Sequence record: OR896825.1 | Source: Escherichia phage Delraymugoa | Length of the DNA stretch: 64,000 nt | Reading direction: 5' to 3' (one strand) | Shown: one piece after another, positions 1 through 64,000 of the stretch | Position numbering within the stretch: the first letter of the stretch is position 1 | Layout of the letters: each line of letters starts with the position of its first letter | Position numbers and translations under genes: made by a program | The notes under the pieces: generated by a model | The model's input: the letters and a program-made list of their open reading frames with translations, nothing else | Database searches by the model: none | What the model was told of the DNA's origin: nothing

Positions 1-134
1 CTGTTAGCAACTTCTTCGCTCATGAAAGAGCACTGTTTGCCGATGGTGTAGCGCACACGCTGTAATTTCAGTTTACGGAAGCCTTTAACGTTCAGGTCTT
101 TAGCGATTTTCTTTGCGGTTTCGATGTTAGCCAT
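1..134 (-). CDS. hypothetical early protein, N-terminal part only (gene runs off window start)
   Basis: ATG at 132-134 (minus) with upstream ggagaatcaaa-type leader; frame open to position 1. Confidence 0.4.
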   Translation of the reverse strand, partial: MANIETAKKIAKDLNVKGFRKLKLQRVRYTIGKQCSFMSEEVAN

Positions 135-174
135 TGTTTGATTCTCCTAAGTGGTATCTCGTCTTGATGGTTGT

Positions 175-204
175 ATTGTAGGGGAGTTATCCTCCCCCTG
201 TCAA
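175..204 (-). promoter_or_regulatory. early sigma70-type promoter (TTGACA-N18-TACAAT) with GGGGAGGATAACTCCCC hairpin in spacer (PeSL)
   Basis: revcomp of 199-204 = TTGACA; revcomp of 175-180 = TACAAT; palindromic spacer. Confidence 0.6.
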
Positions 205-218
205 CACTTTTTATAAAA

Positions 219-386
219 TTATTTGTTAATTTCTGGTGCGTTGCTAGGGTAGTAACCTTCTTTAACTCCGAGGTATTTCGCAACCATCCCTACAATCTTC
301 TGTGCTACTACAATGTCAAATTTCAGATAATCTTCGCCGTGGGTTTCAATGATATATGCTTCACATGCTGCTTTAGTCTCGAACAT
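219..386 (-). CDS. small hypothetical protein (55 aa), paralog of 3501..3668
   Basis: hand translation MFETKAACEAYIIETHGEDYLKFDIVVAQKIVGMVAKYLGVKEGYYPSNAPEINK; below ORF-track size cutoff; about 90% identical to second copy. Confidence 0.6.
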   Translation of the reverse strand: MFETKAACEAYIIETHGEDYLKFDIVVAQKIVGMVAKYLGVKEGYYPSNAPEINK

Positions 387-419
387 TTTGATTCTCCTAT
401 TTCGTTTCGGTATGTGTGT

Positions 420-448
420 ATTATAGGGGATCTCCCGATCCCCGTCAA
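420..448 (-). promoter_or_regulatory. early promoter TTGACG-N17-TATAAT with hairpin spacer (PeSL)
   Basis: revcomp 443-448 TTGACG, revcomp 420-425 TATAAT, spacer GGGGATCGGGAGATCCCC palindrome. Confidence 0.6.
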
Positions 449-462
449 CAACTTTTTTAAAA

Positions 463-744
463 TTATTCGTGATTAGTTTCGATGTTGTACATTTTGCACC
501 AGTTCAGCCAATCGCCCAGATCTTGATAGTTGATGCTTTTATCTGCTGCCATCGTTTTTGTCTTGATACCCATATGTGCGTTATGAGTAAGCATTTTTAC
601 AGTGAACTCGATTTTATCGCCTTTAGCTTTAACATCAACCAGTTTTGTCCACTGGCTACCAGCACCGCGAATGTTCATACCAACGATGTTTCCGATGTAT
701 GCTTCTTTGTTTTTCAGGATTTCGGTTGCTTTGATGAATTTCAT
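463..744 (-). CDS. hypothetical protein (93 aa)
   Basis: ORF with RBS tggagaatcaaaa upstream of ATG. Confidence 0.5.
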   Translation of the reverse strand: MKFIKATEILKNKEAYIGNIVGMNIRGAGSQWTKLVDVKAKGDKIEFTVKMLTHNAHMGIKTKTMAADKSINYQDLGDWLNWCKMYNIETNHE

Positions 745-777
745 TTTTGATTCTCCAGTTCGTTTCGGTATGGGTGT

Positions 778-806
778 ATTATGCTATGTTCTTACTTTGG
801 TGTCAA
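778..806 (-). promoter_or_regulatory. early promoter TTGACA-N17-CATAAT
   Basis: revcomp 801-806 TTGACA; revcomp 778-783 CATAAT. Confidence 0.55.
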
Positions 807-814
807 CAACTTTT

Positions 815-1084
815 TTAGATATTTTCAGAAATAAATTTTAAAACTTGACGTAAATGTTTCTCATCTTTGATAGTCGCCGGAAGTTCTTCTTTTACTTCCT
901 GTGCAAGATAGATATTTCCGTTCCAAGTGAAAGATCCGTCTTCGTTTACGCGATAGCTGAACATCCACTCGCAATCATTTTCGATTTCATATACACACAG
1001 AAGGGTGTAATCGTTAAAGCTATTGATTTCAAGGTCGAAGCCGTGACGTTTTGCAAAGTTGGTAGTGGTTTTAGTCAGCGCCAT
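815..1084 (-). CDS. hypothetical protein (89 aa)
   Basis: ORF with conserved early leader/RBS. Confidence 0.5.
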   Translation of the reverse strand: MALTKTTTNFAKRHGFDLEINSFNDYTLLCVYEIENDCEWMFSYRVNEDGSFTWNGNIYLAQEVKEELPATIKDEKHLRQVLKFISENI

Positions 1085-1124
1085 TGTTTGATTCTCCTAA
1101 GTGGTATCTCGTTTCGATGGGTGT

Positions 1125-1153
1125 ATTATGCTATAGGCGTGATCTGGTGTCAA
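1125..1153 (-). promoter_or_regulatory. early promoter TTGACA-N17-CATAAT
   Basis: revcomp 1148-1153 TTGACA; revcomp 1125-1130 CATAAT. Confidence 0.55.
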
Positions 1154-1173
1154 CAACTTTTTTAATTTTTTGG

Positions 1174-1202
1174 AAATAAAAAAGCCGACACTAAGGTCGG
1201 CT
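1174..1202 (-). terminator. rho-independent terminator (hairpin AGCCGAC/GTCGGCT followed by U-run on minus strand)
   Basis: stem 1183-1189/1196-1202, A-run 1174-1183 on plus = U-run on minus transcript. Confidence 0.6.
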
Positions 1203-1209
1203 AATAAAA

Positions 1210-1518
1210 TCATTTAGACAAATAATCATTCAGTGCAATCCGGTCGGCGTATGCTGGTGTTACGTCAATCGCAATCACTTTAACGCGTGCTTTCTTGCGA
1301 CCTGGGTTTTCTCGTAACCAGTGCTCATGACCGTGAACATTTTTATACTTTGATGCTTCTTCAAATGTACGGATCGGACCTGGATAATCTGCGTAAAGGA
1401 TCTCTAGGTCTTCGGTGATGTAAAAATATACATCATAATTACTGTTCTCTAGTTTAAGCAGAGACTTTCGGAACATTGGGAGATTTTCGCGGGTAAATTC
1501 AAAGATATTATCTTTCAT
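1210..1518 (-). CDS. hypothetical protein, HxHW-AVDV paralog family member
   Basis: motifs HGHEHW and VIAIDV shared with five other ORFs in 1.9-4.7 kb. Confidence 0.55.
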   Translation of the reverse strand: MKDNIFEFTRENLPMFRKSLLKLENSNYDVYFYITEDLEILYADYPGPIRTFEEASKYKNVHGHEHWLRENPGRKKARVKVIAIDVTPAYADRIALNDYLSK

Positions 1519-1571
1519 AGTATTATCCTCAATAGTTTGATGAAAAGGGGTGGGGCTTAACGCCCCGTATA

Positions 1572-1859
1572 TTAAAACAGTCCTTCCTGTACACCGTAGT
1601 AGAGTTCATCGCTGATAATTTCATTAATGCGACGGTGTGCATATTCCTGATTTGCGAAGTTATCAGCAAGTTCTACTTTAGTTTCGCCGTCATGAGTCCA
1701 TTTAGTGATAACTTTACCATCTGCAAATTTGAAGTTGAACTCTTTAGCTACTGCATCGCGTACCAGACGTGCGAACTTGTTGTTACGGATTGCATTATCG
1801 GTTTCGTGTGCAGCGTGAGCGAATTTATTAACTTTCAGAGTGATAGTAATGTATGCCAT
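1572..1859 (-). CDS. hypothetical protein (95 aa)
   Basis: ORF with upstream RBS ctaggagaatcaaat. Confidence 0.5.
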   Translation of the reverse strand: MAYITITLKVNKFAHAAHETDNAIRNNKFARLVRDAVAKEFNFKFADGKVITKWTHDGETKVELADNFANQEYAHRRINEIISDELYYGVQEGLF

Positions 1860-1905
1860 AATTTGATTCTCCTAGTTAGAAAGTGTATCTCGTTTCGATG
1901 GGTGT

Positions 1906-1934
1906 ATTATGCTATACACCCGATCTTATGTCAA
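1906..1934 (-). promoter_or_regulatory. early promoter TTGACA-N17-CATAAT
   Basis: revcomp 1929-1934 TTGACA; revcomp 1906-1911 CATAAT. Confidence 0.55.
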
Positions 1935-1940
1935 CACTTT

Positions 1941-2219
1941 TTATAAAATAATTTTTTGATATTTTTCTATGATGTTTGTGTAGGTCACGTCAACAGCTAG
2001 CACCGTTGCTTCGAATCCACCGTTTAACCAATGGCTATGATCATGATCGTGAAAGAAACCTAGACCAGTACGAAGACCTTCTTTATATTCGGCGCGTACA
2101 TTTAGATCATCATCGATAAACAGATAAAACCATGAATTTTTACTAGGATTGATGATACAACCTTTCAGATTAGGGAGAATATCACGACTAAGAATAAACT
2201 TATCACCTACTTTGAGCAT
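1941..2219 (-). CDS. hypothetical protein, HxHW-AVDV family (start trimmed to MLKVGDKF)
   Basis: HDHDHSHW and LAVDV motifs; RBS GAGGAAAA before ATG at 2217-2219; track start lies in promoter. Confidence 0.5.
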   Translation of the reverse strand: MLKVGDKFILSRDILPNLKGCIINPSKNSWFYLFIDDDLNVRAEYKEGLRTGLGFFHDHDHSHWLNGGFEATVLAVDVTYTNIIEKYQKIIL

Positions 2220-2242
2220 AATATTTTCCTCACTTATAAAGT

Positions 2243-2542
2243 TTAACTGTTGTTTTTCTCGTAATGCTGAATGCGTGCTTGATCTGCTTCCGCTGGTGAT
2301 AGATTCCATGCAACCACTACAACTTCTGACGCATCGTCATCCGTTTCTGATACCCAATGATTGTGATTCATACAGTTATTTGCGATCGAGTGAGCAAATG
2401 ATTTCATCACTGGAGACGTATAATCATAGTAACGGATTTTCAGATTTTCATCAACGTACAAATAGATCGTATAAGGTTTATATTCAGTAACCAGTAACAG
2501 ACAGTTACGCAATTCTGGGAAAATCTTTTTAGTTAATTTCAT
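2243..2542 (-). CDS. hypothetical protein, HxHW family (start trimmed to MKLTKK)
   Basis: NHNHW motif; RBS GAGGAT before ATG at 2540-2542. Confidence 0.5.
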   Translation of the reverse strand: MKLTKKIFPELRNCLLLVTEYKPYTIYLYVDENLKIRYYDYTSPVMKSFAHSIANNCMNHNHWVSETDDDASEVVVVAWNLSPAEADQARIQHYEKNNS

Positions 2543-2543
2543 T

Positions 2544-2762
2544 TTATAATCCTCGGTCGCGGCTATAGTACACGGTACGCCATACAATTTCATGTTTCGT
2601 GTCGCTCCAGCACACGATCTCATTTACTCTTAAATCTTTGTTATCAACAAAAGATGAACATTGTGACGCTTCTTTCATCATTTTATCTGCTGTTTTCTCA
2701 TCAAATACAGCACAGATTTCTTTATACACCCGATAATCTTTGAATTGACTCTGAATACCCAT
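2544..2762 (-). CDS. small hypothetical protein, paralog of 2722..2979
   Basis: shared motif K.Y..I..V.....A.KMM..AS.C.SF with neighbour. Confidence 0.4.
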   Translation of the reverse strand: MGIQSQFKDYRVYKEICAVFDEKTADKMMKEASQCSSFVDNKDLRVNEIVCWSDTKHEIVWRTVYYSRDRGL

Positions 2763-2979
2763 AATTAACACCATTCCAACCAATTGTTTTTGAGAAAACG
2801 TTTATCCACTGTTGAGTGTAACATGTTTCTTTCCATGATACAATACGAGTAGAATAATGGTTTTTGTTTCCAGAAAAGGACGGGCATTTTGATGCATCTT
2901 CCATCATCTTTTCGGCGAACTCTGGTGCGTATACTCGCAGGATCTGTTGATATGCTTTGTATTCTTTAAATTTGCTCAT
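2722..2979 (-). CDS. small hypothetical protein, paralog of 2544..2762
   Basis: shared motif; RBS AAGGTAG upstream. Confidence 0.4.
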   Translation of the reverse strand: MSKFKEYKAYQQILRVYAPEFAEKMMEDASKCPSFSGNKNHYSTRIVSWKETCYTQQWINVFSKTIGWNGVNYGYSESIQRLSGV

Positions 2980-3244
2980 AATCATTCACTACCTTATCAG
3001 CTTCTTTTGTTGTTTTTACATCAACTGCGATAACTCGTAAAGGTTCGTCATGGTTCCACCAGTGGTCATGAATATCAGCTTGTGATTTATCACCAAAGGA
3101 ATCACGAATATCATTTTTACATTTATAGCTAATGTGACCTTCATAGTCAACATAAAGGTAATTATCGAAAATCGGCGTTTTTAAGATCATACCGAAAAAT
3201 CTTTCTTTGTGTGTCTTATCCAGCGTTGCAGTAATTCGCATCAT
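2966..3244 (-). CDS. hypothetical protein, HxHW-AVDV family
   Basis: HDHWW and VIAVDV motifs. Confidence 0.5.
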   Translation of the reverse strand: MMRITATLDKTHKERFFGMILKTPIFDNYLYVDYEGHISYKCKNDIRDSFGDKSQADIHDHWWNHDEPLRVIAVDVKTTKEADKVVNDYEQI

Positions 3245-3256
3245 AATATATTCCTC

Positions 3257-3436
3257 TTAGAAAGGGATGGTCATTTCTTGAGCTTGTACGTTCTCGTTAG
3301 GATTAAACTTCATCCAGCCGATATTGTCTACCAGCATATGCACATTTTTATCATATCCTACGTGGGTAGTCAATACTGTATGTGCTTTACCTTCAATGAT
3401 GAGTTCCATGTGCTTCTGAACTTCGATAGCTTTCAT
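3257..3436 (-). CDS. small hypothetical protein (59 aa), not in ORF track
   Basis: hand translation MKAIEVQKHMELIIEGKAHTVLTTHVGYDKNVHMLVDNIGWMKFNPNENVQAQEMTIPF; RBS and promoter upstream. Confidence 0.5.
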   Translation of the reverse strand: MKAIEVQKHMELIIEGKAHTVLTTHVGYDKNVHMLVDNIGWMKFNPNENVQAQEMTIPF

Positions 3437-3468
3437 TTTGATTCTCCGTTTGTTGTCTTGATGGGAGT

Positions 3469-3497
3469 ATCTTACTACTCCCTTTAATCATTGTCAA
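3469..3497 (-). promoter_or_regulatory. early promoter TTGACA-N17-TAAGAT with GGGAGTA...TACTCCC hairpin (PeSL)
   Basis: revcomp 3492-3497 TTGACA; hairpin gggagtatcttactactccc. Confidence 0.5.
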
Positions 3498-3500
3498 CTA

Positions 3501-3668
3501 TTATTTGTTAATTTCCGGTGCGTTGCTCGGATAGTAACCTTCTTTAACACCCAGATATTTTGCGACCATTCCGGTGATCTTCTGTGCTACTACGATATCG
3601 AATTTCAGGTAATCTTCACCGTGGTTTGCTACAATGTATGCTTCGCATTCTGCTTTAGTCTGGAACAT
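3501..3668 (-). CDS. small hypothetical protein (55 aa), paralog of 219..386 (start trimmed)
   Basis: MFQTKAECEAYIVANHGEDYLKFDIVVAQKITGMVAKYLGVKEGYYPSNAPEINK; ATG at 3666-3668 after conserved leader. Confidence 0.6.
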   Translation of the reverse strand: MFQTKAECEAYIVANHGEDYLKFDIVVAQKITGMVAKYLGVKEGYYPSNAPEINK

Positions 3669-3702
3669 TTTTGATTCTCCTATATCTCGTTGGTATGTGT
3701 GC

Positions 3703-3731
3703 ATTATAGGGGATCGGTGATCCCCTGTCAA
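3703..3731 (-). promoter_or_regulatory. early promoter TTGACA-N17-TATAAT with GGGGATCACCGATCCCC hairpin spacer (PeSL)
   Basis: revcomp 3726-3731 TTGACA; revcomp 3703-3708 TATAAT. Confidence 0.65.
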
Positions 3732-3738
3732 CAACTTT

Positions 3739-4047
3739 TTATTCTTCATCTTCATCTTTATCTTGATATGCGTACTTCATAAATTTGTCTGCTACTTTGT
3801 CCGCGTTTTCAGGTTCTACGTCTGACGCTAGGACAACAGCTAGTTCGGTTTTGTCGTTTCCATCATACCAATGATTATGAGTGTCGTTTTCTTCGATATA
3901 AAACGAATCATTTGGAGTTGTGCGACAATATACGTCTAAATTCCCATCGATATAAAAGATCCAATCCGAATACAAAATGATTGTTTTAGCAAGATTTTTA
4001 TTGCCTTCAACGAAAGGTTCGGCTACAAACAAATTAGTATGTTCCAT
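3739..4047 (-). CDS. hypothetical protein, HxHW-AVDV family (start trimmed to MEHTN)
   Basis: THNHW and ASDV motifs; RBS GAGGAAA before ATG 4045-4047. Confidence 0.5.
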   Translation of the reverse strand: MEHTNLFVAEPFVEGNKNLAKTIILYSDWIFYIDGNLDVYCRTTPNDSFYIEENDTHNHWYDGNDKTELAVVLASDVEPENADKVADKFMKYAYQDKDEDEE

Positions 4048-4063
4048 AGTAATTTCCTCAAAA

Positions 4064-4255
4064 TTATACAGCTTCGTAAACTTCCCAATGTCCAACACCA
4101 GCACGCTTAACGAAAAGGTTTTCTTTGATGTTATTCATAAACGTCTGGATGGATTTAATGCGATTTGAAGGTTTCCAGTCTTCGTTGGTATTGCGTCGAT
4201 ACATCATAACATTACCAGTTCGCTTATATTCAGCAACCATTTTAAGACCACACAT
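4064..4255 (-). CDS. small hypothetical protein (63 aa)
   Basis: ORF with RBS GAGGATAA. Confidence 0.4.
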   Translation of the reverse strand: MCGLKMVAEYKRTGNVMMYRRNTNEDWKPSNRIKSIQTFMNNIKENLFVKRAGVGHWEVYEAV

Positions 4256-4312
4256 AATATTATCCTCAATTTGTGGGAGAGTATTACCCCTCCCAATGAT
4301 TGTTATGTTATA

Positions 4313-4633
4313 TCACACAAAATGGCGTGTCAATGCTTCTTTTGCGGTTCCGCTAAGACTTTCGATCTCGCCTGGCATAACATCAACCGCCAGAACTTCT
4401 ACAACATCCTCGGACCCTAACCAGTGAGTATGGCCTTTGTAGAACTTGATAACCAGACTACCTTCCTCATCCCATTTAACGCTATCGCTAGCCCACCACA
4501 CATCACCGTCGATAAAGTTGATGTAAAGCACACTACGCCACATTGAATTAATTACTTTCAATACTGCGCCTTTCATCTCTTCCACGGTGTGGTCTTCCAT
4601 TTTGAAGACCTCGCCTACCTTAACTTTTGCCAT
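4313..4633 (-). CDS. hypothetical protein, HxHW-AVDV family
   Basis: GHTHW and LAVDV motifs. Confidence 0.5.
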   Translation of the reverse strand: MAKVKVGEVFKMEDHTVEEMKGAVLKVINSMWRSVLYINFIDGDVWWASDSVKWDEEGSLVIKFYKGHTHWLGSEDVVEVLAVDVMPGEIESLSGTAKEALTRHFV

Positions 4634-4650
4634 TTAGTCACCTCTCTTTA

Positions 4651-4830
4651 TTACATAACAATCACGCCAGCCGTTGAAAGTTGATGTTTCAACTGAGCAT
4701 TTTCTGCTACCGTCAAATCAATGATTTCTTGTGAAGCTGCAATCATATAGCCATTGGTGATATTGTTTTGCATCAGTTCAATGGTTTCTTCGTTGTAGCG
4801 GATTTTAGCGATGATTTCGTTGAAGTTCAT
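4651..4830 (-). CDS. small hypothetical protein (59 aa, start trimmed to MNFNEII)
   Basis: ATG 4828-4830 after ctaggagaatcaatt leader; track N-terminus reads through promoter. Confidence 0.5.
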   Translation of the reverse strand: MNFNEIIAKIRYNEETIELMQNNITNGYMIAASQEIIDLTVAENAQLKHQLSTAGVIVM

Positions 4831-4864
4831 AATTGATTCTCCTAGTTCGTTTCGGTATGTGTGT

Positions 4865-4893
4865 AGTATAGGGGATCGGTGATCCCCTGTCAA
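4865..4893 (-). promoter_or_regulatory. early promoter TTGACA-N17-TATACT with hairpin spacer (PeSL)
   Basis: revcomp 4888-4893 TTGACA; spacer GGGGATCACCGATCCCC. Confidence 0.6.
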
Positions 4894-4901
4894 CAACTTT
4901 T

Positions 4902-5213
4902 TTAAAGTTTTTCCATGATAACGGTCATAATTATATCTTCTGCGCGAGCGGTCAGATTATCAGCGTCAGCATGTGGGCGGTTGGTTGTTACAGAGATAAC
5001 ACCGTTGCGCACTGGTTTGATGTTGATATCAAGATGATCCGCGAAACGTTCGCCAGTTACAGAATGAATTTTGGTGTTAAATTCTTTTGCCAGTGCCTTG
5101 CGAACTTCACGAATCAGGGTAGCGTTTTTCAGTTGGTTCTCCGCGCTCATGGTCTTCTGGGTGTTCATGGTTCCGTCGAAGTCAATCATTGGCAGCGTTA
5201 CGATGTATTTCAT
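4902..5213 (-). CDS. hypothetical protein (103 aa, start trimmed to MKYIVT)
   Basis: ATG 5211-5213 after conserved leader; track start is GTG inside promoter spacer. Confidence 0.5.
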   Translation of the reverse strand: MKYIVTLPMIDFDGTMNTQKTMSAENQLKNATLIREVRKALAKEFNTKIHSVTGERFADHLDINIKPVRNGVISVTTNRPHADADNLTARAEDIIMTVIMEKL

Positions 5214-5258
5214 TTTTGATTCTCCGTTTAAGAAAGTGTGTTTCGTTTTGATGTGTGT

Positions 5259-5287
5259 AGTATAGGGGATCACCGATCCCCTGTCAA
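5259..5287 (-). promoter_or_regulatory. early promoter TTGACA-N17-TATACT with hairpin spacer (PeSL), near-identical to 4865..4893
   Basis: revcomp 5282-5287 TTGACA; revcomp 5259-5264 TATACT. Confidence 0.6.
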
Positions 5288-5300
5288 CAACTTTTTTGAA

Positions 5301-5645
5301 TTATTTTTTCATGAGCTTAATGGCTTCTTCCATAGCCAGCACATTTCGATAGTTAGGGTATCTTGTTAGATCGTCATACATTCGCTTAAGGGTGGAAACT
5401 TCCTCAAACTCTGGGTTTTCAAGATACAATTGAACGAATTGTTTCTCTACCATCTCTGCTTTTAGCTTGTCTGCTTGTTCCTGTTCATATGATTTAGTTG
5501 GACCCAACACCAACAAAATGATAAAGGTGATCAACGGGCTAATGATCAACGATAGGAGAACATAACCGATAACGCTACGGTTTAAACGGCTTGCGTACAT
5601 GCCTACCAGGAAAACAAAAAGGATATAGATAAACAGAAAGAACAT
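5301..5645 (-). CDS. small membrane protein (two predicted TM helices)
   Basis: N-terminal hydrophobic stretches FLFIYILFVFLVGMY and VIGYVLLSLIISPLITFIILLVLG. Confidence 0.5.
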   Translation of the reverse strand: MFFLFIYILFVFLVGMYASRLNRSVIGYVLLSLIISPLITFIILLVLGPTKSYEQEQADKLKAEMVEKQFVQLYLENPEFEEVSTLKRMYDDLTRYPNYRNVLAMEEAIKLMKK

Positions 5646-5652
5646 ATAATGG

Positions 5653-6126
5653 TTACTCCTTATTTTCGCGCTCGTACTTTTCGAAATAAAATTCTACTGG
5701 CTGGTCGTGGATTGACAGCAAGCCAAAGCGTTTAGCCGCTCGCAACCCCATATTGCGCTGAATGTACTTCTGGAAGTTCTCGCGTATACACTTACGCCAG
5801 TATTCTAAGCCCATACAGCTTTTATAAAGATTGCATTGCACACACGCCGGATTCATGTTATCAAGTATATCATGTTCCGGTTTATGCATTCCTACAACCT
5901 TATACTTCCACGATCCATCATCATTACGGGCAATTCGTCCATTTTCATCATAGACAACCTTTGAGCGTCGTAATACTGGTTTGATATGGTCTGCGTGCCA
6001 GCGATCCCCTAGTTCCTCGCCACAATAGGCACAACGTCCACCGTATTTCATTTTCAGGATCTGGCGTTGCTCTTTCTTTGACAATTTTTTAGGTTTAGGG
6101 GCTTTCGCCCCTTCATTATCACACAT
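5653..6126 (-). CDS. HNH endonuclease (free-standing, homing-endonuclease-like)
   Basis: CAYCGEEL...HADHIKPV...NMNPACVQCN = CxxC / HxDH / N...CxxCN HNH motif. Confidence 0.7.
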   Translation of the reverse strand: MCDNEGAKAPKPKKLSKKEQRQILKMKYGGRCAYCGEELGDRWHADHIKPVLRRSKVVYDENGRIARNDDGSWKYKVVGMHKPEHDILDNMNPACVQCNLYKSCMGLEYWRKCIRENFQKYIQRNMGLRAAKRFGLLSIHDQPVEFYFEKYERENKE

Positions 6127-7621
6127 CGAATACCTCTTTTACTGTATTTGCAGTGGTCTTGTCGTAGCGAATACGTTTGATGATTGGGAGAAATAAAGAG
6201 AACTCCGGTTCATCTTCTTTACGTGATTTGCTGCGGATATACCCGTTGCATGTCATCTCAATAACTTTTCCAATCAGGTTATGACGGTCAGCCCATAACA
6301 TTTCTCGGTCGAGTTCATTTCGACGATCGAACGGAATTACACGTTCAGTACCATCATCACCTTTTTCGGTTGTAGTGTCGGTTAATCCCGATCCGGTGTT
6401 AGTCATCATTCGTCCGCACGCACTACGGACAGTAAAACCGCCTACCTTATTGGGGTCTTTACTATGCGGATATACATCAACAATTTCCGCGTCGAAGTCA
6501 ATCACTTCTTTAAATTTAACCTGATCTTTACTACGGCGATCTTCAAATACACCATGTAAATTTTTAAGGATAATACCTTCTAAGCCCATGTTGACATAAC
6601 GATGATATACTTCGCGAGCTTCATCGATATTGTTAACTACAGTGTTTTCGATGATCTGAACACGAGGATCGTTAAGTTCTTCAACAATCTGTTTTAGTTC
6701 TTCGAATCGATCTTTATATTGCTTCGTTGCTTTCTCGTTTCCGTAATACACATCACGGTCGATAACATCCCAGACAGTGTAAACAATACATTGGGCTTCT
6801 TCTTTTGGAATAGTTCCTTTAAGTGATTTGTTGAGGATACCATTTCCGGTCTGACGATCTGCAACAACGGATTCTTTCACTGCTTCCGCTACTGGCGTTA
6901 ATGGCATTTCCTCTTCTTCAAATATCCATGACAGAGTACCATCATAAACGCTTTCAACGAAGTTCTGCGCTGGTGTTTGCGAAAGGGTAGGCATATATAC
7001 CAATTCGCCATCTAGAACAATTCCACGGCCTCGTAGACGCTCTAAAACCGCAAACAAATCATCAAGCCCTTGATAGGTATTACCTGAGCGGGTATAGATT
7101 GCTAATGTTTCCCCGTCAATATCAGCCATACCACGAGCGCCATCGCTTTTAAGTTGTGCATACGCCGGATACTTGATATTAGCAATAGTCTTATCAGAAC
7201 ATGACGATGCAAGGTGGCACGGCTGCTGGGGGATCAGTTTCTTCCATACCTTGTTTGCAGTGGTAGCGGAACAGCCGCATTCCAGATCACGATTCAGGAC
7301 CATCATTGCAACTTTAGCATCATCCTCTGACAAGCAAGTCAGAGTATCGGTAACTAGTTGTAATGCTGCATTACCAGTTACTTGACGGGTGGCAAGTTTA
7401 TTTTTAAAGACCTGTAATGCACCGGATAAAGACAATACAGACGAATAGCGAGATGGTTTATCGTATTTCTTTACGCCAAACGTAACCTGTTTGCAATATG
7501 CCAGATAAAAGCATTCTTTCAGCGTTTCATTGCTTGCTGATTCTTTCAGAATCTTTTCTTTCAGCGATGTTTTGTCTGTTGCTGCAAGCTGATTAATGAT
7601 ATTAAGAATTGACATTTTCAC
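6119..7621 (-). CDS. 30: ATP-dependent DNA ligase (T4 gene 30 homolog)
   Basis: KxDG adenylation motif (AQLKSDGARG), 500 aa, position upstream of gene 31/cd as in T4. Confidence 0.9.
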   Translation of the reverse strand: MKMSILNIINQLAATDKTSLKEKILKESASNETLKECFYLAYCKQVTFGVKKYDKPSRYSSVLSLSGALQVFKNKLATRQVTGNAALQLVTDTLTCLSEDDAKVAMMVLNRDLECGCSATTANKVWKKLIPQQPCHLASSCSDKTIANIKYPAYAQLKSDGARGMADIDGETLAIYTRSGNTYQGLDDLFAVLERLRGRGIVLDGELVYMPTLSQTPAQNFVESVYDGTLSWIFEEEEMPLTPVAEAVKESVVADRQTGNGILNKSLKGTIPKEEAQCIVYTVWDVIDRDVYYGNEKATKQYKDRFEELKQIVEELNDPRVQIIENTVVNNIDEAREVYHRYVNMGLEGIILKNLHGVFEDRRSKDQVKFKEVIDFDAEIVDVYPHSKDPNKVGGFTVRSACGRMMTNTGSGLTDTTTEKGDDGTERVIPFDRRNELDREMLWADRHNLIGKVIEMTCNGYIRSKSRKEDEPEFSLFLPIIKRIRYDKTTANTVKEVFDV

Positions 7622-8081
7622 CTCGTTTTGTTAAACGTTCACGAATATCATTGAGGATACTACAAAATTCCGATTCAGTCAATATAGTCTTTAACGGATC
7701 AGTTCCACCTATACTATGACGTAATTTCTTATTTCCGGTAGCGAGTAATGCTTTACAAAATTCTGGGTTATTCCGTGCCATCGTAACAAATGCCAGATGC
7801 ACCAGTCTGTAATAATGCTCACTCATTCGATGAATCGGGCGACCCTGAAAATATAACAGGTGATTCTCAATCTTTTCAGTTCTTCCGGTTCTTTTTGCTT
7901 TGCCACCGTGCATCAAAAAGATTTCTCTTTGTCTCTGAGGGTTCTTAAATCTTAGCCCCTGTAAAAATCCTTCTGTGCTGTTAATATCGCAACCAAATAG
8001 ACGGAATGGTCTTTTATTGAAATTACTCAATTCACCCGATGGATAAGGTCCACCCGCATAGATATCAATTTCAGAAGTCAT
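7602..8081 (-). CDS. NADAR/YbiA-like (DUF1768) protein
   Basis: GELSNFNKRPFRLFGCDINSTEGFLQGLRF aligns with E. coli YbiA DFSNFAAWPIKVDGKTWPTSEHYFQAQKF; ALLATG as in YbiA. Confidence 0.6.
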   Translation of the reverse strand: MTSEIDIYAGGPYPSGELSNFNKRPFRLFGCDINSTEGFLQGLRFKNPQRQREIFLMHGGKAKRTGRTEKIENHLLYFQGRPIHRMSEHYYRLVHLAFVTMARNNPEFCKALLATGNKKLRHSIGGTDPLKTILTESEFCSILNDIRERLTKRGENVNS

Positions 8082-8235
8082 TGAAACTAATCTCGCTAAT
8101 CAGAGAGAACGGATCATAATCGTCATTAGGAATATCGATAGTAATCGAATGAGGGTTTACCCATACACCAAACTGGTCTTCTTCGGTGAATACTTCGGTA
8201 TGGATTTCGTGGATGTTTACATTCATAGTTTTCAT
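8071..8235 (-). CDS. small hypothetical protein (54 aa), not in ORF track
   Basis: hand translation MKTMNVNIHEIHTEVFTEEDQFGVWVNPHSITIDIPNDDYDPFSLISEISFNDF; RBS AAGGAAA; stop overlaps start of next gene. Confidence 0.45.
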   Translation of the reverse strand: MKTMNVNIHEIHTEVFTEEDQFGVWVNPHSITIDIPNDDYDPFSLISEISFNDF

Positions 8236-8280
8236 AATAAAATTTCCTTAATAATCAATAACTTACAAAATCATATAGCC

Positions 8281-8307
8281 AAAATATAGGCGGGATTATT
8301 TCCCGCC
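8281..8307 (-). terminator. rho-independent terminator downstream of gene 31
   Basis: hairpin GGCGGGA/TCCCGCC 8289-8307, U-run on minus transcript. Confidence 0.55.
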
Positions 8308-8318
8308 GTTTAAAATCA

Positions 8319-8642
8319 TTAACCGTAAACTACCACAATATTCTGTTTGTGTGTTACAGTCCATTTCAGGTCGATCTCTTCTTCCTTCTTAACGCCGTTA
8401 ATAACGTCTGGATGAGGAACTTTATTCATCTTGCCATGTGGCAGTAAAACAGTTTTACCCAGCAATTCTTTATCTACCGTTTCACCGATATCAATAATCT
8501 TACCTACCAGCGGAATCTCGCCCATAGTGCGCTTTTGCTCAATAATGATCCCCATAGAGCTTTTTACTTCTGTCCCTGCGCTTTCTGCTTTAGCTTCAAT
8601 GATCACATAGTCACCAAGTGCTTTAGGAGTTTTAACGGTCAT
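8319..8642 (-). CDS. 31: co-chaperonin GroES-like (T4 gp31 homolog)
   Basis: size 107 aa, GroES-like beta pattern, position between ligase and cd. Confidence 0.6.
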   Translation of the reverse strand: MTVKTPKALGDYVIIEAKAESAGTEVKSSMGIIIEQKRTMGEIPLVGKIIDIGETVDKELLGKTVLLPHGKMNKVPHPDVINGVKKEEEIDLKWTVTHKQNIVVVYG

Positions 8643-8683
8643 AATTTTATTGCCTCTTCAAATCAATACAGTTTAATGATGAA

Positions 8684-9004
8684 TTATTTATAAATTTCGA
8701 CGATCTGCGCTGGAGTCAGCCCGTCTACATTAATCAGACTATCAAGCCCAAAACTACGGAAACCTTCAACTGCAATTTCATATACTGGCAAAGATGTTTC
8801 TGATTCTTTACGCGGTTTTTCAACATTCGGAACTAACCACTTTTCGTATGTTTCAAACGGCATCAGTGCCGGATCTCGCGTGGCGATCATCTCACGGACA
8901 GTACCATCTTTCTTAGTAAACTGCAAAGAGTGAGTACCGACCGAAAACATTTTCTTTAGTGCTTCACGAAGTGCGATATTATCAACTTGTTCAGTCATTA
9001 TCAA
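8684..9004 (-). CDS. hypothetical protein (106 aa)
   Basis: ORF only. Confidence 0.4.
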   Translation of the reverse strand: MIMTEQVDNIALREALKKMFSVGTHSLQFTKKDGTVREMIATRDPALMPFETYEKWLVPNVEKPRKESETSLPVYEIAVEGFRSFGLDSLINVDGLTPAQIVEIYK

Positions 9005-9497
9005 TACCCTTCAAATCAGTCAATAATGCTTTTGGAATACGCGTGATTGTAATATCTGCATTATTCAGAATATCAGCCCAATCACGCCCACCATTTCGAT
9101 CATATGTGTCGCAATAGTATAGATGTTTAATACCACTGTTTGCAATTGCTTTAGCGCAATCTGGACACGGTGAAGCGGTACACCACATACTAGCGCCTTC
9201 AATCGATACACCGCTACGGGCAGCAAACAAAATAGCATTTAATTCAGCATGGATCTCGTTTTTCTGTGACCATGCACTATGCTCTGGTCGTTTTTCTGGG
9301 ATCATTTTGCCGTCATCATCCAGCCAACCGTTTTTATGTGCATGACAGCTACAATTTACTTGCCCTGCTGGAGTTCCGTTAAATCCAGTAGAAATGATTC
9401 GCCCGTCTTTTTCGATCAGTGCGCCTACCTTCCACGAAACGCATTTAGAGTTCTTTGCGATTAGATAGGCGATCTGCATGTAAGTTTGTGACAACAT
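8991..9497 (-). CDS. cd: dCMP deaminase
   Basis: zinc motifs HAE...(CSCHAHKNG) and PCPDCAKAI typical of deoxycytidylate deaminase. Confidence 0.85.
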   Translation of the reverse strand: MLSQTYMQIAYLIAKNSKCVSWKVGALIEKDGRIISTGFNGTPAGQVNCSCHAHKNGWLDDDGKMIPEKRPEHSAWSQKNEIHAELNAILFAARSGVSIEGASMWCTASPCPDCAKAIANSGIKHLYYCDTYDRNGGRDWADILNNADITITRIPKALLTDLKGIDND

Positions 9498-9518
9498 AAT
9501 ATAATCCTCACATAGTAA

Positions 9519-9722
9519 TTAACCGTATACGCGAAAGTATTCTACTGATCCGTCGCTATACTGTTTTACATTGAATGTATTCACACCATGATTATTTCTC
9601 ATGATGACATATACACTGCGACGTTCATCGCTAAACGGCATAACTGGCGCTGGTTCAATATCAACACTAAAACCACGTTTAGCAAGTGCTTCGCCTAATT
9701 GCTTGAGTTTATCGGTAAACAT
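9519..9722 (-). CDS. hypothetical protein (67 aa)
   Basis: ORF only. Confidence 0.4.
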   Translation of the reverse strand: MFTDKLKQLGEALAKRGFSVDIEPAPVMPFSDERRSVYVIMRNNHGVNTFNVKQYSDGSVEYFRVYG

Positions 9723-10621
9723 TAAAAGTCTCCGTAGTTAACCTGAAAACATTCTACACCAATTGAGCGGTACATGTCAACCACTTGATCACGGTCATCT
9801 ACTGCCAACACAACATGATAACGCGGTGCAATTTCAGAGAAGAAAATCTCTTTCTTCACTTCATGATCAGGACGACGATCATTAGTTTCACGTTGAAAGT
9901 GATCGCTAGGTTCAATACCCTGTTCACGCAGCCATTGCAGAGTATCTTCTTCGCAAACATCCTCACGCCCTGAGCATGTAATGATACGATAACCATTATC
10001 ACGATACAGTTTAAGCATTTCGACCACTTGCGGACGAGGTTTATCTTCTTTGACCTTTGTCCAGTCAAACGGATGACGACCGCCCTTATCCGCTAATGTC
10101 CCATCAATATCAAAGATCACTGCCTTTGGCAGCATGGTATTCGGTTTGTATACTTCTTGACCCATATATTCCTGCATCAGATAAAATTGGTTGCGCAAAT
10201 GAGAAAGTGGAATTGCTTTCTCACCGCGATAGAAATTACGTTTCTTTAGTGTCTCAAATGATTCATTGAACACTTGTTCAGTATACACCGCGTTAAATTC
10301 TTTTGCAAGTTCTTTGTAGAATACACGATGTTTTTCTTTCAGGTTGGTATCGGAGATAATGATACTCAATCCGCGTGATAGAGTCTCACGAGCAATCATT
10401 CTCTGAATAGACTCTACCAGCTTTTCTTTTTCCTTAGTATACTTGTATTTCAAATGTGAGTCAACACCAAACAACATAAGACGAAGATCATCACGATTCA
10501 CATTACGATAATTACTAAACCGTTTACATGTTTCCATCGCCCATGTAGTTTTACCGGACCCAGAACAACCAACGGTTAAAATCACTTCACATTTCGGCAT
10601 TATTTCTCCTTCGGTTTGCAC
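9722..10621 (-). CDS. pseT: polynucleotide 5'-kinase/3'-phosphatase
   Basis: Walker A GCSGSGKTT and HAD motif VIFDIDGTL; 299 aa as T4 Pnk. Confidence 0.85.
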   Translation of the reverse strand: MQTEGEIMPKCEVILTVGCSGSGKTTWAMETCKRFSNYRNVNRDDLRLMLFGVDSHLKYKYTKEKEKLVESIQRMIARETLSRGLSIIISDTNLKEKHRVFYKELAKEFNAVYTEQVFNESFETLKKRNFYRGEKAIPLSHLRNQFYLMQEYMGQEVYKPNTMLPKAVIFDIDGTLADKGGRHPFDWTKVKEDKPRPQVVEMLKLYRDNGYRIITCSGREDVCEEDTLQWLREQGIEPSDHFQRETNDRRPDHEVKKEIFFSEIAPRYHVVLAVDDRDQVVDMYRSIGVECFQVNYGDF

Positions 10622-11052
10622 CGTTCCTCATTAAGTTCTTTTCGATAATAACACATGATCAACTTACTTTCAAGTGTATATCTCTTAATATCCGCAAGCC
10701 AGACTCTGAATTTTTGGGAGTCCTCCCACGACATAGAAACTCTAGGTTTACCGTCTATTGTATCCACTTTCAGGTCAATGTCAACTTTTTCTATTGGTGC
10801 TGGTAGTGGAGGATGTAATTTCGGTTCCTGTGAATAATGGTCCATTGTACACGAAGAAAGCGCAAATACAATAGGCAAAGCGAAGACATGGATTATGGAG
10901 GTCTGAAAATTCTTATGTGCTTTCTTAAACATCCAGTGTATCACGAAAATTGAAAACACCATCAGGATAATAATGCTTGCACCTATCCACAGATAATCAA
11001 CCAGATTAAAATTGCTTATCTGCTCTTGTGTAGGCAATATTTCTATGCTCAT
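10600..11052 (-). CDS. o-spanin-like outer-membrane lipoprotein (likely starts at internal Met ~10932)
   Basis: lipobox FALSSC followed by proline-rich periplasmic segment; position between pseT and rnlA as T4 pseT.2. Confidence 0.45.
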   Translation of the reverse strand: MSIEILPTQEQISNFNLVDYLWIGASIIILMVFSIFVIHWMFKKAHKNFQTSIIHVFALPIVFALSSCTMDHYSQEPKLHPPLPAPIEKVDIDLKVDTIDGKPRVSMSWEDSQKFRVWLADIKRYTLESKLIMCYYRKELNEERCKPKEK

Positions 11053-11372
11053 TTAGTAGCCTCCTTTAATTCTTCGGTAAACTCCTTAAATGAATCATTA
11101 AGCTGTTTCTCTACCAACTTTGGTTTTTGTGCTACTACATAGCCTCGTGTAGCGTCTTTCATTGCTTTGTTTTGTTCTTCTGCAAACTTAGTTCTTATTC
11201 CGTACATCTCCTTTTGTAGTGAGTCTACGACCTTCATCTTTTCATCTGTCTTTTTCTTATACTCTGTAAATTCCTGATTCAGTCGATCTACCTCCTTTTT
11301 ATTTTCCCACCACATATTACCACCTACCCCTAGCAACACAGAGATGATAACAATGTATATCAGCTTTGACAT
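11049..11372 (-). CDS. i-spanin-like protein (N-terminal TM anchor + periplasmic coiled coil)
   Basis: MSKLIYIVIISVLLGVGG TM then charged helical region; stop overlaps next start (ATGA). Confidence 0.45.
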   Translation of the reverse strand: MSKLIYIVIISVLLGVGGNMWWENKKEVDRLNQEFTEYKKKTDEKMKVVDSLQKEMYGIRTKFAEEQNKAMKDATRGYVVAQKPKLVEKQLNDSFKEFTEELKEATK

Positions 11373-11384
11373 ATTACCCCCAAC

Positions 11385-11410
11385 GACAAAAGGCGGGGAA
11401 CTAGCCCCGC
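11385..11410 (-). terminator. rho-independent terminator after rnlA
   Basis: hairpin GCGGGG/CCCCGC with U-run on minus transcript. Confidence 0.5.
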
Positions 11411-11416
11411 TTATTA

Positions 11417-12586
11417 TTACCAATCAATCTTATCAGCCGGAATAAGTTTCTTATAATTCCGTAGATAGTAAGTTTTCATTGAATCCAGAATACGGTCATA
11501 ATCAAGACCATCAAATGCAATCATCAGACACATGAAAATATATGCTTGTGCATCACCATGTTTACGTGATTCGATAGTCGCATTTGATGCATATGTCTTT
11601 CTGTCTTCTCCCGCGTGTGCGTTATAAAATTCTGTTGCTGTCGTGAAGGCATTGCGAAGAATAGACCTGAATGCTTCCTCGAATAGCTCGATTCGTTCCA
11701 GTGCTTCCGGTTCGCCTTCATATGCAGCACGCAAATCATCGGTTTCGCTTTCTACGACATAGTAGATCAGGTTATTAGGAAACATCGATGTGTTTTTAAT
11801 GTTATGCACACCAATATACCATTCACTCTTCACTTTGAACATTTGACCGTCTTTAGTGCGTGCAACAATTCCTTCGATACCTTCTGCGGTCCGAACTTCA
11901 TCAAGAATATTGCTAAAACGCGCTGAATCAACCTGTAACGCATTTACCAGATGAGGACGTAGGATTGCGTCAGCAAATAGCATTTGATGCGGTACGTACT
12001 CTCCTGTGACGTTATGGCGTACATTCAGAAGTGTTAGCGACGGTTCAGAATATTCTACAACAATTCGGTTGCTGGGTGCTGTATATTCAAAGTTGAAAGT
12101 ATAATCAGACCCAATATCAGCAATCTTAGCGCGTAGATCCGCATACTTCTCTGAATACAGAAGACCGTTTGCTCTCTCTGCCTGGCTTGAGTACAAGGCC
12201 GCTTTAGACTTCAACTGAACATAGCCGTTATCAATGTAGGTGCTTACTAGACTACCGTCCATTTTGTCCATGACCATTTCCACATCTTCCGGCTTAAAGC
12301 GAGCGCGATCATTCTCACCCAAATTAAAAAACTTCTCCATAGGACGAGATGCGATGCGGACCGGACGACCTTTATCGTCAATTTCAAACATGATCCCGCG
12401 ACACTCTAACGCATCTGGTTTATTCCACATTTCAGGTTTGCTCAAGTACAGATAGCTAAAAATGCGCATACGGGTTTGCATCGCCGTAATTTCATCTTTG
12501 TAATAGAACGTATCAGATCCGTCACATAGTGCCATCAGATTTTTGAACAATGCTAAAACTTTTTTGTTGTTTTCTTTTGTTGACAT
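11417..12586 (-). CDS. rnlA: RNA ligase 1
   Basis: LECRGIMFE...RIASRPMEKFFNL closely matches T4 Rnl1; 389 aa. Confidence 0.85.
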   Translation of the reverse strand: MSTKENNKKVLALFKNLMALCDGSDTFYYKDEITAMQTRMRIFSYLYLSKPEMWNKPDALECRGIMFEIDDKGRPVRIASRPMEKFFNLGENDRARFKPEDVEMVMDKMDGSLVSTYIDNGYVQLKSKAALYSSQAERANGLLYSEKYADLRAKIADIGSDYTFNFEYTAPSNRIVVEYSEPSLTLLNVRHNVTGEYVPHQMLFADAILRPHLVNALQVDSARFSNILDEVRTAEGIEGIVARTKDGQMFKVKSEWYIGVHNIKNTSMFPNNLIYYVVESETDDLRAAYEGEPEALERIELFEEAFRSILRNAFTTATEFYNAHAGEDRKTYASNATIESRKHGDAQAYIFMCLMIAFDGLDYDRILDSMKTYYLRNYKKLIPADKIDW

Positions 12587-12983
12587 AATTTGTGTTCCAT
12601 TCTGGTTTAAATTTGGTGATCAAAACAGGTTCTTCGATATCGGCAGTGCTTATAATATCTTTACCCGTTGGATTCTCAATATATAACTCAAAGCACTGTC
12701 GGTAATAGAATGTTACTGTCTTACCTTCCTCTAGCGCCTTATGAATATTCTTACTCTTGCGAGTATCCGCTGTTGGTGTTTGTCTGTTAATGCTAGTCCG
12801 GTAATAATTGATCCGCTTTCTGAGATTGACAGTCTGACCAATATATACCAGTTCATCATCAACAACAATAGCGTAAAGAACATTTAAACGGTTCTTCTGA
12901 GGCGGCAGAATCACATCACCATCTTTACACTCTAAACATGAATATTTAACGAATCCATAGTTTTCTATTAGCTCATTAATCAT
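12522..12983 (-). CDS. denA: GIY-YIG endonuclease (T4 endonuclease II-like)
   Basis: LYAIVVDDELVYIGQTVNLRKR GIY-YIG motif; position between rnlA and nrdB. Confidence 0.6.
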   Translation of the reverse strand: MINELIENYGFVKYSCLECKDGDVILPPQKNRLNVLYAIVVDDELVYIGQTVNLRKRINYYRTSINRQTPTADTRKSKNIHKALEEGKTVTFYYRQCFELYIENPTGKDIISTADIEEPVLITKFKPEWNTNYVNKRKQQKSFSIVQKSDGTM

Positions 12984-13000
12984 TATCCTTTCCTCACGTC

Positions 13001-13026
13001 ACAACAAAGGCGGGATTTCTCCCGCC
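13001..13026 (-). terminator. rho-independent terminator
   Basis: hairpin GGCGGGA-tttc-TCCCGCC, U-run on minus. Confidence 0.5.
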
Positions 13027-13033
13027 CACCTTA

Positions 13034-13432
13034 TTAACTTTCCAGAATATCGCGAGCTTCGTTACGATCCTTGATGATTTTCAAGACAAATTCCAGTTTT
13101 TCTTTGTTCAGCGTTCCATTTTCCATTGCTTCTTTGACGGTAAACACTCCGCCACCTTGCCCGTATACAGTGACAGTGATTTCACCTAACATCGTGGTAT
13201 GAAAACCGCCAATTTTCGGTGATTCGAAAGAAACAATTACCTCGCGAACAGTATTACCGTCGTTGATTTCTGAGAGGGTAATGTCGTTTTTGTAGGCGGT
13301 TGCTTTAACCATACGGATCAGCATAGTCTGATCTGGGGAGATGGTCATTTTGTCCATTGCATGTTGCAATGCAGCGTAACCGAAAACTTTAACGAAGTCC
13401 AGAACGTCTTTGCGAGTTTGAAATTTAATCAT
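13034..13432 (-). CDS. hypothetical protein (132 aa)
   Basis: ORF with RBS. Confidence 0.45.
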   Translation of the reverse strand: MIKFQTRKDVLDFVKVFGYAALQHAMDKMTISPDQTMLIRMVKATAYKNDITLSEINDGNTVREVIVSFESPKIGGFHTTMLGEITVTVYGQGGGVFTVKEAMENGTLNKEKLEFVLKIIKDRNEARDILES

Positions 13433-13465
13433 CTTGATACTCCTTAGTTGTTTTGGTATGGGAGT

Positions 13466-13494
13466 ATCTTACTACTCCCGTGATATGCTGTCAA
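13466..13494 (-). promoter_or_regulatory. early promoter TTGACA-N17-TAAGAT with GGGAGTA..TACTCCC hairpin (PeSL)
   Basis: revcomp 13489-13494 TTGACA. Confidence 0.5.
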
Positions 13495-13502
13495 CTGCTT
13501 TT

Positions 13503-13652
13503 TTATGCAACCGCAAACATCAACATTTGAACATTCTTGGCTGTCTGGCTTTCAAAGTTCTGACATTCTTTGATAATGTCCTCTACTTTCTCGCCGGAGA
13601 TCTCCGCGTAAGTTTCGATTGCCATTTTCAGTACCGCGTCAAAGTTGTTCAT
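13503..13652 (-). CDS. small hypothetical protein (49 aa), not in ORF track
   Basis: hand translation MNNFDAVLKMAIETYAEISGEKVEDIIKECQNFESQTAKNVQMLMFAVA; conserved leader. Confidence 0.4.
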   Translation of the reverse strand: MNNFDAVLKMAIETYAEISGEKVEDIIKECQNFESQTAKNVQMLMFAVA

Positions 13653-13690
13653 TTGATTCTCCTTAAAGTGTATTTCGTTTCGATGGGGGT

Positions 13691-13719
13691 ATATTACTAC
13701 CCCCGTTTCATGCTGTCAA
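13691..13719 (-). promoter_or_regulatory. early promoter TTGACA-N17-TAATAT with hairpin (PeSL)
   Basis: revcomp 13714-13719 TTGACA. Confidence 0.5.
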
Positions 13720-13938
13720 CTACTTTTTAATGACAAGTTCGAATTTTGCTACCTTGCGTCCTCGTTTATTGAAAGCAACCCACGGACGGTTTTCAATGTA
13801 GAACAATTCTTCGCCAATAATGAATACTGGCTGATTGTAAAGGCGACCCATCAGGTCACGCTGGCGAATGGTAGTAGATTCGTATACTTCGCCTACTACA
13901 AAGTGCTTGCTGATAGAGTCGGTGCAAGTAAATTTCAT
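13720..13938 (-). CDS. hypothetical protein (72 aa)
   Basis: ORF with conserved leader. Confidence 0.45.
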   Translation of the reverse strand: MKFTCTDSISKHFVVGEVYESTTIRQRDLMGRLYNQPVFIIGEELFYIENRPWVAFNKRGRKVAKFELVIKK

Positions 13939-13971
13939 TTTGATTCTCCTTTGTTTCGTTTCGATGGGGGT

Positions 13972-14000
13972 ATATTACTACCCCCGTTATTCAGTGTCAA
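13972..14000 (-). promoter_or_regulatory. early promoter TTGACA-N17-TAATAT with hairpin (PeSL)
   Basis: revcomp 13995-14000 TTGACA. Confidence 0.5.
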
Positions 14001-14007
14001 CTACTTT

Positions 14008-14226
14008 TTACTTGTTGTATTCATTCCACCATTGGGTTAGCTTATCAATTATTTTTGTGTTTCTATCCAACTTCTCCCACCGTTTTCTAGGGTTTATCAA
14101 CCGGAATAGGTAAGGTGTACTTGTTAAGTGAACTCGGTCAATGTAGTGATTGATGTACTGCTTTTCGATTCTAAGTTTCATCTTTTTACGATGAAAATAT
14201 GCAATGACTTGTTCTTCTGTTTCCAT
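14008..14226 (-). CDS. hypothetical protein (72 aa)
   Basis: ORF. Confidence 0.45.
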   Translation of the reverse strand: METEEQVIAYFHRKKMKLRIEKQYINHYIDRVHLTSTPYLFRLINPRKRWEKLDRNTKIIDKLTQWWNEYNK

Positions 14227-14250
14227 ATGTTCCTCCGTTTCGATGTGCGT

Positions 14251-14279
14251 ATTATGCTATGGCAAGATCAGATTGTCAA
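14251..14279 (-). promoter_or_regulatory. early promoter TTGACA-N17-CATAAT
   Basis: revcomp 14274-14279 TTGACA. Confidence 0.5.
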
Positions 14280-14286
14280 CACCCAA

Positions 14287-14315
14287 TAACAAAAAAGTCG
14301 CCACTATGGGCGACT
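14287..14315 (-). terminator. rho-independent terminator
   Basis: hairpin AGTCGCC/GGCGACT then UUUUUUGUUAUU on minus. Confidence 0.6.
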
Positions 14316-14326
14316 TTGAACAAACA

Positions 14327-14803
14327 TTAATCATGACCGTGATTTGCAATATCCGCTCGCGTCTTATCTTTGTGATTTCCTACGTCAAAGACACGATAAC
14401 CATTTTCACGCAAAACTTTAATCACTTCTGGGTTATCCTCAAAGACTCCGACAACTTCATCTTTATCAAAGGATTTAATTACCTCTAATTTGATGTGATA
14501 GTCTTTACGGGAATCGGTACGGCCTCTCATAAAGATTTTATCAAAACACACCCCGTTAGAAATTAACCAATCAATTGTTTCCATGTAAGCATGTGAACTT
14601 CGTCCGGTGAGGATGTAAATCAAATGCCCGTTGTCGGAAAGAGCATTAATAACACGAATTACATCGTAAATGGGGGAATCACCCCCACATGCCTTGTTAT
14701 ATTCGATCCATGACTCGACTTTATCAAGATTTTCGGTTGGCATCTTTGCTAGTCGATGTGTTGGATCTGTGATCGTAAAATCTAAATCGACAAAATATAT
14801 CAT
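14327..14803 (-). CDS. HAD-superfamily phosphatase (possible nucleotidase)
   Basis: motif I DLDFT (DxDxT), motif II ILTGRS, motif IV FEDN. Confidence 0.55.
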   Translation of the reverse strand: MIYFVDLDFTITDPTHRLAKMPTENLDKVESWIEYNKACGGDSPIYDVIRVINALSDNGHLIYILTGRSSHAYMETIDWLISNGVCFDKIFMRGRTDSRKDYHIKLEVIKSFDKDEVVGVFEDNPEVIKVLRENGYRVFDVGNHKDKTRADIANHGHD

Positions 14804-15960
14804 AGATATTTCCCGAATCGGTTGTAGTCGTCGTCTGTTAAATCGGTATTAACCTGAGATACCAGATACATAATCTCTACTTCCTGCGCTGCATTCTGTA
14901 CTTCGTCAGAGTTCAACCATTTACGCATCCACGGTAACGGATGACGACGAACACTAAACGGGCTTTTCAGTCCGGCAGCACGCATACGGGAATCTGCCAG
15001 GTATTCTACATAGGTTTTCAGAATTTCCGGTGACAGGTTAGGAATTGCCCCCATTGCGAATAGGTGGTCTACCCATTCTTTTTCTTGCTCGACAACATCC
15101 AGAAAGATTTTCGTTGCTTCGCCTTCAAGTTCTTCCGCAATCTGTTTCCACTCATCACCATCAACCCCCGTTTGCCATTGACGAATAATGTATTGTGTGC
15201 CTTTTAAGTGAAGTTGTTCATCACGCGCAATAAATTTCATGATCTTCGCGTTACCTTCCAGTAAACCACGTTCGGCAAAGCTGAAAGTACATGCAAAGGA
15301 CACATAAAAACGAATTGCTTCCAGTGCATTGACGCAGTGTGCACACAGATAAATCGAAGCCATCAGATCTCGTTTTGTATCTTCAAAAAATCTTCTTGCA
15401 TCATCTAATGCTGTCTGGTCGTCTCGTTCTTCCCAATAGCGGAGATCTTCTTTTGCATTCTCATACTTACGAATCCAATAAAGAACATCATCATAATATT
15501 TCCCGATAGATTCCGCTCGCTTCATGATAGCAGGGTTATCGATGATCTGGTCGAACTCACTGGCCGGATCAATGAAACAGTTACGCATAATGTGTGTATA
15601 GCTTCGGCTATGAATCGTTTCGCTGAATGTCCATGTTTGCAACCATGTATCGAGAGTTGGATCAGATACAATTGGTCCAAATGCTGCGGACGGTGCGCGA
15701 CCTTGAATAGAATCAAGTAATGTCTGATACTTCAAGTTTTCAGTAAAGAAACGCTTTTCAACGTCACCCATATTAAGATATTGAATGCGGTCGGTTGCAA
15801 GTGAAATTTCTTCTGGACGCCAGAAAAATGACAATTGCTTTTCGATCAGTTCTTCAAATACTTGATGACGCTGAATATCATAGCGAGCGATACCCAACCC
15901 ACTACCCAGAAACATTGGTTCGTTCATAATATCAACATGTTCGCGGTTAAATACGCTCAT
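14800..15960 (-). CDS. nrdB: ribonucleotide reductase small subunit (uninterrupted, no intron)
   Basis: 386 aa, di-iron ferritin-like motifs, adjacent to nrdA. Confidence 0.9.
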   Translation of the reverse strand: MSVFNREHVDIMNEPMFLGSGLGIARYDIQRHQVFEELIEKQLSFFWRPEEISLATDRIQYLNMGDVEKRFFTENLKYQTLLDSIQGRAPSAAFGPIVSDPTLDTWLQTWTFSETIHSRSYTHIMRNCFIDPASEFDQIIDNPAIMKRAESIGKYYDDVLYWIRKYENAKEDLRYWEERDDQTALDDARRFFEDTKRDLMASIYLCAHCVNALEAIRFYVSFACTFSFAERGLLEGNAKIMKFIARDEQLHLKGTQYIIRQWQTGVDGDEWKQIAEELEGEATKIFLDVVEQEKEWVDHLFAMGAIPNLSPEILKTYVEYLADSRMRAAGLKSPFSVRRHPLPWMRKWLNSDEVQNAAQEVEIMYLVSQVNTDLTDDDYNRFGKYL

Positions 15961-15975
15961 TAATTCACCTCACTA

Positions 15976-16143
15976 TCACTTTTTAACACAAAAGAACTTA
16001 GTATTTCTGTTTATTTCGTTATCCTGTTGCAATTCCTGCACGGCTTCAAAACAGCTTTGATGTGATGAAAACTCCACGCTGGTAACAGTTCCTTTATTAT
16101 ATGAGCCTACACTAACGGAAAGCAATAACCATAATGTAGCCAT
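15976..16143 (-). CDS. small protein with hydrophobic N-terminus (55 aa), tandem paralog
   Basis: hand translation MATLWLLLSVSVGSYNKGTVTSVEFSSHQSCFEAVQELQQDNEINRNTKFFCVKK; start overlaps upstream stop (TAATG). Confidence 0.5.
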   Translation of the reverse strand: MATLWLLLSVSVGSYNKGTVTSVEFSSHQSCFEAVQELQQDNEINRNTKFFCVKK

Positions 16144-16316
16144 TAGTTCACCTTTTGTTTTTCAACGCAATATAGATTCATAAAGCGTTTATTGTCTTCG
16201 CGGATAATCTCGCGAGCTTTAACGCAATCCTGCTTTGTTGCAAATTCAATGCTTGACATATTTCCGTAATTATACATTGAATTGCTGATTGCAATCAATA
16301 ACCATACAGTAGCCAT
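16143..16316 (-). CDS. small protein with hydrophobic N-terminus (57 aa), tandem paralog
   Basis: hand translation MATVWLLIAISNSMYNYGNMSSIEFATKQDCVKAREIIREDNKRFMNLYCVEKQKVN; TAATG overlaps at both ends. Confidence 0.5.
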   Translation of the reverse strand: MATVWLLIAISNSMYNYGNMSSIEFATKQDCVKAREIIREDNKRFMNLYCVEKQKVN

Positions 16317-16483
16317 TATCCGACAACCTCAAAACATTTATCATCAGGAAGAATCGCCCATTCTACACCGTATTCATCCTCAACGTAGTAGCAAATTCCA
16401 TCATGTCGAGCATCATATTCATCACCGACAACAAAGCTATCAGCTAGCTCAAAATCTACAGCAACACATTTTAATTTGGTCAT
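16316..16483 (-). CDS. small acidic protein (55 aa, start trimmed to MTKLKCV)
   Basis: RBS GAGGAT before ATG 16481-16483; track start lies in promoter -35. Confidence 0.45.
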   Translation of the reverse strand: MTKLKCVAVDFELADSFVVGDEYDARHDGICYYVEDEYGVEWAILPDDKCFEVVG

Positions 16484-16514
16484 AATAAAATCCTCACTTG
16501 TTTTTGATGGTTGT

Positions 16515-16543
16515 ATTATAGCGGGGATTTCTCCCCTCGTCAA
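16515..16543 (-). promoter_or_regulatory. early promoter TTGACG-N17-TATAAT with GCGGGGA..TCCCC hairpin; copy 1 of 42-bp direct repeat
   Basis: revcomp 16538-16543 TTGACG, revcomp 16515-16520 TATAAT. Confidence 0.6.
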
Positions 16544-16551
16544 CAGTTATT

Positions 16552-17391
16552 TTACAATCCATCGCAAGCATCAATATAAGCACTTACAAAACTTTCTATA
16601 AAAAGTGCTCCGACTTGAGGAACTATCGCATTGCCATAACCGCGCAATCGTCCCATTGTTGAGGATACCCCATCAGCCAACAAGGGAATCGTGGGTTCAA
16701 CAATTCGTTTTTTCCCGTCTCTGCATAGATACTCTGTTCCACTGTCCCAAAACCGTAATACATCTTCACTTGTTCTGATAAATTTCCCGGTGCTAGTGAT
16801 TTCCTCCCCGTTGCAAGTCTCGCTTCCATTCTCCGTTGCATTGCTTCCGGCGATCTTGCTGATATATTCGTTACAGTAGGTGTTTGCCAACTCGTTAATA
16901 GCCCCGAAGAAAAGTCTGTCCCGCTTGTGCGGCGCACCGACGATATCACATGATAATACCGCAGCCCCGACACTGTAACCTTCTCTTTCCAATTCCTCGT
17001 GAAGATCATCCAACCACCCCGTTTCGATAGCTTTTGCAACCTGTTCCCCAAAGAGCATTGGAGGTTTGCACGCTGACACGAGTTTAAGAAATGTCGGTGC
17101 AAGGTGTCTTTCGTCGAACTTTCCTTTTTGCTTTCCGGCTCTTGAAAATGGTTGACATGGTGGCGATCCAGTCCATAGTCTTGTTGTTTCTGGTACTCCA
17201 GCGAGTTGCAATGCTCTTGACCACCCCCCAATCCCCGCGAAGAAGTGACATTGTGTAAATCCTTCCAGATCTCTAGGGGTGACTTCTGTAATTGATCTTT
17301 CATCGACATACCCATAAGGAATTAATTTGTTTGCTATAAGTTCACGTAACCAATTAGCCGCGCCTTTATCCCACTCATTGTAATAATTCAT
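16552..17391 (-). CDS. C5-cytosine methyltransferase-like protein (compact, 279 aa)
   Basis: motif I FFAGIGG, motif IV GSPPCQPFSRAG, motif VI FGEQV, motif VIII KRDRLFF, motif X GYGNAIV. Confidence 0.65.
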   Translation of the reverse strand: MNYYNEWDKGAANWLRELIANKLIPYGYVDERSITEVTPRDLEGFTQCHFFAGIGGWSRALQLAGVPETTRLWTGSPPCQPFSRAGKQKGKFDERHLAPTFLKLVSACKPPMLFGEQVAKAIETGWLDDLHEELEREGYSVGAAVLSCDIVGAPHKRDRLFFGAINELANTYCNEYISKIAGSNATENGSETCNGEEITSTGKFIRTSEDVLRFWDSGTEYLCRDGKKRIVEPTIPLLADGVSSTMGRLRGYGNAIVPQVGALFIESFVSAYIDACDGL

Positions 17392-17409
17392 TCTTACAAT
17401 TCACCTCAC

Positions 17410-17438
17410 ATTATAGCGGGGATTTCTCCCCGCGTCAA
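17410..17438 (-). promoter_or_regulatory. early promoter TTGACG-N17-TATAAT; copy 2 of 42-bp direct repeat
   Basis: revcomp 17433-17438 TTGACG, revcomp 17410-17415 TATAAT. Confidence 0.6.
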
Positions 17439-17446
17439 CAGTTATT

Positions 17447-19690
17447 TTACAGCTTACAGGATGAACACTCGCTAGCGTCTTCCGTACCATCTGCACCGTC
17501 GCGAACGTTCGCATAATACAGGGTTTTCAGACCGTAATATTGAGCAAACAACATATCATCTAATACATCAGCAATATCGACTTTACCAGTCTTATAAGTG
17601 CTTGGATCGTAGGATGTGTTGGAACTAATCGCCTGATCTACAAACTTCTGCATGATCGCTGCCAGTGTCAGATAAGGCTTGTTACCTTTCTTGATCAGTG
17701 TCCAAAGCAGGTCAATAACATCAGCATTATTCTCTACGTTCGGAATAACCTGATTAAATTGCCCTTCTTTCGATCCTTTAACCGATACAATCCCGCGAGG
17801 CGGTTCAATACCGTTTGTGCTGTTAGATACCTGAGAAGATGACTCGCAAGGCATCAGCGCCGAAAGCGTACTGTTACGAATGCCATATTTTTTCAGGTCT
17901 TCGCGCAGTTCTTCCCAATCCATCTCATACACAGGATCAACCAGTTCATCTACTGTCTTTTTGTACCAGTCGATAGGAAGTTCACCGCGTCCATAACGTG
18001 TTTCATGCATCAGTTCGCAAGCACCCTTCTCTTTAGCCAGTTGCACACTAGCCTTAATCAGAGCATATTGCAAGCGTTCAAACGTTTTATGCGTAAACTC
18101 GTTAGCATCTTCATATGTGAAGAAATTATCTGCTAGATATGATGCAAAGTTAGTAACACCAACACCCAGAGAGCGACGTTTTTTGGCTGTCAGTGCTTGT
18201 TCTACAGGATAATCCTGATAATCTAACAGGTTGTCAAGTGCACGCACCATAACCATAGCAATGCGTTCTACTTCTTCCATATTTTCGATATCGAAATTAC
18301 CTAAAACATATGCTGCCAAAGTACATAGGCTAATTTCTGAATCATCACGACCCATCGGTTTTGTTGGCAGAGCAATTTCACAACACAGGTTAGATTGTTT
18401 AATCGGTGCTACATTACGAATAAACGCCCCGTGATTGTTCATGTTGTCTGTGAACGTTGGGTAGATTCGACCAGTGTTAAAACGTTCAATTGCCACCGCT
18501 AAAAACAGGTCTTCGGCTTTAACACGAGTTTTACGAACACTCGGATCTTTTTCCAGTTTTTCGTAAAGTTGGCGGAAACCTTCCTCATCTCGGAAGTATA
18601 GATCCCACAACAAGCCACCTGCAACATCTGGACTAAACAGAGTAATGTAATCCCGTTTAAGGAATCGCTCTACCATCAGGTTATTAATCTGTACGCCGTA
18701 GTCAAGATGGCGAATGCGGTTATCTTCCACGCCCTTATTGTTCTTTAACACAATCAGACTTTCAAACTCTAAATGCCACATTGGGTAATAGAGTGTCGCT
18801 GCCCCGCCACGAATACCGCCTTGTGAGCATGACTTAACGGCAGTCTGAAAATGTTTCCAGAATGGGATAACTCCAGTATGACGAACTTCACCATGCCCGA
18901 TCTTAGATCCTTCCGCGCGAATCATGCCAGCGTTGATACCGATACCAGCACGCTTGCTAATATACTTGATGATTGCATTTGCGGTTTCATTAATACCCTG
19001 CAATGAGTCATCACTTTCAATCACCACACACGAACTAAATTGGCGTGTTGGGGTACGCACACCTGCCATAATCGGAGTAGGCAGAGAGATTTGCTTATTC
19101 GCAACAGCATTATAAAAATCAATCACATGTTCAAGTCGATTTTCTGTCTCTTCTTGATGCAAGCACATACCGATCAACATATACGCAAATTGCGGTGTTT
19201 CGATGATTTTCTTAGTGCTGCGATCTTGAACAAGATATTTCTCTTTTAACTGCATCGCACCAGCATAGGTCATTTTAAAATCAAGTTTATGGTCGATGAA
19301 TTTCTCCAGATATTCCACTTCTTCACGGGAATACTTTTGCAGAATTTCGCGATCATATTTTCCGGTTGCAATATTACGCTCAATATGGCTGTAAAAATCA
19401 ATCGGTTGGAATTGACCGTATACTGATTTGCGAAGCGCGAACATTGCAAGGTTACTTGCTACATATTGATAATCGGGTGTTTCTACCGTGATGTTATCTG
19501 CGGCGACCTTAATCAATACTTTCTGGATATCATTGGTAGACATACCTTCTGTCAGAAGTGGTTCAACCATATCAAACAATTCATATGGATCAACGTTATG
19601 ACCTTCGGCTGCCGCTTCCAGAATTTTCATTACTTTTTCTTTTTCAAACGGAACAGTCAGACCGGAAGACTTAACAACATTTTTAATCAT
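17447..19690 (-). CDS. nrdA: ribonucleotide reductase large subunit
   Basis: 747 aa, catalytic motifs incl. NLCCEI and C-terminal CxxC tail. Confidence 0.95.
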   Translation of the reverse strand: MIKNVVKSSGLTVPFEKEKVMKILEAAAEGHNVDPYELFDMVEPLLTEGMSTNDIQKVLIKVAADNITVETPDYQYVASNLAMFALRKSVYGQFQPIDFYSHIERNIATGKYDREILQKYSREEVEYLEKFIDHKLDFKMTYAGAMQLKEKYLVQDRSTKKIIETPQFAYMLIGMCLHQEETENRLEHVIDFYNAVANKQISLPTPIMAGVRTPTRQFSSCVVIESDDSLQGINETANAIIKYISKRAGIGINAGMIRAEGSKIGHGEVRHTGVIPFWKHFQTAVKSCSQGGIRGGAATLYYPMWHLEFESLIVLKNNKGVEDNRIRHLDYGVQINNLMVERFLKRDYITLFSPDVAGGLLWDLYFRDEEGFRQLYEKLEKDPSVRKTRVKAEDLFLAVAIERFNTGRIYPTFTDNMNNHGAFIRNVAPIKQSNLCCEIALPTKPMGRDDSEISLCTLAAYVLGNFDIENMEEVERIAMVMVRALDNLLDYQDYPVEQALTAKKRRSLGVGVTNFASYLADNFFTYEDANEFTHKTFERLQYALIKASVQLAKEKGACELMHETRYGRGELPIDWYKKTVDELVDPVYEMDWEELREDLKKYGIRNSTLSALMPCESSSQVSNSTNGIEPPRGIVSVKGSKEGQFNQVIPNVENNADVIDLLWTLIKKGNKPYLTLAAIMQKFVDQAISSNTSYDPSTYKTGKVDIADVLDDMLFAQYYGLKTLYYANVRDGADGTEDASECSSCKL

Positions 19691-19737
19691 ATTACCTCAC
19701 TTTATATTTTAGCAGGAACAAGTTTATCCTCCATATT

Positions 19738-19753
19738 GGGGGCTTTCGCCCCC
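19738..19753. other. GC hairpin GGGGGC-tttc-GCCCCC between td and nrdA
   Basis: perfect 6-bp stem; T-run follows on plus strand only. Confidence 0.4.
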
Positions 19754-19758
19754 TTTGT

Positions 19759-20991
19759 TTATACTGCCATTTGAGCGGTGATTGCTGGATGGCTTTGATA
19801 GTTGTGAATTTTAAAGTCTTTCGGAGTCTTTGTCAATACCTCATCTAAAGATTTAAATTCCGGCAACTCAATCGTTGGTTTATCAAACGGAACACGGCTT
19901 AACTGTTCCATAACTTGATCAAAATGGTTTTTGTAAATGTGAGTATCTCCACCAGAGAAAATCAGTTCTCCTACCTCAAGATCACACATTTTCGCTATGA
20001 TGTGAGTTAACAGCGCATAGCTGGCGACGTTAAAGGGCAAGCCTAAAAAGCTGTCTACGCTTCGCTGAAACCACATACAAGACAGTTTACCTTCATTGAC
20101 GTAGAATTGCACGAAAGGATGACATACACCCAATACAGCATTATGTGTTCCTTGTACGTTCCATGAGTCAATAATGATCCGGCGATCCGTTGGATTGTTT
20201 TTAATTTGTTCAATCACGTTTTGTAACTGGTCTTCCCAAATCTTCGGGCGATAGACATATTCTTCATCGTCTTTAGTGCTCGATGTGTCTACGTCCATAC
20301 TAGCAAAGATCGTGGTATCTGGCGCTAAAATATCCCCGCCCAGATAATCACTATCAAGCAGATAACCGAAATAACCATCATCTACCCATTCCTGGAATCC
20401 CCACAAGCAATATGCATCATTAACAAAATTAGATTGAGTCTTCCAGTGGTCTGCTACTAAGAATTGATTATATTCAGAATCAAACTCTTCATAACGCATA
20501 CCACGCCAGATAGCACATAAACGGTCTTCTGTGTCGTTGGTTGGCGTAAAGTCTTCTACCCACGGGTGTTTAAATGTATGTGTATATTTGCTCTTAACGC
20601 GCTTAATTTTGATTTCACCATGTGGATGAATCGGTTTGCGTCGCCATGCCATACCATACATATTACCGACATTATAACCATTGAATCGCAAAGGATTCTT
20701 TTCTTTCATATCAAGACAGTTGCCGCGCCAAATATCAAAGGCTTCCTCGTCAAACTTGCCACGTGTAATTTCCTGTAAGCGACGACGGTCAAGTGATCCC
20801 TCCATAAACCATAGCAATTCGCCAATTACAGAGGCTGTAGCCATCTTTTTAGTGGTCAGTAAGGGGAAACCCTTGCTTAAGTCAATTCGCATTTCTGCAC
20901 CGAATTTAGAGAGCGTACCTACCCCCGTTCGGTCTTCACGAGGCCAACCATTATCAAGAACATCACGCAACAGTTTCAAATATTCTTTCAT
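19759..20991 (-). CDS. td: thymidylate synthase with ~120-aa internal insertion
   Basis: conserved CHPFVQFYV, LSCMWFQRSVD, FLGLPFN (Asn = dUMP specificity); 410 aa vs 264-286 typical. Confidence 0.9.
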   Translation of the reverse strand: MKEYLKLLRDVLDNGWPREDRTGVGTLSKFGAEMRIDLSKGFPLLTTKKMATASVIGELLWFMEGSLDRRRLQEITRGKFDEEAFDIWRGNCLDMKEKNPLRFNGYNVGNMYGMAWRRKPIHPHGEIKIKRVKSKYTHTFKHPWVEDFTPTNDTEDRLCAIWRGMRYEEFDSEYNQFLVADHWKTQSNFVNDAYCLWGFQEWVDDGYFGYLLDSDYLGGDILAPDTTIFASMDVDTSSTKDDEEYVYRPKIWEDQLQNVIEQIKNNPTDRRIIIDSWNVQGTHNAVLGVCHPFVQFYVNEGKLSCMWFQRSVDSFLGLPFNVASYALLTHIIAKMCDLEVGELIFSGGDTHIYKNHFDQVMEQLSRVPFDKPTIELPEFKSLDEVLTKTPKDFKIHNYQSHPAITAQMAV

Positions 20992-21232
20992 CCCACATCA
21001 CCTTTTTCTTATTGATTGCTTTCTTACGCAGTTTTGCTACTGTCTCGTCAATATCGATAAAGACAACTCCACGGTCGAATATAGTAGCAGGTCTTGAGAT
21101 ATCGCTATTTTCCTGTACTGGAAGCCATGATGCGCTCGCTTCATCATAGATATATTGTAAACCGTAATAATCTACGGCTACTGCGTAGTTTTCACTGGTA
21201 GCCGTCCATAATTGAATAATACCGACTTTCAT
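20963..21232 (-). CDS. hypothetical protein (89 aa from MKVGIIQ)
   Basis: ORF; start overlaps stop of upstream mini-ORF (TAATG). Confidence 0.4.
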   Translation of the reverse strand: MKVGIIQLWTATSENYAVAVDYYGLQYIYDEASASWLPVQENSDISRPATIFDRGVVFIDIDETVAKLRKKAINKKKVMWDERIFETVA

Positions 21233-21324
21233 TATTGTTCCCGTCCGCAATGTAAGCACCGACTACCAGCAAACATCAAAGATTCACCACAATGTTTGCA
21301 CTCATAATCTGTCAGAATTTTCAT
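21232..21324 (-). CDS. mini zinc-ribbon peptide (30 aa), not in ORF track
   Basis: hand translation MKILTDYECKHCGESLMFAGSRCLHCGREQ (CxxC-N10-CxxC); RBS AAGAAGG. Confidence 0.35.
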   Translation of the reverse strand: MKILTDYECKHCGESLMFAGSRCLHCGREQ

Positions 21325-21325
21325 G

Positions 21326-21895
21326 TTACGCCTTCTTACGTTCTAAAATTTGTTCGCTGATCAGGTAATTATCAAGGAAGTAATTATGTTCTTCTTTGGT
21401 TACAAAGTCAAAATATAATTCCTGAATCATTTCCTTAGAGATACCAACATCATATTCAAATGGATCGTTGATCCCTGAACGTTGAACATACGTTAACACA
21501 ATACGGTCCGCAAAGTCAACCGCTTTTTCAATCAGGGAAGGTCCGCCGATAACACTTACCAAACCTTGCGTTTTCTCTAGGACTTTTAACAGATCCTTTA
21601 ATTCAATTCCAGTATACACATTAGGCTGGTCGCCGTTTTTGGCTTTAGGTGTCGGCTTGCTGGCATCGGTACTAATAACCACATTAAGACGACCTTCCAG
21701 TGCTTTAGGCAGACTTTCAAAGGTATTACGTCCCATTACAACCGCAGCAAGTTCAACATCTCCCATAGTGCGCATTTTAAAGTTTTCCATGTCCTTTTTG
21801 ATTGGACGACCCCACGGTAAACCGCCTTTAAAACCAAAAGCCCAATTTTCATCTGACATTTTAGTGTCACCAATCGCAAATACACATTGAATCAT
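21326..21895 (-). CDS. frd: dihydrofolate reductase
   Basis: FGFKGGLPWGRP motif as T4 Frd; 189 aa; adjacent to td. Confidence 0.8.
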   Translation of the reverse strand: MIQCVFAIGDTKMSDENWAFGFKGGLPWGRPIKKDMENFKMRTMGDVELAAVVMGRNTFESLPKALEGRLNVVISTDASKPTPKAKNGDQPNVYTGIELKDLLKVLEKTQGLVSVIGGPSLIEKAVDFADRIVLTYVQRSGINDPFEYDVGISKEMIQELYFDFVTKEEHNYFLDNYLISEQILERKKA

Positions 21896-21910
21896 AATAT
21901 AAATCTCCCA

Positions 21911-22240
21911 TCAAATCAGTTTGAAATAGTTTTCGTTTACATTTTCTTCTGTGATTGCTGTCTTAAATTCTTGACCGTTATCCGGTGTGATGAAATAACG
22001 GTCAGAATAATCACGAAAACGTTTTAAGTGAGATACCCCAACATTAACACCATTTTCCCAAAAACGAAAGGTAATCATTTTTGGTTCATATCGATAGTCG
22101 CTGGTTAACACAGTACCATCCCCGCGACGGGCTTCATAAACCGTAATACATTCACGATTAGCGGCTTTAAGGCATTCTTCAATAGTGCCGCACGAGATAA
22201 TACTTACTTTTTCATCTACGATTTGTTCTACAGTCCACAT
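21911..22240 (-). CDS. hypothetical protein (109 aa, start trimmed to MWTVEQ)
   Basis: RBS GAGAGGA before ATG 22238-22240; track start lies in promoter -10. Confidence 0.45.
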   Translation of the reverse strand: MWTVEQIVDEKVSIISCGTIEECLKAANRECITVYEARRGDGTVLTSDYRYEPKMITFRFWENGVNVGVSHLKRFRDYSDRYFITPDNGQEFKTAITEENVNENYFKLI

Positions 22241-22271
22241 AATATAATCCTCTCTTTGTTTCGATATGTGC

Positions 22272-22299
22272 ATTATACACTATTGCGTTACGCTGTCAA
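22272..22299 (-). promoter_or_regulatory. early promoter TTGACA-N16-TATAAT
   Basis: revcomp 22294-22299 TTGACA; revcomp 22272-22277 TATAAT. Confidence 0.55.
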
Positions 22300-23916
22300 C
22301 TCTTTTTCAAAAGATTTTACGATATACATGATAGTGCTCAATTCAGACGGCGCTACTGTTTCTGTGTAGCCGTCCGGCATATCTTCTTTCGAGATATAGG
22401 AAGTTTTACCTTTCATTGCTTCCTTGATCTTGTTCTCTAATTCTAGGATCTTTTGACCGTCTTGTAAAGTCAATTCATAAAAGATCTCGTGGTCGAATTT
22501 GGAAAGGCGAGATTGACCTCCAATTCGTTCTTTTGTTGTTCTATTGGTTATTCCAAATTTAACGCCTACAAATATTTTTTCTTTTATTAGTTTTTGAATA
22601 TACAATACTCCTTTTTTTAAGGTATTATATCCATATTGTGCGCATTTAGGACAACGAGTTCCTTTCTGAAAGTTTGTTATTGTCGGTGTAAATTCATGGC
22701 CTTCACTACACACCAAATTTAACTTTGTAGACACACCGTTCCATTCTCCAATAAATCCATTAAATACGATATTTTCTTTTTCGAAAATTGGTTTAAGTCT
22801 TTCAAGATATTCTTCTTTTGATAATGCATAATTATTTGCACATTTAGGACAACGAGTTCCATTCTGAAAACTGGATATGATAGGAGTGAAATTGTGGCCT
22901 TCACAACACACCAAATCCAATTTTGTTACGTTACCTTTCCACTCACCAACGATTCCATTACAGGTTATATTTTCTTTAATAAATATCGGTGCTAATTTTT
23001 CGAAATATTCTTCCTTTGGAATCAATTTACGTTCTCTTAATTTAAGAGCTTTACATTTCGGACAGCGGCGACCTTGTTGAAAAACTGCTATGCTCGGGGT
23101 GTAATTGTGTTTTTCATTACACACTAAATTCAGCCTAGTTCTGCTACCTTTCCACTCACCAACGATTCCATTACAGGTTATATTTTCTTCAACGAAGATT
23201 GGTTTTAATCTTTTAAAATATTCTTCTTTTGATATTTTTCTACTGTTTCTCCAGTTGATAATACCGCAGGTCGAACACCTATTACCGGATTGAAAACCGT
23301 TTACAGTCGGTGTAAATTCATGGCCTTCACTACACAATAAATTCATTTTTGTTGTGCTTCCGTTCCATTCTCCAATAAATCCATTAAATACGATATTTTC
23401 TTTTTCGAAAATTGGTTTAAGTCTTTCAAGATATTCTTCTTTTGATAGTAATTTCAATTCTCTTAATTTAAGAGTTTTACATTTAGGACAACGACTTCCG
23501 ACCTGAAATGCTGTTATCGTCGGAGTAAATTCATGATCCTCACAACATGTTAAGTTTAGTTTTGTGTGCACGCCTTTCCATTCTCCGACGAATCCATTAA
23601 ACTTTATATTTTCCTCAATAAAGATTGGTTTAAGTTTTTCATAATATTCTTCTTTTGATAGGGCATAATTATTTGCGCATCTAGAGCATCGTTTACCTTT
23701 TTGAAAATCTGATATTCTTGGTGTAAATTCATGTCCTTCACAACAAACCAAACCCAATTTTGTTACGTTACCTTTCCACTCACCAACAAATCCATTAAAT
23801 ACGATATTTTCTTTTTCGAAAATTGGTTTAAGTCTTTCGTAATATTCCAATGGGCTAATCGAGTTATAATTTTTCTTAACCCATTCAATCTCATGCGCCT
23901 TACGTACCAACATCAT
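22288..23916 (-). CDS. tandem Cys/His (zinc-ribbon-like) repeat protein with possible GIY-YIG/T5orf172-like C-terminal domain (542 aa)
   Basis: six ~67-aa repeats KEEY.E.LKPIF.EENI.FNGFVGEWKG..TKL.L.C.EGHEFTP.I..FQ.G.RCPKC; C-terminus GVLYIQKL...FVGVKFGITNRTTKER; RBS GGAGGA before ATG 23914-23916. Confidence 0.6.
   Translation of the reverse strand: MMLVRKAHEIEWVKKNYNSISPLEYYERLKPIFEKENIVFNGFVGEWKGNVTKLGLVCCEGHEFTPRISDFQKGKRCSRCANNYALSKEEYYEKLKPIFIEENIKFNGFVGEWKGVHTKLNLTCCEDHEFTPTITAFQVGSRCPKCKTLKLRELKLLSKEEYLERLKPIFEKENIVFNGFIGEWNGSTTKMNLLCSEGHEFTPTVNGFQSGNRCSTCGIINWRNSRKISKEEYFKRLKPIFVEENITCNGIVGEWKGSRTRLNLVCNEKHNYTPSIAVFQQGRRCPKCKALKLRERKLIPKEEYFEKLAPIFIKENITCNGIVGEWKGNVTKLDLVCCEGHNFTPIISSFQNGTRCPKCANNYALSKEEYLERLKPIFEKENIVFNGFIGEWNGVSTKLNLVCSEGHEFTPTITNFQKGTRCPKCAQYGYNTLKKGVLYIQKLIKEKIFVGVKFGITNRTTKERIGGQSRLSKFDHEIFYELTLQDGQKILELENKIKEAMKGKTSYISKEDMPDGYTETVAPSELSTIMYIVKSFEKELTA
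22629..23862. repeat. six tandem ~200-bp coding repeats within 22288..23916
   Basis: near-identical DNA repeats (antisense track ORFs 22877..23080 and 23105..23293 share LPFHSPTIPLQVIFS). Confidence 0.7.
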
Positions 23917-23943
23917 TTTATCCTCCGTTGTTTCGATGTGTGC

Positions 23944-23971
23944 ATTATACATTACCACATAAGCATGTCAA
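23944..23971 (-). promoter_or_regulatory. early promoter TTGACA-N16-TATAAT driving the repeat-protein gene
   Basis: revcomp 23966-23971 TTGACA; revcomp 23944-23949 TATAAT. Confidence 0.55.
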
Positions 23972-23995
23972 CACCTTTTTCATAAAATTTTATGC

Positions 23996-24022
23996 AATAA
24001 AAAAGCCTCCCCGAAGGGAGGC
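23996..24022 (-). terminator. rho-independent terminator after gene 32
   Basis: hairpin GCCTCCC-cgaa-GGGAGGC then UUUUUUAUU on minus. Confidence 0.7.
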
Positions 24023-24033
24023 TGTAAAATTCA

Positions 24034-25008
24034 TTACATCGCTAACAGAGAGTCCAGGTCATCCAGATCAGAAGCGGAGGAAGTACCGCCACCCAGATCC
24101 AGCGATGCCATCAGGTCATCAGCGGAAGAATCTAACGCCGTGCTAGCTGCGTTAATACCAACTACAGTGCTAGCTGCGGTAGTACCAGCATCGAATGCAT
24201 TCATCTGTGCGTCAAAATCGTCAAGCTGGCTGTTAATCGCTGCCGCAGCACTGGAAGCCGCAGCACCAGCTACCATAGACACACCCATAGTTTTCTTAAA
24301 TTTGGTTTCCAGTTCATCGAACGGTTTAAACTGGCTAGGCGCTACAATCTCACCCAGATCAACCATGTTTTCCATCAGATATTTCTGATATGCTTCGTCT
24401 TCAATTTTCGGAAGCTGTGATTGCTGCATGAAACGAGAATCATCATAGTTCTGGTGTTTATCAACCTTCTTAGCTTTCAGGAGGAAGTTAGCACCGGAGA
24501 ACACACAAGTTACATCTACCGGAACTTCGCCCATGTCGGTATTCACGTTCACCATCGCAACAATCTTATCGTAAATTTTCTGACCGAAGCGGAATTTGAA
24601 TACCTTACCTTCATTTTCTGGTGCTTGAGGATCTTTCAGTACCAGAATGTTTGCGTAGTAAGACGCTTTACGCTTAATCAGTTGCCATTCGGTTTTATCG
24701 GTATTGTACAGGTCTTTTTCGTTAATATATTTGCACACAGGGCAAGAATCAAAATCACCGTGGGTGCTGGAGCAGTTTTCCCAATACCATTTGCCATTAA
24801 CTTTGAAGGAATGGTTTACCAGTTTCACAATCGGCAGACCGTCTTCTGTCTTAGACGGCAGGAAGCGAATCAGGGCTTCACCGTTACCTGCTGCATCAGT
24901 CTTAATCTTCCACTCTTTCGGATCTTCTTTGGAGAAACCGTTGCCACCTTTCAGTGCGGCCAGTTGAGCTTGCAGTTTGGAAGAATCTTGGCGTTTAAAC
25001 ATATTCAC
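24034..25008 (-). CDS. 32: single-stranded DNA-binding protein (gp32)
   Basis: [29 protein letters not shown] zinc site, acidic C-terminus; strong match to T4 gp32. Confidence 0.9.
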
Positions 25009-25062
25009 TATTCCTTCTTTTGATTGATTTACTAGACTATTATACAGATTTAAATTTACTTG

Positions 25063-25743
25063 TCAACTATTTGTTTCGGCTTTTAATTGAGATATTTCTT
25101 TACACTCTTTAACTACTTTAACAAATAATGCTCTTGCTTTTGCGGCGTCAATAACAAGTAGTTTCTTGTACGCCTTCATTTTAACACTATAAGTTTGCCA
25201 AATCAAGTCTTTGGCTACCTTGTCGTGTTCGTCGATTATATTTAGAAAGCTATCTAACAACATAAACGACTCAAACGATATAATCCGATTTTGCAGTAGT
25301 TTAAAAATACCGCTTGTTTCGGTTGCGGGATTGTATGTAATTAGATCTTTAAGAGTAACCCCGCGTTTCTCGGAGAAGTATACCAGACTTTTAATGTCAT
25401 CGTCAAATCGTGTTGCTGCATCAGTGATTTTACCGATGTACTCCATGTAAAACCCGTATGCGTCAACATCGGTGATTTCACCTACCCATGCATCGGTATT
25501 AGCTACCAGATTGCTTAGGAATAGGAAGTATAATTCTCTTAGATTGTACTTTTCCGCTAATTTTGCGAAATAATACTTATCTCTGCGTTTATTGAATGCG
25601 GCATCAGACAACCGCATCCTCCAATTGTATTTTACGCAATCATAACGCCCGTTCATGTGAGCTTTCATCATGCAATATAACATATACACAGATTTAGCAT
25701 TAATTCGCATATCTGGATCTGGAGGAAGACGGTTTCTGATCAT
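25063..25743 (-). CDS. 59: helicase loader gp59
   Basis: KSVYMLYCMMKAHMNGRYDCVKYNW and FKLLQNRIISFESFMLLDSFLNIIDEHD match T4 gp59. Confidence 0.85.
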   Translation of the reverse strand: MIRNRLPPDPDMRINAKSVYMLYCMMKAHMNGRYDCVKYNWRMRLSDAAFNKRRDKYYFAKLAEKYNLRELYFLFLSNLVANTDAWVGEITDVDAYGFYMEYIGKITDAATRFDDDIKSLVYFSEKRGVTLKDLITYNPATETSGIFKLLQNRIISFESFMLLDSFLNIIDEHDKVAKDLIWQTYSVKMKAYKKLLVIDAAKARALFVKVVKECKEISQLKAETNS

Positions 25744-25752
25744 ACATACCCC

Positions 25753-26022
25753 TTAAATATCGAGAGTGTTGGTCGGTTCGTCGATCACTCCCTTCCTGAG
25801 CGTTCTATTTACTATACATTCTTGTGTGATCTTGTCAATAATGGACACCGGAATATACTTCTGATAGTGACCATATTCGATAGAGTTTTCCTCTACAAAC
25901 TGCGTTGTCGCTTCAAGATAAGTCAATCCCTCTTCAACAACCAGTTTTTCGATTGCAAGACCGTTTGCTGTTTTATTCGCGGCTTTTACCGCATGTTCAT
26001 TAAGCATTGAACACCCGATCAT
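25753..26022 (-). CDS. 33: late transcription co-activator gp33
   Basis: LTYLEATTQFVEENSI matches T4 gp33 core. Confidence 0.7.
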   Translation of the reverse strand: MIGCSMLNEHAVKAANKTANGLAIEKLVVEEGLTYLEATTQFVEENSIEYGHYQKYIPVSIIDKITQECIVNRTLRKGVIDEPTNTLDI

Positions 26023-26275
26023 AGAGTTCTACCGCTTCGTCGCGTTCTGCTTCGAAGGTTTCGCGCTGTTGCTGGTGATACAGTTTAAACAGAATGCCCC
26101 ACATTTTACCATCTACGCCTAATTCTTCTTTAGCACGCTGTTTGATCTCTTTGATCTTATCGCCATATGCTTCTTGAATGGTTTTCTGATCGCTGGCTTC
26201 TTTAATCAGTTGTGCCAGGGTATTTCCGTGTACATTTTCATCGAATACTACTTTTTCTTTTTTCTGTTCAGTCAT
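26000..26275 (-). CDS. dsbA: dsDNA-binding protein DsbA
   Basis: RAKEELGVDGKM and ELYDRVF match T4 DsbA. Confidence 0.75.
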   Translation of the reverse strand: MTEQKKEKVVFDENVHGNTLAQLIKEASDQKTIQEAYGDKIKEIKQRAKEELGVDGKMWGILFKLYHQQQRETFEAERDEAVELYDRVFNA

Positions 26276-26280
26276 AATAT

Positions 26281-26880
26281 TTAACCCTCTTTCGTCATTA
26301 ATTGAAAACCACGTTCAGCTTTTGAAATTTCGCTAGGACTTAAATCGTCACCAACATATTCTAGCATCATTTCTCGGATAATGTCAAGTGCTTTTTCATC
26401 ACCTGATTTTAACTCGAACTCAAGTTCATAATGAGCAGTGTTTCCCAATCCTTCGCCTACTTTGCCATAATAGAAAGTGTCTTTGCACATTTCCACTATA
26501 CCACAACCCATATCTAGAGTCAATGACTTGCGATATGTCATTACTTGCATTATTGCAGTGATATAGTCGGAGTTTACCCCTAGACTATCAATAAAATGGA
26601 CGAACTCATCCCAATTTGAAAATGTCATTTCCTCGCGGTTGAATAGTCCAGATTCATTATCACCCATTTTGACCATGATCTCTGATTTTCTACAGTCAAG
26701 TCGTGCATAAATTCCTTTTTGACGTAGCGCATGATCTTCGGTATCATAATAAAATTCGTGTTTTAATATGTTATCTCGGTCTAAGAGATTGTACCCGTCA
26801 TACATTGCCACCCACAAATCACAGATGGTTTCGACGCCAATTTGTGAGTGTGCATAGTATTTTAATTCAAGTTCTTTCAT
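26281..26880 (-). CDS. CYTH-domain (triphosphate tunnel metalloenzyme / class IV adenylate cyclase-like) protein
   Basis: N-terminal ExExK (MKELELKY), YYDT, LRQKGIYARLD, C-terminal acidic YELEFELK. Confidence 0.5.
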   Translation of the reverse strand: MKELELKYYAHSQIGVETICDLWVAMYDGYNLLDRDNILKHEFYYDTEDHALRQKGIYARLDCRKSEIMVKMGDNESGLFNREEMTFSNWDEFVHFIDSLGVNSDYITAIMQVMTYRKSLTLDMGCGIVEMCKDTFYYGKVGEGLGNTAHYELEFELKSGDEKALDIIREMMLEYVGDDLSPSEISKAERGFQLMTKEG

Positions 26881-26890
26881 GTGTCAACCC

Positions 26891-27838
26891 TTAGAACTCA
26901 CCAATTTTCTGTAACATTTTAACTAACGCATTTGTTACAAAATAGTTATAAATTTTACCGCGTGGTGCTGGTTTAGATTTTTCCCATGCTAACAAAATTT
27001 CATATTCGATGTTATCAGGAATAAATTCAAAATCAATAAGTTCGCGGTTTTCGTCAAAGCGTCGTGCTTCTTCCTCTGTCATCAAAGACTTTGGATCTTC
27101 GGCATCGAAAATTTGCTCTAACCATTTGGTTGCAATTGGTTTAGCTCGTTCTCCTTCCAGTCGTGAGATAATGAAATCACTACGGCACTTGATAGAAGCT
27201 ACACCGTCTTTTGCGTCACCCTTAACACATTTTACCATAAGGTCTTTGTAAGGGCTACCATATTTGCATTTCTTCCACGCTTTCTGTACTGGCGACCACT
27301 GTTTCACGTTTTTGTATTTGTGCAACTGTGTGTAGTCACCATCGCCTGAGTTGATCAGCACCTGGCGACCTTCGACAGAAAACTTTTTAGTTAACACAGC
27401 GATTATATCATCCGCTTCAACTTTGTCAACCTTAATAACGTGATAAGGCATGTTCTCTTTAAACTCTTCGGTGATCTTATTGATCGCAGCAAAGATCATC
27501 TCCCAATCACGCGGATCTGCGTCTCGTTTTTCCTTACGGTTGCGTTTATAGTAAGGGGCGATATCACGTCGCCAGTAACCTTTACTTGAATCAAAGGCAA
27601 GTACCGTAATTGGGTATTGCTCTTTGAATTTTGTCATATTATAACGCATGGTGTCAAGAATAAGATGACGAATCATGCCTTCATTAATAGGATCTTCCGG
27701 TTTAAAGGTATGCGAGATAGTAGCAATCATAAGCTGCGACATATCAATCAAATGCACACCTTCCGGCAGTTTATCTTCTGGATCATCGAAGAAATCATTA
27801 AGTGTAGCGGTAGTTTTTGTAAACGGGTTATACGTCAT
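26891..27838 (-). CDS. rnh: RNase H / 5'-3' flap exonuclease
   Basis: GYWRRD, KVDKVEADDIIAVL, SGDGDYTQLHKY match T4 RNase H. Confidence 0.85.
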   Translation of the reverse strand: MTYNPFTKTTATLNDFFDDPEDKLPEGVHLIDMSQLMIATISHTFKPEDPINEGMIRHLILDTMRYNMTKFKEQYPITVLAFDSSKGYWRRDIAPYYKRNRKEKRDADPRDWEMIFAAINKITEEFKENMPYHVIKVDKVEADDIIAVLTKKFSVEGRQVLINSGDGDYTQLHKYKNVKQWSPVQKAWKKCKYGSPYKDLMVKCVKGDAKDGVASIKCRSDFIISRLEGERAKPIATKWLEQIFDAEDPKSLMTEEEARRFDENRELIDFEFIPDNIEYEILLAWEKSKPAPRGKIYNYFVTNALVKMLQKIGEF

Positions 27839-27840
27839 AA

Positions 27841-28026
27841 TTAAGTTCTCTCCACTCTCACAACAACATATTCGCCAAACGAGTTAGATACTTCACGATC
27901 ATACCCGTATTTCTCCATAACTCGCAGAATTGCATTGTTTAATTCGGCACGGAAATAATTGTAATCCTTATCAGGGATTCTGTCAACTACCCATTTTGCA
28001 CCTTCTGACAAATCAACTTTAACCAT
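27841..28026 (-). CDS. hypothetical protein (61 aa)
   Basis: ORF. Confidence 0.4.
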   Translation of the reverse strand: MVKVDLSEGAKWVVDRIPDKDYNYFRAELNNAILRVMEKYGYDREVSNSFGEYVVVRVERT

Positions 28027-28064
28027 AATATATCATCCTCTTTTGTTTCTATCAAGCCTTATTT

Positions 28065-28072
28065 TATAAATA
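28065..28072 (+). promoter_or_regulatory. T4-type late promoter TATAAATA upstream of gene 34
   Basis: exact TATAAATA 29 nt before ATG 28101. Confidence 0.65.
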
Positions 28073-28100
28073 TGAACATACTATAAAAGGAGACCCAATA

Positions 28101-31100
28101 ATGGCAGATTTTTCTCAACATTTCAAGGCCACATTTGGCTTTGACGCTGGTAATGAAAAGGTCGTCAATGTAGCATTGGCTGATAAGAATGTCAACACCG
28201 ATGCGGTCAACGTTGAATTTTTCAATTACCATAATGGTATTACTCAGTATGACACAACTCGCGGTTATGATCAATACGGAACTACAATCTATCAAAACCG
28301 TCCGTATTATGCAAAAGAAGATATCACAAAGCCAGCAGGTGATTTTGACCCGACTAAATGGCAAGCACTGCGCACGGACCCACGTTGGGATTATATTGCA
28401 GCAACTTCCGGTGATACTCCTTTAAAGTCTGGTGATTATATCGCAGCAGATGGTCAATTTGCAAACTTGACTTTCTCTATGCCAACTAAACCAGCAGAGG
28501 GAGACACTATAACAGTAAAAGATATCGGTGGCAAGTGTGGTGTTAACGAATTATCGTTCTTGAGTACAGGACATGAGTTTTACCATAACGGTAATGTGTA
28601 TAACAGAAAATGGTATTGCACTACCCCGTATGCAATGAACTATTTCATCTTTGTTCGGAATCGTTGGCATGTTTATCAGACAGGAACAGAGCCACGCGGT
28701 GTGTACGCACAGCCAGCGATTGATGCTATTCAAATGCAGAATGGTGATCAGGTATTTCGTCGTAGTTCGTTGGGTAATATTACCTTAGTGCTTCCTAAGT
28801 TTGCCAACAATGGCGACATGATCCAGACTACAGACCTTGACGGATTAACCGCAACCAACCACGTTACGGTTAAAGTTCATGAGCACGCAGAAGAACAATC
28901 AATTGGCACGTCCGGTCTAAAAGAGATTATCGGTAAGCGTAGCGGTCATGGTGTATTCATCTTTGACAAGACGGAAAACTTATGGCGTTTGTGGGATGGT
29001 GATCAGTCTGTTCGTCTTAAACCGATCATCAATGACACTCGCTTGCAACCTAATAGCTATGTTGCTGTATTTGGTGGTCGTGATGTTACTCTGACGCTGC
29101 CGACCAATGTCGAGCCGGGTGATCGTATTCAAGTTTCTATGCAGTATATGCACGGAAACCAGACTTGCCGAATCATTACCTCAGAAGAGGATACAAAAAT
29201 CCTTATGCAGAAAAACATGGTTCAGTTTCCTAAGCGTAGCGAGTACCCATTCAATGGGACCGATACATGGACTGGAGTGTCTGAATTGTCTTTCAACGCT
29301 GCAAATGATTATGTACCTTATCTGGAGTTCTCTTATTCAGAAGGTGATGATGGTAAGAAATACTGGTTGGTGGCACATGCTCACCCGATTGTAGAACGAG
29401 TAGATCCGACTCGTAAAGATCGTGTTGGTGTAATTGCACTGGCTACCCAGACTGAAACGAATAAAAACCATGAAGAGAATCCTAGCGACGAAGTTGCTGT
29501 AACACCAAAAATGCTGGCTAATAAAACAGCCAACGAAACTCGACGCGGTATTGCTCGCATTGCGACTCAAGCGGAAACGCATCAAGATACTGGTTCCAAC
29601 TTCCTGGATGATGTTATCGTTACACCCAAAAAGTTAAATGACTGTGTTGCTACCGAAGCCCGTCGTGGTGTGATGGAAATTGCAACCCAGCACGAAACCA
29701 ATGAAGGTTTAGACGATACCCGCGCTATTACTCCTAAGAAATTAGAAGAACGTCGCGCTTCCGAAGATCTAGCTGGTATTGCTGAAATTGTTCAGGCTGG
29801 CGGTAGTGCTGCCGCTCGACGTGGCGAAGCTGGTACAGGGATCTATAACATCAACGACCATGCTAAAATTGTTACGCCACAAAACATCAACGAAGTCAAG
29901 GCGACCGAAACTTCCCGTGGTGTTGGCTATCTGGCAACTGACGCGGAAGTGCAAGGGGCTACAGAATCAACCCCGCAAGATGCTTTACTAATCACGACTC
30001 GCACGCTAACGAAACGTACTGCTACCGAATCGCGCACTGGTATCGCTGAAATTGCAACTCAGGAAGAAACAAACTTAGGTCAAAGTGATAACCATATCAT
30101 CACGCCTAAAAAGCTGCATACTCGCCGCGCAACTGAAACTTTACATGGTTTAGCAGAAATTGCAACTCAACCGGAGTTTGACGCAGGTCGTGACGATTCT
30201 CGCATTTCTACCCCATTGAAGATTAAAACCTTCTTTGAGAATGCACAGCGTTTGAAAGTAGATCCGACTCAGGGGCTTAACCTTACTGGTGATTTGTGGC
30301 AAGGTATCATGATCAGCGGTCTGGATGCAACCGAAGACACAAAAGGTGTCGCTAAAGTTGCTACTACTCAGCTTACTGACGCTGGTCAAGATGATACTAC
30401 AATCATCACGCCTAAAAAGCTGCAAGGCAAAAAGGCCACCGAAGGTAAAGAAGGTATTATCCGGGTTGGTACTCAAGCCGAAACCGTTGCTGGTATTATG
30501 GACAATGTAGCAATTTCTCCGAAGAACTTCAAATATGTTGTTCAGACAGAGGATACATGGAAAGCAACCGAAGCGCGTCGTGGATTCTTGAAAGTTGCTA
30601 CTCAGGAAAACTGTTTTGTTGGTGACAATCTGCAAGGTTCTACTCAAGAACTAGGAAACTACCAGCATGACGGAATTGCTGTTACCCCGAAAGGATTAAA
30701 CTACGCACTTGCTAATTTCTTACCTAAGATGGCAACCGCTCAGAATAGTTTGAAATTGGGTAACGTAGAGGCCGCTAAATGGGCGCGTAGAGACATTGAC
30801 CAGACCATAGAGAGCAATTACACGTTTAATAAAAAAGTTAACGTGAAGGGCGATTTAGAGTGCTTAAAATCAGGTTCCTTTGAAACTCTGTCTGTGACTA
30901 AGAACTCGACCGATGTTCCGAGTAATGGTCATCTGGTGTTGGGTGAGCGTGGAGTTGACGGTCACACCGGAATTACTCTGCATGGCACAACCGCATCGGA
31001 AGGCATGAAAAACTCTTGGTCTATTATCGTTGGTGGTACGGGAACAGCGCAAGTTGTTGATAGTGATGCTATCGCTTTCGGTAAAATCAATGATGGTGGA

Positions 31101-31841
31101 GTCGTTGAGCATTACGCCTTTGCTATGAAACACAATGGCGACGCGACAGCATATAGAGACTTTATTGCAGGTCGTAACCTGTATGCGAAACAAGGCGGTT
31201 TATACATTGTTGACCAGTCTAATCCGGCAATGACTCGTTCCCCAGATGGTATGCTGAATATCGGCCACGGTGGAAGTGTTAACATCAAGGCAGGTCATCA
31301 AACGTTAACTACAGAGATCGCCGGACAGAAATATCAGATCGTACACGCAGGAAACGCTGACGAAGTTCTTAACCGTCAGTTTGTTAAGAATGCTGGCGAT
31401 ACAATGGTCGGTAAGCTGACTATGGATAATGCGCCTATTGTTTCTGTTAAGCATGAAGCTAGCGCGGCAACCGCTCCGGCAATCGGTAACATCGGTTTCT
31501 GGAATATGCGAGTTACTACCCAGAACATCAAAGAAACTTATCCAGAGAAGAAAAACGGTACTCTGATGCAATGGGGTACTGACGCGGACGGGCTTACCCA
31601 GCTTTGGTCCCCTGATGGTACTCATAAACATTATATCCGTTCCGGTACTGGTGGTCAATGGACCGCATGGGGTGAAATTTACACCAAACAGAACAAGCCT
31701 ACCGCTCAGGAAATTGGGGCAGTGGTTGCCGAAGGTGGTTTGATGAACTCTATGACGGTTCGTGATTGGATCAAAGTTGGTAATGTTAAAATCATCGCCA
31801 ATAATCTGACTCGTACCGTAGACTTTATCTGGGAAGACTAA
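28101..31841 (+). CDS. 34: long tail fibre proximal subunit (gp34-like)
   Basis: 1246 aa, repeated GIAEIATQ.ET...ITPKKL motifs, followed by 35-36-37. Confidence 0.8.
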   Translation: MADFSQHFKATFGFDAGNEKVVNVALADKNVNTDAVNVEFFNYHNGITQYDTTRGYDQYGTTIYQNRPYYAKEDITKPAGDFDPTKWQALRTDPRWDYIAATSGDTPLKSGDYIAADGQFANLTFSMPTKPAEGDTITVKDIGGKCGVNELSFLSTGHEFYHNGNVYNRKWYCTTPYAMNYFIFVRNRWHVYQTGTEPRGVYAQPAIDAIQMQNGDQVFRRSSLGNITLVLPKFANNGDMIQTTDLDGLTATNHVTVKVHEHAEEQSIGTSGLKEIIGKRSGHGVFIFDKTENLWRLWDGDQSVRLKPIINDTRLQPNSYVAVFGGRDVTLTLPTNVEPGDRIQVSMQYMHGNQTCRIITSEEDTKILMQKNMVQFPKRSEYPFNGTDTWTGVSELSFNAANDYVPYLEFSYSEGDDGKKYWLVAHAHPIVERVDPTRKDRVGVIALATQTETNKNHEENPSDEVAVTPKMLANKTANETRRGIARIATQAETHQDTGSNFLDDVIVTPKKLNDCVATEARRGVMEIATQHETNEGLDDTRAITPKKLEERRASEDLAGIAEIVQAGGSAAARRGEAGTGIYNINDHAKIVTPQNINEVKATETSRGVGYLATDAEVQGATESTPQDALLITTRTLTKRTATESRTGIAEIATQEETNLGQSDNHIITPKKLHTRRATETLHGLAEIATQPEFDAGRDDSRISTPLKIKTFFENAQRLKVDPTQGLNLTGDLWQGIMISGLDATEDTKGVAKVATTQLTDAGQDDTTIITPKKLQGKKATEGKEGIIRVGTQAETVAGIMDNVAISPKNFKYVVQTEDTWKATEARRGFLKVATQENCFVGDNLQGSTQELGNYQHDGIAVTPKGLNYALANFLPKMATAQNSLKLGNVEAAKWARRDIDQTIESNYTFNKKVNVKGDLECLKSGSFETLSVTKNSTDVPSNGHLVLGERGVDGHTGITLHGTTASEGMKNSWSIIVGGTGTAQVVDSDAIAFGKINDGGVVEHYAFAMKHNGDATAYRDFIAGRNLYAKQGGLYIVDQSNPAMTRSPDGMLNIGHGGSVNIKAGHQTLTTEIAGQKYQIVHAGNADEVLNRQFVKNAGDTMVGKLTMDNAPIVSVKHEASAATAPAIGNIGFWNMRVTTQNIKETYPEKKNGTLMQWGTDADGLTQLWSPDGTHKHYIRSGTGGQWTAWGEIYTKQNKPTAQEIGAVVAEGGLMNSMTVRDWIKVGNVKIIANNLTRTVDFIWED

Positions 31842-31874
31842 TTAAAGGGGGCGAAAGCCCCCTATGGGGTTATT

Positions 31875-33014
31875 ATGACACAAGATATAGAATTACGCAA
31901 TACTGGAATTAGGTTTGCGCATTTCGACGAAGACTCTGCGACATTTACCAGCATTTCAGAAAATAACTCTGTGATGTATAAGCTGGAAGTGCGCGGATCT
32001 AATGCGGATTCTACCAAACCAGCAAGGATTAGATTTAATGGAGTGGAGATCGTTGGCACTGGCTATGAAAATGGCCTAAATTTTAAAGTTCTTACTCCAA
32101 CTGGACAGCTACACGAAGAAAAGGTATTCTATGGTCGCGGTGCTGTTTTGGCAATGCGTGATTATCTTTCTTTGCTGAAAGGTGACTATATCATTGCGAT
32201 GGCAACGCATGGAGAATTGTTTGCAGATCCGATAAGTGATGTTGTATTTTCTAAGATGGGATCTGTATCATTCCCGAATCACATTTTGTTACAGCAAATG
32301 CCTCGTGTATCCTATGCAGCAATTTATTCTACTAAAATGGGTAAAATTGTGTGCGAAGGGATGCAAGCGACCAACGGGGAAGGACAAGATTCATCTATAC
32401 AAATTGAGAAAGTCTATGATACTATAGATGATCTTGCTATAACAGGAACACCACAACGATTTTTAGATTATCCGGTTGAGTATGTTAGCGAAGATGCCGA
32501 ACATTTCGAGCTAATACAATGGCCTCATGATGAGATCAGCGCACCACTTGAAGATTTTAACATAAAAGCAGGTGACAAACTATCAATATCTTTTGAATTG
32601 TTCCGTGATAGTGCCGCAGCCGCAGCCAACGTAACAGCGCGTTTCTATCACAACTACTTCACCGATGGACAATATAAAACTGGTGTTCGATACAATGCCA
32701 GCAAAAAAGATCAATGGGAAAAGTTTGAAGCCGTCTATACCGTACCGGAAGGAGTTGATAGTGTTACCACTGGTTGCGTTAGATATCCAACCAACTCAAA
32801 TGAAGGTATTGTTAAAGTTAGAAACATACTAATAACGCCGATCAGTGGAGTTGTCAAAACGACTGGTCCTACTTCCTTTGGTGTTAACGGTGTTAGAACA
32901 ACTCACATTCAGGATAACGGTGATTTTACTAACCCTGTAATGAGTCTTCTTAAACTACCCAGAGACAATAAACATATCACATCCAACAACTTTAAAGAGT
33001 TCGATGTTGATTAA
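31875..33014 (+). CDS. 35: long tail fibre hinge connector (gp35-like)
   Basis: 379 aa, position between 34 and 36. Confidence 0.6.
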   Translation: MTQDIELRNTGIRFAHFDEDSATFTSISENNSVMYKLEVRGSNADSTKPARIRFNGVEIVGTGYENGLNFKVLTPTGQLHEEKVFYGRGAVLAMRDYLSLLKGDYIIAMATHGELFADPISDVVFSKMGSVSFPNHILLQQMPRVSYAAIYSTKMGKIVCEGMQATNGEGQDSSIQIEKVYDTIDDLAITGTPQRFLDYPVEYVSEDAEHFELIQWPHDEISAPLEDFNIKAGDKLSISFELFRDSAAAAANVTARFYHNYFTDGQYKTGVRYNASKKDQWEKFEAVYTVPEGVDSVTTGCVRYPTNSNEGIVKVRNILITPISGVVKTTGPTSFGVNGVRTTHIQDNGDFTNPVMSLLKLPRDNKHITSNNFKEFDVD

Positions 33015-33025
33015 CATTTTTAACA

Positions 33026-33055
33026 AGCCGATCCATGTGGTCGGCTTTATTTTTA
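33026..33055 (+). terminator. rho-independent terminator after gene 35
   Basis: hairpin AGCCGA..TCGGCT followed by TTTATTTTTAT. Confidence 0.6.
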
Positions 33056-33174
33056 TATAGTTGGTTAAAATGTAACCAAAACGAAGAAAGATCTTTAGAA
33101 TATAGAAAATTTGTTTCGGTTAAAAATTAGTCAGTGCCTCCGGCACGTCGCGAAGCGATATTTTGTTAACATTC

Positions 33175-33182
33175 TATAAATA
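33175..33182 (+). promoter_or_regulatory. T4-type late promoter TATAAATA upstream of gene 36
   Basis: exact TATAAATA 34 nt before ATG 33216. Confidence 0.65.
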
Positions 33183-33215
33183 CTCGGAACTATAACTAAT
33201 TTTTGAGGTTACTTT

Positions 33216-34706
33216 ATGGCAGATTTGAAACATGGATCTACTGTAGGCGGATCTCCCATTTGGACGCAAGGAAACTTGACGATCCAGCCAGCGGGGGATC
33301 AGCTTTTCTACAAAGGTCATAAAATCTATACCGCTTTTGATAGACCTTCGGCTACCGATTTTGATGCTGTTAGCGCATCCGAAGGTGGAACATTTCAAAA
33401 GCAAGTTCATTTCGAGGAAGGTTTAAGCGTAGGTAGCGCATCGGCGGGTGAAACCAAAAAGAATGGTATCTTTAAAGGCCAGAGTGATGCTGCTAATTTT
33501 GACGGTGTAAGCTGGGGTTTGCATTCATGGAAGTCAATCGGCTTTGTTAATGCCCGTGATGGCGTTATCATGGCGTATATTGACACCACAACGGGCGAAT
33601 TTAAGTCTAAAGGGACTATCGAAGGGACAACCATTAAAGACACTGGTCAACGCGTCTATAGCCCTGTTAATAAACCAACGAATAATGATTTAGATTTGGT
33701 GTCTCGTCGCGGTGATACTCTCACAGGAACATATAATTTAAACACTGTCACTGTTAAACTATCGGTTGATTCGAAATTAATTGCAAGGGAACGTGATTTA
33801 ATTAATTTTGATGCGACTAAGATCTATTATGGTAACGTTCTTGACACGTTGGTCTTCCGAAGTAAAGATGAGCCTACCATTTTTGTTAATGGCAGAGAAG
33901 GTCGTTTTTATCACACCAACAATAAACCAACTAAAGCCGATGTTGGGCTAGGCAATGTCACCAATGATGCACAGGTTAAACGTGCTGGTGATATTATGGA
34001 AGGTAACTTGCAAGCGCCTAGAATGTTGGCGACAAACGATCCTGCTGGTCCTAATGAATTGGTTCGTTTGAGCTACTTTGAGAGAAAATCAATGGTAGCA
34101 AATCCAACCATCATTGGAAACGTTGATTGGAACACTCTTATTAATCGCGGTATCTATCGTGTGGAAAATGCTGGATCCGGTACTAATAAACCGTCTGATA
34201 GCTATTATAACGGCGTTTTGATGGTATATCGCCCAGAAGATGCGGTCGGTACTCGTCGAATTGTTCAAGTGTATTATCCTGAATCTATTGACCATCCGAT
34301 GTGCTGGCGTTCGTGTTCTAATGAATCATGGACTGCATGGAACTATGTAGATCACCGTAAATTAGCCGATATTCGCTATGTTAACGTCACTGGCGATACA
34401 ATGACAGGACCGTTAACTGTTCCGGCTGCAAACGGTGTTAGAACAGCTAAAACTAACTATAACGGGGATAACTGTTATGCGGCGTTAAGCGGTGCTGATG
34501 GTACTGCTATGATTCACCGCATTAGTGATATTAAAGGGACCGAAAAGCTGGGGATCACCCACGACTCAAAGGTCGTGTTTTTCCGTTCTAGAAACAATAC
34601 TCAAACCGTGGACCGCTATCAGCTTTATCATGAAGGTAATAAACCTACTCCGGCTGATGTTGGCGCGGTTCCACTTAATGCGGTGATTGATTTTGGTACT
34701 TTCTAA
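33216..34706 (+). CDS. 36: long tail fibre distal subunit, proximal part (gp36-like)
   Basis: 496 aa, repeated YH.GNKPT.ADVG motifs shared with gp37. Confidence 0.6.
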   Translation: MADLKHGSTVGGSPIWTQGNLTIQPAGDQLFYKGHKIYTAFDRPSATDFDAVSASEGGTFQKQVHFEEGLSVGSASAGETKKNGIFKGQSDAANFDGVSWGLHSWKSIGFVNARDGVIMAYIDTTTGEFKSKGTIEGTTIKDTGQRVYSPVNKPTNNDLDLVSRRGDTLTGTYNLNTVTVKLSVDSKLIARERDLINFDATKIYYGNVLDTLVFRSKDEPTIFVNGREGRFYHTNNKPTKADVGLGNVTNDAQVKRAGDIMEGNLQAPRMLATNDPAGPNELVRLSYFERKSMVANPTIIGNVDWNTLINRGIYRVENAGSGTNKPSDSYYNGVLMVYRPEDAVGTRRIVQVYYPESIDHPMCWRSCSNESWTAWNYVDHRKLADIRYVNVTGDTMTGPLTVPAANGVRTAKTNYNGDNCYAALSGADGTAMIHRISDIKGTEKLGITHDSKVVFFRSRNNTQTVDRYQLYHEGNKPTPADVGAVPLNAVIDFGTF

Positions 34707-34710
34707 TTTT

Positions 34711-34736
34711 AGCGGGGATTATCTCCCCGCTTTTCT
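34711..34736 (+). terminator. hairpin/terminator after gene 36
   Basis: AGCGGGGA-ttatc-TCCCCGCT then TTTTCT. Confidence 0.5.
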
Positions 34737-34776
34737 AAATAATATTATTCTAATAACCGTTTAAGGATTTTATAAA

Positions 34777-37683
34777 ATGGCAGATTTAAGCAGAATCCAA
34801 TTTAAACGTACTAGCACTAAAGGCCGTCGACCTGATGCTGGTACGATGAATCCGGGGGAATTGGCAATCAACCTTGCGGATCAATATCTTCTTACTAAAA
34901 ATGATTCCGGTGCTATTATCAATTTAAGTTGTCCTCCGGTTTATGACAGCGATGTTACAATGGCGGGTAAGGTTAAAGGAAATAATTATATTTTAAGTAA
35001 AACCGCTAATTATTTTGAAGACCAAACCGCGCGAGATCTTAATTATTTTGGTGCGTTTCGACCGAATAATGCTGATGGTTGGTCTAACTTGATTCTGAAC
35101 ATTCCTCATCCCAGCGGTAAAGCACACGGTCGCGGGTTTGAATTTGAATATGGTTCTAGTTCCTCTCAGGTTAAAACCTATGGCTTTGATAAGGATGGTA
35201 ACAAGAGATTCAGCTTTCGCATGTATCACGAAGGTGATAAACCTACCCCATCGGAATTGAACGTTTATAGCAAACAAGAAGTTGACCGCATGTTTGTTAA
35301 AAACGTTAAAATGTCAACTCCTGCTGATGTAAGTAGAGGATATTTCAAAATTGCTACCGCTATGATCCCACAGCAAGGAAGAATGGCATTTATTCGTATC
35401 TATGGTGGTAATGGATATAACGTAAACTATATGGATCAAGTTGACTTTGTAGAAATCGTGATTCGTGGTGGGAATGGAAATCCTAAAGGTGTTAGTATTG
35501 CCGCATATCGACGAAATGCTTTAAATCAGCTTGAAGTATTTGCTATTAATACATCTGGTGATAACTATGATATCTATGTAAAATATGGTCGATACACCGA
35601 TAACGTTATTGTAGAATTTGGAAAAACGGTCGATGTTAATTTAACGGTTCATGATGTTCCGGCTTTTTCGGAAGCAAAACCTGCTGGTACTACCTTTGAA
35701 GGTCGTATTATTACCATGTTCAACACCGAAAACAAAGCAGGAACGTTGATGTTTGATAATAACTCACAAGCAACCTATGATATTGTGAGTCTTAGCAATG
35801 CACCTGATAATAGCCGAAATTATCTGCGTAAATTCCGTAGCAAAGCGAATGAAACAATATGGCATGAAACTGTTCAAGGTGATGTGTATCGTTTGGCTAC
35901 TGGTTCCACCGACCAAAAAGAAGTATTAAAAATTGTTGGTAGTGATGGTTTATTTGTCAATAGACTTCATCTGCAAGGCAATAACGCGATTCGTATGTGG
36001 CGTCCTACTGGTTGTAGTAACTATTTTGAATATATGGATCAGCGAGACGGGGCTAATAAACGTCAAGGGTGGTTTGGTTTTGGTTCTATAGAAACCAACG
36101 ATTTTCAATGGTATAGTGACGAAGGTAAAAACTTTGTTAAGCTAGAAGCAAGTGGTCAAGTATCTTTAAGCGCAGGTGCAACCAAAATTGTATACACTAA
36201 TGGTCAATATGTAGCTGCCAATTCTGATGCATACCGTATGATCTTTGGTAATTATGGTGCATTCTGGCGTAATGACGGCATTAAAGTTTATCTTCTGTCT
36301 ACTGCCGAAAATGATAGATTTGGTGGCTGGAACGGCAACCGACCATTCATTTACGATTTAACAACTGGTAAAGTTACTTTAGGTGGCGACGGTAACGAAG
36401 GCGCATTAGTTCTCGAAAGAGATAGCCGTGCTGCCCGTTTTGTGGGTGACATTTATGTCGGTAACGGAATGTTAACCTTTGATGCCGGACGATTAAATTC
36501 TCGCGATTACTTCCGGTTTAATCATTGGGGTGATAGCAATAACGCGCGTGATAACATCTTACAGCTTGACGATAGCATGGGTGCACACTTCACCACTGAA
36601 CGTACTTTAGCAACTGGTGCGATTAAAACTAAATTCTTCGGTGATTTGGAATCTGCTGGTCAAATTAAATGGGGTAAAGGGACCGCCGCATCTACGTTTA
36701 CTCTACGTGTATGGGGTAACGATAGTCGTAAACAAATATTTGAATGCGGCGATGAAAGCGGGTGGCATTGGTATACCCAACGCGCGGGCGGTCCGGATAC
36801 TTCTGCAATTGAGTTTGCCATCAACGGTACTGTTAAGCCTCAAGCAATTCACACTGGCGGTAATATCACGCTTAACGGTGCTGATATTGAATTTAAACGA
36901 AGCGGTAACAAGCATTTATGGTTTAGAGATCCGAACGGCTTAGAGTTGGGTCTGTTGTACTGCGATGATGCTGGTGTTATGCGTATTCGTGGGGAGAAAT
37001 CGACCGAAGTATGGAAATTCTCAGCAAAACAGATTCATCTGGAAACTGGTACTGCCGGAAATGGTGTAGGCTTGCTTCGTGGTGCTGTAGGTGGTGGCGC
37101 ATGGACTCAATGGCGAGATCGTGGCACTGGCTTGCAGGTTGATTGTCAGCAATCTGAAAACTCAGCGCATAACGTATGGAGAGCTACGCATCAAGGAAAA
37201 TACCACATCGCGGCAATGGGTGTACACGTTCCTGGTGGTACTATCGGAAATGCTATGGTGCGTATTCATGTACACGATGCAACTTTTGACTTTAGCGCAA
37301 CTGGTGATTTCCAAGCAGGTCGTAACGGTAATTTTAACGATGTGTACATTCGTTCTGATGCTCGCCTGAAAATCAATAAGGAAGAGTATAAAGAGAATGC
37401 CACCGATAAAGTTAATCGCTTGACGGTATACACCTATGACAAGGTTAAATCTTTAACCGACCGTACTGTCATTGCTCATGAAGTTGGTATTATTGCTCAG
37501 GATCTTGAGAAAGAATTGCCAGAAGCAGTAACAACCTCGAAGATCGGCGACGGTGATACACCAGAAGAGATCTTAACAATTTCTAACTCTGCTGTCAACG
37601 CTCTTTTAATTAAGGCGTTTCAGGAAATGAGCGAAGAATTGAAAGCCGTTAAAGCTGAACTAGCGGAACTTAAAAAGAATTAA
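34777..37683 (+). CDS. 37: long tail fibre distal subunit / receptor-recognising fibre (gp37-like) with C-terminal intramolecular chaperone domain
   Basis: 968 aa; C-terminus SDARLKINK...VIAHEVGIIAQDLEKELPEAV resembles peptidase S74 / endosialidase chaperone domain. Confidence 0.8.
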   Translation: MADLSRIQFKRTSTKGRRPDAGTMNPGELAINLADQYLLTKNDSGAIINLSCPPVYDSDVTMAGKVKGNNYILSKTANYFEDQTARDLNYFGAFRPNNADGWSNLILNIPHPSGKAHGRGFEFEYGSSSSQVKTYGFDKDGNKRFSFRMYHEGDKPTPSELNVYSKQEVDRMFVKNVKMSTPADVSRGYFKIATAMIPQQGRMAFIRIYGGNGYNVNYMDQVDFVEIVIRGGNGNPKGVSIAAYRRNALNQLEVFAINTSGDNYDIYVKYGRYTDNVIVEFGKTVDVNLTVHDVPAFSEAKPAGTTFEGRIITMFNTENKAGTLMFDNNSQATYDIVSLSNAPDNSRNYLRKFRSKANETIWHETVQGDVYRLATGSTDQKEVLKIVGSDGLFVNRLHLQGNNAIRMWRPTGCSNYFEYMDQRDGANKRQGWFGFGSIETNDFQWYSDEGKNFVKLEASGQVSLSAGATKIVYTNGQYVAANSDAYRMIFGNYGAFWRNDGIKVYLLSTAENDRFGGWNGNRPFIYDLTTGKVTLGGDGNEGALVLERDSRAARFVGDIYVGNGMLTFDAGRLNSRDYFRFNHWGDSNNARDNILQLDDSMGAHFTTERTLATGAIKTKFFGDLESAGQIKWGKGTAASTFTLRVWGNDSRKQIFECGDESGWHWYTQRAGGPDTSAIEFAINGTVKPQAIHTGGNITLNGADIEFKRSGNKHLWFRDPNGLELGLLYCDDAGVMRIRGEKSTEVWKFSAKQIHLETGTAGNGVGLLRGAVGGGAWTQWRDRGTGLQVDCQQSENSAHNVWRATHQGKYHIAAMGVHVPGGTIGNAMVRIHVHDATFDFSATGDFQAGRNGNFNDVYIRSDARLKINKEEYKENATDKVNRLTVYTYDKVKSLTDRTVIAHEVGIIAQDLEKELPEAVTTSKIGDGDTPEEILTISNSAVNALLIKAFQEMSEELKAVKAELAELKKN

Positions 37684-37725
37684 GGAAAAATCCCAGGGAA
37701 GGGAAACTACTAAGGAGAAACGGCT

Positions 37726-37965
37726 ATGGTCTATAATATCGTCATTGGTGCTTTGTCTAATTTCGGAATGAAATTATTGTCAAAGTTAATTAGTGAAAAG
37801 ATGCTCACTAAAATTTTCTTCTATTGCGCTCGTCGTCTTGCGGCTTATACCAATACGCCAATTGATGATCGTTTTGTGGAAGAACTTTATAAGGAGTTTA
37901 ATAAAGATCAGTCAGAAGATAGTAACGAGCAAGATAAACCTAGTGATAGTCAACTACCTAAATAA
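37726..37965 (+). CDS. small hypothetical protein (79 aa) between fibre gene and holin
   Basis: strong RBS TAAGGAGA; hydrophobic N-terminus. Confidence 0.5.
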   Translation: MVYNIVIGALSNFGMKLLSKLISEKMLTKIFFYCARRLAAYTNTPIDDRFVEELYKEFNKDQSEDSNEQDKPSDSQLPK

Positions 37966-37998
37966 GAGTACACTGTCATAGTTATCTTAGGGCATTAT

Positions 37999-38655
37999 AT
38001 GCAAGTTTCTGAAAAAGGGAAAGACTTTGCTATCTCAAATGTCCTGCGCGCTATTTTCACAACTAAAAGCACGGAGTTGCTCGTACTTCGTGTTTTTGCT
38101 GCCGTCGTGTTGTCCATATTAGCATTTGTCGTTTATAGTAAAAACGAGTTATTTGCGCTTTATAAAGAGACTCGTTATGAGACTTATGCTCACATTCTCC
38201 AGGTAGAGAAAGACCGCAATTTTGATAATGCAGCACAGGAGCAGTTACAGATAGTTCATGTGTCGGCTGATGCCGATTTTTCTGCTGTTTTTAGTTTTCG
38301 TCCGAAAAACCTAAACTATTTTGTTGATTTGGTGGCATATGAAGGAAAGCTACCTCACACAATCGATGAAAAAAATTTAGGCGGATTCCCTATCAATAAA
38401 ACGAGTGAAGAATATCGTAGGCATCTTTTAGGTAAATCATATTTTACCGATAAAGATTTCCAGTATATTCCATCAAGAGAAAAGAAATTAGAGAATATCG
38501 ATATAGGTTTCATGTATTCTTGTCCTATATTCAATCTCGATAATGTCTATTCTGGTAGTATCGCCATTTCATGGAAGAATAAACCGGATATTGACATTGA
38601 GAATTTAGATACTCTTTGCAATCAATCTGCCAGAATCCTCGGAAGGATTAGATAA
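37999..38655 (+). CDS. t: holin T
   Basis: 218 aa; LQIVHVSADADFSAVFSFRPKNLNYFVDLVAYEGKLP and CNQSARILGR match T4 holin. Confidence 0.85.
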   Translation: MQVSEKGKDFAISNVLRAIFTTKSTELLVLRVFAAVVLSILAFVVYSKNELFALYKETRYETYAHILQVEKDRNFDNAAQEQLQIVHVSADADFSAVFSFRPKNLNYFVDLVAYEGKLPHTIDEKNLGGFPINKTSEEYRRHLLGKSYFTDKDFQYIPSREKKLENIDIGFMYSCPIFNLDNVYSGSIAISWKNKPDIDIENLDTLCNQSARILGRIR

Positions 38656-38660
38656 CTTAA

Positions 38661-38692
38661 AGGGGAAGCCTTTCGGCCTCCCCTTCTTTTTA
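38661..38692 (+). terminator. rho-independent terminator after t
   Basis: hairpin AGGGGAAGCC..GGCCTCCCCT then TCTTTTTATT. Confidence 0.6.
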
Positions 38693-38938
38693 TTGGCGCA
38701 TAGAAGCCCCTGAATCGCATTTTGACGCTGTATGATGAAAACAGGTAGCGTACCAGTCATCGGCTTGTTTGTCTTCGTCAGAAAACTCATAATTTCGTTG
38801 TATGCCGTTTTCTACTTTGACCAGTTCAATAGCTGTTTCTGGAAGATCAATCAGTCGGACAAAATCACCATCTTCCCACTCTACACGAGCAATATCATAT
38901 CCCATCTCAAAGTATACAATCGCTTGTTCTAATTTCAT
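38690..38938 (-). CDS. hypothetical protein (82 aa)
   Basis: ORF. Confidence 0.4.
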   Translation of the reverse strand: MKLEQAIVYFEMGYDIARVEWEDGDFVRLIDLPETAIELVKVENGIQRNYEFSDEDKQADDWYATCFHHTASKCDSGASMRQ

Positions 38939-39264
38939 TCTGGAAACTTCCCGTAAACATTCTCTGCCAGCTTACGTGCATCTTTTACAATATCTTTCAT
39001 GTAATGACTATAATTTTTAGCTAGATCAATGATGCAATCAACAAAGAAGTAATAGCGTCGCAGTGCTACCAGCTCAACATCTTCAAGATGACCATTTTCT
39101 CCAATCGCTGAAATATGTTTAAATTCCTTTCGGATCGCGTCCATCGCTACATTAACTTCTTTTATAATATCTTTCGTATTATATGCACCTCGACTAATCA
39201 AAATTTTGGTTAGGTCTTCTGCTTTTTCGTGAAAGTTGTCAATTTCAAACTCGATCATAATCAC
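38935..39264 (-). CDS. hypothetical protein, paralog of 39373..39705
   Basis: shared C-terminus ENVYGKF / ENIFGKF and helical pattern. Confidence 0.45.
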   Translation of the reverse strand: MIMIEFEIDNFHEKAEDLTKILISRGAYNTKDIIKEVNVAMDAIRKEFKHISAIGENGHLEDVELVALRRYYFFVDCIIDLAKNYSHYMKDIVKDARKLAENVYGKFPE

Positions 39265-39372
39265 CTCTCATAATTTCACTCTGTTGTGTCAACATTTTTT
39301 CGTGGTTTGCTAATTCTATACCTTGTAATAGCATAACCAGTGCAATTTTCAATGATTCATCATCTTTCATAA

Positions 39373-39705
39373 TCAAAATTTACCGAAAATATTCTCTGTC
39401 ATAATTCTTGCTTCGTCGATTATTTTCGTCATGTTCATGGTGTAGTTATGATCATTTAGTGCCTTAATGACAACGAGCAAGGAATCTAAAAACACTCGAT
39501 ACCGGGTATATTCTACGCTATTTGTGAATACCGATGTTTTCTCTACTTTATCGATCAGATAGCCTAAAACCGATAGCGCCTCGTTTACTTCCCTTGTTAC
39601 TTTATCTGCGCTAAACAACACCGGATAAAGACGCGGTGTGATTAACCGCGCTGCCTCTTTCAATTCGGTCGCTTTCCATGATTCATATTTGTCATAGTTA
39701 AACAT
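39373..39705 (-). CDS. hypothetical protein, paralog of 38935..39264
   Basis: see above. Confidence 0.45.
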   Translation of the reverse strand: MFNYDKYESWKATELKEAARLITPRLYPVLFSADKVTREVNEALSVLGYLIDKVEKTSVFTNSVEYTRYRVFLDSLLVVIKALNDHNYTMNMTKIIDEARIMTENIFGKF

Positions 39706-39717
39706 TGTATAATCTCC

Positions 39718-40050
39718 TTACAGATGAAAACCTGTTACGATCACCGCATCGATCTTACCGCTAGGAATAAACGGTTCGCCCTCTTTTATTTCAACTTTGA
39801 ATTGATGCCATTTCGCTAATACTTCTTCCGGTACACCCAGCGATTCGGCGTCTGCTTTAGTTTCATCCATAATCCAACTAGGCTGCATGAGAGCATAGTT
39901 TACATAGTCCATTTCTGGGGTCATGTCATCAATGTTAATATATTTGCAGTTGACGCGTTTCAGAATTTCAAATTCTTTATTGTCAACCTGTACCATGTAT
40001 AATTCAGTAGTTTCTGGAATCAGTTCCCACACAATCAGTACATTTTTCAT
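39718..40050 (-). CDS. hypothetical protein (110 aa)
   Basis: ORF. Confidence 0.45.
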   Translation of the reverse strand: MKNVLIVWELIPETTELYMVQVDNKEFEILKRVNCKYINIDDMTPEMDYVNYALMQPSWIMDETKADAESLGVPEEVLAKWHQFKVEIKEGEPFIPSGKIDAVIVTGFHL

Positions 40051-40058
40051 AGTTCACC

Positions 40059-40427
40059 TCACTTAACAAAGATTTTCTTTAATGCTTTCAGGATCGTTGC
40101 TTCCGGCGCTTCTTCCGGTGGAGGAAGCAATTCTACCACTTCCTCTTCCAACTCGATATAGTCTACCAGATATTCTACATAGAATGCAAGTGCTTCCATG
40201 AAATTAGATGCTACATCCGATTCACCACAAGCGCCTACATGCATTGTATAAACATCACTGCGATCAAGTTTGTGGATGCTTCCCAGATAGTTTCGGTTAT
40301 ACCAGACTTCCCACACTTTCAGCTTTCCGGTTTTGGTTGCTGTTTTATAATCGGTTTCGTAATGATGCAATTGACGTTGCAGATCATTGATAATAACACA
40401 TTTTTCGTAATTATTTTGAATTTCCAT
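40059..40427 (-). CDS. hypothetical protein (122 aa)
   Basis: ORF. Confidence 0.45.
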   Translation of the reverse strand: MEIQNNYEKCVIINDLQRQLHHYETDYKTATKTGKLKVWEVWYNRNYLGSIHKLDRSDVYTMHVGACGESDVASNFMEALAFYVEYLVDYIELEEEVVELLPPPEEAPEATILKALKKIFVK

Positions 40428-40437
40428 GATGTAATCC

Positions 40438-40629
40438 TCACTTATCGTTAAGAAGTTCTAAAACTTTCTGTCGTACTTTGTCAATATTAGTTGATTCAAA
40501 AACTGTACGGTATCCCCAGCTTTGACCGTATGAGCGGTTGCAATCTCCATATCCCCATTGTTCAACCTGATAGTATTCAAGGAATGGGTGCTGCCGAACT
40601 ATGATACCATCGCGATTAAAAATTACCAT
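40438..40629 (-). CDS. hypothetical protein (63 aa)
   Basis: ORF. Confidence 0.35.
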   Translation of the reverse strand: MVIFNRDGIIVRQHPFLEYYQVEQWGYGDCNRSYGQSWGYRTVFESTNIDKVRQKVLELLNDK

Positions 40630-40652
40630 AATATAATCCTCACGTCAACAAC

Positions 40653-40940
40653 TTATTTTCTGTTGTGGTCACGATATGTTTTAAAATATCCCTCGTACCA
40701 CGGTAAAATATCTGGATTTTTACCACTATACAGACCTTTAACCATCATGTCAATAAGGCCATCTGGTGTTTGATAGTTTCCAGCTTTTATAAGCTCTCTG
40801 ATTAAAATCTCTCTGTATATGTCTTTCGGATCTTCGTAATCAACTTGTATTGTGGTTGTGGTCTCATTCAATTTGGTTTCTGGATTATCTCGCATCGCAT
40901 CCCACCAATCTTTTGTGCTCTTCATGTTATTGAATTGCAT
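40653..40940 (-). CDS. hypothetical protein (95 aa)
   Basis: ORF. Confidence 0.4.
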   Translation of the reverse strand: MQFNNMKSTKDWWDAMRDNPETKLNETTTTIQVDYEDPKDIYREILIRELIKAGNYQTPDGLIDMMVKGLYSGKNPDILPWYEGYFKTYRDHNRK

Positions 40941-40951
40941 AATTTAACCTC

Positions 40952-41710
40952 TTACTTGCAAACGTATTGATCTACATCAATTGCGCCACCGAATGTAGGA
41001 TGACGTTTTTCAAATCTAATAGTTCCGTCGTTTGGTTCGAAAACGGAGTATTCATATAGATCTTTCTTGCCAACATTCTTATAAAACCCGCCTTTAGTCA
41101 TAACGGTTTCTTGTACGTTTGCTTTGTGTACGTTGTATTCGTCAATGTATACAAAATCAACCATCTTCCCATTTTTAATGGTTACTTTAAGATCTCCTGG
41201 TTGATTTCCATATTTGGCATACAGTGGCGCTTCTTTAATTTTTGTGGAAATTCCATCTTTCATACTCCACTCATAACGAACGGTGCATTGATAGGTAAAA
41301 GTTTCGACCTTCGGTTCTTCGACCACTTTTGCTTCCTGTTTCGGTTGTTCTTCTTCAACCTTCGCAGAAGTCTCTGAATCGCTTTCTGACGCGGTTTCTT
41401 CTTTAGGTAATACATTCATCAAGTTTTGGATTTGAGCGTTATATACAGCCTCCAGTGGCTGAATCTGCCCGATATTGATCATTGTATCACGAACAGTTTT
41501 ATTCCAGTTTCGTTGCTCTTGTTTCAGAGACGGATCAATCTTAACAGCCTTAACATACACCTCATGAAGTTTAGAGTCCAGTGCGGAGATAGACTCATTA
41601 GCACAAATAAACTTCTCTGATTTGGTAGTAGCTTTAGCGCAATCAAAGGACGCAGCGTTAGCACCGAAAGCAGTAGCAGAAAGAACGATAGCAGCGATAA
41701 TGTTTTTCAT
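40952..41710 (-). CDS. secreted protein with DUF1311 (LprI-like) N-terminal domain
   Basis: signal peptide MKNIIAAIVLSATAFGANA; motif C.KATTKSEKFICANESISALDSKLHEVY...QRNW; acidic linker; Cys-containing C-terminal domain. Confidence 0.55.
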   Translation of the reverse strand: MKNIIAAIVLSATAFGANAASFDCAKATTKSEKFICANESISALDSKLHEVYVKAVKIDPSLKQEQRNWNKTVRDTMINIGQIQPLEAVYNAQIQNLMNVLPKEETASESDSETSAKVEEEQPKQEAKVVEEPKVETFTYQCTVRYEWSMKDGISTKIKEAPLYAKYGNQPGDLKVTIKNGKMVDFVYIDEYNVHKANVQETVMTKGGFYKNVGKKDLYEYSVFEPNDGTIRFEKRHPTFGGAIDVDQYVCK

Positions 41711-41744
41711 AATATATTCCTCACTGTTTTGTCTTGATGGGAGT

Positions 41745-41773
41745 ATCTTACTACTCCCTTAATCCGGTGTCAA
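41745..41773 (-). promoter_or_regulatory. early promoter TTGACA-N17-TAAGAT with hairpin (PeSL)
   Basis: revcomp 41768-41773 TTGACA; hairpin gggagtatcttactactccc. Confidence 0.5.
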
Positions 41774-41784
41774 CTACTTTTAAA

Positions 41785-42105
41785 TTATTTTCGCCATTCA
41801 CCGGAAACAATAAAGTTTGTAAAGTGATCGTGGTCCATGATAACGTCATTAAGTACCATATGTGGATACACTTTAGTGATAATTTTACTAAGTACCATAT
41901 GCGGATATGCTTTAGTGTAATCACGTTTACGATCAGTCATCCAGCCAACGAAAGTTGGTGCAAAGTACGGTACACCGTCAGACGATGCCATATTAAACCC
42001 TTTATCAACCATAAATGCAGCCGCCCTAAGATTTTTAATTGAAGTAGTGCGACTAATTTCAAAAACTTTATCGGTAAAATTCATTTTAAGCCCCCGCTCG
42101 TGCAT
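41785..42105 (-). CDS. hypothetical protein (106 aa)
   Basis: ORF. Confidence 0.4.
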   Translation of the reverse strand: MHERGLKMNFTDKVFEISRTTSIKNLRAAAFMVDKGFNMASSDGVPYFAPTFVGWMTDRKRDYTKAYPHMVLSKIITKVYPHMVLNDVIMDHDHFTNFIVSGEWRK

Positions 42106-42295
42106 TAATACGCATTTTCTGTATAGCCATGATCTGGTTTACTGCTTCTTCTTTACGTTCTTGCGTGATAATGTGACCAGATTCCGCAAACTCTCCAGCA
42201 ACTTCTTCTACGATCTCGCGAACTTGAGAACGTCCAAAGATGCGGTTTCCTTCGTAGCTCATAAACTCTGTTACTACTTGCTCGATAGATTTCAT
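42086..42295 (-). CDS. hypothetical protein (69 aa)
   Basis: ORF. Confidence 0.4.
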   Translation of the reverse strand: MKSIEQVVTEFMSYEGNRIFGRSQVREIVEEVAGEFAESGHIITQERKEEAVNQIMAIQKMRINARAGA

Positions 42296-42360
42296 GTGAT
42301 TCTCCTTTCGTTTGGTATGGGAGTATGTTACTACTCCCTTATCTTTACGTCAACTAGTTT

Positions 42361-42603
42361 TTAGAAATTTTTCGCTTCTTCTTCGGTCATCATCACCGCG
42401 CATTCGTGCATAACTTTGAAAACCGGGTCAATCATATCGAATGCTTCGCTGGACAGTTTACGAGAAGCGATTTTGATTGCTTCAACGTCTTCTACTACAG
42501 GAACAAAAACAGTTTTCAGTTCGTCGAGCACGGCAGCTTCTTTTTCATTCAGGAAGATCCCAGCGTCGTACAGTGCAACTTCGATAACATTAACTTTAAC
42601 CAT
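42361..42603 (-). CDS. hypothetical protein (80 aa, start trimmed to MVKVNVIE)
   Basis: ATG 42601-42603 after conserved leader. Confidence 0.45.
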   Translation of the reverse strand: MVKVNVIEVALYDAGIFLNEKEAAVLDELKTVFVPVVEDVEAIKIASRKLSSEAFDMIDPVFKVMHECAVMMTEEEAKNF

Positions 42604-42637
42604 TTTTATTTCCTCCAGTTCGTTTCGGTATGGGAGT

Positions 42638-42666
42638 ATAATACTACCGATGACCTTTGGCGTCAA
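42638..42666 (-). promoter_or_regulatory. early promoter TTGACG-N17-TATTAT
   Basis: revcomp 42661-42666 TTGACG. Confidence 0.45.
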
Positions 42667-42868
42667 CTGCTTTTTTATTATTTTCGTGAAAATTTTTCGT
42701 CGCCTCATGTGCTTTTCGCTGGGCTTCTTGTTGTGCTTGCTGGCGTGCTGCCTCTTGTGAAGCCATAACGGAAGCATTTGCAGCAGTTACAGCCGCTACC
42801 ATCGCTGCGGTATTAGCATTTACAGTACATGCACTAGCCAGCAAAGCAATTGCAATCATTTTCTTCAT
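42644..42868 (-). CDS. small lipoprotein (74 aa)
   Basis: signal peptide with lipobox LLASAC, Ala/Gln-rich mature part. Confidence 0.5.
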   Translation of the reverse strand: MKKMIAIALLASACTVNANTAAMVAAVTAANASVMASQEAARQQAQQEAQRKAHEATKNFHENNKKAVDAKGHR

Positions 42869-43104
42869 AGTTTCCCCTTTAGGTTATCTTCGACCTTCAC
42901 CCATTCCGCGTATTCTTGCGCGGCTACTTTCGGATTTAGTCCGTCTTCGTACATTGCTTCAAGTAATTCTTCGTCGGTGGGCTTATACCCTAGATAAGCC
43001 TCCACCTGATTTTTCCAAATTTTATACCAGTTCATATTATCACCAGTCAAGAGCGCGTGTCTCTGCGTCTTCCCATGCTTGATCCATAACAGCCTTGAAA
43101 ACAT
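42865..43104 (-). CDS. hypothetical protein (79 aa)
   Basis: ORF; ATGA overlap with upstream gene. Confidence 0.4.
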   Translation of the reverse strand: MFSRLLWIKHGKTQRHALLTGDNMNWYKIWKNQVEAYLGYKPTDEELLEAMYEDGLNPKVAAQEYAEWVKVEDNLKGKL

Positions 43105-43312
43105 ATTCTAAAGTATCATCTTTAGAGAATCCGAAGACCTTAGACGGAATATCTTCAATTGCTACTCCCGCGACTTCTGCATTACGCGCTTGGCAATAAT
43201 GCAACTCTAAGTTATCGAGATAGCGACCGCCTAATTTCTCCATATCATCCCAGCATTTCCAGTAACCTACTTTATTTGCAATCGCTAACACCTTGCTGTT
43301 TTCGTTGTTCAT
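43040..43312 (-). CDS. hypothetical protein (90 aa, start trimmed to MNNENSK)
   Basis: ATG 43310-43312 after conserved leader. Confidence 0.45.
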   Translation of the reverse strand: MNNENSKVLAIANKVGYWKCWDDMEKLGGRYLDNLELHYCQARNAEVAGVAIEDIPSKVFGFSKDDTLEYVFKAVMDQAWEDAETRALDW

Positions 43313-43343
43313 CTTTGATTCTCCTTTTGTTTGGTATGTGTGT

Positions 43344-43372
43344 ATTATGCAATGATGGATTTGTGAAGTCAA
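43344..43372 (-). promoter_or_regulatory. early promoter TTGACT-N17-CATAAT
   Basis: revcomp 43367-43372 TTGACT. Confidence 0.45.
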
Positions 43373-43380
43373 CAACTTTT

Positions 43381-43412
43381 TAAAATAAAAAAGCCGACCA
43401 CACGGATCGGCT
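43381..43412 (-). terminator. rho-independent terminator
   Basis: hairpin AGCCGACC..GGATCGGCT, UUUUUAUUUUA on minus. Confidence 0.6.
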
Positions 43413-43422
43413 TAATAATCAG

Positions 43423-43818
43423 TTACTTACTAAATTTCTTTTTGGCTTCGTCTACCGCATGAGATGCCAGTACCGCAGCCGCATGTGCACTTTTATCTGT
43501 GTTGCAGAGAACGCCCAGATAAACATCACGCCAAAGTTTAATCATCTCGTAGATCATATCAATATCATTTTCTTGTTTGTTGGCGATGCTATTCGTCGTT
43601 ATCTGGTAAGGTAACGGCTTGATCTGTACTGGTTCCGCCATCGGGCTAATCGGTTTCGGATCAGTCATAATAGGTGCTGTTGTGGGTGGTGTTTTCCATA
43701 CGTCATTATTCCACGGTTTAATCGTTGTATCGTAAAGTTTATAAGGATTTTTGTCTGGATTAACCATCCAGGCATGATGAGTACCCAAACCATTTGAAGT
43801 GATGCGTCGTTCAGTCAT
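43423..43818 (-). CDS. hypothetical protein (131 aa)
   Basis: ORF. Confidence 0.45.
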   Translation of the reverse strand: MTERRITSNGLGTHHAWMVNPDKNPYKLYDTTIKPWNNDVWKTPPTTAPIMTDPKPISPMAEPVQIKPLPYQITTNSIANKQENDIDMIYEMIKLWRDVYLGVLCNTDKSAHAAAVLASHAVDEAKKKFSK

Positions 43819-44020
43819 ACTTTCCCTCCAAAAATTCTTTCATCAAATAGTCTATCGTTGCTCTGTGTTCTGGTGTGTTTGTTATCTCTGCTAACTTAGT
43901 CAGAGATTCAATAGTGATCCGGTTGGCTTCTTCCATAGTCTCAACGACCATTGGCACAATCTTTTTATTGTTGTACACAAATGCAATATAACCGCCTTCT
44001 GGATATTCTTTCATAATCAA
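43811..44020 (-). CDS. hypothetical protein (69 aa)
   Basis: ORF. Confidence 0.4.
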   Translation of the reverse strand: MIMKEYPEGGYIAFVYNNKKIVPMVVETMEEANRITIESLTKLAEITNTPEHRATIDYLMKEFLEGKYD

Positions 44021-45378
44021 CCCTTCTTAAGTTCTTTAAGATCTTTCTTATATTCCTTCATTGCGGTCGTCTTTGTCCAATACTCATATTCACTATGATG
44101 TTTATCGGCATCTTTGACCAGTCGATCATACTCTTCTTGAGTAACGCTATACAATGGCATAGAAACTAGCTTATCGGCGTATGGACGCAGTTTTTCATGT
44201 CCATTGATGGATTGCATTACCTCGGCCTTTTTCTTGCCCTGTAGCTCGATTTCGCCCTTAATTACGCGGTCGATAAATTCAGCTTTAGCCATTGCATAAT
44301 TGTATGCTTCCAGTGTTTCCGCTTGCATCAATTCAATGCGTTTATCGACATACCCTAATCGGATTTCGACGAATCGACGGATCAGATCGCTCGCTTTCTC
44401 GAATACTTCAACTAAACCACGTTCATTAACCACTACGATATTCTGGGCTACTAACTGCGTTAGTTTAAAATCCTTCATGATTTGCTCATGTCGAGCGGAT
44501 TCATCTTCGCTTTTGAAATAATCGCGTTTCAGTGTTACTTCAAATCTGAATCCGTCCTTAGAGCAACGGTCATTATACGATACAATCAGATCTTTTTCTT
44601 CCAGTGCATCAAGTACCGCTACATATTCTTCACGGTCGAACTTATAAGGAACTTCTGATATTGTCAGCTTAGTCTTGCCGTTTAGTTCATATGTACCCTC
44701 AAGAATCACACCATCGCGATCATCTCGCGGGATAACTTTACCCGTGAATTTCGGGAATTGAACACTAGGTTCTTTATCCAGTTTTCCGGCAAGTGCTAGC
44801 TCTGTGCATTCAATGAGGCTTTCCAGTGAATGCGGTAAAATGTCAGTTTTATACCCTGTAGCAATACCACTAATACCATTAGCCAATACCATTGGCACAA
44901 CTGGCAAGTAGAACGCTGGCGGGATGTGTTCCAGATCTTCGTGCTTGGGTGCGCAATTCATATCTTTATAGATTTTAAAGAAGTTTTCATGCACGCGAGC
45001 AAAGATATAACGTGCCGCACCTGCTTTCTGGACTAAACGCGATCCGAAGTTACCTTGACCGTCAAGCAGTGGAGTATTATTGCTCCATGTATTCGCCATA
45101 AGTGATCCGGCTTCTACGGCATTAGTTTCCCCGTGGTGATAACCCAACTCGGCAACACCAGATCCAATATCTGCCATCTTACGGAATTTCTTACGGTCGC
45201 CTTTACTCTTTTGCAAAGCACATTCCATAACAAAGCGTTGCACTGGTTTAAGCCCATCTACTAATTGAGGAATCCCGCGTTCCTCGGCAGAATAGATCGC
45301 ATATTCCTTAGCTTCATTATGTACAATGCTTTCAAGGCTGCGGTAAGTAACTGATTTATTCATCTTCACCTCATACAC
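44017..45378 (-). CDS. 52: DNA topoisomerase II medium subunit (gp52, GyrA-like)
   Basis: 453 aa; catalytic Tyr region (FARVHENFFKIYKD), placement before rIIB. Confidence 0.8.
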   Translation of the reverse strand: MYEVKMNKSVTYRSLESIVHNEAKEYAIYSAEERGIPQLVDGLKPVQRFVMECALQKSKGDRKKFRKMADIGSGVAELGYHHGETNAVEAGSLMANTWSNNTPLLDGQGNFGSRLVQKAGAARYIFARVHENFFKIYKDMNCAPKHEDLEHIPPAFYLPVVPMVLANGISGIATGYKTDILPHSLESLIECTELALAGKLDKEPSVQFPKFTGKVIPRDDRDGVILEGTYELNGKTKLTISEVPYKFDREEYVAVLDALEEKDLIVSYNDRCSKDGFRFEVTLKRDYFKSEDESARHEQIMKDFKLTQLVAQNIVVVNERGLVEVFEKASDLIRRFVEIRLGYVDKRIELMQAETLEAYNYAMAKAEFIDRVIKGEIELQGKKKAEVMQSINGHEKLRPYADKLVSMPLYSVTQEEYDRLVKDADKHHSEYEYWTKTTAMKEYKKDLKELKKG

Positions 45379-45733
45379 GCTTACAAATCACATTCTTTAC
45401 TTTATCAGATTTATCAGCCCAATCCAATAGCCATTTTAACGGAAGGATTGACACAATAAACGGGGCAGCAATCAAAGCAAACATGATACACCTGATAATC
45501 AGGAAAACGCAAGTGACAAAACTAGCGATAGTGATCCCGACAAAACAAAATACCATAGAAAACAGAGTAATGATATAGAAAGGCCAGAATACCCACTCCC
45601 GCATCTTAACGCCTTTGTATTCTCTGAATTGCTTAAAATCTACAAACAACTCTCGGATAGACGCGTACAGGACAGAAAAATCATCTTTCATTGCTCTGAA
45701 TGAGCAATCTTCTATTTTAGAATGACCTAGCAT
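45371..45733 (-). CDS. membrane protein (120 aa)
   Basis: two long hydrophobic segments. Confidence 0.45.
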   Translation of the reverse strand: MLGHSKIEDCSFRAMKDDFSVLYASIRELFVDFKQFREYKGVKMREWVFWPFYIITLFSMVFCFVGITIASFVTCVFLIIRCIMFALIAAPFIVSILPLKWLLDWADKSDKVKNVICKRV

Positions 45734-45735
45734 TA

Positions 45736-46029
45736 TTAACCGCCTTTAACCATTGATACAGGAATTGTTTTCTGATTTGTGTATAAGTGGCCTACTTCAA
45801 TTTTTTCTTGAATCACCACGACGTTACAATATCCACTGTCTTTAAGTTTTCTGATAATGACTCGCTTTTGTTCGTCGGTGATAGGATTGACTGTTCTCAC
45901 CAATTCACCGCAAATAATAGCACCATCTTTACAATTACCAGTAACTTTCATGCTACGACCGTGAACAACAACCACGTCACCGTAAATCACATTTTCGTCG
46001 TCGTATTTGGTAATAACCGTGACCGTCAT
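45736..46029 (-). CDS. hypothetical protein (97 aa)
   Basis: ORF. Confidence 0.4.
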   Translation of the reverse strand: MTVTVITKYDDENVIYGDVVVVHGRSMKVTGNCKDGAIICGELVRTVNPITDEQKRVIIRKLKDSGYCNVVVIQEKIEVGHLYTNQKTIPVSMVKGG

Positions 46030-46074
46030 AATGTATTCCCTCTAAGAAAGGCCGCGCAAAGCGGCCTATGTTGA

Positions 46075-46407
46075 TTATTGTTCTACAGTATAACCGTTGT
46101 TTTCAAGCCATGCAATAACAATCTTTTCGCCAATTTCATCGAGCATTTCATCAGCGCCATATTCTTTAATGAAAGTCGATGGATCATTATTGCTTACTAC
46201 GTGCTGGATCACAACATGTTCAGGAATTGCGTCTAGTAGTTCGCTATGATCATACTCATTAACGATATCTTCAACACTAACATTATTAACCAAATCAACA
46301 TCATCCATAGTCACAGTAACGCGACCGGACGGACGCAATGAATATTGGCTACTTTCAACTTCAACATGTGCACTTTCGCAAGTAACTTTCATATCAACCA
46401 TAATCAA
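46075..46407 (-). CDS. acidic hypothetical protein (110 aa)
   Basis: ORF. Confidence 0.4.
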   Translation of the reverse strand: MIMVDMKVTCESAHVEVESSQYSLRPSGRVTVTMDDVDLVNNVSVEDIVNEYDHSELLDAIPEHVVIQHVVSNNDPSTFIKEYGADEMLDEIGEKIVIAWLENNGYTVEQ

Positions 46408-46415
46408 TTCCTCTG

Positions 46416-47417
46416 TTAGTAATGGCTAAAACCTTCGGTCACATCTTCAACCACATAGTAACGATGACAGCGCATTTTGGCATTTGCATAATCTTTCGGG
46501 ATACTTACAACGTGACGCGGATCAACTTTGCATTTAATGATTCGGCCTCGTCCACCGCCATAGTGCGGAATATAGTGTTTCGCTGCAACGTGGAGGCCAT
46601 TAGAGCAAGTGCGATCATCATCTGGGTCCACGTCTTTACGCTTCATTTTAACCGTGCGACCTGGGCTATTATCAAACGTATGCGTAAAGAAATCTTTATA
46701 ATCAACATCAACACGTTTCCATGCATAGAAACAACCATCTTCCACGATCTCAATGTCGTTGTGCTCTAAGAAGTCAAATAGACGATCTACGGCCTTACGG
46801 CTAGGGTTTTTCTTGCACTTCTCAAAGAAGTTCAGATAGTGCGTATATGGCTTATTCTCTTTAATCGACTCCACAACTCGACGAGTCAGATTATTATCAA
46901 GAACAATATTATGATAATACACAATACCATTTTCGATACGGAAAGCACCGTGATAATATACTTCAACCGCTTTCTTAATGTCAATCAGCGTAATAGCTTT
47001 GATGAAATCATTATGTTTAATCGCTTCCAGTGCTTCATTAAAGTTAACATGTGATGGATCAGCAGTATAAACAATGTCACCACATGTAATAGTAATAAAC
47101 TTAGTTGAGGCTATGGCTACGATTTTTGAGGAAGTAGTCACGGGCTTTTTTGCGCGTTCACCGCCTTTTCCTTTACTGGTTTTACGGCGTGCTTTACGTT
47201 TTTCTAGTGCCTTACGACCTTCCGCTACTGCGTCTTTCTGAATCAGTAATACGCGGGAAGCAGTACGACGAGATACACCAAATGCTGCCGCAAGTGCTTC
47301 GCGGGTAGTAAACTTACCTTCACCCCACTGTTTAGCCAGTTTGATTTGTTTCGCAGAATCCAGGCATTGAACGTTACGGTCAGAGACGGTGATTTTTGCT
47401 TTAGTCATAGTATTCAT
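46416..47417 (-). CDS. rIIB: rIIB protein
   Basis: SRKAVDRLFDFLEHNDIEIVEDGCFYAWK and VSIPKDYANAKMRCHRYYVVEDVTE match T4 rIIB. Confidence 0.8.
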   Translation of the reverse strand: MNTMTKAKITVSDRNVQCLDSAKQIKLAKQWGEGKFTTREALAAAFGVSRRTASRVLLIQKDAVAEGRKALEKRKARRKTSKGKGGERAKKPVTTSSKIVAIASTKFITITCGDIVYTADPSHVNFNEALEAIKHNDFIKAITLIDIKKAVEVYYHGAFRIENGIVYYHNIVLDNNLTRRVVESIKENKPYTHYLNFFEKCKKNPSRKAVDRLFDFLEHNDIEIVEDGCFYAWKRVDVDYKDFFTHTFDNSPGRTVKMKRKDVDPDDDRTCSNGLHVAAKHYIPHYGGGRGRIIKCKVDPRHVVSIPKDYANAKMRCHRYYVVEDVTEGFSHY

Positions 47418-47469
47418 TCCTCTATTAGTTGGGCGACTATCGCCGCCCGATTCACATCATTATACCAGA

Positions 47470-47601
47470 ATTACTTTGCTTCGACAACCTTGCGGATTGT
47501 GCGGTCTGATACATTATAGATTCGTGCCAGTTCGCCTTTAGTCAAGCCGCGAGCGTATTGTTTACGGATGGTTTCTTTCTGGATAGCGGTCAGTTTAGTC
47601 A
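47470..47601 (-). CDS. small HTH protein (43 aa), not in ORF track
   Basis: hand translation MTKLTAIQKETIRKQYARGLTKGELARIYNVSDRTIRKVVEAK; helix-turn-helix pattern similar to rIIB N-terminus. Confidence 0.4.
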
Positions 47602-47613
47602 TAATATCACCTC

Positions 47614-49722
47614 TTAAAATTTAACATTCTTAACCAGTTTCATAAAGTCTTGTGCGCGTTTGTCGTTATGCAGAATACGATACCAGTTATCTACAATATC
47701 ATACAGTAACGGGCTATTCTCTTTAAACTTCTCACAAACTGCTTTAATTCGTTCGTTTGCTGCCGTGAATTTTTCATCACAGATCTTTTTAGTTTCTTCG
47801 TCCATAATCCAACGAGTATGAAGGAGTAACTTGGAAACCTCTTTATTATAATGACGACCGTACAGTCTGTCAATAAATTCTGGAATACAGCGTTCTAGTT
47901 CATCGTCATGAAACAACATAGTGATCACACCCAGATATTCGCCATACCCCAGATGATTGGTCTTAACCTTCTTAGCCAGACCAGCCAGCTTACCGCGAAC
48001 AAATTCTAGCGCACATTCCAATTGTTCGTCAACGAGATATTTTTGTGTCTCGTTTCGAGTAATAATATACTTTGTTACCCCGAAGTAGTCAAGCGCCGTG
48101 TGTAATGTATTTTCACTATGGATCGATTTACGACTACGGCTTTCGAATGCATCACCTACGCGGAACATGTGCAAGCCTGATAACTCGCGAATCTCTGCCG
48201 CTTTCATGTGATGGCTGGTTTTATGCCAACTGTCACCAATCTTTTCCATGATATACACGTTAGGCAGCTTAGGAGTCGCTTCACGTTGTGTACGCTCGGT
48301 CTTTTCCGGCTTAACTGCTTTAGCACGCAGATCATCGGCCTCGGACACTTTAATCACGGTCATTTCAGAATCATCATAATACTGTTTGATGTACTCGAAA
48401 GTCTCCATATGTTTTTCGTTGCGCTGACGGAACACAAGTACCTTTTTATTGATGCCGTATTCCTGGACCATACCGTTAAGAGTCAGTGCACGCAGTTTCG
48501 GTTTATCGGTATCATCAATAAGACACGTAATATCTTCTTTATGCATCCATACAAAATGCGTAATGTTGTATTGACTGCTAACGAAAGCAGGGCGCAATTT
48601 ACTGATTGTGTGACGAGTACGATACAGAGTATACACCTGACCTTCTACGTCATTAGGCGAATCTTTACCCGCATTCACAAACTTATTATAGATTGCTACC
48701 GGATCATCCCACTGCCCGATCTTACCCATCTTGCTAATAATATTGCGTTGAGTCGATGAATACTCGCTCATAAATTGCGCAAGTTTACGCTCTGTTTTAA
48801 TGTTGGCGATCTTCTCTTTAACCTTTTCCAACATCATTTCATTGATTTCTGCAATGCGTTTTTCGATGTTCGCTTTAGTCTCAATTGACAAGTGAACTTC
48901 TTCACGCGATGGCATCAGGTCCAGATCACCCAACTCAAAATTAATGTAAATGGTCTGGTGCTGGCGGTTTACAGCTTCTAACCATGTTCCGCGAACATAT
49001 TCATACGGGATCGGGTACTGGATCTTACCCATGATTGCATATACCACATAGGAATCGTTATCACGCCCATTACAAACATAATAATTATCAAAGCTAGGGA
49101 AATAATTAATTTCGATTGCATTGATATTAGGTTTGTGTTCCCCAAAATGACGCAGTACAAACTGTGCTTCTCGATGCCATGTCTGAATATCTTTCTCTTT
49201 CACCGGAATAGTGATTTTCAGACCATTGTCTTCATATGTCGGTTCGTCGAAAATCTGCACCATTTTCGGCATCGAGTTTTGCACAAATGCCGTAAAGCCA
49301 TAAGCGCGACCATTGTAATAGTTTACGATTGTAAAGGTGTCGGTATAGCTATAAGCAGACTTCGCACCCAAACCAAAAGACCCGATATAGTCATTAGTCT
49401 GGTCTTTTGTTGATTCAAAGTAAACCGTAAACAGTTGTTCTAATTCTTTCTTAGACGGAATACCAGTACCATAATCACGCACAGAAAAATACGGTTCGAT
49501 TGCAGTCGGTAAATGAATATCAAACGGACGATCTAAGGTTCCGGCTTCTTTGTGAGTGTCGGTAGCATTGCACGAATACTCACGGACGCAAGCACGCTCA
49601 CAATATTGATAAGTGTTCTTAGAAAGCACCATAAAAGCCTTGCTACTTGCTTTCAGTGAAAAATCAACCGCACCGCTCAAGTCACTGCCAAATACTTCTT
49701 CATTATCAATATGCATTTTCAT
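47614..49722 (-). CDS. rIIA: rIIA protein
   Basis: 702 aa, position after rIIB, GHKL-ATPase-like N-terminal region. Confidence 0.8.
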   Translation of the reverse strand: MKMHIDNEEVFGSDLSGAVDFSLKASSKAFMVLSKNTYQYCERACVREYSCNATDTHKEAGTLDRPFDIHLPTAIEPYFSVRDYGTGIPSKKELEQLFTVYFESTKDQTNDYIGSFGLGAKSAYSYTDTFTIVNYYNGRAYGFTAFVQNSMPKMVQIFDEPTYEDNGLKITIPVKEKDIQTWHREAQFVLRHFGEHKPNINAIEINYFPSFDNYYVCNGRDNDSYVVYAIMGKIQYPIPYEYVRGTWLEAVNRQHQTIYINFELGDLDLMPSREEVHLSIETKANIEKRIAEINEMMLEKVKEKIANIKTERKLAQFMSEYSSTQRNIISKMGKIGQWDDPVAIYNKFVNAGKDSPNDVEGQVYTLYRTRHTISKLRPAFVSSQYNITHFVWMHKEDITCLIDDTDKPKLRALTLNGMVQEYGINKKVLVFRQRNEKHMETFEYIKQYYDDSEMTVIKVSEADDLRAKAVKPEKTERTQREATPKLPNVYIMEKIGDSWHKTSHHMKAAEIRELSGLHMFRVGDAFESRSRKSIHSENTLHTALDYFGVTKYIITRNETQKYLVDEQLECALEFVRGKLAGLAKKVKTNHLGYGEYLGVITMLFHDDELERCIPEFIDRLYGRHYNKEVSKLLLHTRWIMDEETKKICDEKFTAANERIKAVCEKFKENSPLLYDIVDNWYRILHNDKRAQDFMKLVKNVKF

Positions 49723-49736
49723 AATATAATCCTCAC

Positions 49737-49994
49737 TTAATTAAAATCTTCTTTGTCCATCTCTGCGTAGATTACATCCCACGCCCATAAATCAATAAAC
49801 GCATTATATGTCACGGTGCAATCGTTGTCAATCACTTCTTTCGCATATTTCTTGATGTTTTCGTAGGAAACTTGCGGGTCAATTTTGTGTTTACGAAGGT
49901 GCGCATATTCATATCTCAGACATTTCATAAACAGGTCCATCGATTTCTTTTCTCGATGACACTTGGCGATCATAAAATCAAAACTTCGACTCAT
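49737..49994 (-). CDS. hypothetical protein (85 aa)
   Basis: ORF. Confidence 0.4.
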   Translation of the reverse strand: MSRSFDFMIAKCHREKKSMDLFMKCLRYEYAHLRKHKIDPQVSYENIKKYAKEVIDNDCTVTYNAFIDLWAWDVIYAEMDKEDFN

Positions 49995-50005
49995 TTTTCT
50001 ACTCC

Positions 50006-50200
50006 TTATACATTTTCAATTACCCATTGCAGATGGGCTTCTGCGTCAACCAGTTCAGCGCGGCTTTTCTCTAAGCACTTGCTGTATTCTTTACGTTCCC
50101 ACTCGGTAATTTCGTTTTTCAGGACTTCTTCATAGTAAGCAATTACGCCTTTCAGGTCTGAAACTTTACGGCTTGCCAATTCGATGTAATGGTTACGCAT
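50006..50200 (-). CDS. hypothetical protein (64 aa)
   Basis: ORF. Confidence 0.4.
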   Translation of the reverse strand: MRNHYIELASRKVSDLKGVIAYYEEVLKNEITEWERKEYSKCLEKSRAELVDAEAHLQWVIENV

Positions 50201-50396
50201 TTTGATTCTCCTTTGTTACTAGATAACGAATTTGGTCTTGCATTGCGATCAGTTCCCAGCGTGCTACTTTCATCATGGAAACTGACTCTTTGAACATAAT
50301 ATTAGCTTTTTCCTTCTCCCCTGTCAAGTAGATTTCTGCAATTTTTTCACAAAATTTTTGAGTTTCTTCATTCTTAAACGGTTTCATATAAGTCAA
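50193..50396 (-). CDS. hypothetical protein (67 aa)
   Basis: ORF. Confidence 0.4.
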   Translation of the reverse strand: MTYMKPFKNEETQKFCEKIAEIYLTGEKEKANIMFKESVSMMKVARWELIAMQDQIRYLVTKENQNA

Positions 50397-50453
50397 CCTT
50401 TTGTTTTCGATGGGGACATTATGATATATCCCCGATCCAGTGTCAACAGATTT

Positions 50454-50753
50454 TTAATCTTTTTTCAGTGCATCCATTACTCGCTCTGCGATCAGTTCTC
50501 GTAAGCACTGATAACCATGATATTTGATGGCAATGTCACGCAGATCATTAACCAGTTCCCGTACTTCATGGTCTTTCAGATCGTCTCTGTATTTCGATTT
50601 AACCGTGTCTTTAGGTGGATTGCGGATAACCTGAAAACCTTGTTCTGCAATCACTGCGGCTTCGCGCTGGCGTTCATGTTGTACTGTATTTTTGATCAGG
50701 TCTGCTTCCATGAACTTTGCCATACTCATCATCATGTTATTCTTTTTGCTCAT
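50454..50753 (-). CDS. hypothetical protein (99 aa, start trimmed to MSKKNN)
   Basis: RBS GAGGA before ATG 50751-50753; track N-terminus runs through promoter. Confidence 0.45.
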   Translation of the reverse strand: MSKKNNMMMSMAKFMEADLIKNTVQHERQREAAVIAEQGFQVIRNPPKDTVKSKYRDDLKDHEVRELVNDLRDIAIKYHGYQCLRELIAERVMDALKKD

Positions 50754-50787
50754 TATTAAATCCTCATAAAAGAAAAGGGAGACTCCC

Positions 50788-50815
50788 ATTATAGAGAATC
50801 TCCCTTGTATGTCAA
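50788..50815 (-). promoter_or_regulatory. early promoter TTGACA-N16-TATAAT with GGGAGA..TCTCCC hairpin
   Basis: revcomp 50810-50815 TTGACA; revcomp 50788-50793 TATAAT. Confidence 0.55.
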
Positions 50816-50818
50816 GTG

Positions 50819-52642
50819 TTATGATTGCATCCAAATTTTGCGCTGATCTGCATCTTCACTATAGAGCAAATCGAATAGCTCTTTATAGTTTTCCGGTAAC
50901 GTGATGATCTCCATGACAGGATCGTTGATCACGCGATGATAGTCTGATTCTGTGAGCGATGCTAAACCTTTGATATATCGAATGCTATAACCTTTGATAT
51001 TATCTCGGTCGTTCTCGAAATCTTCTAGGTCATAATACCATCGAACATCATCACCTTTCTTTGGTTCCGCAATGATAATAGGTGTTTTGATAAACCGGAT
51101 TCGTCCATCTTCGAACAATTCAGGCCAACGTGCAAAGAAAGAGATCAGACTAGGTTTAATAGACCCGATCCCGTCAGTATCAGCGTCGGTCATAATCGCA
51201 ATATTTTTGTATTGCATAACTTCCAATGCATCAACACCAAATTGCAAGCCAGTGATCGCCATGATGTTAAAAATTTCGGCGTTCTTAACGATCTTTGCCT
51301 CCGGTTGTTCCCACGTTGTAAGAGTTTTGCCTCGCAACGGGAAACCTCCATGTAAATCTTGATCGCGTACAGAGATCAGATAGTTGATCGCGGAATCACC
51401 TTCCGTCAAAAACAGGGTAGTTTCTGCGTCAGTTCCAATAAGGTTAGCTTTAACGTGTTTTGCCACCTTAGCCCGTTTCGCTGCCTTTGCTGCCTTAGTC
51501 GCTGCCGCTTTATCTGCTGCCTCTTTGCGTGCCAGGACTACAGCAATAATAGGCATGATAATGTTTTCTTTCTTAGCAATGGCTTTAGCCAGCTTTTTAA
51601 AATCAAGATCAATATGACGCTTGATATCACCAGTTGGATTAGTCAATCGTTCTTTTGTCTGTGAATCAAAACGAAGGTTAGGCAATTCACGAACAATAAG
51701 AATACAGGTCAATCCAGACTTAACCGCAGCTTTAGTAACATCAACCTTATATTCTTTCTTGATTCGTTTTACAATCTCTTCACAAAGATCATCTGTCACA
51801 TAATCAACGTGTGTTCCCCCGTTTTTGGTAAACAGACCATTAGCAAAGGATACTGATTTAAAACCTTCTCCCTCGACCGCAGGAACTAGGGCAAGTGAAA
51901 AGTTTTTATCTTCAATGACAAACGGATCATCATTGTATAGTTTAGCATAATCCTTGAACTTACTAACAATACGTTTACCATTAAACTTAAACGTGATCTT
52001 AGGAAAGATTACGCTCAATGATTGCAGACGATCATGAACAATATCTAAAACAGAGTTGTCCATCATATAACCTTCGAAGTGGTCGAAGTCTGGACAAAAT
52101 GTAACCTTCGTTCCCTTCAATTTTGATGGTTTTGATGACCATGTGATATTTTCAGCACCGTTTGTGCACTGTACGGTCATTTCTGTTTCGCCGTCACAGG
52201 TCACACCAGTAAACCAATCGCTAAAGAAATTTGACAACGACGACCCCACACCGTTCATCCCTTGCGTTAATCGATTGGTATCATCAAAGTTAGACCCTGC
52301 TTTTGTTCGTGTCCATGCGGCTACAGGTTGCGGAATCTGCGTGCCCTCTGGGGTAGTAACCATATGTTGAGGAATACCGCGACCATTGTCTGTTACCGTA
52401 ACAATATTGTTTTGGATATCGACGCTAATCACATTGGCAAATTCAAAATTAGTGCGGATCGCCTCGTCTACAGAGTTGTCGATAATCTCATCAATGATTT
52501 TAACCAGCCCAGGAACATATGAAATTTTTGTCCATTTACCGAACAGGAAACGTTGATGTTCTTCGTAAGTTGTTGATCCTATATACATTCCTGCACGCTT
52601 AAGGACATGTTCACGATCAGATAAAATGCGGAACTCACTCAT
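50819..52642 (-). CDS. 39: DNA topoisomerase II large (ATPase, GyrB-like) subunit, unsplit 39/60 form
   Basis: 607 aa; GHKL ATPase and TOPRIM motifs in one ORF. Confidence 0.85.
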   Translation of the reverse strand: MSEFRILSDREHVLKRAGMYIGSTTYEEHQRFLFGKWTKISYVPGLVKIIDEIIDNSVDEAIRTNFEFANVISVDIQNNIVTVTDNGRGIPQHMVTTPEGTQIPQPVAAWTRTKAGSNFDDTNRLTQGMNGVGSSLSNFFSDWFTGVTCDGETEMTVQCTNGAENITWSSKPSKLKGTKVTFCPDFDHFEGYMMDNSVLDIVHDRLQSLSVIFPKITFKFNGKRIVSKFKDYAKLYNDDPFVIEDKNFSLALVPAVEGEGFKSVSFANGLFTKNGGTHVDYVTDDLCEEIVKRIKKEYKVDVTKAAVKSGLTCILIVRELPNLRFDSQTKERLTNPTGDIKRHIDLDFKKLAKAIAKKENIIMPIIAVVLARKEAADKAAATKAAKAAKRAKVAKHVKANLIGTDAETTLFLTEGDSAINYLISVRDQDLHGGFPLRGKTLTTWEQPEAKIVKNAEIFNIMAITGLQFGVDALEVMQYKNIAIMTDADTDGIGSIKPSLISFFARWPELFEDGRIRFIKTPIIIAEPKKGDDVRWYYDLEDFENDRDNIKGYSIRYIKGLASLTESDYHRVINDPVMEIITLPENYKELFDLLYSEDADQRKIWMQS

Positions 52643-52741
52643 TATTAAACCTCTTCATAACATAACCATAACTTACTGCAACCGCCACAAAGACGGCTGC
52701 AACAATCATATTAAAAATTGAGTGATTGTCAAGTATATGAC

Positions 52742-52915
52742 TCATGACACGCGCACATTTTTATCATAGTACCCGCCATTAATCCCGCGCGGGGCAGTTA
52801 ATCCCTGTTTGCATTCTTTACCACATTCAGGGCATTCTGCCTTTTCACGTTCGGAAATTTTGCGGATTTTCTGAAATTGACCGTGTTCTTCACAAGAATA
52901 ATCATATAATGGCAT
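52742..52915 (-). CDS. FmdB-like zinc-ribbon protein (57 aa from MPLYDYSC)
   Basis: YDYSCEEHGQF ... AECPECGK. Confidence 0.45.
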   Translation of the reverse strand: MPLYDYSCEEHGQFQKIRKISEREKAECPECGKECKQGLTAPRGINGGYYDKNVRVS

Positions 52916-52916
52916 A

Positions 52917-53585
52917 TTATCCCCTTTGTTTCTTAACTGAATTTGGATCTGGATTTTCTGGTAGGTCTTCCAGACCCATAGCATAACGTTGTGCATAGAT
53001 TAGCATAAGAATATCGCGAGCGCAATCATGAATTGCATCATGTGCGATAAAACCATCTAGCGTACCCATTGGTAACGGACACTCACACATCCCGCGATGC
53101 ATCAATGTACGCTCAATGGCGGTGCGAACATCTCGGATATTCCAGAATCGCACAGGTTCAAGGCTGAACGTCTCTCGTGTATTGTGTGCACGTCGAATCA
53201 TATCAACTAGTAATGGAATATCAAACGCATTACCGCGTGACCACATTACGGATTTAACCGGATCTACCCCTACGGATTCACAGAATGCGTTAAAACGCGC
53301 TAAACCTTCTTTAGTTGATACTTCCGTACCATTTGTGATTAATTGCTTTCTCATGCCTTCTGAGGCGGTATTCTTCCACCATTCAACCACACCATGATCA
53401 AACACCCTTACACCTTTCTGGGAAGGAATATCAAATTTTACCAGAAAGGAATTGTCAACCAGTTCTTTAAATGTAGGTGGATTGTGCGGATCTTCTTTAA
53501 ATCCGATTGCCGCCATATTGATAACCGCCCCATCAGGCGGATAACCTAAACTTTCAAAGTCAATCATTAAATCCACTGGAAGCAT
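52917..53585 (-). CDS. dexA: exonuclease A (DnaQ-like 3'-5' exonuclease)
   Basis: MIDFESLG DEDD motif; 222 aa from MLPVDL; RBS GGAGGA. Confidence 0.7.
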   Translation of the reverse strand: MLPVDLMIDFESLGYPPDGAVINMAAIGFKEDPHNPPTFKELVDNSFLVKFDIPSQKGVRVFDHGVVEWWKNTASEGMRKQLITNGTEVSTKEGLARFNAFCESVGVDPVKSVMWSRGNAFDIPLLVDMIRRAHNTRETFSLEPVRFWNIRDVRTAIERTLMHRGMCECPLPMGTLDGFIAHDAIHDCARDILMLIYAQRYAMGLEDLPENPDPNSVKKQRG

Positions 53586-53586
53586 G

Positions 53587-53829
53587 TTAAATATCCTCCG
53601 CGATATGCCGGAACAACTCCAGATCGTTTTTATCCAGAATGAAACCGCTACAATCAATAATCCCGTTACCGTAATTATCGGTTAACAGTCGTTCCGTTGC
53701 CATGTATGCGCGTACTTTGTTGTTAAAATTCATTACATGTTGTGCATAGTCACAATGAATCTTTTGACGGTTCCACGCGACAATTGATTGTAGATGTATT
53801 ACATTAGCCACATTATTAATAACAACCAT
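53587..53829 (-). CDS. hypothetical protein (80 aa from MVVINN)
   Basis: RBS GAGGGT; track start is GTG inside upstream ORF. Confidence 0.4.
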   Translation of the reverse strand: MVVINNVANVIHLQSIVAWNRQKIHCDYAQHVMNFNNKVRAYMATERLLTDNYGNGIIDCSGFILDKNDLELFRHIAEDI

Positions 53830-53830
53830 A

Positions 53831-54007
53831 TCAAAACCCTCGCTTAGTGGAATGTTCTGGCATTTTATTGATACATTCAGCTTGGTAGTCACGAGATTTT
53901 TTTGACGAATTAAGAGCTACAGCCAAAAAATCCTGTAACTGTTCGTTTGTCATTTTTGGCTTACACCGCGTATCTAAACCCTTCGTTCTTCTAGCTTCAT
54001 TAGCCAT
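53831..54007 (-). CDS. small hypothetical protein (58 aa), not in ORF track
   Basis: hand translation ends ...YQAECINKMPEHSTKRGF; paralogous C-terminus with 54009..54170. Confidence 0.4.
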   Translation of the reverse strand: MANEARRTKGLDTRCKPKMTNEQLQDFLAVALNSSKKSRDYQAECINKMPEHSTKRGF

Positions 54008-54008
54008 A

Positions 54009-54170
54009 TCAAAAACCTCGCTTAGTGAAATGCTCGATCATTTTATTGATACATGCAGCTTCACTATCGCCGGACACGTTCCAGCCGTATAGACCCCATC
54101 TAAAGCACATGGTAACAGTTCCATTGTGACGGCTTACCGTCACATCATTAAATTCTGGGATACTTCGCAT
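54009..54170 (-). CDS. small hypothetical protein (53 aa), not in ORF track
   Basis: hand translation ends ...SEAACINKMIEHFTKRGF; RBS GAGGAAA. Confidence 0.4.
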   Translation of the reverse strand: MRSIPEFNDVTVSRHNGTVTMCFRWGLYGWNVSGDSEAACINKMIEHFTKRGF

Positions 54171-54186
54171 AATCATAATAATTTCC

Positions 54187-55578
54187 TCAAATATAGTCTA
54201 CTCGATACCTCGCACGGGTAACACCCACATATAATAACTGCATTGCCAATTCAAAGTCAACATTGTCTGTACACATGCAAGGAGTATACAGGAACACGCG
54301 GTCTACGCTGATCCCTTGTGACTTATGAATGGTGCAAGCTGGTAATGCTTTTACATTCAAGAACATACGCTTCATCGTCCAGAAGGAATCCCAATCTGGT
54401 TTAAATTTTGGATTCTCTTTCTTCATTTCGCGATATTGTCCGGCGACCGTATTCAGATAGATAGAGAAAATGTTCTTCTGACGTTGTTCTGTCAGAATGT
54501 TGATTTCTACTAAATCTGGTTTATCTGTAGTGATTCCGACTGCATCTAAACCGACTTTCTGATTTAGGATTTCTTTGTCTTCGTCATCATCGACGCTTTC
54601 CACTTTCAGAGTATATCCTAAAACTGGTTGCGGATCTACCCCCGTGCAACGTAATGTAAATTCACGCGGGATGACCTCTTTAACTCGGATCATCTCACCA
54701 TTGTTAAAAATAACATTGGGAATCTTCTTCCCGCGTTCATCTCGCAGATATTCGATCAATGGTTCCTGAGTAACCAGAATTTCATCTACAATCACTGGTT
54801 CATCGGTGTTATAAACGCGCTTACGTACAATTTCATTGAGTTTTTCGACGCTCTTGTTAGTGTAGGCCAGAATACGGTTTTCTAGAAGGTCTTCCGGCGT
54901 TTTAACGGTTTCGAAATAATGCTTCATAAACTCCGGCAGAGTTGAGCTATGGAATACACCCTCGTTACCGCACTGCTTTTCGAATACCCATTTACCATTA
55001 CGGACAGCGGTCGCCACATCAATTATTGGAGCATTAGATCGTTTAATCTCTGTAAGTTCTACATTCTGAAACCTTTCATCGGTGAAGAAAGGAGAGATCG
55101 ACGTTGCACCGCTCGGATCAACTGGTCGTAACTGGTTCAGATCACCCACGGCAATAATAACAATTCGACCGTTGATACTCTTCATGAGAATATCAAATAG
55201 TTTCTTATCGACCATACTCGCTTCATCAACAATGATGATCTGAACATCATCTAGCTTAGGAGTATCTTTTTGCTCAAATACTTGAGTATCTTCATAGTTG
55301 GTCGGGTTTAGTCGCAGTAGTGCATGTAAAGTAAATGCTTGACGACCTACCGCTTTACTCAAAACTTTTTTAGCCTGGTGGGTAGGCGTTGCCAAAACCA
55401 CACCAGTTACCCCACGACGGACCATTTCCTGAACAATGAATTTCATCATTGCGGTTTTACCAGTACCCGCCGCACCACGGACAGTTGTATGCTTCTTTTG
55501 TTCAATACGTTTCATTAGAACATCAAAAGCATGTTTTTGCCCGTCTGTTAACATATCGAAAGTTAATACTCTGCTCAT
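54187..55578 (-). CDS. dda: Dda-like SF1 DNA helicase
   Basis: Walker A RGAAGTGKT, Walker B IIVDEASM, 463 aa. Confidence 0.85.
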   Translation of the reverse strand: MSRVLTFDMLTDGQKHAFDVLMKRIEQKKHTTVRGAAGTGKTAMMKFIVQEMVRRGVTGVVLATPTHQAKKVLSKAVGRQAFTLHALLRLNPTNYEDTQVFEQKDTPKLDDVQIIIVDEASMVDKKLFDILMKSINGRIVIIAVGDLNQLRPVDPSGATSISPFFTDERFQNVELTEIKRSNAPIIDVATAVRNGKWVFEKQCGNEGVFHSSTLPEFMKHYFETVKTPEDLLENRILAYTNKSVEKLNEIVRKRVYNTDEPVIVDEILVTQEPLIEYLRDERGKKIPNVIFNNGEMIRVKEVIPREFTLRCTGVDPQPVLGYTLKVESVDDDEDKEILNQKVGLDAVGITTDKPDLVEINILTEQRQKNIFSIYLNTVAGQYREMKKENPKFKPDWDSFWTMKRMFLNVKALPACTIHKSQGISVDRVFLYTPCMCTDNVDFELAMQLLYVGVTRARYRVDYI

Positions 55579-55892
55579 TATCCTAAAATCCTCACCTTGC
55601 GAACACAGATAGTATTGAGTTCTCGCCGTACCCGTTCTTTTTCATATTCAGGAATTTTATATTCGATACCATCCCGAACAATTTCAGAAGACCGGATTAT
55701 GCCAAATTTTCGTTTAGGTACAACCTTGTATTTCGGTTCACCCGCCAATAGACTCTCACAATAATCTATCTGATCACACATTGACGCTAACGCAGCATCA
55801 TGTGTTTCGCAAGTTAGGACGCGACCCTTCGCGTCCACTGAGTATTGAAAGAATCCGTCTTTATCACGATAACATACAGCAAATACATGCAT
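55578..55892 (-). CDS. hypothetical protein (104 aa)
   Basis: ORF. Confidence 0.4.
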   Translation of the reverse strand: MHVFAVCYRDKDGFFQYSVDAKGRVLTCETHDAALASMCDQIDYCESLLAGEPKYKVVPKRKFGIIRSSEIVRDGIEYKIPEYEKERVRRELNTICVRKVRILG

Positions 55893-56647
55893 TATAAACC
55901 TACCTTCGCTTTCATCAATTCAATCCACGACGCATCAATCGGAAGCCCGTATTTCACGCGTTCTTTTTGTGCTGGCGTTAAGTTCTCGTACTTAGAAAGA
56001 GATTCAATCAAAACGCTGGTATATTTTAGCACGATTTCGGTATTGTTTGCAATAGCCTTAAGTTTTTCTTCTTTCTTGTTGATTTCGCTAAGTGCTTGCT
56101 TGAGATCTGCAATTTTCTGATAACGTTCTTCCATACGGAAGAGAGTATTTTTAATCGCTCGCTCGGCTGCCTCTGCTTTCTCCGGTTCGTTGTGCTTTTT
56201 ATGGCGCTCGATTGCTAATTTCTTTTCTTCGATTGCCATTTCCTGATTTTTGATGCGATTCTCGTTAAGTTCGATCCACTCGATGTACTTCGCACGTAGG
56301 GCAATTTCATCATCAGAAAGTTTACCGTTAGTTCCTAGTTCCTGGATCTCTTTAAGAGATTCGATAGTGTGATTGCCACGGAAAGAATTGTATTTCAGTT
56401 TAACCGGAATTACATTGCCATCAACATATCCCAGATTGCAATCAATGCGCTCTAAGGAGAGTCCGTCATCACCTTCACCGAAAGCCTCACCTGAATAGGC
56501 ACAATGAGTCTGACGGTAAATGTTACGAACAGTGACTAAGCTCATAGAGAAGTCTTTGTTGCGACGTGAAGCACCAGCCATGATAGAGTTCAGCCGGAAA
56601 ACAACCAGCGCCAATTCTTCGTTAGATTTAAAAGCAAACAGTTTCAT
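55892..56647 (-). CDS. hypothetical protein with C-terminal coiled coil (251 aa)
   Basis: ORF; heptad-rich C-terminal half. Confidence 0.45.
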   Translation of the reverse strand: MKLFAFKSNEELALVVFRLNSIMAGASRRNKDFSMSLVTVRNIYRQTHCAYSGEAFGEGDDGLSLERIDCNLGYVDGNVIPVKLKYNSFRGNHTIESLKEIQELGTNGKLSDDEIALRAKYIEWIELNENRIKNQEMAIEEKKLAIERHKKHNEPEKAEAAERAIKNTLFRMEERYQKIADLKQALSEINKKEEKLKAIANNTEIVLKYTSVLIESLSKYENLTPAQKERVKYGLPIDASWIELMKAKVGL

Positions 56648-56708
56648 AATTGATTCTCCTTAGTTGGTATGTGTGTATTATTGTCTATCTGGTTTGTGCT
56701 GTCAACAC

Positions 56709-57212
56709 TTAAATTAAAGAAAATTTGTAAATCTCTATCAGATCGCCATTACACGCGTAAACTTCCTCGATCTCATCAAGGATCATGGTCGTCCCTGTCT
56801 TGTATATGCACTCGCGCTCATCTGCCAACATAGCATACAAAGACAGTCGAGTAGTCGGATTGTCATACTCTTTAGACACCACTCGGTCAATAGCATGTTC
56901 GTAATAATTCATGCAAGGCTTGGTAGGTTTTATTGCAATAATCTTTCCTGTTGCATAAACATCGGTCGCAAAGTCCTCTGCTGTTGATTGCAGTGGCGTA
57001 AAGCTCATAGGACGCTCTACAACGAAAGAATCGCCTACAATTAAGGTATCCAGCTTACGACCTTCTCTTTTGCTCACACCGCGATACAAGGCTTCATGAT
57101 GCACTAACCGCTCAGTCTTTTCGATCAATCCATTAAGGATCGACATATCGATATTTTCTTTAGAGTTCATCACTTCATCAATGATGTTAAGTTCTTCTGG
57201 TGTAAATTGCAT
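56709..57212 (-). CDS. possible ADP-ribosyltransferase-like protein (ModA/ModB position)
   Basis: candidate R-S-E elements (LYRG, QSTAED, ERE); placement between dda and 56 as T4 modA/modB. Confidence 0.3.
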   Translation of the reverse strand: MQFTPEELNIIDEVMNSKENIDMSILNGLIEKTERLVHHEALYRGVSKREGRKLDTLIVGDSFVVERPMSFTPLQSTAEDFATDVYATGKIIAIKPTKPCMNYYEHAIDRVVSKEYDNPTTRLSLYAMLADERECIYKTGTTMILDEIEEVYACNGDLIEIYKFSLI

Positions 57213-57245
57213 AATAAAAAAGCCTCCAATCTTTCGACGGGAGGC
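57211..57245 (-). terminator. rho-independent terminator after gene 56; hairpin overlaps RBS of downstream gene
   Basis: stem GCCTCC/GGAGGC, UUUUUUAUUAU on minus. Confidence 0.5.
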
Positions 57246-57274
57246 ATAATAAAACCATTATAGAGTAGTGTCAA
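57246..57274 (-). promoter_or_regulatory. early promoter TTGACA-N17-TATTAT
   Basis: revcomp 57269-57274 TTGACA. Confidence 0.45.
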
Positions 57275-57282
57275 CTAATTTT

Positions 57283-57807
57283 TTAGTAGCCGCGTTCTTG
57301 ACGGGCGAAGTTTTCAGCATTTTTCAGATAGTACAGAATAAAGAGTTCTTGAGCGTCAATACCCAGCGGGATCATCTTTGACAGAATGAAGTGGATCGCG
57401 TCCACAAATTCAAATTTCACTTCAAGCTGATCTTCCGGTGACAGTTCAGAGAATTTACGCGCTCGCGCTTCTCCGTGGTTCTTTTTCCACATTTTCCAGA
57501 TTGCACTTGCATCTTTACCATTGGACATTCCACCCAGCGATGTGTAAAGCTCTCGTGTTTCGTCTGCGATAGCGTCATCCATCCGTTGCATCCAATCCAG
57601 CATTTCACCGCAAGTCTCTAGCTTAGTTGGATTTGGGACCCAATCAAATTTTTCGGATAATGCAACCTGCAAACCAGTTTGCATTTCGAGCATCACCTGA
57701 AACGGATCTTTACCTTCTGCAATAGCGTGATGATATGCGGCGATAGCCGCGTTAATATCTTTTTCGTTAACCAGACCAGCACAAGAATTAAATTCTGACA
57801 TATTCAC
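57283..57807 (-). CDS. 56: dCTP pyrophosphatase (MazG-like, gp56)
   Basis: 174 aa, MazG-like helical pattern, position adjacent to gene 61. Confidence 0.55.
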   Translation of the reverse strand: MNMSEFNSCAGLVNEKDINAAIAAYHHAIAEGKDPFQVMLEMQTGLQVALSEKFDWVPNPTKLETCGEMLDWMQRMDDAIADETRELYTSLGGMSNGKDASAIWKMWKKNHGEARARKFSELSPEDQLEVKFEFVDAIHFILSKMIPLGIDAQELFILYYLKNAENFARQERGY

Positions 57808-57815
57808 CTCATTAA

Positions 57816-58844
57816 TTAAAATTTACAATATTTCATAAACCGCATTTTAGCCATCAGACCTTGTACGGTGTTCTCTTTGATGTATTCCATGATCTGGTCG
57901 CGTGTAGCGCCCTCGTCCTGAATCATGGCGTTAACGTCTTTAGAATGCCACGGGCAACGATCCCACAATACAATCTTTTCCCCTGCATTGATAAACTTTT
58001 CCAGTCGGTGCATTGTATCGGCAGACCGTGGTTCCGCATCAAGTACAAACACTCGCTGGTCTGGGAAAGGGATTTCATCTAATCCCAAAGTACCGCCAGT
58101 AATTGCACACCCGTTATCAATAAACAATGAATCGATCGGACCTTCTAAGAAATACACTGGTTTACTCGGATCGGCGCGTTCAAGACCATAGACCTTACTC
58201 GCTAACTCGTGAGTTTTAATCGTCATATATTTGGTCTTTCCGTAATCCTTTCTCAATGCTCGCCCCTGAATGGATTCTATCTTGTTCTCGCGGTTAAAGA
58301 TAGGAATCACTAAACGCGGTTCAGGTTGTGGATTCTTGAAAGTATCAGCCTTAATGTGATTTGCTACCTTTTGCCATTCTCTCGTGAAATACAGAAGATC
58401 CCATTTATCGTGAGGAATACAGCGATCACTGACATACTTTATTATAGGATGATTAGCCGGAAGAGTATCTAATCTCTCGCAGAAAGGCAATGTTTGCACT
58501 TTCTTAATCTCCGGCTTTTCTACCTTTTTCAGTGGCTTGAACGTGGTGTTCTTGTGGTCGCCTTGTTCCTTCCGTCGTTCCATAAGCCATTCCCTGAATA
58601 GGTCCGGCTTATACTGTTTGAGAAATTCACCTAACGGCTGATTGTAGTTACAGTTGAAACAGCCGCAACGCAAACTATCCTTATAGGTATAGATACGGAA
58701 TCGCGCTTGAGTATGATTTTTCTTTGAGTCACCGCAGATCGGACAACTACAGACCAGCGTAAATGAGCTAGTATGCAACCGTTTAAAATTTCGTTCGCCG
58801 TATATGGCTTTTTCCGCTATTTCATAATCTGCGTAGTAAATCAT
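57816..58844 (-). CDS. 61: DNA primase (gp61)
   Basis: N-terminal zinc ribbon CPICGDSKK...CFNCNY, TOPRIM region, 342 aa as T4 gp61. Confidence 0.8.
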   Translation of the reverse strand: MIYYADYEIAEKAIYGERNFKRLHTSSFTLVCSCPICGDSKKNHTQARFRIYTYKDSLRCGCFNCNYNQPLGEFLKQYKPDLFREWLMERRKEQGDHKNTTFKPLKKVEKPEIKKVQTLPFCERLDTLPANHPIIKYVSDRCIPHDKWDLLYFTREWQKVANHIKADTFKNPQPEPRLVIPIFNRENKIESIQGRALRKDYGKTKYMTIKTHELASKVYGLERADPSKPVYFLEGPIDSLFIDNGCAITGGTLGLDEIPFPDQRVFVLDAEPRSADTMHRLEKFINAGEKIVLWDRCPWHSKDVNAMIQDEGATRDQIMEYIKENTVQGLMAKMRFMKYCKF

Positions 58845-58853
58845 ATTAACCTC

Positions 58854-59057
58854 TTATAGCTCAAATTTCATGAAAGTTCCCACACTTTCATTTTCATTCT
58901 CTCCGTTCTCATCTAAGCCAAATTTGTAGACACTACCATCTGGCGATGTGTAAGAGAATACACGAAAACGGCCTACCGAATCAAGTTCTGTAAATTCATA
59001 TTCTTTTCCGGCTTCAAAAAGTGCATATGTGCTTTTAAGACATTTCATCGTAATCAT
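58854..59057 (-). CDS. hypothetical protein (67 aa)
   Basis: ORF. Confidence 0.4.
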   Translation of the reverse strand: MITMKCLKSTYALFEAGKEYEFTELDSVGRFRVFSYTSPDGSVYKFGLDENGENENESVGTFMKFEL

Positions 59058-59245
59058 TTAAGCGCCACCGACAACAGAATGAGAACTACACCAACATACA
59101 TTGTGATCTCGGATAACTTTTCTGTTTTTGTTTTGTGTCCAGATAATCCGAAAACAACAACACCGACAATAGCGGACAGCAAGCCAACGATAAACATGAT
59201 GATACTAAGCACCGTCTTTCTCCTTTTTGCGTTTTTCTTTACCAA
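59054..59245 (-). CDS. small membrane protein (63 aa)
   Basis: TM helix VLSIIMFIVGLLSAIVGVVVFGL. Confidence 0.45.
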   Translation of the reverse strand: MVKKNAKRRKTVLSIIMFIVGLLSAIVGVVVFGLSGHKTKTEKLSEITMYVGVVLILLSVALK

Positions 59246-59377
59246 CTACACTAGGTCCACGATTGGTAATAGATCCGCTCGTTTCCCCTGCTGCGATCTT
59301 CTCAGGATTGCCGCCAGCATCGCCAGCGGTCATATCTTCTTTGAGTTTATTTTCTTCAACAAACTGTTTAAATCCAA

Positions 59378-59755
59378 TCATAGAATAATCTCTTTCAGTA
59401 AGTCAACAATCTGGTCTTTCGTCAGTTTATCCTGATTCTCTACAATCTTGATAACACAAGCATTAACATCTTTTCGAGTCACGCGGGAGATCGTTTTAAT
59501 ACGATGAAACGGTTCGTAGAAATATACTGCTTCATTATAGAGCGCAGCAATTTTTCGACGCATTTGATCTTTATCTGACAAGAAAACAAGTGCTGTTTTA
59601 TGACCTTCTACACCCGCCACGTTATATAGTTCAGCAACACCCCAGCGACCTTCCGGTTCAATCATTCCGGCGTGTTTACCGTCGATAAAAATAAGAATAT
59701 CTCCGTTGAATGCGGTTTTGAATGCTACATCTTCCGGCGTAATCATATTTTTCAT
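59378..59755 (-). CDS. hypothetical protein (125 aa)
   Basis: ORF. Confidence 0.45.
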   Translation of the reverse strand: MKNMITPEDVAFKTAFNGDILIFIDGKHAGMIEPEGRWGVAELYNVAGVEGHKTALVFLSDKDQMRRKIAALYNEAVYFYEPFHRIKTISRVTRKDVNACVIKIVENQDKLTKDQIVDLLKEIIL

Positions 59756-59785
59756 AATATAGTCTCCTTAGAGTTTCATTATAGA

Positions 59786-60421
59786 TCAATCGAATGTAGA
59801 AAGCAAATGTTTTGTTTCTTTCAGTTGTCGTTCAAGATTTTTGCGTTTCTCTTTAAGTTGCATTTTAGCATTATTTCGCTCTCTTGTAACCTCTTTATCA
59901 ATACTCTTATTCCAGTTATCAATATCAGAATAAGTTGGCATACCCAATTCTAGACCTAATGCGGTTGGATACAAGGTAACAGTCCATAAACCGCTAATCT
60001 TCTTAAATAGGTCGGGGTGTAGTGTACTACCTACATCTTCCGGTGTCAACTCTTTTTCTTCTTTCAGTGGTGGGATCTCGTCATATGGTTCCAGTGCATT
60101 TACTTTAATATCAGATACCTCATCAAAGAATCCGCGTACATCCGCAGGAAATACACAAGCAATTTCCCAACCGTGATCACGCAGAGAAGTAATATTTTTC
60201 ACTCCCCCACCATGTGTGATGATTGATGTGACATTGCCATCAAGGTCCACCGAATTTACGAGAAATGGCTTATCGTCTGTCAGATCATTATAAAACTGTG
60301 CTTCGGCTGTAGTCATCTCCAGAAACAGATCTCGGATCGGACGACCATCAGGTGCGTTACCTTCCTTGAGAGTATAAAAGCGACTTACGATCCATTTTGG
60401 CGGTAAAGCATTAGCGATCAT
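59786..60421 (-). CDS. hypothetical protein (211 aa)
   Basis: ORF. Confidence 0.45.
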   Translation of the reverse strand: MIANALPPKWIVSRFYTLKEGNAPDGRPIRDLFLEMTTAEAQFYNDLTDDKPFLVNSVDLDGNVTSIITHGGGVKNITSLRDHGWEIACVFPADVRGFFDEVSDIKVNALEPYDEIPPLKEEKELTPEDVGSTLHPDLFKKISGLWTVTLYPTALGLELGMPTYSDIDNWNKSIDKEVTRERNNAKMQLKEKRKNLERQLKETKHLLSTFD

Positions 60422-60449
60422 GTTATATCTCCTATCAAATCATTCACCA

Positions 60450-60465
60450 GCGCCCCGTAGGGCGC
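60450..60465. other. GC hairpin GCGCCC-cgta-GGGCGC between gene 41 and downstream gene
   Basis: perfect stem; T-run follows on plus strand only. Confidence 0.35.
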
Positions 60466-60471
60466 ATTTTA

Positions 60472-61884
60472 TTAGAAAGTCATGTTATTTGCTAGCTCGT
60501 CGAGTTTTTCTCGTTTCTCGGCTTGCTGTGCGCTTTGTGGTTTAACTTGTGCATTCTCCTGATCTGCGATCTGGTTTGGGACTTCATACCAACGCTGATT
60601 GCCTTTTTTCACACCAACGTTAAACCGTGAATAATAGTTCTTATCACCGTAACGAGACTTGATCTGCTTCATGAGTTGGACGCCCATTTTAGCCAGGTCT
60701 TCGGTTTCGATAACACCCAACATAAAGTCGGCAGTAGCCGGAAGACCTGCTGATTCAGCGGTATCACTCATGTTAAGGTCGGAAGCATCCCAACCAGCAC
60801 GGGTAGTTTGTGCCGCAGTCCAACCAACAACATCCCACTTAACAAAAAATCCGCGAAGTTCTTCCGCAATCGCTTTAACGAGAGTGTAGCTATTCTCAGA
60901 GTATACACGCAAGCGAGACGATGCGCAAATCCCCAGATAGTCAACAATCACAACATCAGGTTTAAACTGTTTCTTGAGTCGCAATTCATTCATTAACGCC
61001 TCAAAGTGATTGGAGTTCGCGCCACCAGTCGGATACTGCTTGATCATCAATTTTCCAACCGGACGATCTCCGATCTTCTTATTCTTAACACGCTTCATAC
61101 GTGCGGAATATTCCGCAAAAGAAACATTACCATTATCCAATTCATCTAATGTAATGTCAAGCAAGTTTGCGTCGATACGTTTGGCTACGACATGCTCTGC
61201 CATCTCCATTGAGATATACAATACATCATAACCACATTCCATATAATCCGCAGCAAGAGAACATAATCCAAGCGATTTACCAACATTTACACCAGCAAGC
61301 AACACATTTAGCGTTTTTCTTTCCGCGCCTCCTTTCGTGATTTTATTCAACATCGGCAGCTTAAACGGGATCTTATTCGCCTTAGTCTGATATAGCAAGA
61401 ATCGTTTTTCAAAGTCATTAAACCAGTCATGACCTACATCAGAATCAAACGTAATGGATAGTGCTTCCTGCATAATCTCAGGAATAGCGCCCTCACTCGG
61501 CAATTTCTTATTCTGTTTCTCTTTTGGTAGTTGTGCGTTCGCCTGAATCTCTAGCGCCCGTGACATTGCATTATACATGGCACGGTCACGAATAAATTTT
61601 TCTGTTTCCTTCATTAACCAATCAAGGTCTTCCGGTGTATTCTCCAGCGAATCGAGAAGAGTTTTAGCCCCTTCATATGTTGTCTGATTGCCTCTCTCCT
61701 TGTCTAAAGCAATCTGTAATGCAGTTGGCGTAGGAATGTTGGAATATTCGTCTACGTGCTTTTTAATCAGTTTATAAATCAGTTTTTCTTCGTCTTCGGT
61801 GAAGTAGTCCGCTTTAAGGTGAGGCCATACATTCGTAAAGAATGCGCCATTGTAAATCAACTGTGAAAAGATAGTTTTAATCAT
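60472..61884 (-). CDS. 41: replicative DNA helicase (gp41, DnaB-like)
   Basis: Walker A GVNVGKS, 470 aa. Confidence 0.9.
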   Translation of the reverse strand: MIKTIFSQLIYNGAFFTNVWPHLKADYFTEDEEKLIYKLIKKHVDEYSNIPTPTALQIALDKERGNQTTYEGAKTLLDSLENTPEDLDWLMKETEKFIRDRAMYNAMSRALEIQANAQLPKEKQNKKLPSEGAIPEIMQEALSITFDSDVGHDWFNDFEKRFLLYQTKANKIPFKLPMLNKITKGGAERKTLNVLLAGVNVGKSLGLCSLAADYMECGYDVLYISMEMAEHVVAKRIDANLLDITLDELDNGNVSFAEYSARMKRVKNKKIGDRPVGKLMIKQYPTGGANSNHFEALMNELRLKKQFKPDVVIVDYLGICASSRLRVYSENSYTLVKAIAEELRGFFVKWDVVGWTAAQTTRAGWDASDLNMSDTAESAGLPATADFMLGVIETEDLAKMGVQLMKQIKSRYGDKNYYSRFNVGVKKGNQRWYEVPNQIADQENAQVKPQSAQQAEKREKLDELANNMTF

Positions 61885-62198
61885 ACATAGCCCCCAACTA
61901 CACGCATAACAAAGGTCTTGAGTTTATACCAGAAAGTTTCTTTTTTCAACTTTTCTTCTGCTTCTTTGATCTGCGCGGTTAACGCCTTAATGACGTGTGG
62001 ATATACCACATCACGATCTGACGGCGTGGAGTAGTCGACCACAATACCTTTAGTGTCTGGATCGTATTCAACATTATGAATATAGACAATATGATGTTCT
62101 CCCTCTTCATCAACAATTATCAGTTCCTGAATAACTGTCTTCATTGCTTCTTGAATCAAGCCGTGTGCTTCTTCTAAACTTGTTGGTTTCTTATCCAT
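61881..62198 (-). CDS. small protein with C-terminal hydrophobic tail (gp40 position)
   Basis: 105 aa, between 41 and uvsX as T4 gene 40. Confidence 0.35.
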   Translation of the reverse strand: MDKKPTSLEEAHGLIQEAMKTVIQELIIVDEEGEHHIVYIHNVEYDPDTKGIVVDYSTPSDRDVVYPHVIKALTAQIKEAEEKLKKETFWYKLKTFVMRVVGGYV

Positions 62199-62215
62199 AA
62201 TATAATCCTCTCTAG

Positions 62216-62240
62216 ATATGAAAAAGGGGCACGTAGCCCC
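62216..62240 (-). terminator. rho-independent terminator after uvsX
   Basis: hairpin GGGGC-acgta-GCCCC then UUUUUCAUAU on minus. Confidence 0.55.
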
Positions 62241-62253
62241 TTTACTACCATTG

Positions 62254-63324
62254 TTATGCTAACATATCTTCGATTTCTTTGTCAACTGCTTCGTCGCTGA
62301 TCACTTGCCCCAGCTTATAATGATCGTTGATTGCTTCGTTAAACTTATCGTTTGTCAGAAGTGGTTTCCAGAACTCAATGCTATTGGTTTCTTTAGCACG
62401 GAACTTGCGTTCTTCGGTTTCCATCTCTCCGGTCTCGGTATTTAGGATTGAACGAGAATACCAGCCGTTTGACGGTTTCACTACCCAGCCTAACTCTACA
62501 GCCAATTCCAGCAACCCGGAATAAGGATCGATACCACCGCTAAATGTTACGCTAATCGGGAACTTAGATTTTTCTTTAACGGTTCGTGATTTTTCCGCAT
62601 TCAGGATAAAATCATAACCAGTAATTTCGGTTCCTTCTTTCTGCTGACGACGACCAATAATGAAAACTTCATTGGCTGAATACATCGCGCCCGTACCGCC
62701 GGACATAACGGTCTTACTAAACATTTCTTGCGTTTCGTAAGTGTGGTTAATAGCGATGCACGGGATATCATTCATAGTCAGATACGGCGTAACCATACGG
62801 AACAAGCCTTTAAGTGCTTTAGCTCGCGTCATATCCTGCGCTGATTTCTCATTAATCGCGTCTTCAACTTCTTTTTTGCTTGCTAAGTTACCGATTGAGT
62901 CAATAAAGATGATCACTTTATCTTCACGGGTAATTTGCTCAAGCTGGTTCATGATTTCAAATTTCAGTTCTTCGATGTTCTTGATTGGAACATGCACCAC
63001 GCGATCAGGATCTACACCCATAGATTCAAGATAAGCGGACGTAATACCAAACTCAGAATCAAAGAACAAGCACGCCGCATCAGGATTCTGTTTCATGTAT
63101 GCACTAACGCAAGTTAATCCCATGTTTGATTTAAAGTGCTTAGACGGACCAGCAAAGAAAATCAGACCAGATTGAAAGCCTTTTTTAAGATCACCTGAAA
63201 ACGCAATATTCAGCATCGGGATCTTAGTGCGAGTATTTGTTTTTTCGTTAAAGAAGCTGGATTTAGACAGTACCGCAGTAGTTTTCAGGGTAGAGTTCTT
63301 TTTCAGTTTTTCCAGTACAGACAT
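62254..63324 (-). CDS. uvsX: RecA-like recombinase UvsX
   Basis: Walker A GPSKHFKS, RecA fold, 356 aa. Confidence 0.85.
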   Translation of the reverse strand: MSVLEKLKKNSTLKTTAVLSKSSFFNEKTNTRTKIPMLNIAFSGDLKKGFQSGLIFFAGPSKHFKSNMGLTCVSAYMKQNPDAACLFFDSEFGITSAYLESMGVDPDRVVHVPIKNIEELKFEIMNQLEQITREDKVIIFIDSIGNLASKKEVEDAINEKSAQDMTRAKALKGLFRMVTPYLTMNDIPCIAINHTYETQEMFSKTVMSGGTGAMYSANEVFIIGRRQQKEGTEITGYDFILNAEKSRTVKEKSKFPISVTFSGGIDPYSGLLELAVELGWVVKPSNGWYSRSILNTETGEMETEERKFRAKETNSIEFWKPLLTNDKFNEAINDHYKLGQVISDEAVDKEIEDMLA

Positions 63325-63335
63325 TATTAATACCT

Positions 63336-63563
63336 CTATTCAGTTAATCCGTAATACTTTAATTGCTTCATTGTTATTCGATCTTTGTAGTGCTCTTGAA
63401 TTAACTTTTTCATCGCATCAACATCGATCGTCACAAATACTTCGTTGCTGTGATTTCCGTGAACTTTCTTGAAATGCTCTATGCCTTCCTCACGTTCACG
63501 TTTAATCTTTTCAATGTCTCTCATCGTATATTTCTCACGTTGGCGGGTATCGTCACCCAACAC
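63336..63563 (-). CDS. hypothetical protein (75 aa)
   Basis: ORF. Confidence 0.4.
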   Translation of the reverse strand: MLGDDTRQREKYTMRDIEKIKREREEGIEHFKKVHGNHSNEVFVTIDVDAMKKLIQEHYKDRITMKQLKYYGLTE

Positions 63564-63585
63564 CCGCCATTATACACACTTTATC

Positions 63586-64000
63586 TTAAATGTCAAACAG
63601 GTCAGTCAGAGAAGCAACTTTCTCATATTGCAGCTTTGCAGCCGTGGTAATGTTCTCCAGTGGTTTGACGAAAGTCTTATTAAACAACAAAGGCCAGTCT
63701 AACCACTTTAACACCTCTGATTCAATTTCTGGAGGAATACGAGTACCGGACAACCAACCAAAACAGATTTCTCCAAACGGATTTCGATCTTTCAGCGGTA
63801 CAATCATAACCTTCTCGCCCTCACGAATTGGATCTAGTCCGAATTTTCGAGCATTACGATTATAACACAATACACTCTTAACCGCATACGGACAACCCTT
63901 AATCGGATACCCGTTTGAATCGCTGTATTTCTGTAGGTTGTTTGCAGATGATACCGCAGCAACCTCAAGATAATCAAGTTTTCTAAATTCTTGCTCAAAA
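63586..64000 (-). CDS. hypothetical protein, C-terminal part only (frame open to window end)
   Basis: minus-strand frame has no stop between 63586 and 64000; track start is TTG. Confidence 0.4.
   Translation of the reverse strand, partial: FEQEFRKLDYLEVAAVSSANNLQKYSDSNGYPIKGCPYAVKSVLCYNRNARKFGLDPIREGEKVMIVPLKDRNPFGEICFGWLSGTRIPPEIESEVLKWLDWPLLFNKTFVKPLENITTAAKLQYEKVASLTDLFDI

Follow-up and report, generated by a model that had tools for sequence, protein, structure and literature searches.

The repeated promoter and hairpin cassettes of Escherichia phage Delraymugoa (OR896825.1) are, with a probability of about 0.9, the promoter-early-stem-loop (PeSL) cassettes of RB49/phi1-type (Krischvirus) coliphages, orthologous to published copies, which serve as portable homology and carry upstream-acting hairpins. 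The window, a stretch of 64,000 nucleotides, comes from a Krischvirus, an RB49/phi1-like T4-type coliphage, and is 93–97% identical to phi1, RB49 and their relatives. Positions 175–5287 are orthologous to phi1 ORF190–ORF212 and RB49 ORF193–ORF212, a hyperplastic region. PeSLs were first defined in the ORF190–ORF211 hyperplastic region of phi1/RB49, where they were shown to be active as promoters and terminators and to form mini-circles (Arbiol et al., 2010; PMC2839356). This orthology bears out an earlier, sequence-only reading, in which the cassettes were matched to mobile PeSL cassettes of T4-type phages. The cassettes are real and were correctly read, but they have been published before and are ordinary, not new; the GEC-3S record already carries 10 annotated promoters at sites orthologous to those in 175–5287. 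They are called PeSLs here because all of the sequence-level defining features are present: an AT-rich tract upstream, a promoter with the sigma70 consensus, a stem-loop at one of five described positions, a Shine-Dalgarno (SD) sequence that forms the 3′ end together with the start codon, and placement before ORFans in hyperplastic regions. To the published picture, a comparison with 11 relatives adds cases of gene gain and loss bounded by cassettes.

A motif scan gave 37 matches to TTGAC-N16-19-TANNAT in the window, against 4.25 ± 2.15 expected, and none of 100 shuffles reached 37; all but one of the matches (36/37) are on the minus strand. The 10 sites reported earlier in 175–5287, with -10 boxes ending at 175, 420, 778, 1125, 1906, 3469, 3703, 4305, 4865 and 5259, are all present on the minus strand and match TTGACA/TATAAT at 10–12 of 12 positions. 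The 10 top-scoring sites of a scan of 1–6000 have the same scores, are found only on the minus strand, and each stands ahead of a start codon. The 13 sites listed outside this region (13466, 13691, 13972, 14251, 16515, 17410, 22272, 23944, 41745, 42638, 43344, 50788 and 57246) were also recovered, making 23 of 23 coordinates correct. The earlier list lacked at least five cassettes (25039, 42325, 50418, 56677 and 63569) and a truncated remnant (40630–40657); the counts below refer to 28 curated cassettes with one common architecture. An independent repeat finder returned families of 5–6 copies of 62–75 nt each. The expectation that early 5′ ends lie downstream of the motifs is supported in the close relative RB49, where the early-promoter consensus is consistent with 5′-end mapping of early transcripts (Nolan et al., 2006; PMC1524935). 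The PeSL206/205 promoter yielded about 13,000 Miller units (Arbiol et al., 2010; PMC2839356).

In the curated cassettes the order is A-tract, TTGACA, 16–18 nt, a TATAAT-like box, a CA-rich leader, the ribosome binding site (RBS) GGAGAATCAAA, and ATG. The claim of a shared RBS holds: GGAGRAYMRAA has 13 matches against 0.65 expected, and 12 of these are GGAGAATCAAA. With up to two mismatches the shared flank AAAAAGTTGTTGAC has 18 matches against 1.3 expected, and these two flanking motifs are thus 14–20 times over-represented. An over-represented leader motif also exists, but it reads C/T-CGAAACGA (CGAAACGA, 10 matches against 3.2 expected) and not ACGAAACGA. The cassettes at 175 and 1125 have a 30-nt leader in common.

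Folding z-scores were below -2 in 16 of 28 promoter cores (57%), compared to 2% of 92 control promoter-like matches (Mann-Whitney p = 1.3e-5). Of the 28 cassettes, 23 have a stem-loop at a position known from published PeSLs, and in the other five no convincing stem-loop was found. The hairpins earlier taken for perfect palindromes in the spacer are therefore real, but they are inverted repeats with loops of 3–6 nt; GGGAGTAGTAAGATACTCCC, said to fill the spacer, instead overlaps the -10 box, which sits in its loop.

All cassettes in 135–5300 are on the minus strand. That of the ORF190 homologue (135..216) has an A-tract, TTGACA (204–199), an 18-nt spacer with the hairpin GGGGAG-gataa-CTCCCC (z = -4.8), TACAAT (180–175), a leader, GGAGAATCAAA, and ATG at 134. 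The ORF191 cassette (387..460), at the phi1 PeSL193/191 position, has TTGACG, the spacer hairpin GGGGATC-ggga-GATCCCC, TATAAT (425–420) and GGAGAATCAAA. Promoter, leader and RBS are complete in the ORF193 cassette (745..818; z = 0.1), which lacks a stem-loop in all 12 genomes compared. The ORF194 cassette (1085..1202) begins with a canonical terminator, AGCCGAC..GTCGGC-TTTTTT (1202–1183), followed by a promoter (1153–1125) with a decayed internal hairpin. In the ORF198 cassette (1860..1946) the hairpin GGGTGTAT-agcata-ATACACCC lies over the -10 box CATAAT (1911–1906), and in that of ORF204 (3437..3500) the box TAAGAT is within the loop of GGGAGTA-gtaaga-TACTCCC, a hairpin family common to the cassettes at 3469, 13466, 41745 and 42325. 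The ORF205 cassette (3669..3743), orthologous to PeSL206/205, has a 12/12 promoter, TTGACA-N17-TATAAT, and the spacer hairpin GGGGATC-acc-GATCCCC. The latter is also present in the ORF209 cassette (PeSL210/209; 4831..4905), one direct-repeat arm beside the ORF210 homologue (phrog_7474; 4902..5213), which forms the module between the cassettes at 4865 and 5259. The ORF210 cassette (5214..5300), orthologous to PeSL211/210, has GGGGATC-ggt-GATCCCC in its spacer. Contrary to the earlier statement, not all sites are intergenic: the promoter-like site upstream of ORF207 (4333–4305, in 4256..4345) overlaps the 3′ end of ORF208, and has the stem-loop TGGGAG..CTCCCA past the -10 box.

Elsewhere in the window the cassettes are likewise all on the minus strand. 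Hairpins on the -10 box occur in the cassettes of ORF225 (13433..13506; GGGAGTA-gtaaga-TACTCCC), ORF226 (13653..13731; GGGGGTA-gtaata-TACCCCC, with GGAGAATCAAA), ORF227 (13939..14012; hairpin identical to that of ORF226, with GGAGAATCAAA) and ORF262 (41711..41785; GGGAGTA-gtaaga-TACTCCC), and in a cassette at 50418 (50388..50458; GGGGA-tatatcataatg-TCCCC) that was missing from the earlier list. The cassette at 42325 (42296..42365) has GGGAGTA-gtaaca-TACTCCC and the RBS GGAGAATCAC, and that at 42638 (42604..42678) has a decayed hairpin, GGTAGTA/TACTCCC, with one mismatch, and the leader CCGAAACGAAC. A gene for a C-5 cytosine DNA methyltransferase of 279 aa (16552..17391; PF00145, E = 3.6e-19) has a duplicated cassette at both ends: the ORF233 cassette (16484..16556; spacer hairpin GGGGA-gaaa-TCCCC) contains the downstream copy of a 42-nt direct repeat, and the cassette downstream of nrdA (17392..17451; spacer hairpin GCGGGGA-gaaa-TCCCCGC) the upstream copy. 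The latter has a non-consensus leader and probably drives the methyltransferase gene. Terminators precede the promoter in the cassettes of ORF228 (14227..14317; canonical, AAAGTCGCC..GGCGACTTT-TTTG, then TTGACA-N17-CATAAT, without internal hairpin), the gene at the ORF240 position (23917..24023; AGCCTCCC-ttcg-GGGAGGCT-TTTTT, then a consensus promoter) and 43344 (43313..43413; AAGCCGATC..GGTCGGCTT-TTTT, then TTGACT-N17-CATAAT, consensus leader and GGAGAATCAAA). No stem-loop was found at the early promoter and leader of ORF239 (22241..22311; 12/12), the consensus promoter upstream of gene 32 (25003..25078; leader different), or the srd upstream promoter (56648..56717; TTGACA-N17-AATAAT, consensus leader, GGAGAATCAAT). 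The ORF005 cassette (50754..50827) has a consensus promoter and a strong hairpin that interlock, with a T-tract after the hairpin (dG -20.7, z = -5.4). Upstream of modB (57213..57286) the stem-loop GCCTCC..GGAGGC-TTTTTT lies between the -10 box and ATG, with the SD in its 3′ arm. A consensus promoter over the 3′ end of gene 43 (63525..63608), with a 10-bp stem-loop past the -10 box, is one of the PeSLs that border g43 according to Arbiol et al. (PMC2839356).

The anatomy, statistics, orthology, hairpin conservation and the indels that are bounded by cassettes and have chimeric junctions, seen across at least 12 genomes, come from the present analysis; promoter strength, termination by one stem-loop and mini-circles are taken from the literature. 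Together they suggest the following mechanism. Right after infection, unmodified host RNA polymerase would use the early promoter, which is strong, of sigma70 type and equipped with an A-rich, UP-like tract. A G-rich/C-rich stem-loop is interlocked with this promoter, within the spacer, across the -10 box, or immediately up- or downstream, and a short CA-rich leader, presumably unstructured, leads to the shared GGAG-type RBS before the start codon. Transcription from the cassette itself probably starts about 7 nt beyond the -10 box, so that its own mRNA would lack the complete hairpin, which would be present in read-through RNA from upstream; the hairpin would therefore be a terminator or attenuator for upstream transcripts alone, and each would insulate its small gene unit. 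Arbiol et al. assayed PeSL193/192, PeSL206/205 and PeSL211/210, and the stem-loop of PeSL211/210 acted as a terminator, cutting downstream lacZ as strongly as rrnB T1 (PMC2839356). Internal hairpins mostly have no U-tract after the stem, with tails such as ATCGAAAC and ATACTACA, and a terminator scan of 1–6000 did not flag them, the only canonical terminator on the minus strand being 1183–1202; the case for a general terminator function thus depends on a single lacZ assay, made on one published stem-loop. The four cassettes with a canonical terminator just upstream are all (4/4) without an internal hairpin, as would be expected if the two were functionally equivalent. Hairpin potential is kept through sequence change: in the ORF198 cassette seven relatives have another allele, GGGGATAT/ATATCCCC, the stem being preserved by two compensatory pair changes, and orthologous positions have at least nine different stem sequences, all still folding.

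Since the cassettes offer 40–100 nt of near-identity in one orientation every few hundred bases, general homologous recombination would use them as portable homology. Through unequal exchange, the genes between two cassettes would be deleted, duplicated or inserted, and one chimeric functional cassette would be left, with no dedicated recombinase involved. Near-identity had been reported for several pairs; the repeats are present, but only over short tracts (4865/5259, 47 nt with 3 mismatches; 16515/17410, 42 nt with 1 mismatch; 3469/13466/41745, 22–32 nt exact). The suggestion that they drive gain or loss is well supported. In 1–6500 four structural polymorphisms among 11 relatives each have a breakpoint on a cassette, as do 7 of 8 breakpoints overall; the remaining one, at the ORF212 stop codon, belongs to the ORF211 indel and lies outside any cassette. 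ORF210, between 4865 and 5259, is deleted in AV108 and SFHK24, with a single chimeric cassette at the junction. Only 2 of about 60 Krischvirus records have the methyltransferase gene, and the other 58 or so, phi1 among them, have one chimeric cassette at the site. The ORF192 insertion of FL38 and RB49 adjoins the ORF191 cassette, and in RB49 and Sf20 the 96-nt unit of the ORF194 cassette is duplicated, flanking the ORF195/196 module. The presence/absence junction of phi1 ORF263 falls on the ORF262 cassette (41762–41786; 25-nt alignment overlap), and the segment 42375–42877, absent from phi1, is bordered by the 42296..42365 cassette, with the junction at 42374.

Cassette likeness could instead have arisen mainly because whole gene-plus-promoter units were duplicated, in tandem or as segments, and then diverged, the cassettes traveling with their genes and not as exchangeable linkers. 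This is unlikely as a full account, although paralogous cargo is evident: ORF191 and ORF205, both phrog_8009, are 84% identical over about 240 nt, cassette included; ORF198 and ORF210 are both phrog_7474 and have the leader extension ACACTTTCT in common; and six HxHW paralogues lie within 5 kb. Part of the cassette similarity thus appears to derive from duplication of gene-plus-cassette units and not from cassette exchange. Duplication does not account for near-identical cassettes ahead of unrelated genes (3703/4865, 4865/5259, 175/1125, and the 3469 family, spread across 38 kb), for chimeric cassettes at indel junctions, or for hairpin allele swaps. Hairpin variants have been exchanged among cassette positions across genomes, and a single orthologous position has different alleles by genome with unchanged flanks. 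These swaps already suggest that, for most cassettes, the tree of the cassette would disagree with that of the gene downstream.

It is more doubtful still that the stem-loops act mainly on DNA, as cruciform or hairpin targets of a recombination-starting protein, such as a resolvase of the endonuclease VII type or a GGGG/CCCC binder, which would make them active hotspots with termination secondary. With few exceptions the stems are perfect Watson-Crick inverted repeats, and these data, sense and antisense energies included, fit an RNA-level as well as a DNA-level role. The lack of a U-tract in most internal hairpins favors DNA, as do the crossovers, which are concentrated between hairpin and RBS, and the loops that invert to their exact reverse complement between identical flanks (ggt in the ORF210 cassette, acc at 4865 and 3703), as expected of cruciform processing or template switching; Arbiol et al. 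speculated on a GGGG...CCCC-binding protein (PMC2839356). However, these genomes have no known dedicated recombinase, and the cassettes already supply the homology of < 50 bp that is enough for T4-type recombination (PMC2839356). The rrnB T1-like effect on lacZ also speaks against this reading, the dispensability of the internal hairpin behind a canonical terminator points to RNA, and hairpin-less cassettes, such as that at 1125, which has no intact hairpin, still act as indel junctions.

Chance resemblance to a loose sigma70 consensus, in phage DNA rich in A and T, has almost no probability as an explanation of the motifs: weak matches are common (26 sites against 18.1 expected at 9/12 in 1–6000), but this reading is refuted by the strict-pattern count with its 36:1 strand bias, the ten best sites before start codons, the hairpin contrast with controls, and the over-represented flanks, the orthologous sites being conserved in 11 relatives. 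The truncated remnant before ORF260 (40630..40657, minus strand) has an A-tract and TTGACG joined straight to RBS and ATG, with spacer, -10 box and leader absent; the phi1 spacer at the corresponding place is 77 nt long. The shared cassette RBS is similar to the T4 RegB cleavage consensus.

Promoter-early stem-loops (PeSLs) were defined in the coliphages phi1 and RB49 by Arbiol, Comeau, Kutateladze, Adamia and Krisch (2010, Genome Biol Evol 2:140; PMC2839356). Each consists of an AT-rich tract, an E. coli sigma70 promoter, a stem-loop, and the Shine-Dalgarno (SD) sequence and start codon of a downstream ORFan. The stem-loop, often of the form GGGG...CCCC, can occupy any of five positions, and the motif is repeated in hyperplastic regions, with 52 copies in phi1 and 51 in RB49 (Arbiol et al., 2010). 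PeSL206/205 drove ~13,000 Miller units of lacZ, the stem-loop of PeSL211/210 cut downstream lacZ expression as rrnB T1 did, and mini-circles formed by recombination between the PeSLs around ORF192 and ORF210 were found by inverse PCR (Arbiol et al., 2010). PeSLs are among the few concrete mechanisms that have been proposed for the gain and loss of accessory genes in large lytic phages with the transcription programme kept intact.

The first 6 kb of the window match 57 phage records at 90–99% identity, all of them RB49/phi1-type Krischvirus coliphages; the best match is FL37 (97.1%, full length). A collinear alignment covers phi1 from ORF190 through the end of its record and on to gene 43, and genes run on the minus strand throughout, except in the tail-fibre/holin block at ~28.1–38.7 kb. 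ORFs were called on the minus strand only, with the phi1 annotation as a guide, and some starts of small genes are approximate; greedy calling on two strands was discarded since it chose opposite-strand shadow ORFs among the tiny genes. The core region, 175–5287, corresponds to phi1 ORF190–ORF212 and to RB49 ORF193–ORF212. Twenty-eight minus-strand cassettes were curated, each designated here by the coordinate at which its -10 box ends. A cassette extends from the upstream stop codon through an A-tract, TTGACA, N17, a TATAAT-like box and a CA-rich leader to GGAGAATCAAA and ATG. The named PeSLs of phi1 and RB49 correspond to these cassette by cassette, collinearly and at 93–96% identity. Orthologues of the assayed PeSL206/205 and PeSL211/210 lie at 3703–3731 and 5259–5287, a few bases apart from the published versions (1–3 nt from both phi1 and RB49 for PeSL206/205), and ten promoters at orthologous sites are already annotated in the GenBank record of GEC-3S.

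Because the window cassettes show all the sequence-level features of the definition, and by orthology, they are classed here as members of the PeSL family. The sequence-only reading had already named them PeSL cassettes and matched them to mobile regulatory cassettes of T4-type genomes; its observation is confirmed and its interpretation supported. The feature is not new, having first been described in this very genus and at this very locus, and a literature search for PeSL work after 2014 and for Krischvirus transcriptomics found nothing that alters this picture. The published PeSLs share with the window cassettes the genus, the locus (the hyperplastic region with ORF190–211), the architecture, the ORFan neighbours and the indels with chimeric junctions. 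There is no difference in kind; the window differs in its combination of modules and in its hairpin alleles. It has ORF211, as does RB49, is without ORF192, ORF195 and ORF196, as is phi1, and carries a cassette-flanked cytosine methyltransferase gene; this combination is its own, and so is its set of hairpin alleles. Correct recognition of PeSLs helps the annotation and comparative genomics of therapeutic RB49-like phages.

Comparison of positions 1–6500 with 11 relatives revealed four structural polymorphisms among the 12 genomes. ORF211 is present in six and absent from six, with breakpoints at the A-tract of cassette 5259 and the stop codon of ORF212. The ORF195/196 module of RB49 and Sf20 has on both sides a 96-nt repeat consisting of cassette 1125 and its terminator, and the ORF192 insertion in FL38 abuts cassette 420. 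AV108 and SFHK24 are without ORF210, and the breakpoints fall in 75-nt repeats that are cassettes 4865 and 5259. In AV108 one cassette remains, which combines the upstream flank and loop of copy 5259 with the leader of copy 4865; the SFHK24 cassette changes from one copy to the other within the loop. Both switch points agree with the crossover zones sequenced by Arbiol et al. (2010). Every large core-region indel in the 12 genomes touches a cassette, and seven of the eight core-region breakpoints fall on cassettes, compared with ~10 of ~22 gene junctions that have one (binomial p ~0.02, an estimate from counts). Indels are bounded by cassettes and leave a chimeric cassette at the empty site, as in PeSLs. 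It had been proposed from the sequence that near-identical cassette pairs such as 4865/5259 could drive the gain or loss of the genes between them, and that cassette-flanked genes should be compared across relatives; the loss of ORF210 bears out the first of these, though the tracts are near-identical over 22–47 nt only.

Where ORF211 follows, the 3′ end of ORF212, an HNH endonuclease gene (5646–5675, minus strand), reads ...YERENKE* with an embedded AAGGAG SD; in genomes without ORF211 it reads ...YDREHQEK* and continues into the A-tract of the cassette. The final codons of ORF211 (GCTCATGAAAAAATAA; 5300–5320, minus strand) resemble the ORF212 end of the ORF211-less genomes, and cassette homology therefore extends into the upstream coding sequence.

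Six paralogues of ~100 aa are encoded within 3.5 kb on the minus strand (1210–1518, 1941–2219, 2243–2542, 2966–3244, 3739–4047 and 4313–4633). They are 23–31% identical, with invariant H-x-H-W and V-x-A. Two further pairs of paralogues, ORF191/ORF205 (phrog_8009) and ORF198/ORF210 (phrog_7474), lie interspersed among them; all are function-unassigned. Ancient segmental duplication is hinted at by the order in which the families follow one another. Duplication of gene-plus-cassette units, which the ORF191/205 and ORF198/210 pairs fit, explains some of the similarity among cassettes, but it does not explain near-identical cassettes before unrelated genes, the swapping of alleles at fixed positions, or chimeric junctions. 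PeSL mobility appears to depend on the homology that the regulatory sequences themselves provide. The hairpins may be recombination hotspots at the level of DNA, a role with which their perfect inverted-repeat stems are compatible; such a role is not needed, however, since T4-type recombination works on <50 bp of homology and hairpin-free cassettes serve as junctions too.

Downstream of nrdA lies a gene for a C-5 cytosine DNA methyltransferase of 279 aa (16552–17391, minus strand; PF00145, E = 3.6e-19), flanked by cassettes 16515 and 17410 (16484–16556 and 17392–17451, minus strand), which have 42 nt in common with one mismatch. This pair, too, had been singled out beforehand, and the empty site of phi1 keeps a single cassette that is a chimera of the two. 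Among ~60 Krischvirus records the module is found only in KMB43 and LF73P4, and ~58 of the 60 are empty. The nearest DNA relatives of the gene are in unrelated phages, Cronobacter Seunavirus Csp-D17 (75.7%) and Salmonella ST1UNAM (80.7%). No donor carrying the module with a window-type cassette was found, and no PeSL-like promoter adjoins the gene in these two phages; the Csp-D17 homologue sits among genes that overlap it. According to a 2026 paper, some Krischvirus phages have unexplained cytosine modifications; the two phages studied there, SAP and TB34, have the empty site. A defence-relevant gene in a cassette-bounded slot backs the published model. No new principle emerges from the window; the 12-genome comparison extends the original two-genome evidence and supports that model, and what the window adds is this comparative support and two side observations, the hairpin allele swaps and the RegB-like ribosome binding site (RBS) treated below.

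A motif scan had been called for by the sequence-only reading; run over the window with TTGAC-N16-19-TANNAT, it gave 37 sites where 4.25 ± 2.15 would be expected (~9-fold over-representation), and none of 100 dinucleotide shuffles reached 37; 36 of the 37 are on the minus strand, a bias of 36:1. At the 28 curated sites sigma70 -35 and -10 hexamers are separated by 16–18 nt. The ten core-region sites agree with the consensus at 10–12 of 12 positions and are the top ten promoter-like sites of 1–6000, exactly those that the sequence-only reading had picked, and promoter sites are present at all 13 further coordinates on its list. Curation added five cassettes: 25039, 42325, 50418, 56677 and 63569.

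The flanks are conserved as well. The upstream tract has the consensus tAAAAAAgttG-TTGACA, with A in 21–26 of the 28 cassettes at each of its five best-conserved A-tract columns. The upstream motif AAAAAGTTGTTGAC (≤2 mismatches) was observed 18 times against 1.3 expected, the RBS pattern GGAGRAYMRAA 13 times against 0.65 (12 of the 13 being GGAGAATCAAA), and the leader core CGAAACGA ten times against 3.2. A shared leader had been noted from the sequence and is conserved, but its motif reads C/T-CGAAACGA. An independent repeat finder returned families of 5–6 copies, 62–75 nt long, in the first 6 kb, and a scan of the whole window with Rfam at gathering thresholds gave no match. Every cassette is followed within 20–60 nt by an RBS and an ATG, and a cassette precedes about half of the small minus-strand ORFs of the core region. 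All ten cargo proteins tested belong to PHROG families without known function. As in the hyperplastic regions of the definition, cassettes cluster in blocks of ORFans, at 0.1–5.3 kb (n = 10), 13.4–14.3 kb (n = 4) and 40.6–43.4 kb (n = 4 and a remnant); single cassettes adjoin nrdA, ORF239, ORF240, gene 32, srd, modB and g43, in keeping with the definition, in which a few PeSLs neighbour plastic core genes, g43 among them.

The promoter cores, taken with 12 nt before the -35 box and 14 nt after the -10 box, were folded and scored against dinucleotide shuffles. A folding z below -2 was obtained for 16 of the 28 cassettes (57%), compared with 2% of 92 other promoter-like sites of the window (Mann-Whitney p = 1.3e-5). 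Over-representation of the promoter motif, the excess of hairpins at cassettes and the flank statistics all rule out chance matches. Within the intergenic spacers stem-loops are present at 23 of the 28 cassettes: seven in the promoter spacer, nine over the -10 box with the hexamer in the loop, four upstream in the form of a canonical terminator, and three downstream, where the stem at 57246, with its 12-nt loop, was identified by eye. No stem-loop was found in the intergenic spacers of the other five, which are plain promoters or decayed PeSLs. The perfect palindromes reported from the sequence are hairpins at promoters, but they are inverted repeats with loops of 3–6 nt, and one of them, GGGAGTA..TACTCCC, overlaps the -10 box and does not fill the spacer. 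Nearly all stems are perfect Watson-Crick inverted repeats; by sense and antisense folding energies, a G.U pair favours the sense RNA in two alleles only.

Compensatory changes were read directly from orthologous alignments of 2–5 distinct rows each, in which hairpin families are in different registers. Two compensatory pair changes separate the alleles GGGTGTAT/ATACACCC and GGGGATAT/ATATCCCC of the ORF198 cassette. Orthologous positions in the 12 genomes carry no fewer than nine different stem sequences, nearly all of which still fold at dG -9 or below. The four cassettes with a canonical terminator directly upstream are all without an internal hairpin, which fits functional equivalence of the two. 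Selection for the hairpin is supported by the compensatory changes, the retained folding and the lack of internal hairpins at these four cassettes.

Hairpin alleles (loops ACC, GGT, GGGA and CACGT, and a GGGGAG type) are found at different cassette positions in different genomes. The 3-nt loops ACC and GGT are exact reverse complements and occupy one and the same orthologous position in different genomes, within identical 95-nt flanks, for example in RB49 and KFS-EC at ORF205. The comparison of these loops drew on 5259–5287, 4865–4893 and 3703–3731 of the window and, in the relatives L003, L006 and L010, on the cassettes of ORF205 and ORF210. The allele swaps and ACC/GGT flips suggest conversion over very short tracts or inversion of the hairpin; the trigger might be the hairpin DNA itself and not passive homology.

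Host RNA polymerase would transcribe from the cassettes early in infection. This has been shown for relatives; in Delraymugoa the agreement with the consensus, together with published reporter assays and 5′-end mapping, makes it very likely. The early-promoter consensus of RB49, with an A-rich UP-like tract and C preferred at -3 to -1, is in agreement with 5′-end mapping of early transcripts in the account of Nolan et al. (2006; PMC1524935), which cites Desplats et al. (2002) for the primary mapping. Transcription is predicted to start ~7 nt past the -10 box, downstream of hairpins that lie in the spacer or overlap the -10 box and within the 5′ arm of the downstream type (e.g. 57246), so that the full hairpin would be carried only by RNA reading through from upstream. 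This fits a terminator or attenuator that works on upstream transcripts alone; the generality of such a role is extrapolated from one published assay, because most internal hairpins are without a U-tract and are not called by a canonical intrinsic-terminator scan. Upstream of modB (57213–57260, minus strand) the stretch from the -10 box to the ATG contains a terminator-like stem-loop, GCCTCC..GGAGGC-TTTTTT, whose 3′ arm includes the SD (GGAGG). In transcripts from the cassette's own promoter, which would start within the 5′ arm, the SD would be free; in read-through RNA it would be sequestered, and this RNA would be terminated.

In T4, GGAG Shine-Dalgarno sequences are cleaved by RegB, a divergent member of whose family is encoded by RB49 (Uzan and Miller, 2010; PMC3014915). 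The strong RegB/S1 site is quoted there from Durand et al. as an unpaired intergenic GG*AGRAYARAA in the translation initiation region of early mRNAs. The cassette RBS GGAGAATCAAA departs from this consensus at position 8 only, where it has C for A, and so matches it at 10 of 11 positions. Its 12 copies are at 137, 387, 746, 1087, 1862, 3437, 3670, 5215, 13652, 13939, 43314 and 50201 (minus strand), and the full consensus is matched only at 23916–23926 (GGAGGATAAAA). GGAG RBSs precede 17 of 25 cassette genes compared with 17 of 91 other genes (Fisher p = 5.7e-6); GGAGAATCAAA itself serves about half of the cassette genes and one of the 91 others, which prefer GAGG. Because of its copy number, its bias to cassette genes and its 10/11 match, the cassette RBS may be a built-in RegB target, a putative site of mRNA inactivation. 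If so, a PeSL would be a complete "pulse-expression" unit: it would come on when the phage infects, be insulated from adjacent units, and be shut off when its mRNA is cleaved. That PeSLs are such RegB-cut units and that, separately, short-tract ectopic conversion or hairpin inversion is ongoing among cassettes is, taken jointly, a speculative reading of these sequences and rather improbable.

PeSL-like promoter-terminator composites have been described in the T4/PST and KVP40/nt-1 myoviruses (Comeau, Arbiol and Krisch, 2014; PMC4122927). They are likewise small, lie in hyperplastic regions and are exchange points between otherwise unrelated sequences. They are analogues built on each phage's own promoter consensus, whereas the window elements have sigma70-consensus promoters and G/C stems; T-even composites have T4-type early promoters and weaker, AT-rich stems. 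Early promoters of T4 resemble the cassettes in an A-rich tract at ~-40 to -44 and in the early expression of small function-unassigned genes, and differ in the -35 box, GTTTAC in T4 and the host-consensus TTGACA in the window, as described for T4 by Nolan et al. (2006; PMC1524935); a further shared trait is the GGAG RBS with an A-rich tail behind it (PMC3014915). Integron gene cassettes and lambdoid morons, with which Arbiol et al. compared PeSLs, are similarly small self-expressed units gained and lost at permissive sites. Integrons have an integrase and an attC-type site, both absent from PeSL units, and morons, unlike PeSL units, are not co-oriented with their neighbours and do not conserve their regulatory sequences.

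Further indels relative to phi1 adjoin cassettes outside the core. The window lacks ORF263 of phi1, and the alignments on either side overlap by 25 nt on cassette 41745; 42375–42877 is extra in the window and begins at cassette 42325. At 40630–40657 (minus strand) a cassette remnant, an A-tract and TTGACG, is joined straight to the RBS and ATG of an ORF260 homologue; the spacer, -10 box and leader are missing, and the remnant has the look of a scar left by recombination. In phi1 the spacer at this point is complete (77 nt), and the adjoining ORF261/262 region of the window (40667–41308) is divergent from phi1. At the position of phi1 ORF240, an "endonuclease", the window encodes a protein of 542 aa compared with 460 aa in phi1 (22288–23916, minus strand). 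Only about the last 112 codons align, and the N-terminal part (22624–23910) is replaced; the protein has repeated CapR-homology and treble-clef zinc-finger domains (PF21817, PF14311), and the replacement ends at a cassette and start codon (23911–23944).

Follow-up and report, generated by a model that had tools for sequence, protein, structure and literature searches.

Six small genes in a hyperplastic region of an RB49-like phage are ancient duplicates of a single HxHW domain

PeSL elements have been described in the hyperplastic regions of phages RB49 and phi1, with RB49 ORFs 192-211 serving as examples, and their promoter and terminator activity has been demonstrated experimentally in this RB49/phi1 region (Arbiol et al. 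2010, PMC2839356). The locus studied here lies in the same region of a member of the same phage group. The window, a stretch of 64,000 nucleotides from Escherichia phage Delraymugoa (sequence record OR896825.1), is from a Krischvirus, an RB49-like T4 relative, and here as in RB49/phi1 small ORFans are placed between repeated cassettes of sigma-70 promoter and stem-loop (PMC2839356; Comeau et al. 2014, PMC4122927). PeSLs were taken as repeated elements of ~60-100 bp with an AT-rich arm, sigma-70 -35 and -10 hexamers, a stem-loop and a Shine-Dalgarno (SD) sequence. Eight such cassettes are present in the window (at 5287, 4893, 3731, 1934, 1153, 806, 448 and 204). Their repeat families, D1 and D2, occur in 5-6 copies, 11-12 of 12 hexamer positions match at all eight sites, and stable hairpins are located between or beside the hexamers.

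Six small ORFs within 3.4 kb of this region are genuine ancient duplicates of one domain of ~95 residues (~90-105; Table 1). All six proposed in the initial annotation were found on the minus strand, each beginning with ATG and preceded at 6-10 nt by a GAGG-type SD sequence, as expected from the suggestion that every gene has its own ribosome binding site. The proteins, all annotated as hypothetical in database records, have pI values of 4.2-6.8, p5 being very acidic (pI 4.2), net charges of -0.2 to -16, and no Cys pattern. RB49p200, the orthologue of p3, is annotated with a longer N-terminus than p3.

Pairwise BLASTP comparisons revealed weak to moderate similarity (p1/p3, 1e-12; p1/p6, p2/p6 and p2/p4, about 1e-4), and several other pairs were not significant. 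The proteins are diverged outside the shared motifs, as had been noted, and the family is obvious only at the profile level. When the 653 stop-to-stop segments of the window were searched with profiles built from five members, the sixth was recovered at E-values of 8.8e-15 to 7e-8, the best non-family segment having an E-value of at least 0.1. Omitted members scored 29-50 bits, and ~1000 composition-preserving shuffles reached maxima of 7-13 bits. Since the real scores far exceed those of the shuffles, the similarity is positional and not compositional. In the MAFFT alignment the H-x-H-W of all six proteins forms one column block; the two His, the Trp and, in the downstream strand, V.A are identical in all of them. 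Alignment, leave-one-out profiles and shuffles therefore confirm the proposed six-member paralogous family and speak against a merely compositional resemblance, the outcome that the initial annotation had named as fatal to it. In an alignment of 30 diverged members, the second His and the Trp never vary and conservation of the first His is at least 90%, so that H-x-H-W, followed by a hydrophobic strand, holds its position in this wider set as well. The acidic positions cited earlier vary in the 30-member alignment. Of the second proposed motif, (A/I)VDV, the aligned downstream strand stands, but its Asp is not invariant, the site reading AIDV, AVDV, AWNL, AVDV, ASDV and AVDV from p1 to p6. A seventh member was detected by profile search neither among the window segments nor in the rest of AV108, the closest complete genome (best E 0.078, 969 segments).

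Table 1. Family genes and associated features of the array
Feature	Position	Strand	Description
PeSL-type sigma-70 promoter	4865..4893	-	TTGACA-17-TATACT, stem-loop between hexamers; predicted promoter of unit 1
o4651	4651..4830	-	leader ORF, 59 aa, phrog_14803 (unknown function); first gene of p6 unit
p6	4313..4633	-	106 aa, HTHW; RB49p208 orthologue; SD; leave-one-out HMM E 2.8e-9
Promoter-like site	4305..4333	-	TTGACA-17-TAACAT, 10/12; within p6 3' end; followed by GGGAG..CUCCC hairpin; predicted promoter of unit 2
o4064	4064..4255	-	leader ORF, 63 aa, phrog_16334; first gene of p5 unit
p5	3739..4047	-	102 aa, HNHW; RB49p206 orthologue; leave-one-out HMM E 7e-8
Consensus PeSL	3703..3731	-	TTGACA-GGGGATCACCGATCCCC-TATAAT; AT-rich arm contains p5 stop codon; divides p6/p5 units from p4-p2 unit
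Promoter-like site	3469..3497	-	TTGACA-17-TAAGAT, 10/12; hairpin overlaps -10; predicted promoter of unit 3
o3257	3257..3436	-	leader ORF, 59 aa, phrog_15082; first gene of p4-p3-p2 unit
p4	2966..3244	-	92 aa, HDHW; RB49p203 orthologue; leave-one-out HMM E 1.8e-8
o2722 and o2544	2544..2985	-	tandem paralogues (2722-2985 and 2544-2762), phrog_8471, 40% identical
p3	2243..2542	-	99 aa from SD-preceded ATG, HNHW; RB49p200 orthologue; HMM E 8.8e-15
p2	1941..2219	-	92 aa, HSHW; RB49p199 orthologue; leave-one-out HMM E 3.2e-8
PeSL promoter	1906..1934	-	TTGACA-17-CATAAT; overlaps p2 stop; predicted promoter of unit 4
o1572	1572..1859	-	leader ORF, 95 aa, phrog_7474; first gene of p1 unit
GC hairpin	1552..1566	-	GGGGCGUUAAGCCCC; in 53-nt o1572/p1 spacer; possible attenuator
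p1	1210..1518	-	102 aa, HEHW; RB49p197 orthologue; leave-one-out HMM E 2e-13
Intrinsic-terminator-like hairpin and U-tract	1183..1202	-	immediately 3' of p1 stop

The array is situated between alt and the DNA ligase gene, in agreement with the suggested local expansion in a hyperplastic region; the syntenic region of T4 (alt to 30) contains only alt.1 and no family member. The searches yielded 57 and 55 matching phage records, all from RB49-type coliphages, and the five records checked were Krischvirus. Much larger collections gave 87 matching clusters among 5.8 billion (profile search) and 23 representatives among 1.84 billion (exhaustive HMMER search), in both cases orthologues and a few metagenomic relatives only. 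Judged by these matches, the family is confined to Krischvirus-like (RB49-type) T4 relatives. The contigs carrying distant members are mostly 1-3 kb long; one (L002) encodes five family domains in 2.1 kb, and one metagenomic relative (P0088) is a natural fusion of two domains. Four long proteins (P0101-P0104; E 1e-4 to 1e-3) match over short stretches only and were disregarded as relatives. With hhalign, the family profile gave a borderline E-value of 0.011 against an 88-aa ORF of JSE and no match to the neighbouring ORFs o815 and o463.

Six copies in identical order are present in RB49, JK32, Skers, kvi, JSE and a 170-kb metagenome phage, and a more distant lineage, with a ligase 72% identical, has two. 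Because gene order is kept in every RB49/JSE-type locus checked, the duplications are old. The diversifying selection suggested initially was not borne out: dN/dS among orthologues is 0.04-0.32 for all six genes (0.05-0.24 for p6), at dS values of up to >1, and pN/pS is 0.22 in the loop immediately preceding HxHW, the most variable one, versus 0.21 elsewhere. Each paralogue is under purifying selection, and the array is old and stably kept rather than a fast-churning arsenal. Disruptions are seen in p1 of kvi (premature stop) and in p1 and p5 of JSE (frameshifts); occasional disruption of single copies is expected of accessory genes. These broken copies, and the non-significant BLASTP pairs, could suggest non-functional remnants or motifs shared by chance or composition. 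This reading is refuted by the leave-one-out and shuffle results, the low dN/dS, the order kept in six other genomes, and confident, concordant AF2 models.

Promoter searches changed the regulatory picture. Strong sigma-70-like sites, with at least 10 of 12 hexamer matches, are restricted on the coding strand to the eight PeSLs and two further positions, 4333 and 3497. The spacers directly 5' of p1 to p6 measure 53, 23, 1, 12, 16 and 17 nt. These are too short for a promoter, and none was found in them; every family gene therefore stands second or later in its unit, in disagreement with the proposal of an own early promoter for every gene. Each unit is headed by an unrelated small ORF, and family genes are internal or terminal in units of two to six genes. 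Four short early units with PeSL-type sigma-70 promoters are predicted: from 4893, o4651 and p6 (unit 1); from 4333, o4064 and p5 (unit 2); from 3497, o3257, p4, o2722, o2544, p3 and p2 (unit 3); and from 1934, o1572 and p1 (unit 4). The family genes would be transcribed downstream and translated from their own ribosome binding sites. Between p4 and p3, o2722 and o2544 represent a family other than HxHW. Early expression of the six genes is probable, judging from the promoter sequences and from reporter assays that have been published for neighbouring PeSLs.

Four of the six family genes follow directly on an unrelated leader ORF of 59-95 aa, an arrangement reminiscent of toxins or growth inhibitors with a MazF/CcdB-like barrel, each paired with a small upstream ORF. 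Such a function is highly improbable: the leader ORFs are mutually unrelated except o1572, a paralogue of o4902 (4902-5213), p2 and p3 have no leader partner, and neither a PemK or CcdB Pfam match nor a PADLOC match was obtained.

The best AF2 model was that of p2 (pLDDT 88.4, pTM 0.82). The model of p1 (pLDDT 78.8) shows the secondary-structure elements in the same order, and independent BFVD models of p1-, p4- and p6-type proteins superimpose on that of p2 with TM-scores of 0.62-0.72 at 19-26% identity. In the predicted fold, a short strand and a helix at the N-terminus are followed by three more beta-strands and a variable loop; next come a short helix with the invariant H-x-H-W at its start, the fifth strand ('VLAVDV') and, at the C-terminus, another helix. 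Beyond the family, the BFVD fold search retrieved uncharacterised actinophage proteins. The initial statement that the fold cannot be named was borne out. Family and PDB-profile searches gave no significant match: NCBIfam had no family for the six proteins, the best PDB sequence profile had an E-value of 1, and Pfam, searched with the 6 and the 30 members at E<=1 and E<=10, returned scattered sub-threshold matches to single members (PROCT, Cupin_2, T4_Y03C).

Two strictly invariant His residues in paralogues of ~20-25% identity would rather be expected in a ligand, metal or catalytic site than in a scaffold alone. HxHW could accordingly bind a metal, as the initial annotation had hinted, or a small molecule, and a dimer partner may complete the site; the proteins would then be ligand binders, sponges or small metallo-enzymes. 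The conservation of the His and Trp residues in 30 members otherwise only ~20-30% identical, the frequent though not invariant Asp in 'YID' and 'VDV', and the hint at dimers from the tandem fusion are consistent with this. A sponge might take up, for example, a nucleotide-derived signal, with paralogues tuned to different ligands. Two His do not suffice as a site, however, a third conserved ligand is absent from the 30 members, Cupin_2 matches one member alone (E 0.18), and the Trp-containing turn may be merely structural. While cupins and other metal-binding His-x-His enzymes have a full set of metal ligands (e.g. HxH...E...H) in a double-stranded beta-helix, only two conserved His, ~90 aa and five strands were found here. 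We consider a metal or ligand site rather unlikely.

Small SH3-like/KOW-type beta-barrels form a class that includes Spt5 KOW, eL14 and MazF/CcdB. Barrels of the SH3-like, KOW or Sm-like kind could tune transcription or translation early in infection by attaching to RNA polymerase, the ribosome or nucleic acid. An orthologue of p2 (P0071) is labelled 'KOW2-KOW3 domains of Spt5' by one source, and the N-termini of p2 and p6 ('KVGDKF...LKG') resemble a KOW hairpin. The proteins are, however, neutral to strongly acidic, a charge that disfavours contact with RNA or DNA, and Pfam KOW or SH3 was not found even at E<=10; this assignment is quite improbable.

The best explanation overall, held tentatively, is that these ancient duplicates within PeSL units most likely encode early, stoichiometric binders of host or host-defence targets. 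The proteins would be cytoplasmic, mostly acidic and non-catalytic; small size and few conserved polar residues argue against a conventional enzyme. Most likely they would act as binding modules early in infection, with a scaffold or common contact supplied by the conserved core together with HxHW, and with paralogue-specific surfaces addressing different host or host-defence targets. The natural two-domain fusion suggests that the domains may act as dimers. The role in anti-defence or host takeover suggested initially is plausible. PADLOC-DB gave no family at E<=1, but as a catalogue of defence, not anti-defence, it is weak on counter-defence. A bolder version, in which an unseen fold with a ligand site makes the six proteins graded early sponges or inhibitors and the array a Krischvirus-specific counter-defence system, is doubtful; homo- or heterodimers might then form, and the E. 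coli immune signal or effector that is neutralised might differ from paralogue to paralogue.

In T4-like phages, unexplored early genes reside mainly in hyperplastic regions, and many counter-defence and host-takeover proteins stem from there. As phage accessory families go, this one is ordinary; its recognition as a single family is new. This recognition turns six 'hypothetical proteins' into one tractable family with an invariant HxHW element, whose His residues and Trp are clear mutational targets. The 3.4-kb array is a clean deletion target, RB49 and phi1 both being established in the laboratory. The finding would be ordinary if the family were merely structural or a redundant accessory.

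Searches of the literature on RB49p197-208, on Krischvirus paralogs or anti-defense and on RB49 gene duplication retrieved nothing on this family, and the text of a toxic-protein screen (PMC8145870) contains neither 'RB49' nor 'Krischvirus'. Tad2 (DUF2829) and AcrIIA7 are small phage anti-defence proteins, to which the family's resemblance is within noise; Tad2, an anti-Thoeris sponge, was rejected as a candidate relative, a DUF2829 Pfam match being absent. PHROGs matches the six proteins with phrog_9345, 17255, 16486, 15972 and 15965 (E 1e-50 to 1e-72) and thereby divides into five groups of 'unknown function' what is shown here to be a single family sharing its fold and signature; phrog_9345 itself cross-matches five of the six. 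The closest described systems (PMC2839356; PMC4122927) mention neither the word 'paralog' nor a common family for ORFs 197, 199, 200, 203, 206 and 208. Whereas a shuffling of unrelated ORFans is described there, the window harbors one paralogous family, and in place of single-gene cassettes individually flanked by PeSLs, its genes reside in multi-gene operons behind PeSL promoters.

All six HxHW-motif ORFs noted in the initial annotation are present, and they are designated p1 to p6 by rising window coordinate (table). Multiple alignment shows H-x-H-W to be invariant, as is V.A in the next strand, and the aromatic 'LYID' and the 'VLAVDV' strands are in register. Pairwise BLASTP comparisons ranged from 1e-12 (p1/p3) to non-significant; therefore, the family was tested at the profile level. 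Hidden Markov models built from five members recovered the sixth with E values of 2e-13 to 7e-8 among all 653 stop-to-stop segments in the window, while the top unrelated segment had an E value of at least 0.1. The left-out member reached 29-50 bits, compared with a maximum of 7-13 bits for about 1000 shuffles of the same protein. The proposed single paralogous family is thus borne out, and the similarity is not compositional. A broader profile revealed no further copy in the window, and none was detected in the remaining ~100 kb of AV108, the closest complete genome (best E 0.078). Six is the detectable family complement of the phage, all inside 3.4 kb. In PHROGs, the six proteins are spread over five families of unknown function, with phrog_9345 cross-matching five of them; sequence searches of Pfam, NCBIfam, PADLOC, and PDB gave no match for the family.

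HxHW-family genes, PeSL cassettes (sigma-70-like promoter plus stem-loop, 60-75 nt), and inferred gene units. Units are named by promoter coordinate, the prefix o marks other small ORFs, and the corresponding RB49 gene is given for p1 to p6.
Feature	Coordinates	Strand	Remarks
p1	1210-1518	-	102 aa; RB49p197
p2	1941-2219	-	92 aa; RB49p199
p3	2243-2542	-	99 aa; RB49p200
p4	2966-3244	-	92 aa; RB49p203
p5	3739-4047	-	102 aa; RB49p206
p6	4313-4633	-	106 aa; RB49p208
PeSL	383-457		
PeSL	757-818		
PeSL	1088-1165		
PeSL	1885-1946		
PeSL	3666-3743		
PeSL	4828-4905		
PeSL	5222-5299		
PeSL (additional)	199-230		
Unit P4893 (inferred)			o4651 -> p6
Unit P4333 (inferred)			o4064 -> p5
Unit P3731 (inferred)			o3501
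Unit P3497 (inferred)			o3257 -> p4 -> o2722 -> o2544 -> p3 -> p2
Unit P1934 (inferred)			o1572 -> hairpin -> p1 -> terminator (1183-1202)

A confident AlphaFold2 model of p2, based on a 30-sequence alignment (pLDDT 88.4, pTM 0.82), consists of E7-9, H12-18, E21-24, E31-35, E41-45, a loop, H62-66, E70-75, and H83-91, with helix H62-66 beginning at HSHW. The order of elements is the same in the p1 model (pLDDT 78.8). Independent BFVD models of p1-, p4-, and p6-type proteins superimpose on the p2 model with TM values of 0.62-0.72 at 19-26% identity, which confirms the paralogy structurally. Weak fold matches were obtained to mixed small barrels and sheets: the Tis1 immunity protein, mS34, eL14, MazF/CcdB/Kid, AcrIIA7, Tad2, and Cif-type papain folds. 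A p2 orthologue carries the label 'KOW2-KOW3 of Spt5' in one source. An SH3/KOW-like small barrel with an extra C-terminal helix is a reasonable description, not an established one, and structural support for a toxin role is at noise level. Ranging from neutral to very acidic, the proteins have pI values from 6.8 down to 4.2 and net charges of -0.2 to -16, and this charge disfavours binding to nucleic acids or ribosomes. Their small size, their acidity, the lack of an enzyme signature, and the presence of only three invariant residues suggest non-catalytic binding modules. The main alternative is that HxHW forms a genuine binding site for a metal or a small molecule, possibly located at the interface of a dimer. 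It would account for two histidines being strictly conserved at 20-25% overall identity, but there is no further conserved ligand, and we regard such a site as rather improbable.

The window belongs to an RB49-like T4 relative (Straboviridae, genus Krischvirus). For bases 1000-5000, 57 phage records show 90-99% identity, including RB49, phi1, and JSE. All six proteins are found as exact sequences in Escherichia phage Delraymugoa records, and those of p1, p2 (or its cluster), and p4 are also listed for AV108. The array lies between alt, an ADP-ribosyltransferase gene immediately outside the left edge of the window, and the DNA ligase gene (6119-7621, minus strand), and every gene of this interval is on the minus strand. 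Since the equivalent interval of T4 contains alt.1 alone, the array region is a lineage-specific hyperplastic region. PeSL cassettes, in which a stem-loop terminator accompanies a strong early promoter of the sigma-70-like type, were described from the same region by Arbiol et al. (PMC2839356). Next to the ligase gene, and overlapping its start by 8 nt, is an HNH endonuclease gene (5653-6126, minus strand) at a position where T4 has no gene. It is followed by a 114-aa ORF (5301-5645, minus strand) whose N-terminal half is strongly hydrophobic, with two likely transmembrane segments in that half, the sole obviously membrane-type protein of its stretch. Elsewhere in the window, GC and AT skew flip sign for about 10 kb (~28000-38000) and then return, consistent with a plus-strand gene block within an otherwise minus-strand window.

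An own early promoter and an own ribosome binding site had been assigned to each of the six genes. GAGG-type Shine-Dalgarno sequences do precede all six, but an own promoter is absent in every case: upstream spacers are 53, 23, 1, 12, 16, and 17 nt for p1 to p6, and the strong sites lie elsewhere. On the coding strand, sites with at least 10 of 12 hexamer matches were found only at 5287, 4893, 4333, 3731, 3497, 1934, 1153, 806, 448, and 204, while sites with 9 matches were no commoner than in shuffled sequence (26 observed, 19.3±4.3 expected). The strong sites fall on a 60-75-nt repeat, TTGACA-GGGGATCACCGATCCCC-TATAAT and variants, in which the expected hairpins form on folding. By repetition and hairpins these sites are therefore PeSLs, with the minus-strand consensus AAAAAGTTGTTGACA-GGGGATCNNCGATCCCC-TATAAT...GGAGAATCAAA-ATG. 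A pseudo-peptide recurring among the ORFs, 'LTGDHRSPI.HTYRNE.GES', is a six-frame translation of these repeats. The stop codons of p5 and p2 fall within the next PeSL, and the promoter of the p5 unit sits within the 3' end of p6. For the four promoters heading the family units, the -10 hexamers occupy 4865-4870, 4305-4310, 3469-3474, and 1906-1911, with transcription proceeding to lower coordinates. The leader ORFs, the first genes of the units, are related neither to the HxHW family nor to one another. By this layout, the six copies would be placed in PeSL-driven early units.

Other duplications are also found in the region. A 172-nt direct repeat (218-389 and 3500-3671, 84% identical) codes for the 55-aa proteins o219 and o3501 (89% identical, phrog_8009), each just downstream of a PeSL; it looks like a recent cassette duplication inside one hyperplastic region. 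Two further pairs belong to unknown families: the tandem paralogues o2544 (2544-2762) and o2722 (2722-2985), with 40% identity (phrog_8471), and o1572 (1572-1859) and o4902 (4902-5213), with 36% over the N-terminal 50 aa (phrog_7474). The end of p4 and the start of o2722 overlap by 20 nt, and the end of o2722 is overlapped by o2544.

Matches numbered 87 and 39 in two profile searches of 5.8 billion clusters, and 23 at E<=1e-3 when 1.84 billion representatives were searched exhaustively with HMMER. The convincing matches are orthologues of p1 to p6 on 160-176-kb phage contigs and a few diverged metagenomic members (P0088-P0099). Four long proteins with E values of 1e-4 to 1e-3 were set aside, as only short stretches match. 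With p1 and two diverged members as queries, tblastn against 50,697 phage genomes detected RB49-type coliphages only. The distribution of the family is shown to be narrow: one phage lineage, one hyperplastic region. The array is an old, stable one: RB49, JK32, Skers, kvi, and JSE all carry the six copies in identical order, as does one 170-kb metagenome phage. Diverged variants (52-56% identity or less) take up the p3 and p2 slots in the JSE lineage. The region is shorter in a more distant relative, whose ligase is 72% identical, and it holds two p5-like copies there. The 2.1-kb metagenomic contig L002 (SRR8048117_15661) encodes five family domains in four ORFs; P0088 (823-1434, 203 aa) carries two in tandem and is preceded by one single-domain member and directly followed by two. 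Every diverged member groups with one window subtype, so much of the duplication is older than these lineages. Immediately upstream of the p6 orthologue, JSE-type phages contain an ORF of 88 aa (3801-4067 in JSE locus L011, 7581-7847 in locus L005) that is absent from the window. It shows the family strand pattern ('IIYVTEDDVYAIW ... VHLLAHSV ... helix') without HxHW and compares to the family with a Foldseek E value of 8e-3, TM values of 0.62-0.64, and an hhalign E value of 0.011. This ORF could represent a seventh family member that has degenerated.

Diversifying selection, suggested in the initial annotation, was not supported. Between orthologues, dN/dS lies at 0.04-0.32 for each of the six paralogues, with 0.01-0.04 for the ligase. 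Variability, both within and between subtypes, is highest in the loop before HxHW, where pN/pS is 0.22 versus 0.21 for the remaining protein. Judged from these ratios, p1 to p6 are functional genes under purifying selection rather than a diversifying arsenal; that they are non-functional ORFs is refuted. Individual copies are broken in some phages: p1 of kvi has a premature stop (L010 7001-7258), and p1 and p5 of JSE have frameshifts, each being annotated as two ORFs; the two disrupted JSE copies lie at L011 4654-4948 and 7001-7308. These fit dispensable accessory genes or sequencing errors. In phage FL04, the leader ORF o4064 is joined in frame to p5 (P0170, 172 aa).

These analyses show one conserved domain in six old copies, each kept by purifying selection. 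The proteins could be made early in infection as non-catalytic binding modules, with the core and the HxHW turn common to all paralogues and paralogue-specific surfaces recognizing different host or defence targets; dimers may be relevant, as the tandem fusion suggests. We put this forward tentatively, with confidence approaching an even chance.

The six genes are listed as 'hypothetical proteins' in dozens of annotated genomes. No paper on the family was found, and the paralogy of these ORFs is not mentioned in the two PeSL papers (PMC2839356, PMC4122927). The family offers a clean experimental handle through array deletion and HxHW mutants. The PeSL cassettes of the RB49 and phi1 hyperplastic regions are the published regulatory and evolutionary setting (PMC2839356, PMC4122927), and p1 to p6 constitute a newly recognized orphan family within this known kind of phage accessory region.

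Follow-up and report, generated by a model that had tools for sequence, protein, structure and literature searches.

Free-standing HNH genes in T4-type phages are usually assumed to be selfish homing elements, and folds of the homing endonuclease gene (HEG) type are also known that have become fixed as selected phage genes, as in T4 endonuclease II (DenA), T4 endonuclease VII and HK97 gp74. The gene described here adjoins the DNA ligase gene of Escherichia phage Delraymugoa (OR896825.1), of which a stretch of 64,000 nucleotides, referred to below as the window, was analysed. It shares the HNH catalytic core with T4 MobA-E and with the AP2-HNH homing gene ORF040 of RB49 and is, like them, a promoter-less gene lying between phage genes in the same orientation, but it differs from them in having no NUMOD, AP2 or HNH_3 module, in encoding only 157 residues and in occurring in all relatives rather than patchily. 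Neither homology nor experiment ties it to the specific functions of DenA, endonuclease VII or gp74.

The window phage belongs to the genus Krischvirus (RB49-like); a 4-kb query around the HNH gene matched 58 phage records at 95-99% identity, every one of them from an RB49-like Krischvirus coliphage, with phage FL37 as the closest match. The identity of the gene is already known, since it has been both annotated and discussed in the literature. The window ORF displays 100% amino acid identity to RB49p212, which lies at the same locus and is named 'HNH endonuclease' in RefSeq. RB49ORF212c was put under 'putative mobile DNA elements' by Nolan et al. (2006; PMC1524935), and Petrov et al. (2010; PMC2993671) counted one 'other HNH' putative homing endonuclease gene each in RB49, phi1 and JSE. 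A literature search returned no functional work on RB49p212-type HNH proteins, on Krischvirus HNH genes or on the HNH genes found between trbC and traN in plasmids.

The HNH protein and its junction with gene 30

The original prediction described a 157-aa ORF with CxxC, HxDH and N...CxxCN motifs, and these motifs were found as described, with support from both PF01844 and phrog_2118 (Table 1). With 27 bits (E 5e-6) the window protein exceeds the cut-off of the Pfam HNH profile PF01844 (21.4), and along its entire length it matches the PHROG family phrog_2118, 'HNH endonuclease' (2.7e-54). The PF01844 match is confined to the N-terminal half of the motif (residues 32-53), because a beta-hairpin insertion of ~25 residues divides the HNH motif. 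In the family alignment, D46, H47, N90, N99 and the four cysteines C32, C35, C95 and C98 are invariant across 61 homologs. Structure prediction gave a confident model with the beta-beta-alpha-metal fold, to which the HNH domains of Cas9 are the nearest solved structures; fold matches in BFVD carried only generic HNH or endonuclease VII labels, and a sequence search of the PDB revealed no significant relative (best E 0.18). By profile, residues and fold alike the ligase-adjacent protein is a member of the HNH superfamily, and ORF 5653..6126 is a genuine conserved gene, not a chance ORF.

When the protein was compared with the structures of the Cas9 HNH domain, the Gme HNH nickase and McrA-type CCCC-zinc HNH proteins, only about half of it could be aligned; the hairpin insert (~residues 52-81) and a C-terminal three-helix region (107-155) are peculiar to its family relative to these structures. 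The protein has all the sequence features of an active one-metal HNH nuclease and is predicted to be one; it would nick or cut DNA by one-metal-ion catalysis, with His47 as the putative general base.

Table 1. Positions of the features discussed, numbered in the window
Feature	Position	Strand	Remark
PeSL (promoter-early stem-loop) TTGACA-GGGGATC..GATCCCC-TATACT, first of three perfect copies	5259..5287	-	
Further perfect PeSL copies	4865-4893, 3703-3731	-	Consensus TTGACA-GGGGATCnnnGATCCCC-TATAmT
Variable cassette gene, RB49 ORF211 homolog, 114-aa membrane protein, phrog_25625	5301..5645	-	Full-length in ~20/57 records
HNH nuclease gene, 157 aa, ortholog of RB49p212 / phi1p212	5653..6126	-	ATG-initiated ORF
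N90 (structural Asn) ... C95-V-Q-C98-N99 (second zinc knuckle, metal-ligand Asn)	5830..5859	-	N90, C95, C98, N99 invariant
H44-A-D46-H47, catalytic Asp-His (general base) of beta-beta-alpha-Me site	5986..5997	-	
First zinc knuckle C32-A-Y-C35 of HNH	6022..6033	-	Invariant, 61-sequence family alignment
In-frame 24-nt insertion GATAATGAAGGGGCGAAAGCCCCT, codons D3-P10, encodes DNEGAKAP	6097-6120	-	Directly after codon 2
Perfect hairpin GGGGC-GAAA-GCCCC in HNH 5' end	6098..6111	-	From sequence; reminiscent of PeSL stem-loops
8-nt overlap ATGTGTGA, ligase stop / HNH start	6119..6126	-	Read from sequence
HNH Shine-Dalgarno AAGAGG, inside ligase coding sequence	6133..6138	-	6 nt upstream of ATG
Gene 30, ATP-dependent DNA ligase gp30	6119..7621 (annotated ATG start 7615)	-	Pfam DNA_ligase_A_M 2.8e-22; phrog_114 1.4e-141
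Gene 30.3, overlaps ligase start	7602..8081	-	Pfam Phage_30_3 1.8e-38
ORF215 homolog, first chain gene after gp31 terminator-like hairpin (8289-8307)	8071..8235	-	

The predicted location of the gene beside the DNA ligase gene, at the border of the hyperplastic region, was borne out, with a conserved block (31 / ORF215 / 30.3 / 30) upstream and small ORFs separated by PeSL repeats downstream. Within the block, the 54-codon ORF overlaps the start of gene 30.3 by 11 nt, gene 30.3 overlaps the start of the ligase gene by 20 nt, and the ATG of the HNH gene (6124-6126) stands ahead of the ligase TGA (6119-6121). ORF215, 30.3, 30 and the HNH gene thus form a chain of overlapping genes in which the HNH gene is the fourth member. 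The ligase/HNH junction is annotated alike in all relatives examined, and in Makalu_002 a ribosome-binding site is annotated at the place equivalent to the AAGAGG of the window. A scan for promoters and terminators found nothing convincing within the HNH gene or directly upstream of it. The arrangement is consistent with a gene that would be co-transcribed, and possibly translationally coupled, with the ligase gene early in infection. Further up the chain, gp30.3 displays a weak match to the NADAR domain (E 0.022), which hints at an ADP-ribose-related hydrolase upstream of the ligase.

Distribution of the gene and selection on it

The original prediction took the gene for a mobile homing element. 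An active free-standing homing endonuclease would cut the ligase region of HNH-less relatives and be copied into them by double-strand-break repair, and on this explanation it has swept the genus. Such an explanation agrees with the putative HEG listing of the gene (PMC1524935, PMC2993671), with its location where a conserved gene gives way to a variable region, with its promoter-less, cassette-like form and overlap with the gene upstream, and with the patchy occurrence of its family among temperate phages and plasmids. It fits poorly with the make-up of the protein, which has no NUMOD, IENR1, AP2 or HNH_3 module; Pfam gives only PF01844 and a sub-threshold Endonuclease_7 match, although the C-terminal helices could bind DNA.

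The distribution of the gene bears on this explanation directly. HNH DNA was detected in 57 records, corresponding to ~51 distinct phages after removal of RefSeq/GenBank duplicates, and tblastn recovered the full 157 residues in a single frame at 96.8-100% amino acid identity in every one of them. The gene abuts the ligase gene in 57/57 Krischvirus records, and no disrupted copy is found among them. The ligase gene itself was present in 58 records, the 58th being a piece of RB49 in GenBank, 1.5 kb long, that stops short of the 3' end of the ligase gene. Because the isolates are nearly all E. coli/Shigella phages and at least 96% identical here, the count of 57/57 samples a narrow clade.

A deeper comparison was provided by an uncultured relative represented by two short contigs (L006 and L007; SRR8048111 and SRR8048117), in which the C-terminus of the ligase is 71% identical and the HNH protein 70% identical to those of the window, in the same order. 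The two genes of this relative share a TAATG stop/start overlap, and downstream of the HNH gene there are a hairpin terminator and a sigma-70 promoter. It is the sole deeper relative found, on 1-kb contigs. The ligase and HNH genes have been kept paired in it, which indicates that they were inherited together while both proteins diverged by ~30%.

No empty site came to light in these records or in the relative with the 71% identical ligase, a result that speaks against homing. A search of IMG/VR for such a site returned two close loci, both with the HNH gene, and no HNH-less ligase allele was found among isolates, in IMG/VR or in the metagenome scan. More distant T4-like phages, with ligases 41-44% identical, had no HNH homolog within 3 kb. 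In the phage collection the gene was missing from every other T4-type genus, and neither there nor among the IMG/VR and metagenome matches did another T4-like genus carry it next to the ligase gene. The original prediction had proposed a comparison of the ligase-proximal region with relatives lacking the gene and had named its presence at this locus with identical flanks in all relatives, together with a lack of cleavage activity, as evidence against its proposal; the gene lies intact at the ligase junction in 57 of the 57 records, which is largely the distribution so described.

The only close contig of the metagenome scan (MAVA01000210.1, 1029 nt) carries a ligase end 98% identical to that of the window, followed by the HNH gene. 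Three 1-nt deletions are present in this copy of the HNH gene, which at its 3' end runs into sequence from approximately window 4589-4684 in inverted orientation. The damage is probably an assembly or sequencing artefact rather than the mark of a decaying copy or pseudogene.

As a control for the behaviour of a mobile gene in the same genus, ORF040 of RB49 (L053, 12381-12935, between gene 47 and a-gt.4) was followed through the same records. It was present in 5 of the 57 (two records of RB49, JK32, MIZ4 and MIZ5) and cleanly missing from the other 52, with flanks 98% identical in carriers and 91-96% identical in non-carriers. In phage phiS the ORF040 site is occupied by another endonuclease gene. 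ORF040 is the picture of a mobile endonuclease gene in Krischvirus, and the ligase-adjacent HNH gene is unlike it; that a genuine HEG of the genus behaves so differently is a further point against homing.

To compare selection on the two neighbours, the HNH and ligase genes were extracted from nine genomes and analysed by Nei-Gojobori statistics. Pooled pN/pS was 0.025 for the HNH gene and 0.035 for the ligase gene, and pooled pS was 0.12 and 0.115, respectively. By its pN/pS the HNH gene is on a par with an essential gene. The synonymous divergence of the HNH gene therefore equals that of the ligase gene, which indicates that its residence is old. In the HNH gene, several genome pairs are separated by 12-18 synonymous changes and no non-synonymous ones; for G2494 and the window the counts are 13 and 0. 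A recently swept gene is expected to show less synonymous divergence than its neighbour, and a long-fixed selfish gene is expected to decay; neither a recent-sweep nor a decay signature is seen in the ligase-adjacent HNH gene. Old residence without decay is difficult to reconcile with homing, as a fixed selfish HEG would be expected to degenerate.

As a statement about current mobility, the label of mobile homing endonuclease could not be upheld in view of the presence of the gene in 57/57 records, its retention in the relative with the 71% identical ligase, its ligase-like purifying selection and the ORF040 control, and we consider an actively homing gene unlikely. We judge it probable, with some reserve, that this is a resident HNH nuclease gene, fixed in Krischvirus as a whole, and that it is not actively homing. 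Two observations run counter to a resident gene: elsewhere the family occurs patchily, as promoter-less cassettes overlapping their neighbours, which is how selfish endonuclease genes behave; and the metagenomic copy with its three deletions, if real, would be decaying. The GC3 of the HNH gene is 0.46 against a window mean of 0.38 (1.4 SD above) and is like that of the neighbouring genes of the hyperplastic region. This value, the absence of the gene from other T4-type genera and the identity of at most 51% to homologs elsewhere fit a single horizontal capture by the Krischvirus ancestor. Such a capture may have taken place before the genus radiated, from the stand-alone HNH pool of temperate phages and conjugative plasmids.

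Sequence diversity at the junction and in the downstream region

Across 2.1 kb of gene 30.3, the ligase gene and the HNH gene, eleven genomes form a fine mosaic with a uniform 11-17 variable sites per 150 nt. This uniform density indicates frequent homologous recombination throughout, with no focus at the HNH gene, and counts against homing. In favour of homing, the genealogies of the HNH and ligase genes are discordant in some genome pairs; between RB49 and G2248, for example, dS is 0 in the HNH gene but 0.11 in the ligase gene.

A second feature that could be read as a trace of homing is a 141-nt tract of low diversity over the ligase/HNH junction (window 6043-6185), which holds 0 variable sites in the eleven genomes, where other stretches have ~13 per 150 nt; none of the 57 records has more than 2 mismatches in it. 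Next in length among the invariant gaps is 7592-7650, over the 30.3/ligase junction. RNA folding of the tract gave z = -0.94, not significant beyond one short hairpin. The simplest reading of the tract is overlapping coding and translation-initiation constraint.

The 24-nt insertion of the Krischvirus HNH gene and the perfect hairpin that it holds are situated in this tract. The insertion is missing from the 70%-identical uncultured relative and from all other family members, and it also contains a -10-like GATAAT with TGT ahead of it.

Downstream, the variable region begins exactly at the HNH stop codon and consists of small ORFs separated by the three perfect PeSL repeats. At least four arrangements follow the HNH gene among the records: the 345-nt membrane-protein gene, a shortened 261-nt ORF, ORF210 directly or ORF209 directly. 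The membrane-protein gene, the homolog of ORF211, is shortened in G2494 and absent from the records other than these and the full-length carriers; in RB49, ORF211 has been described as an insertion specific to that phage relative to phi1 (PMC2839356). The breakpoint falls inside the last few HNH codons, and the protein therefore has alternative C-termini, ...ERENKE or ...EREHQEK.

Each PeSL is built of a -35 box (TTGACA), a GGGG...CCCC stem-loop and a -10 box, and the number of perfect copies expected by chance is 0. Read-through of PeSL sequence yields a repeated peptide, LTGDHRSPI(L/M)HTY, at the mechanical starts of the ORFs at 3501..3755 and 4651..4896. Experiments by Arbiol et al. (2010) demonstrated that the ORFs of this region are excised and shuffled through PeSL-PeSL recombination in RB49 and phi1 (PMC2839356). 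As the variability is bracketed by PeSL repeats, experimentally shown to act as shufflers, the HNH gene is not needed to explain it. The claim that the gene marks a recombination hotspot accordingly stands in one part only: the downstream flank is hypervariable, but a part of the HNH gene in marking it is not supported, given the documented PeSL shuffling and the uniform mosaic upstream.

Homologs outside Krischvirus and candidate roles

The best homologs outside Krischvirus reach at most 51% identity; they are short HNH genes standing alone in temperate phages or on plasmids. When 1.84 billion representatives were searched with a profile, 157 clusters came out at E <= 1e-30 and 1,533 at E <= 1e-10; of the 150 representatives listed, nearly all are ~113-250 aa long and match over nearly the whole profile. 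In temperate siphoviruses and lambdoid/P22-like phages the homologs occupy early regions, with ea/nin-type, replication, methyltransferase, RecT and integrase-proximal genes around them; some are beside RecT, NinB or RusA-type genes, and one phage homolog lies near the terminase. In PLSDB, homologs (~40% identity) occur on 2,684 plasmids, of which 2,435 are conjugative. Two IncF plasmids were examined (L055, 3986-4405; L057, 3986-4408), and in both the homolog lies between trbC and traN in the tra operon and overlaps the start of traN by 4 nt. In most of the contexts examined, the homolog overlaps or nearly abuts its neighbour, resembling a promoter-less cassette.

The window protein shares full-length homology (36-51% identity) with members of the phrog_2118 family such as HK225 gp55, c341 gp24 and PSLT094.1N, the last encoded between trbC and traN of pSLT, and it has in common with them the invariant residues, including a C-terminal FYFEK, and the usual overlap with a neighbouring gene. 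Unlike them, the Krischvirus copy is extended at its N-terminus by a Lys-rich stretch of 18 residues and has a longer beta-hairpin insert; it is also linked to DNA ligase and fixed in a virulent T4-type lineage. In HK225 and c341, two unrelated lambdoid/P22-like phages, the homolog is followed by the same small gene, annotated 'released from the phage upon host infection / acetyltransferase inhibitor', despite different upstream genes. The homolog and this small gene appear to travel as a two-gene module in these phages.

If the Krischvirus gene is resident, it may have been kept because it benefits the phage. Among the roles that could confer such a benefit, we rank first, as a tentative proposal, an attack on non-self DNA, either of the host or of a co-infecting phage. 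A nuclease of this kind would explain both the selection on the gene in a virulent phage and the spread of its family among mobile elements. The DNA of this T4-type phage is unmodified. Searches with NCBIfam and PADLOC gave only weak sub-threshold matches to the HNH core (retron HNH, PtuB and Cas9) and no evidence for a defence role.

The role ranked second, which we regard as rather doubtful, is that of a structure-specific repair or recombination nuclease that acts with the ligase in nick-and-seal or branch processing, analogous to T4 endonuclease VII or to repair nickases. Its appeal lies in the tight linkage to the ligase gene, retained over ~30% protein divergence, and in the conservation of K18, R21, R111, R129 and FYFEK, which lie outside the active site, across very different hosts, as would be expected of an enzyme directed by structure and not by sequence; the homologs lying beside recombination genes of the RecT, NinB and RusA type point the same way. 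The homologs elsewhere, however, show no linkage to ligase. RB49 moreover has an endonuclease VII of its own, encoded by gene 49, to which the similarity of the HNH protein is marginal (E 0.008 over 33 residues), and the Pfam Endonuclease_7 profile (PF02945) scores 13.3 bits, below its cut-off of 23.6. A replacement of endonuclease VII by the HNH protein was considered separately and excluded, because gene 49 is present in RB49 as a separate gene.

Ranked third, and in our view improbable, is a selfish homing gene whose empty sites have been exhausted. A terminase-associated HNH protein of the HK97 gp74 type, serving genome end formation in packaging, is least credible of all and very improbable. 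T4-type terminases have their own nuclease and package by the headful mechanism. The neighbours of the HNH gene are the ligase gene and HPR ORFs, far from the terminase and portal genes, and the protein shows no similarity to HK97 gp74 (BLASTP E 0.34 over 7 residues). Although one homolog does lie near a terminase gene, most are found in early regions or on plasmids and are not terminase-linked.

A wider suggestion, which we put forward as speculative and on balance unlikely, is that the small HNH family may have a conserved function that benefits the element carrying it, either by destroying, upon entry, competitor DNA or a nucleic acid of the host's defence, or by processing nicks together with ligase; the copy in Krischvirus would then have been domesticated and be coupled in its function to DNA ligase. 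The value added by the present analysis is modest and consists in correcting the default homing label to that of a genus-wide, selected, ligase-linked nuclease. Should a phage-level function be found, the gene would become a further case of the domestication of a homing-type nuclease, and it would offer a way into an HNH family that is widespread among plasmids and temperate phages.
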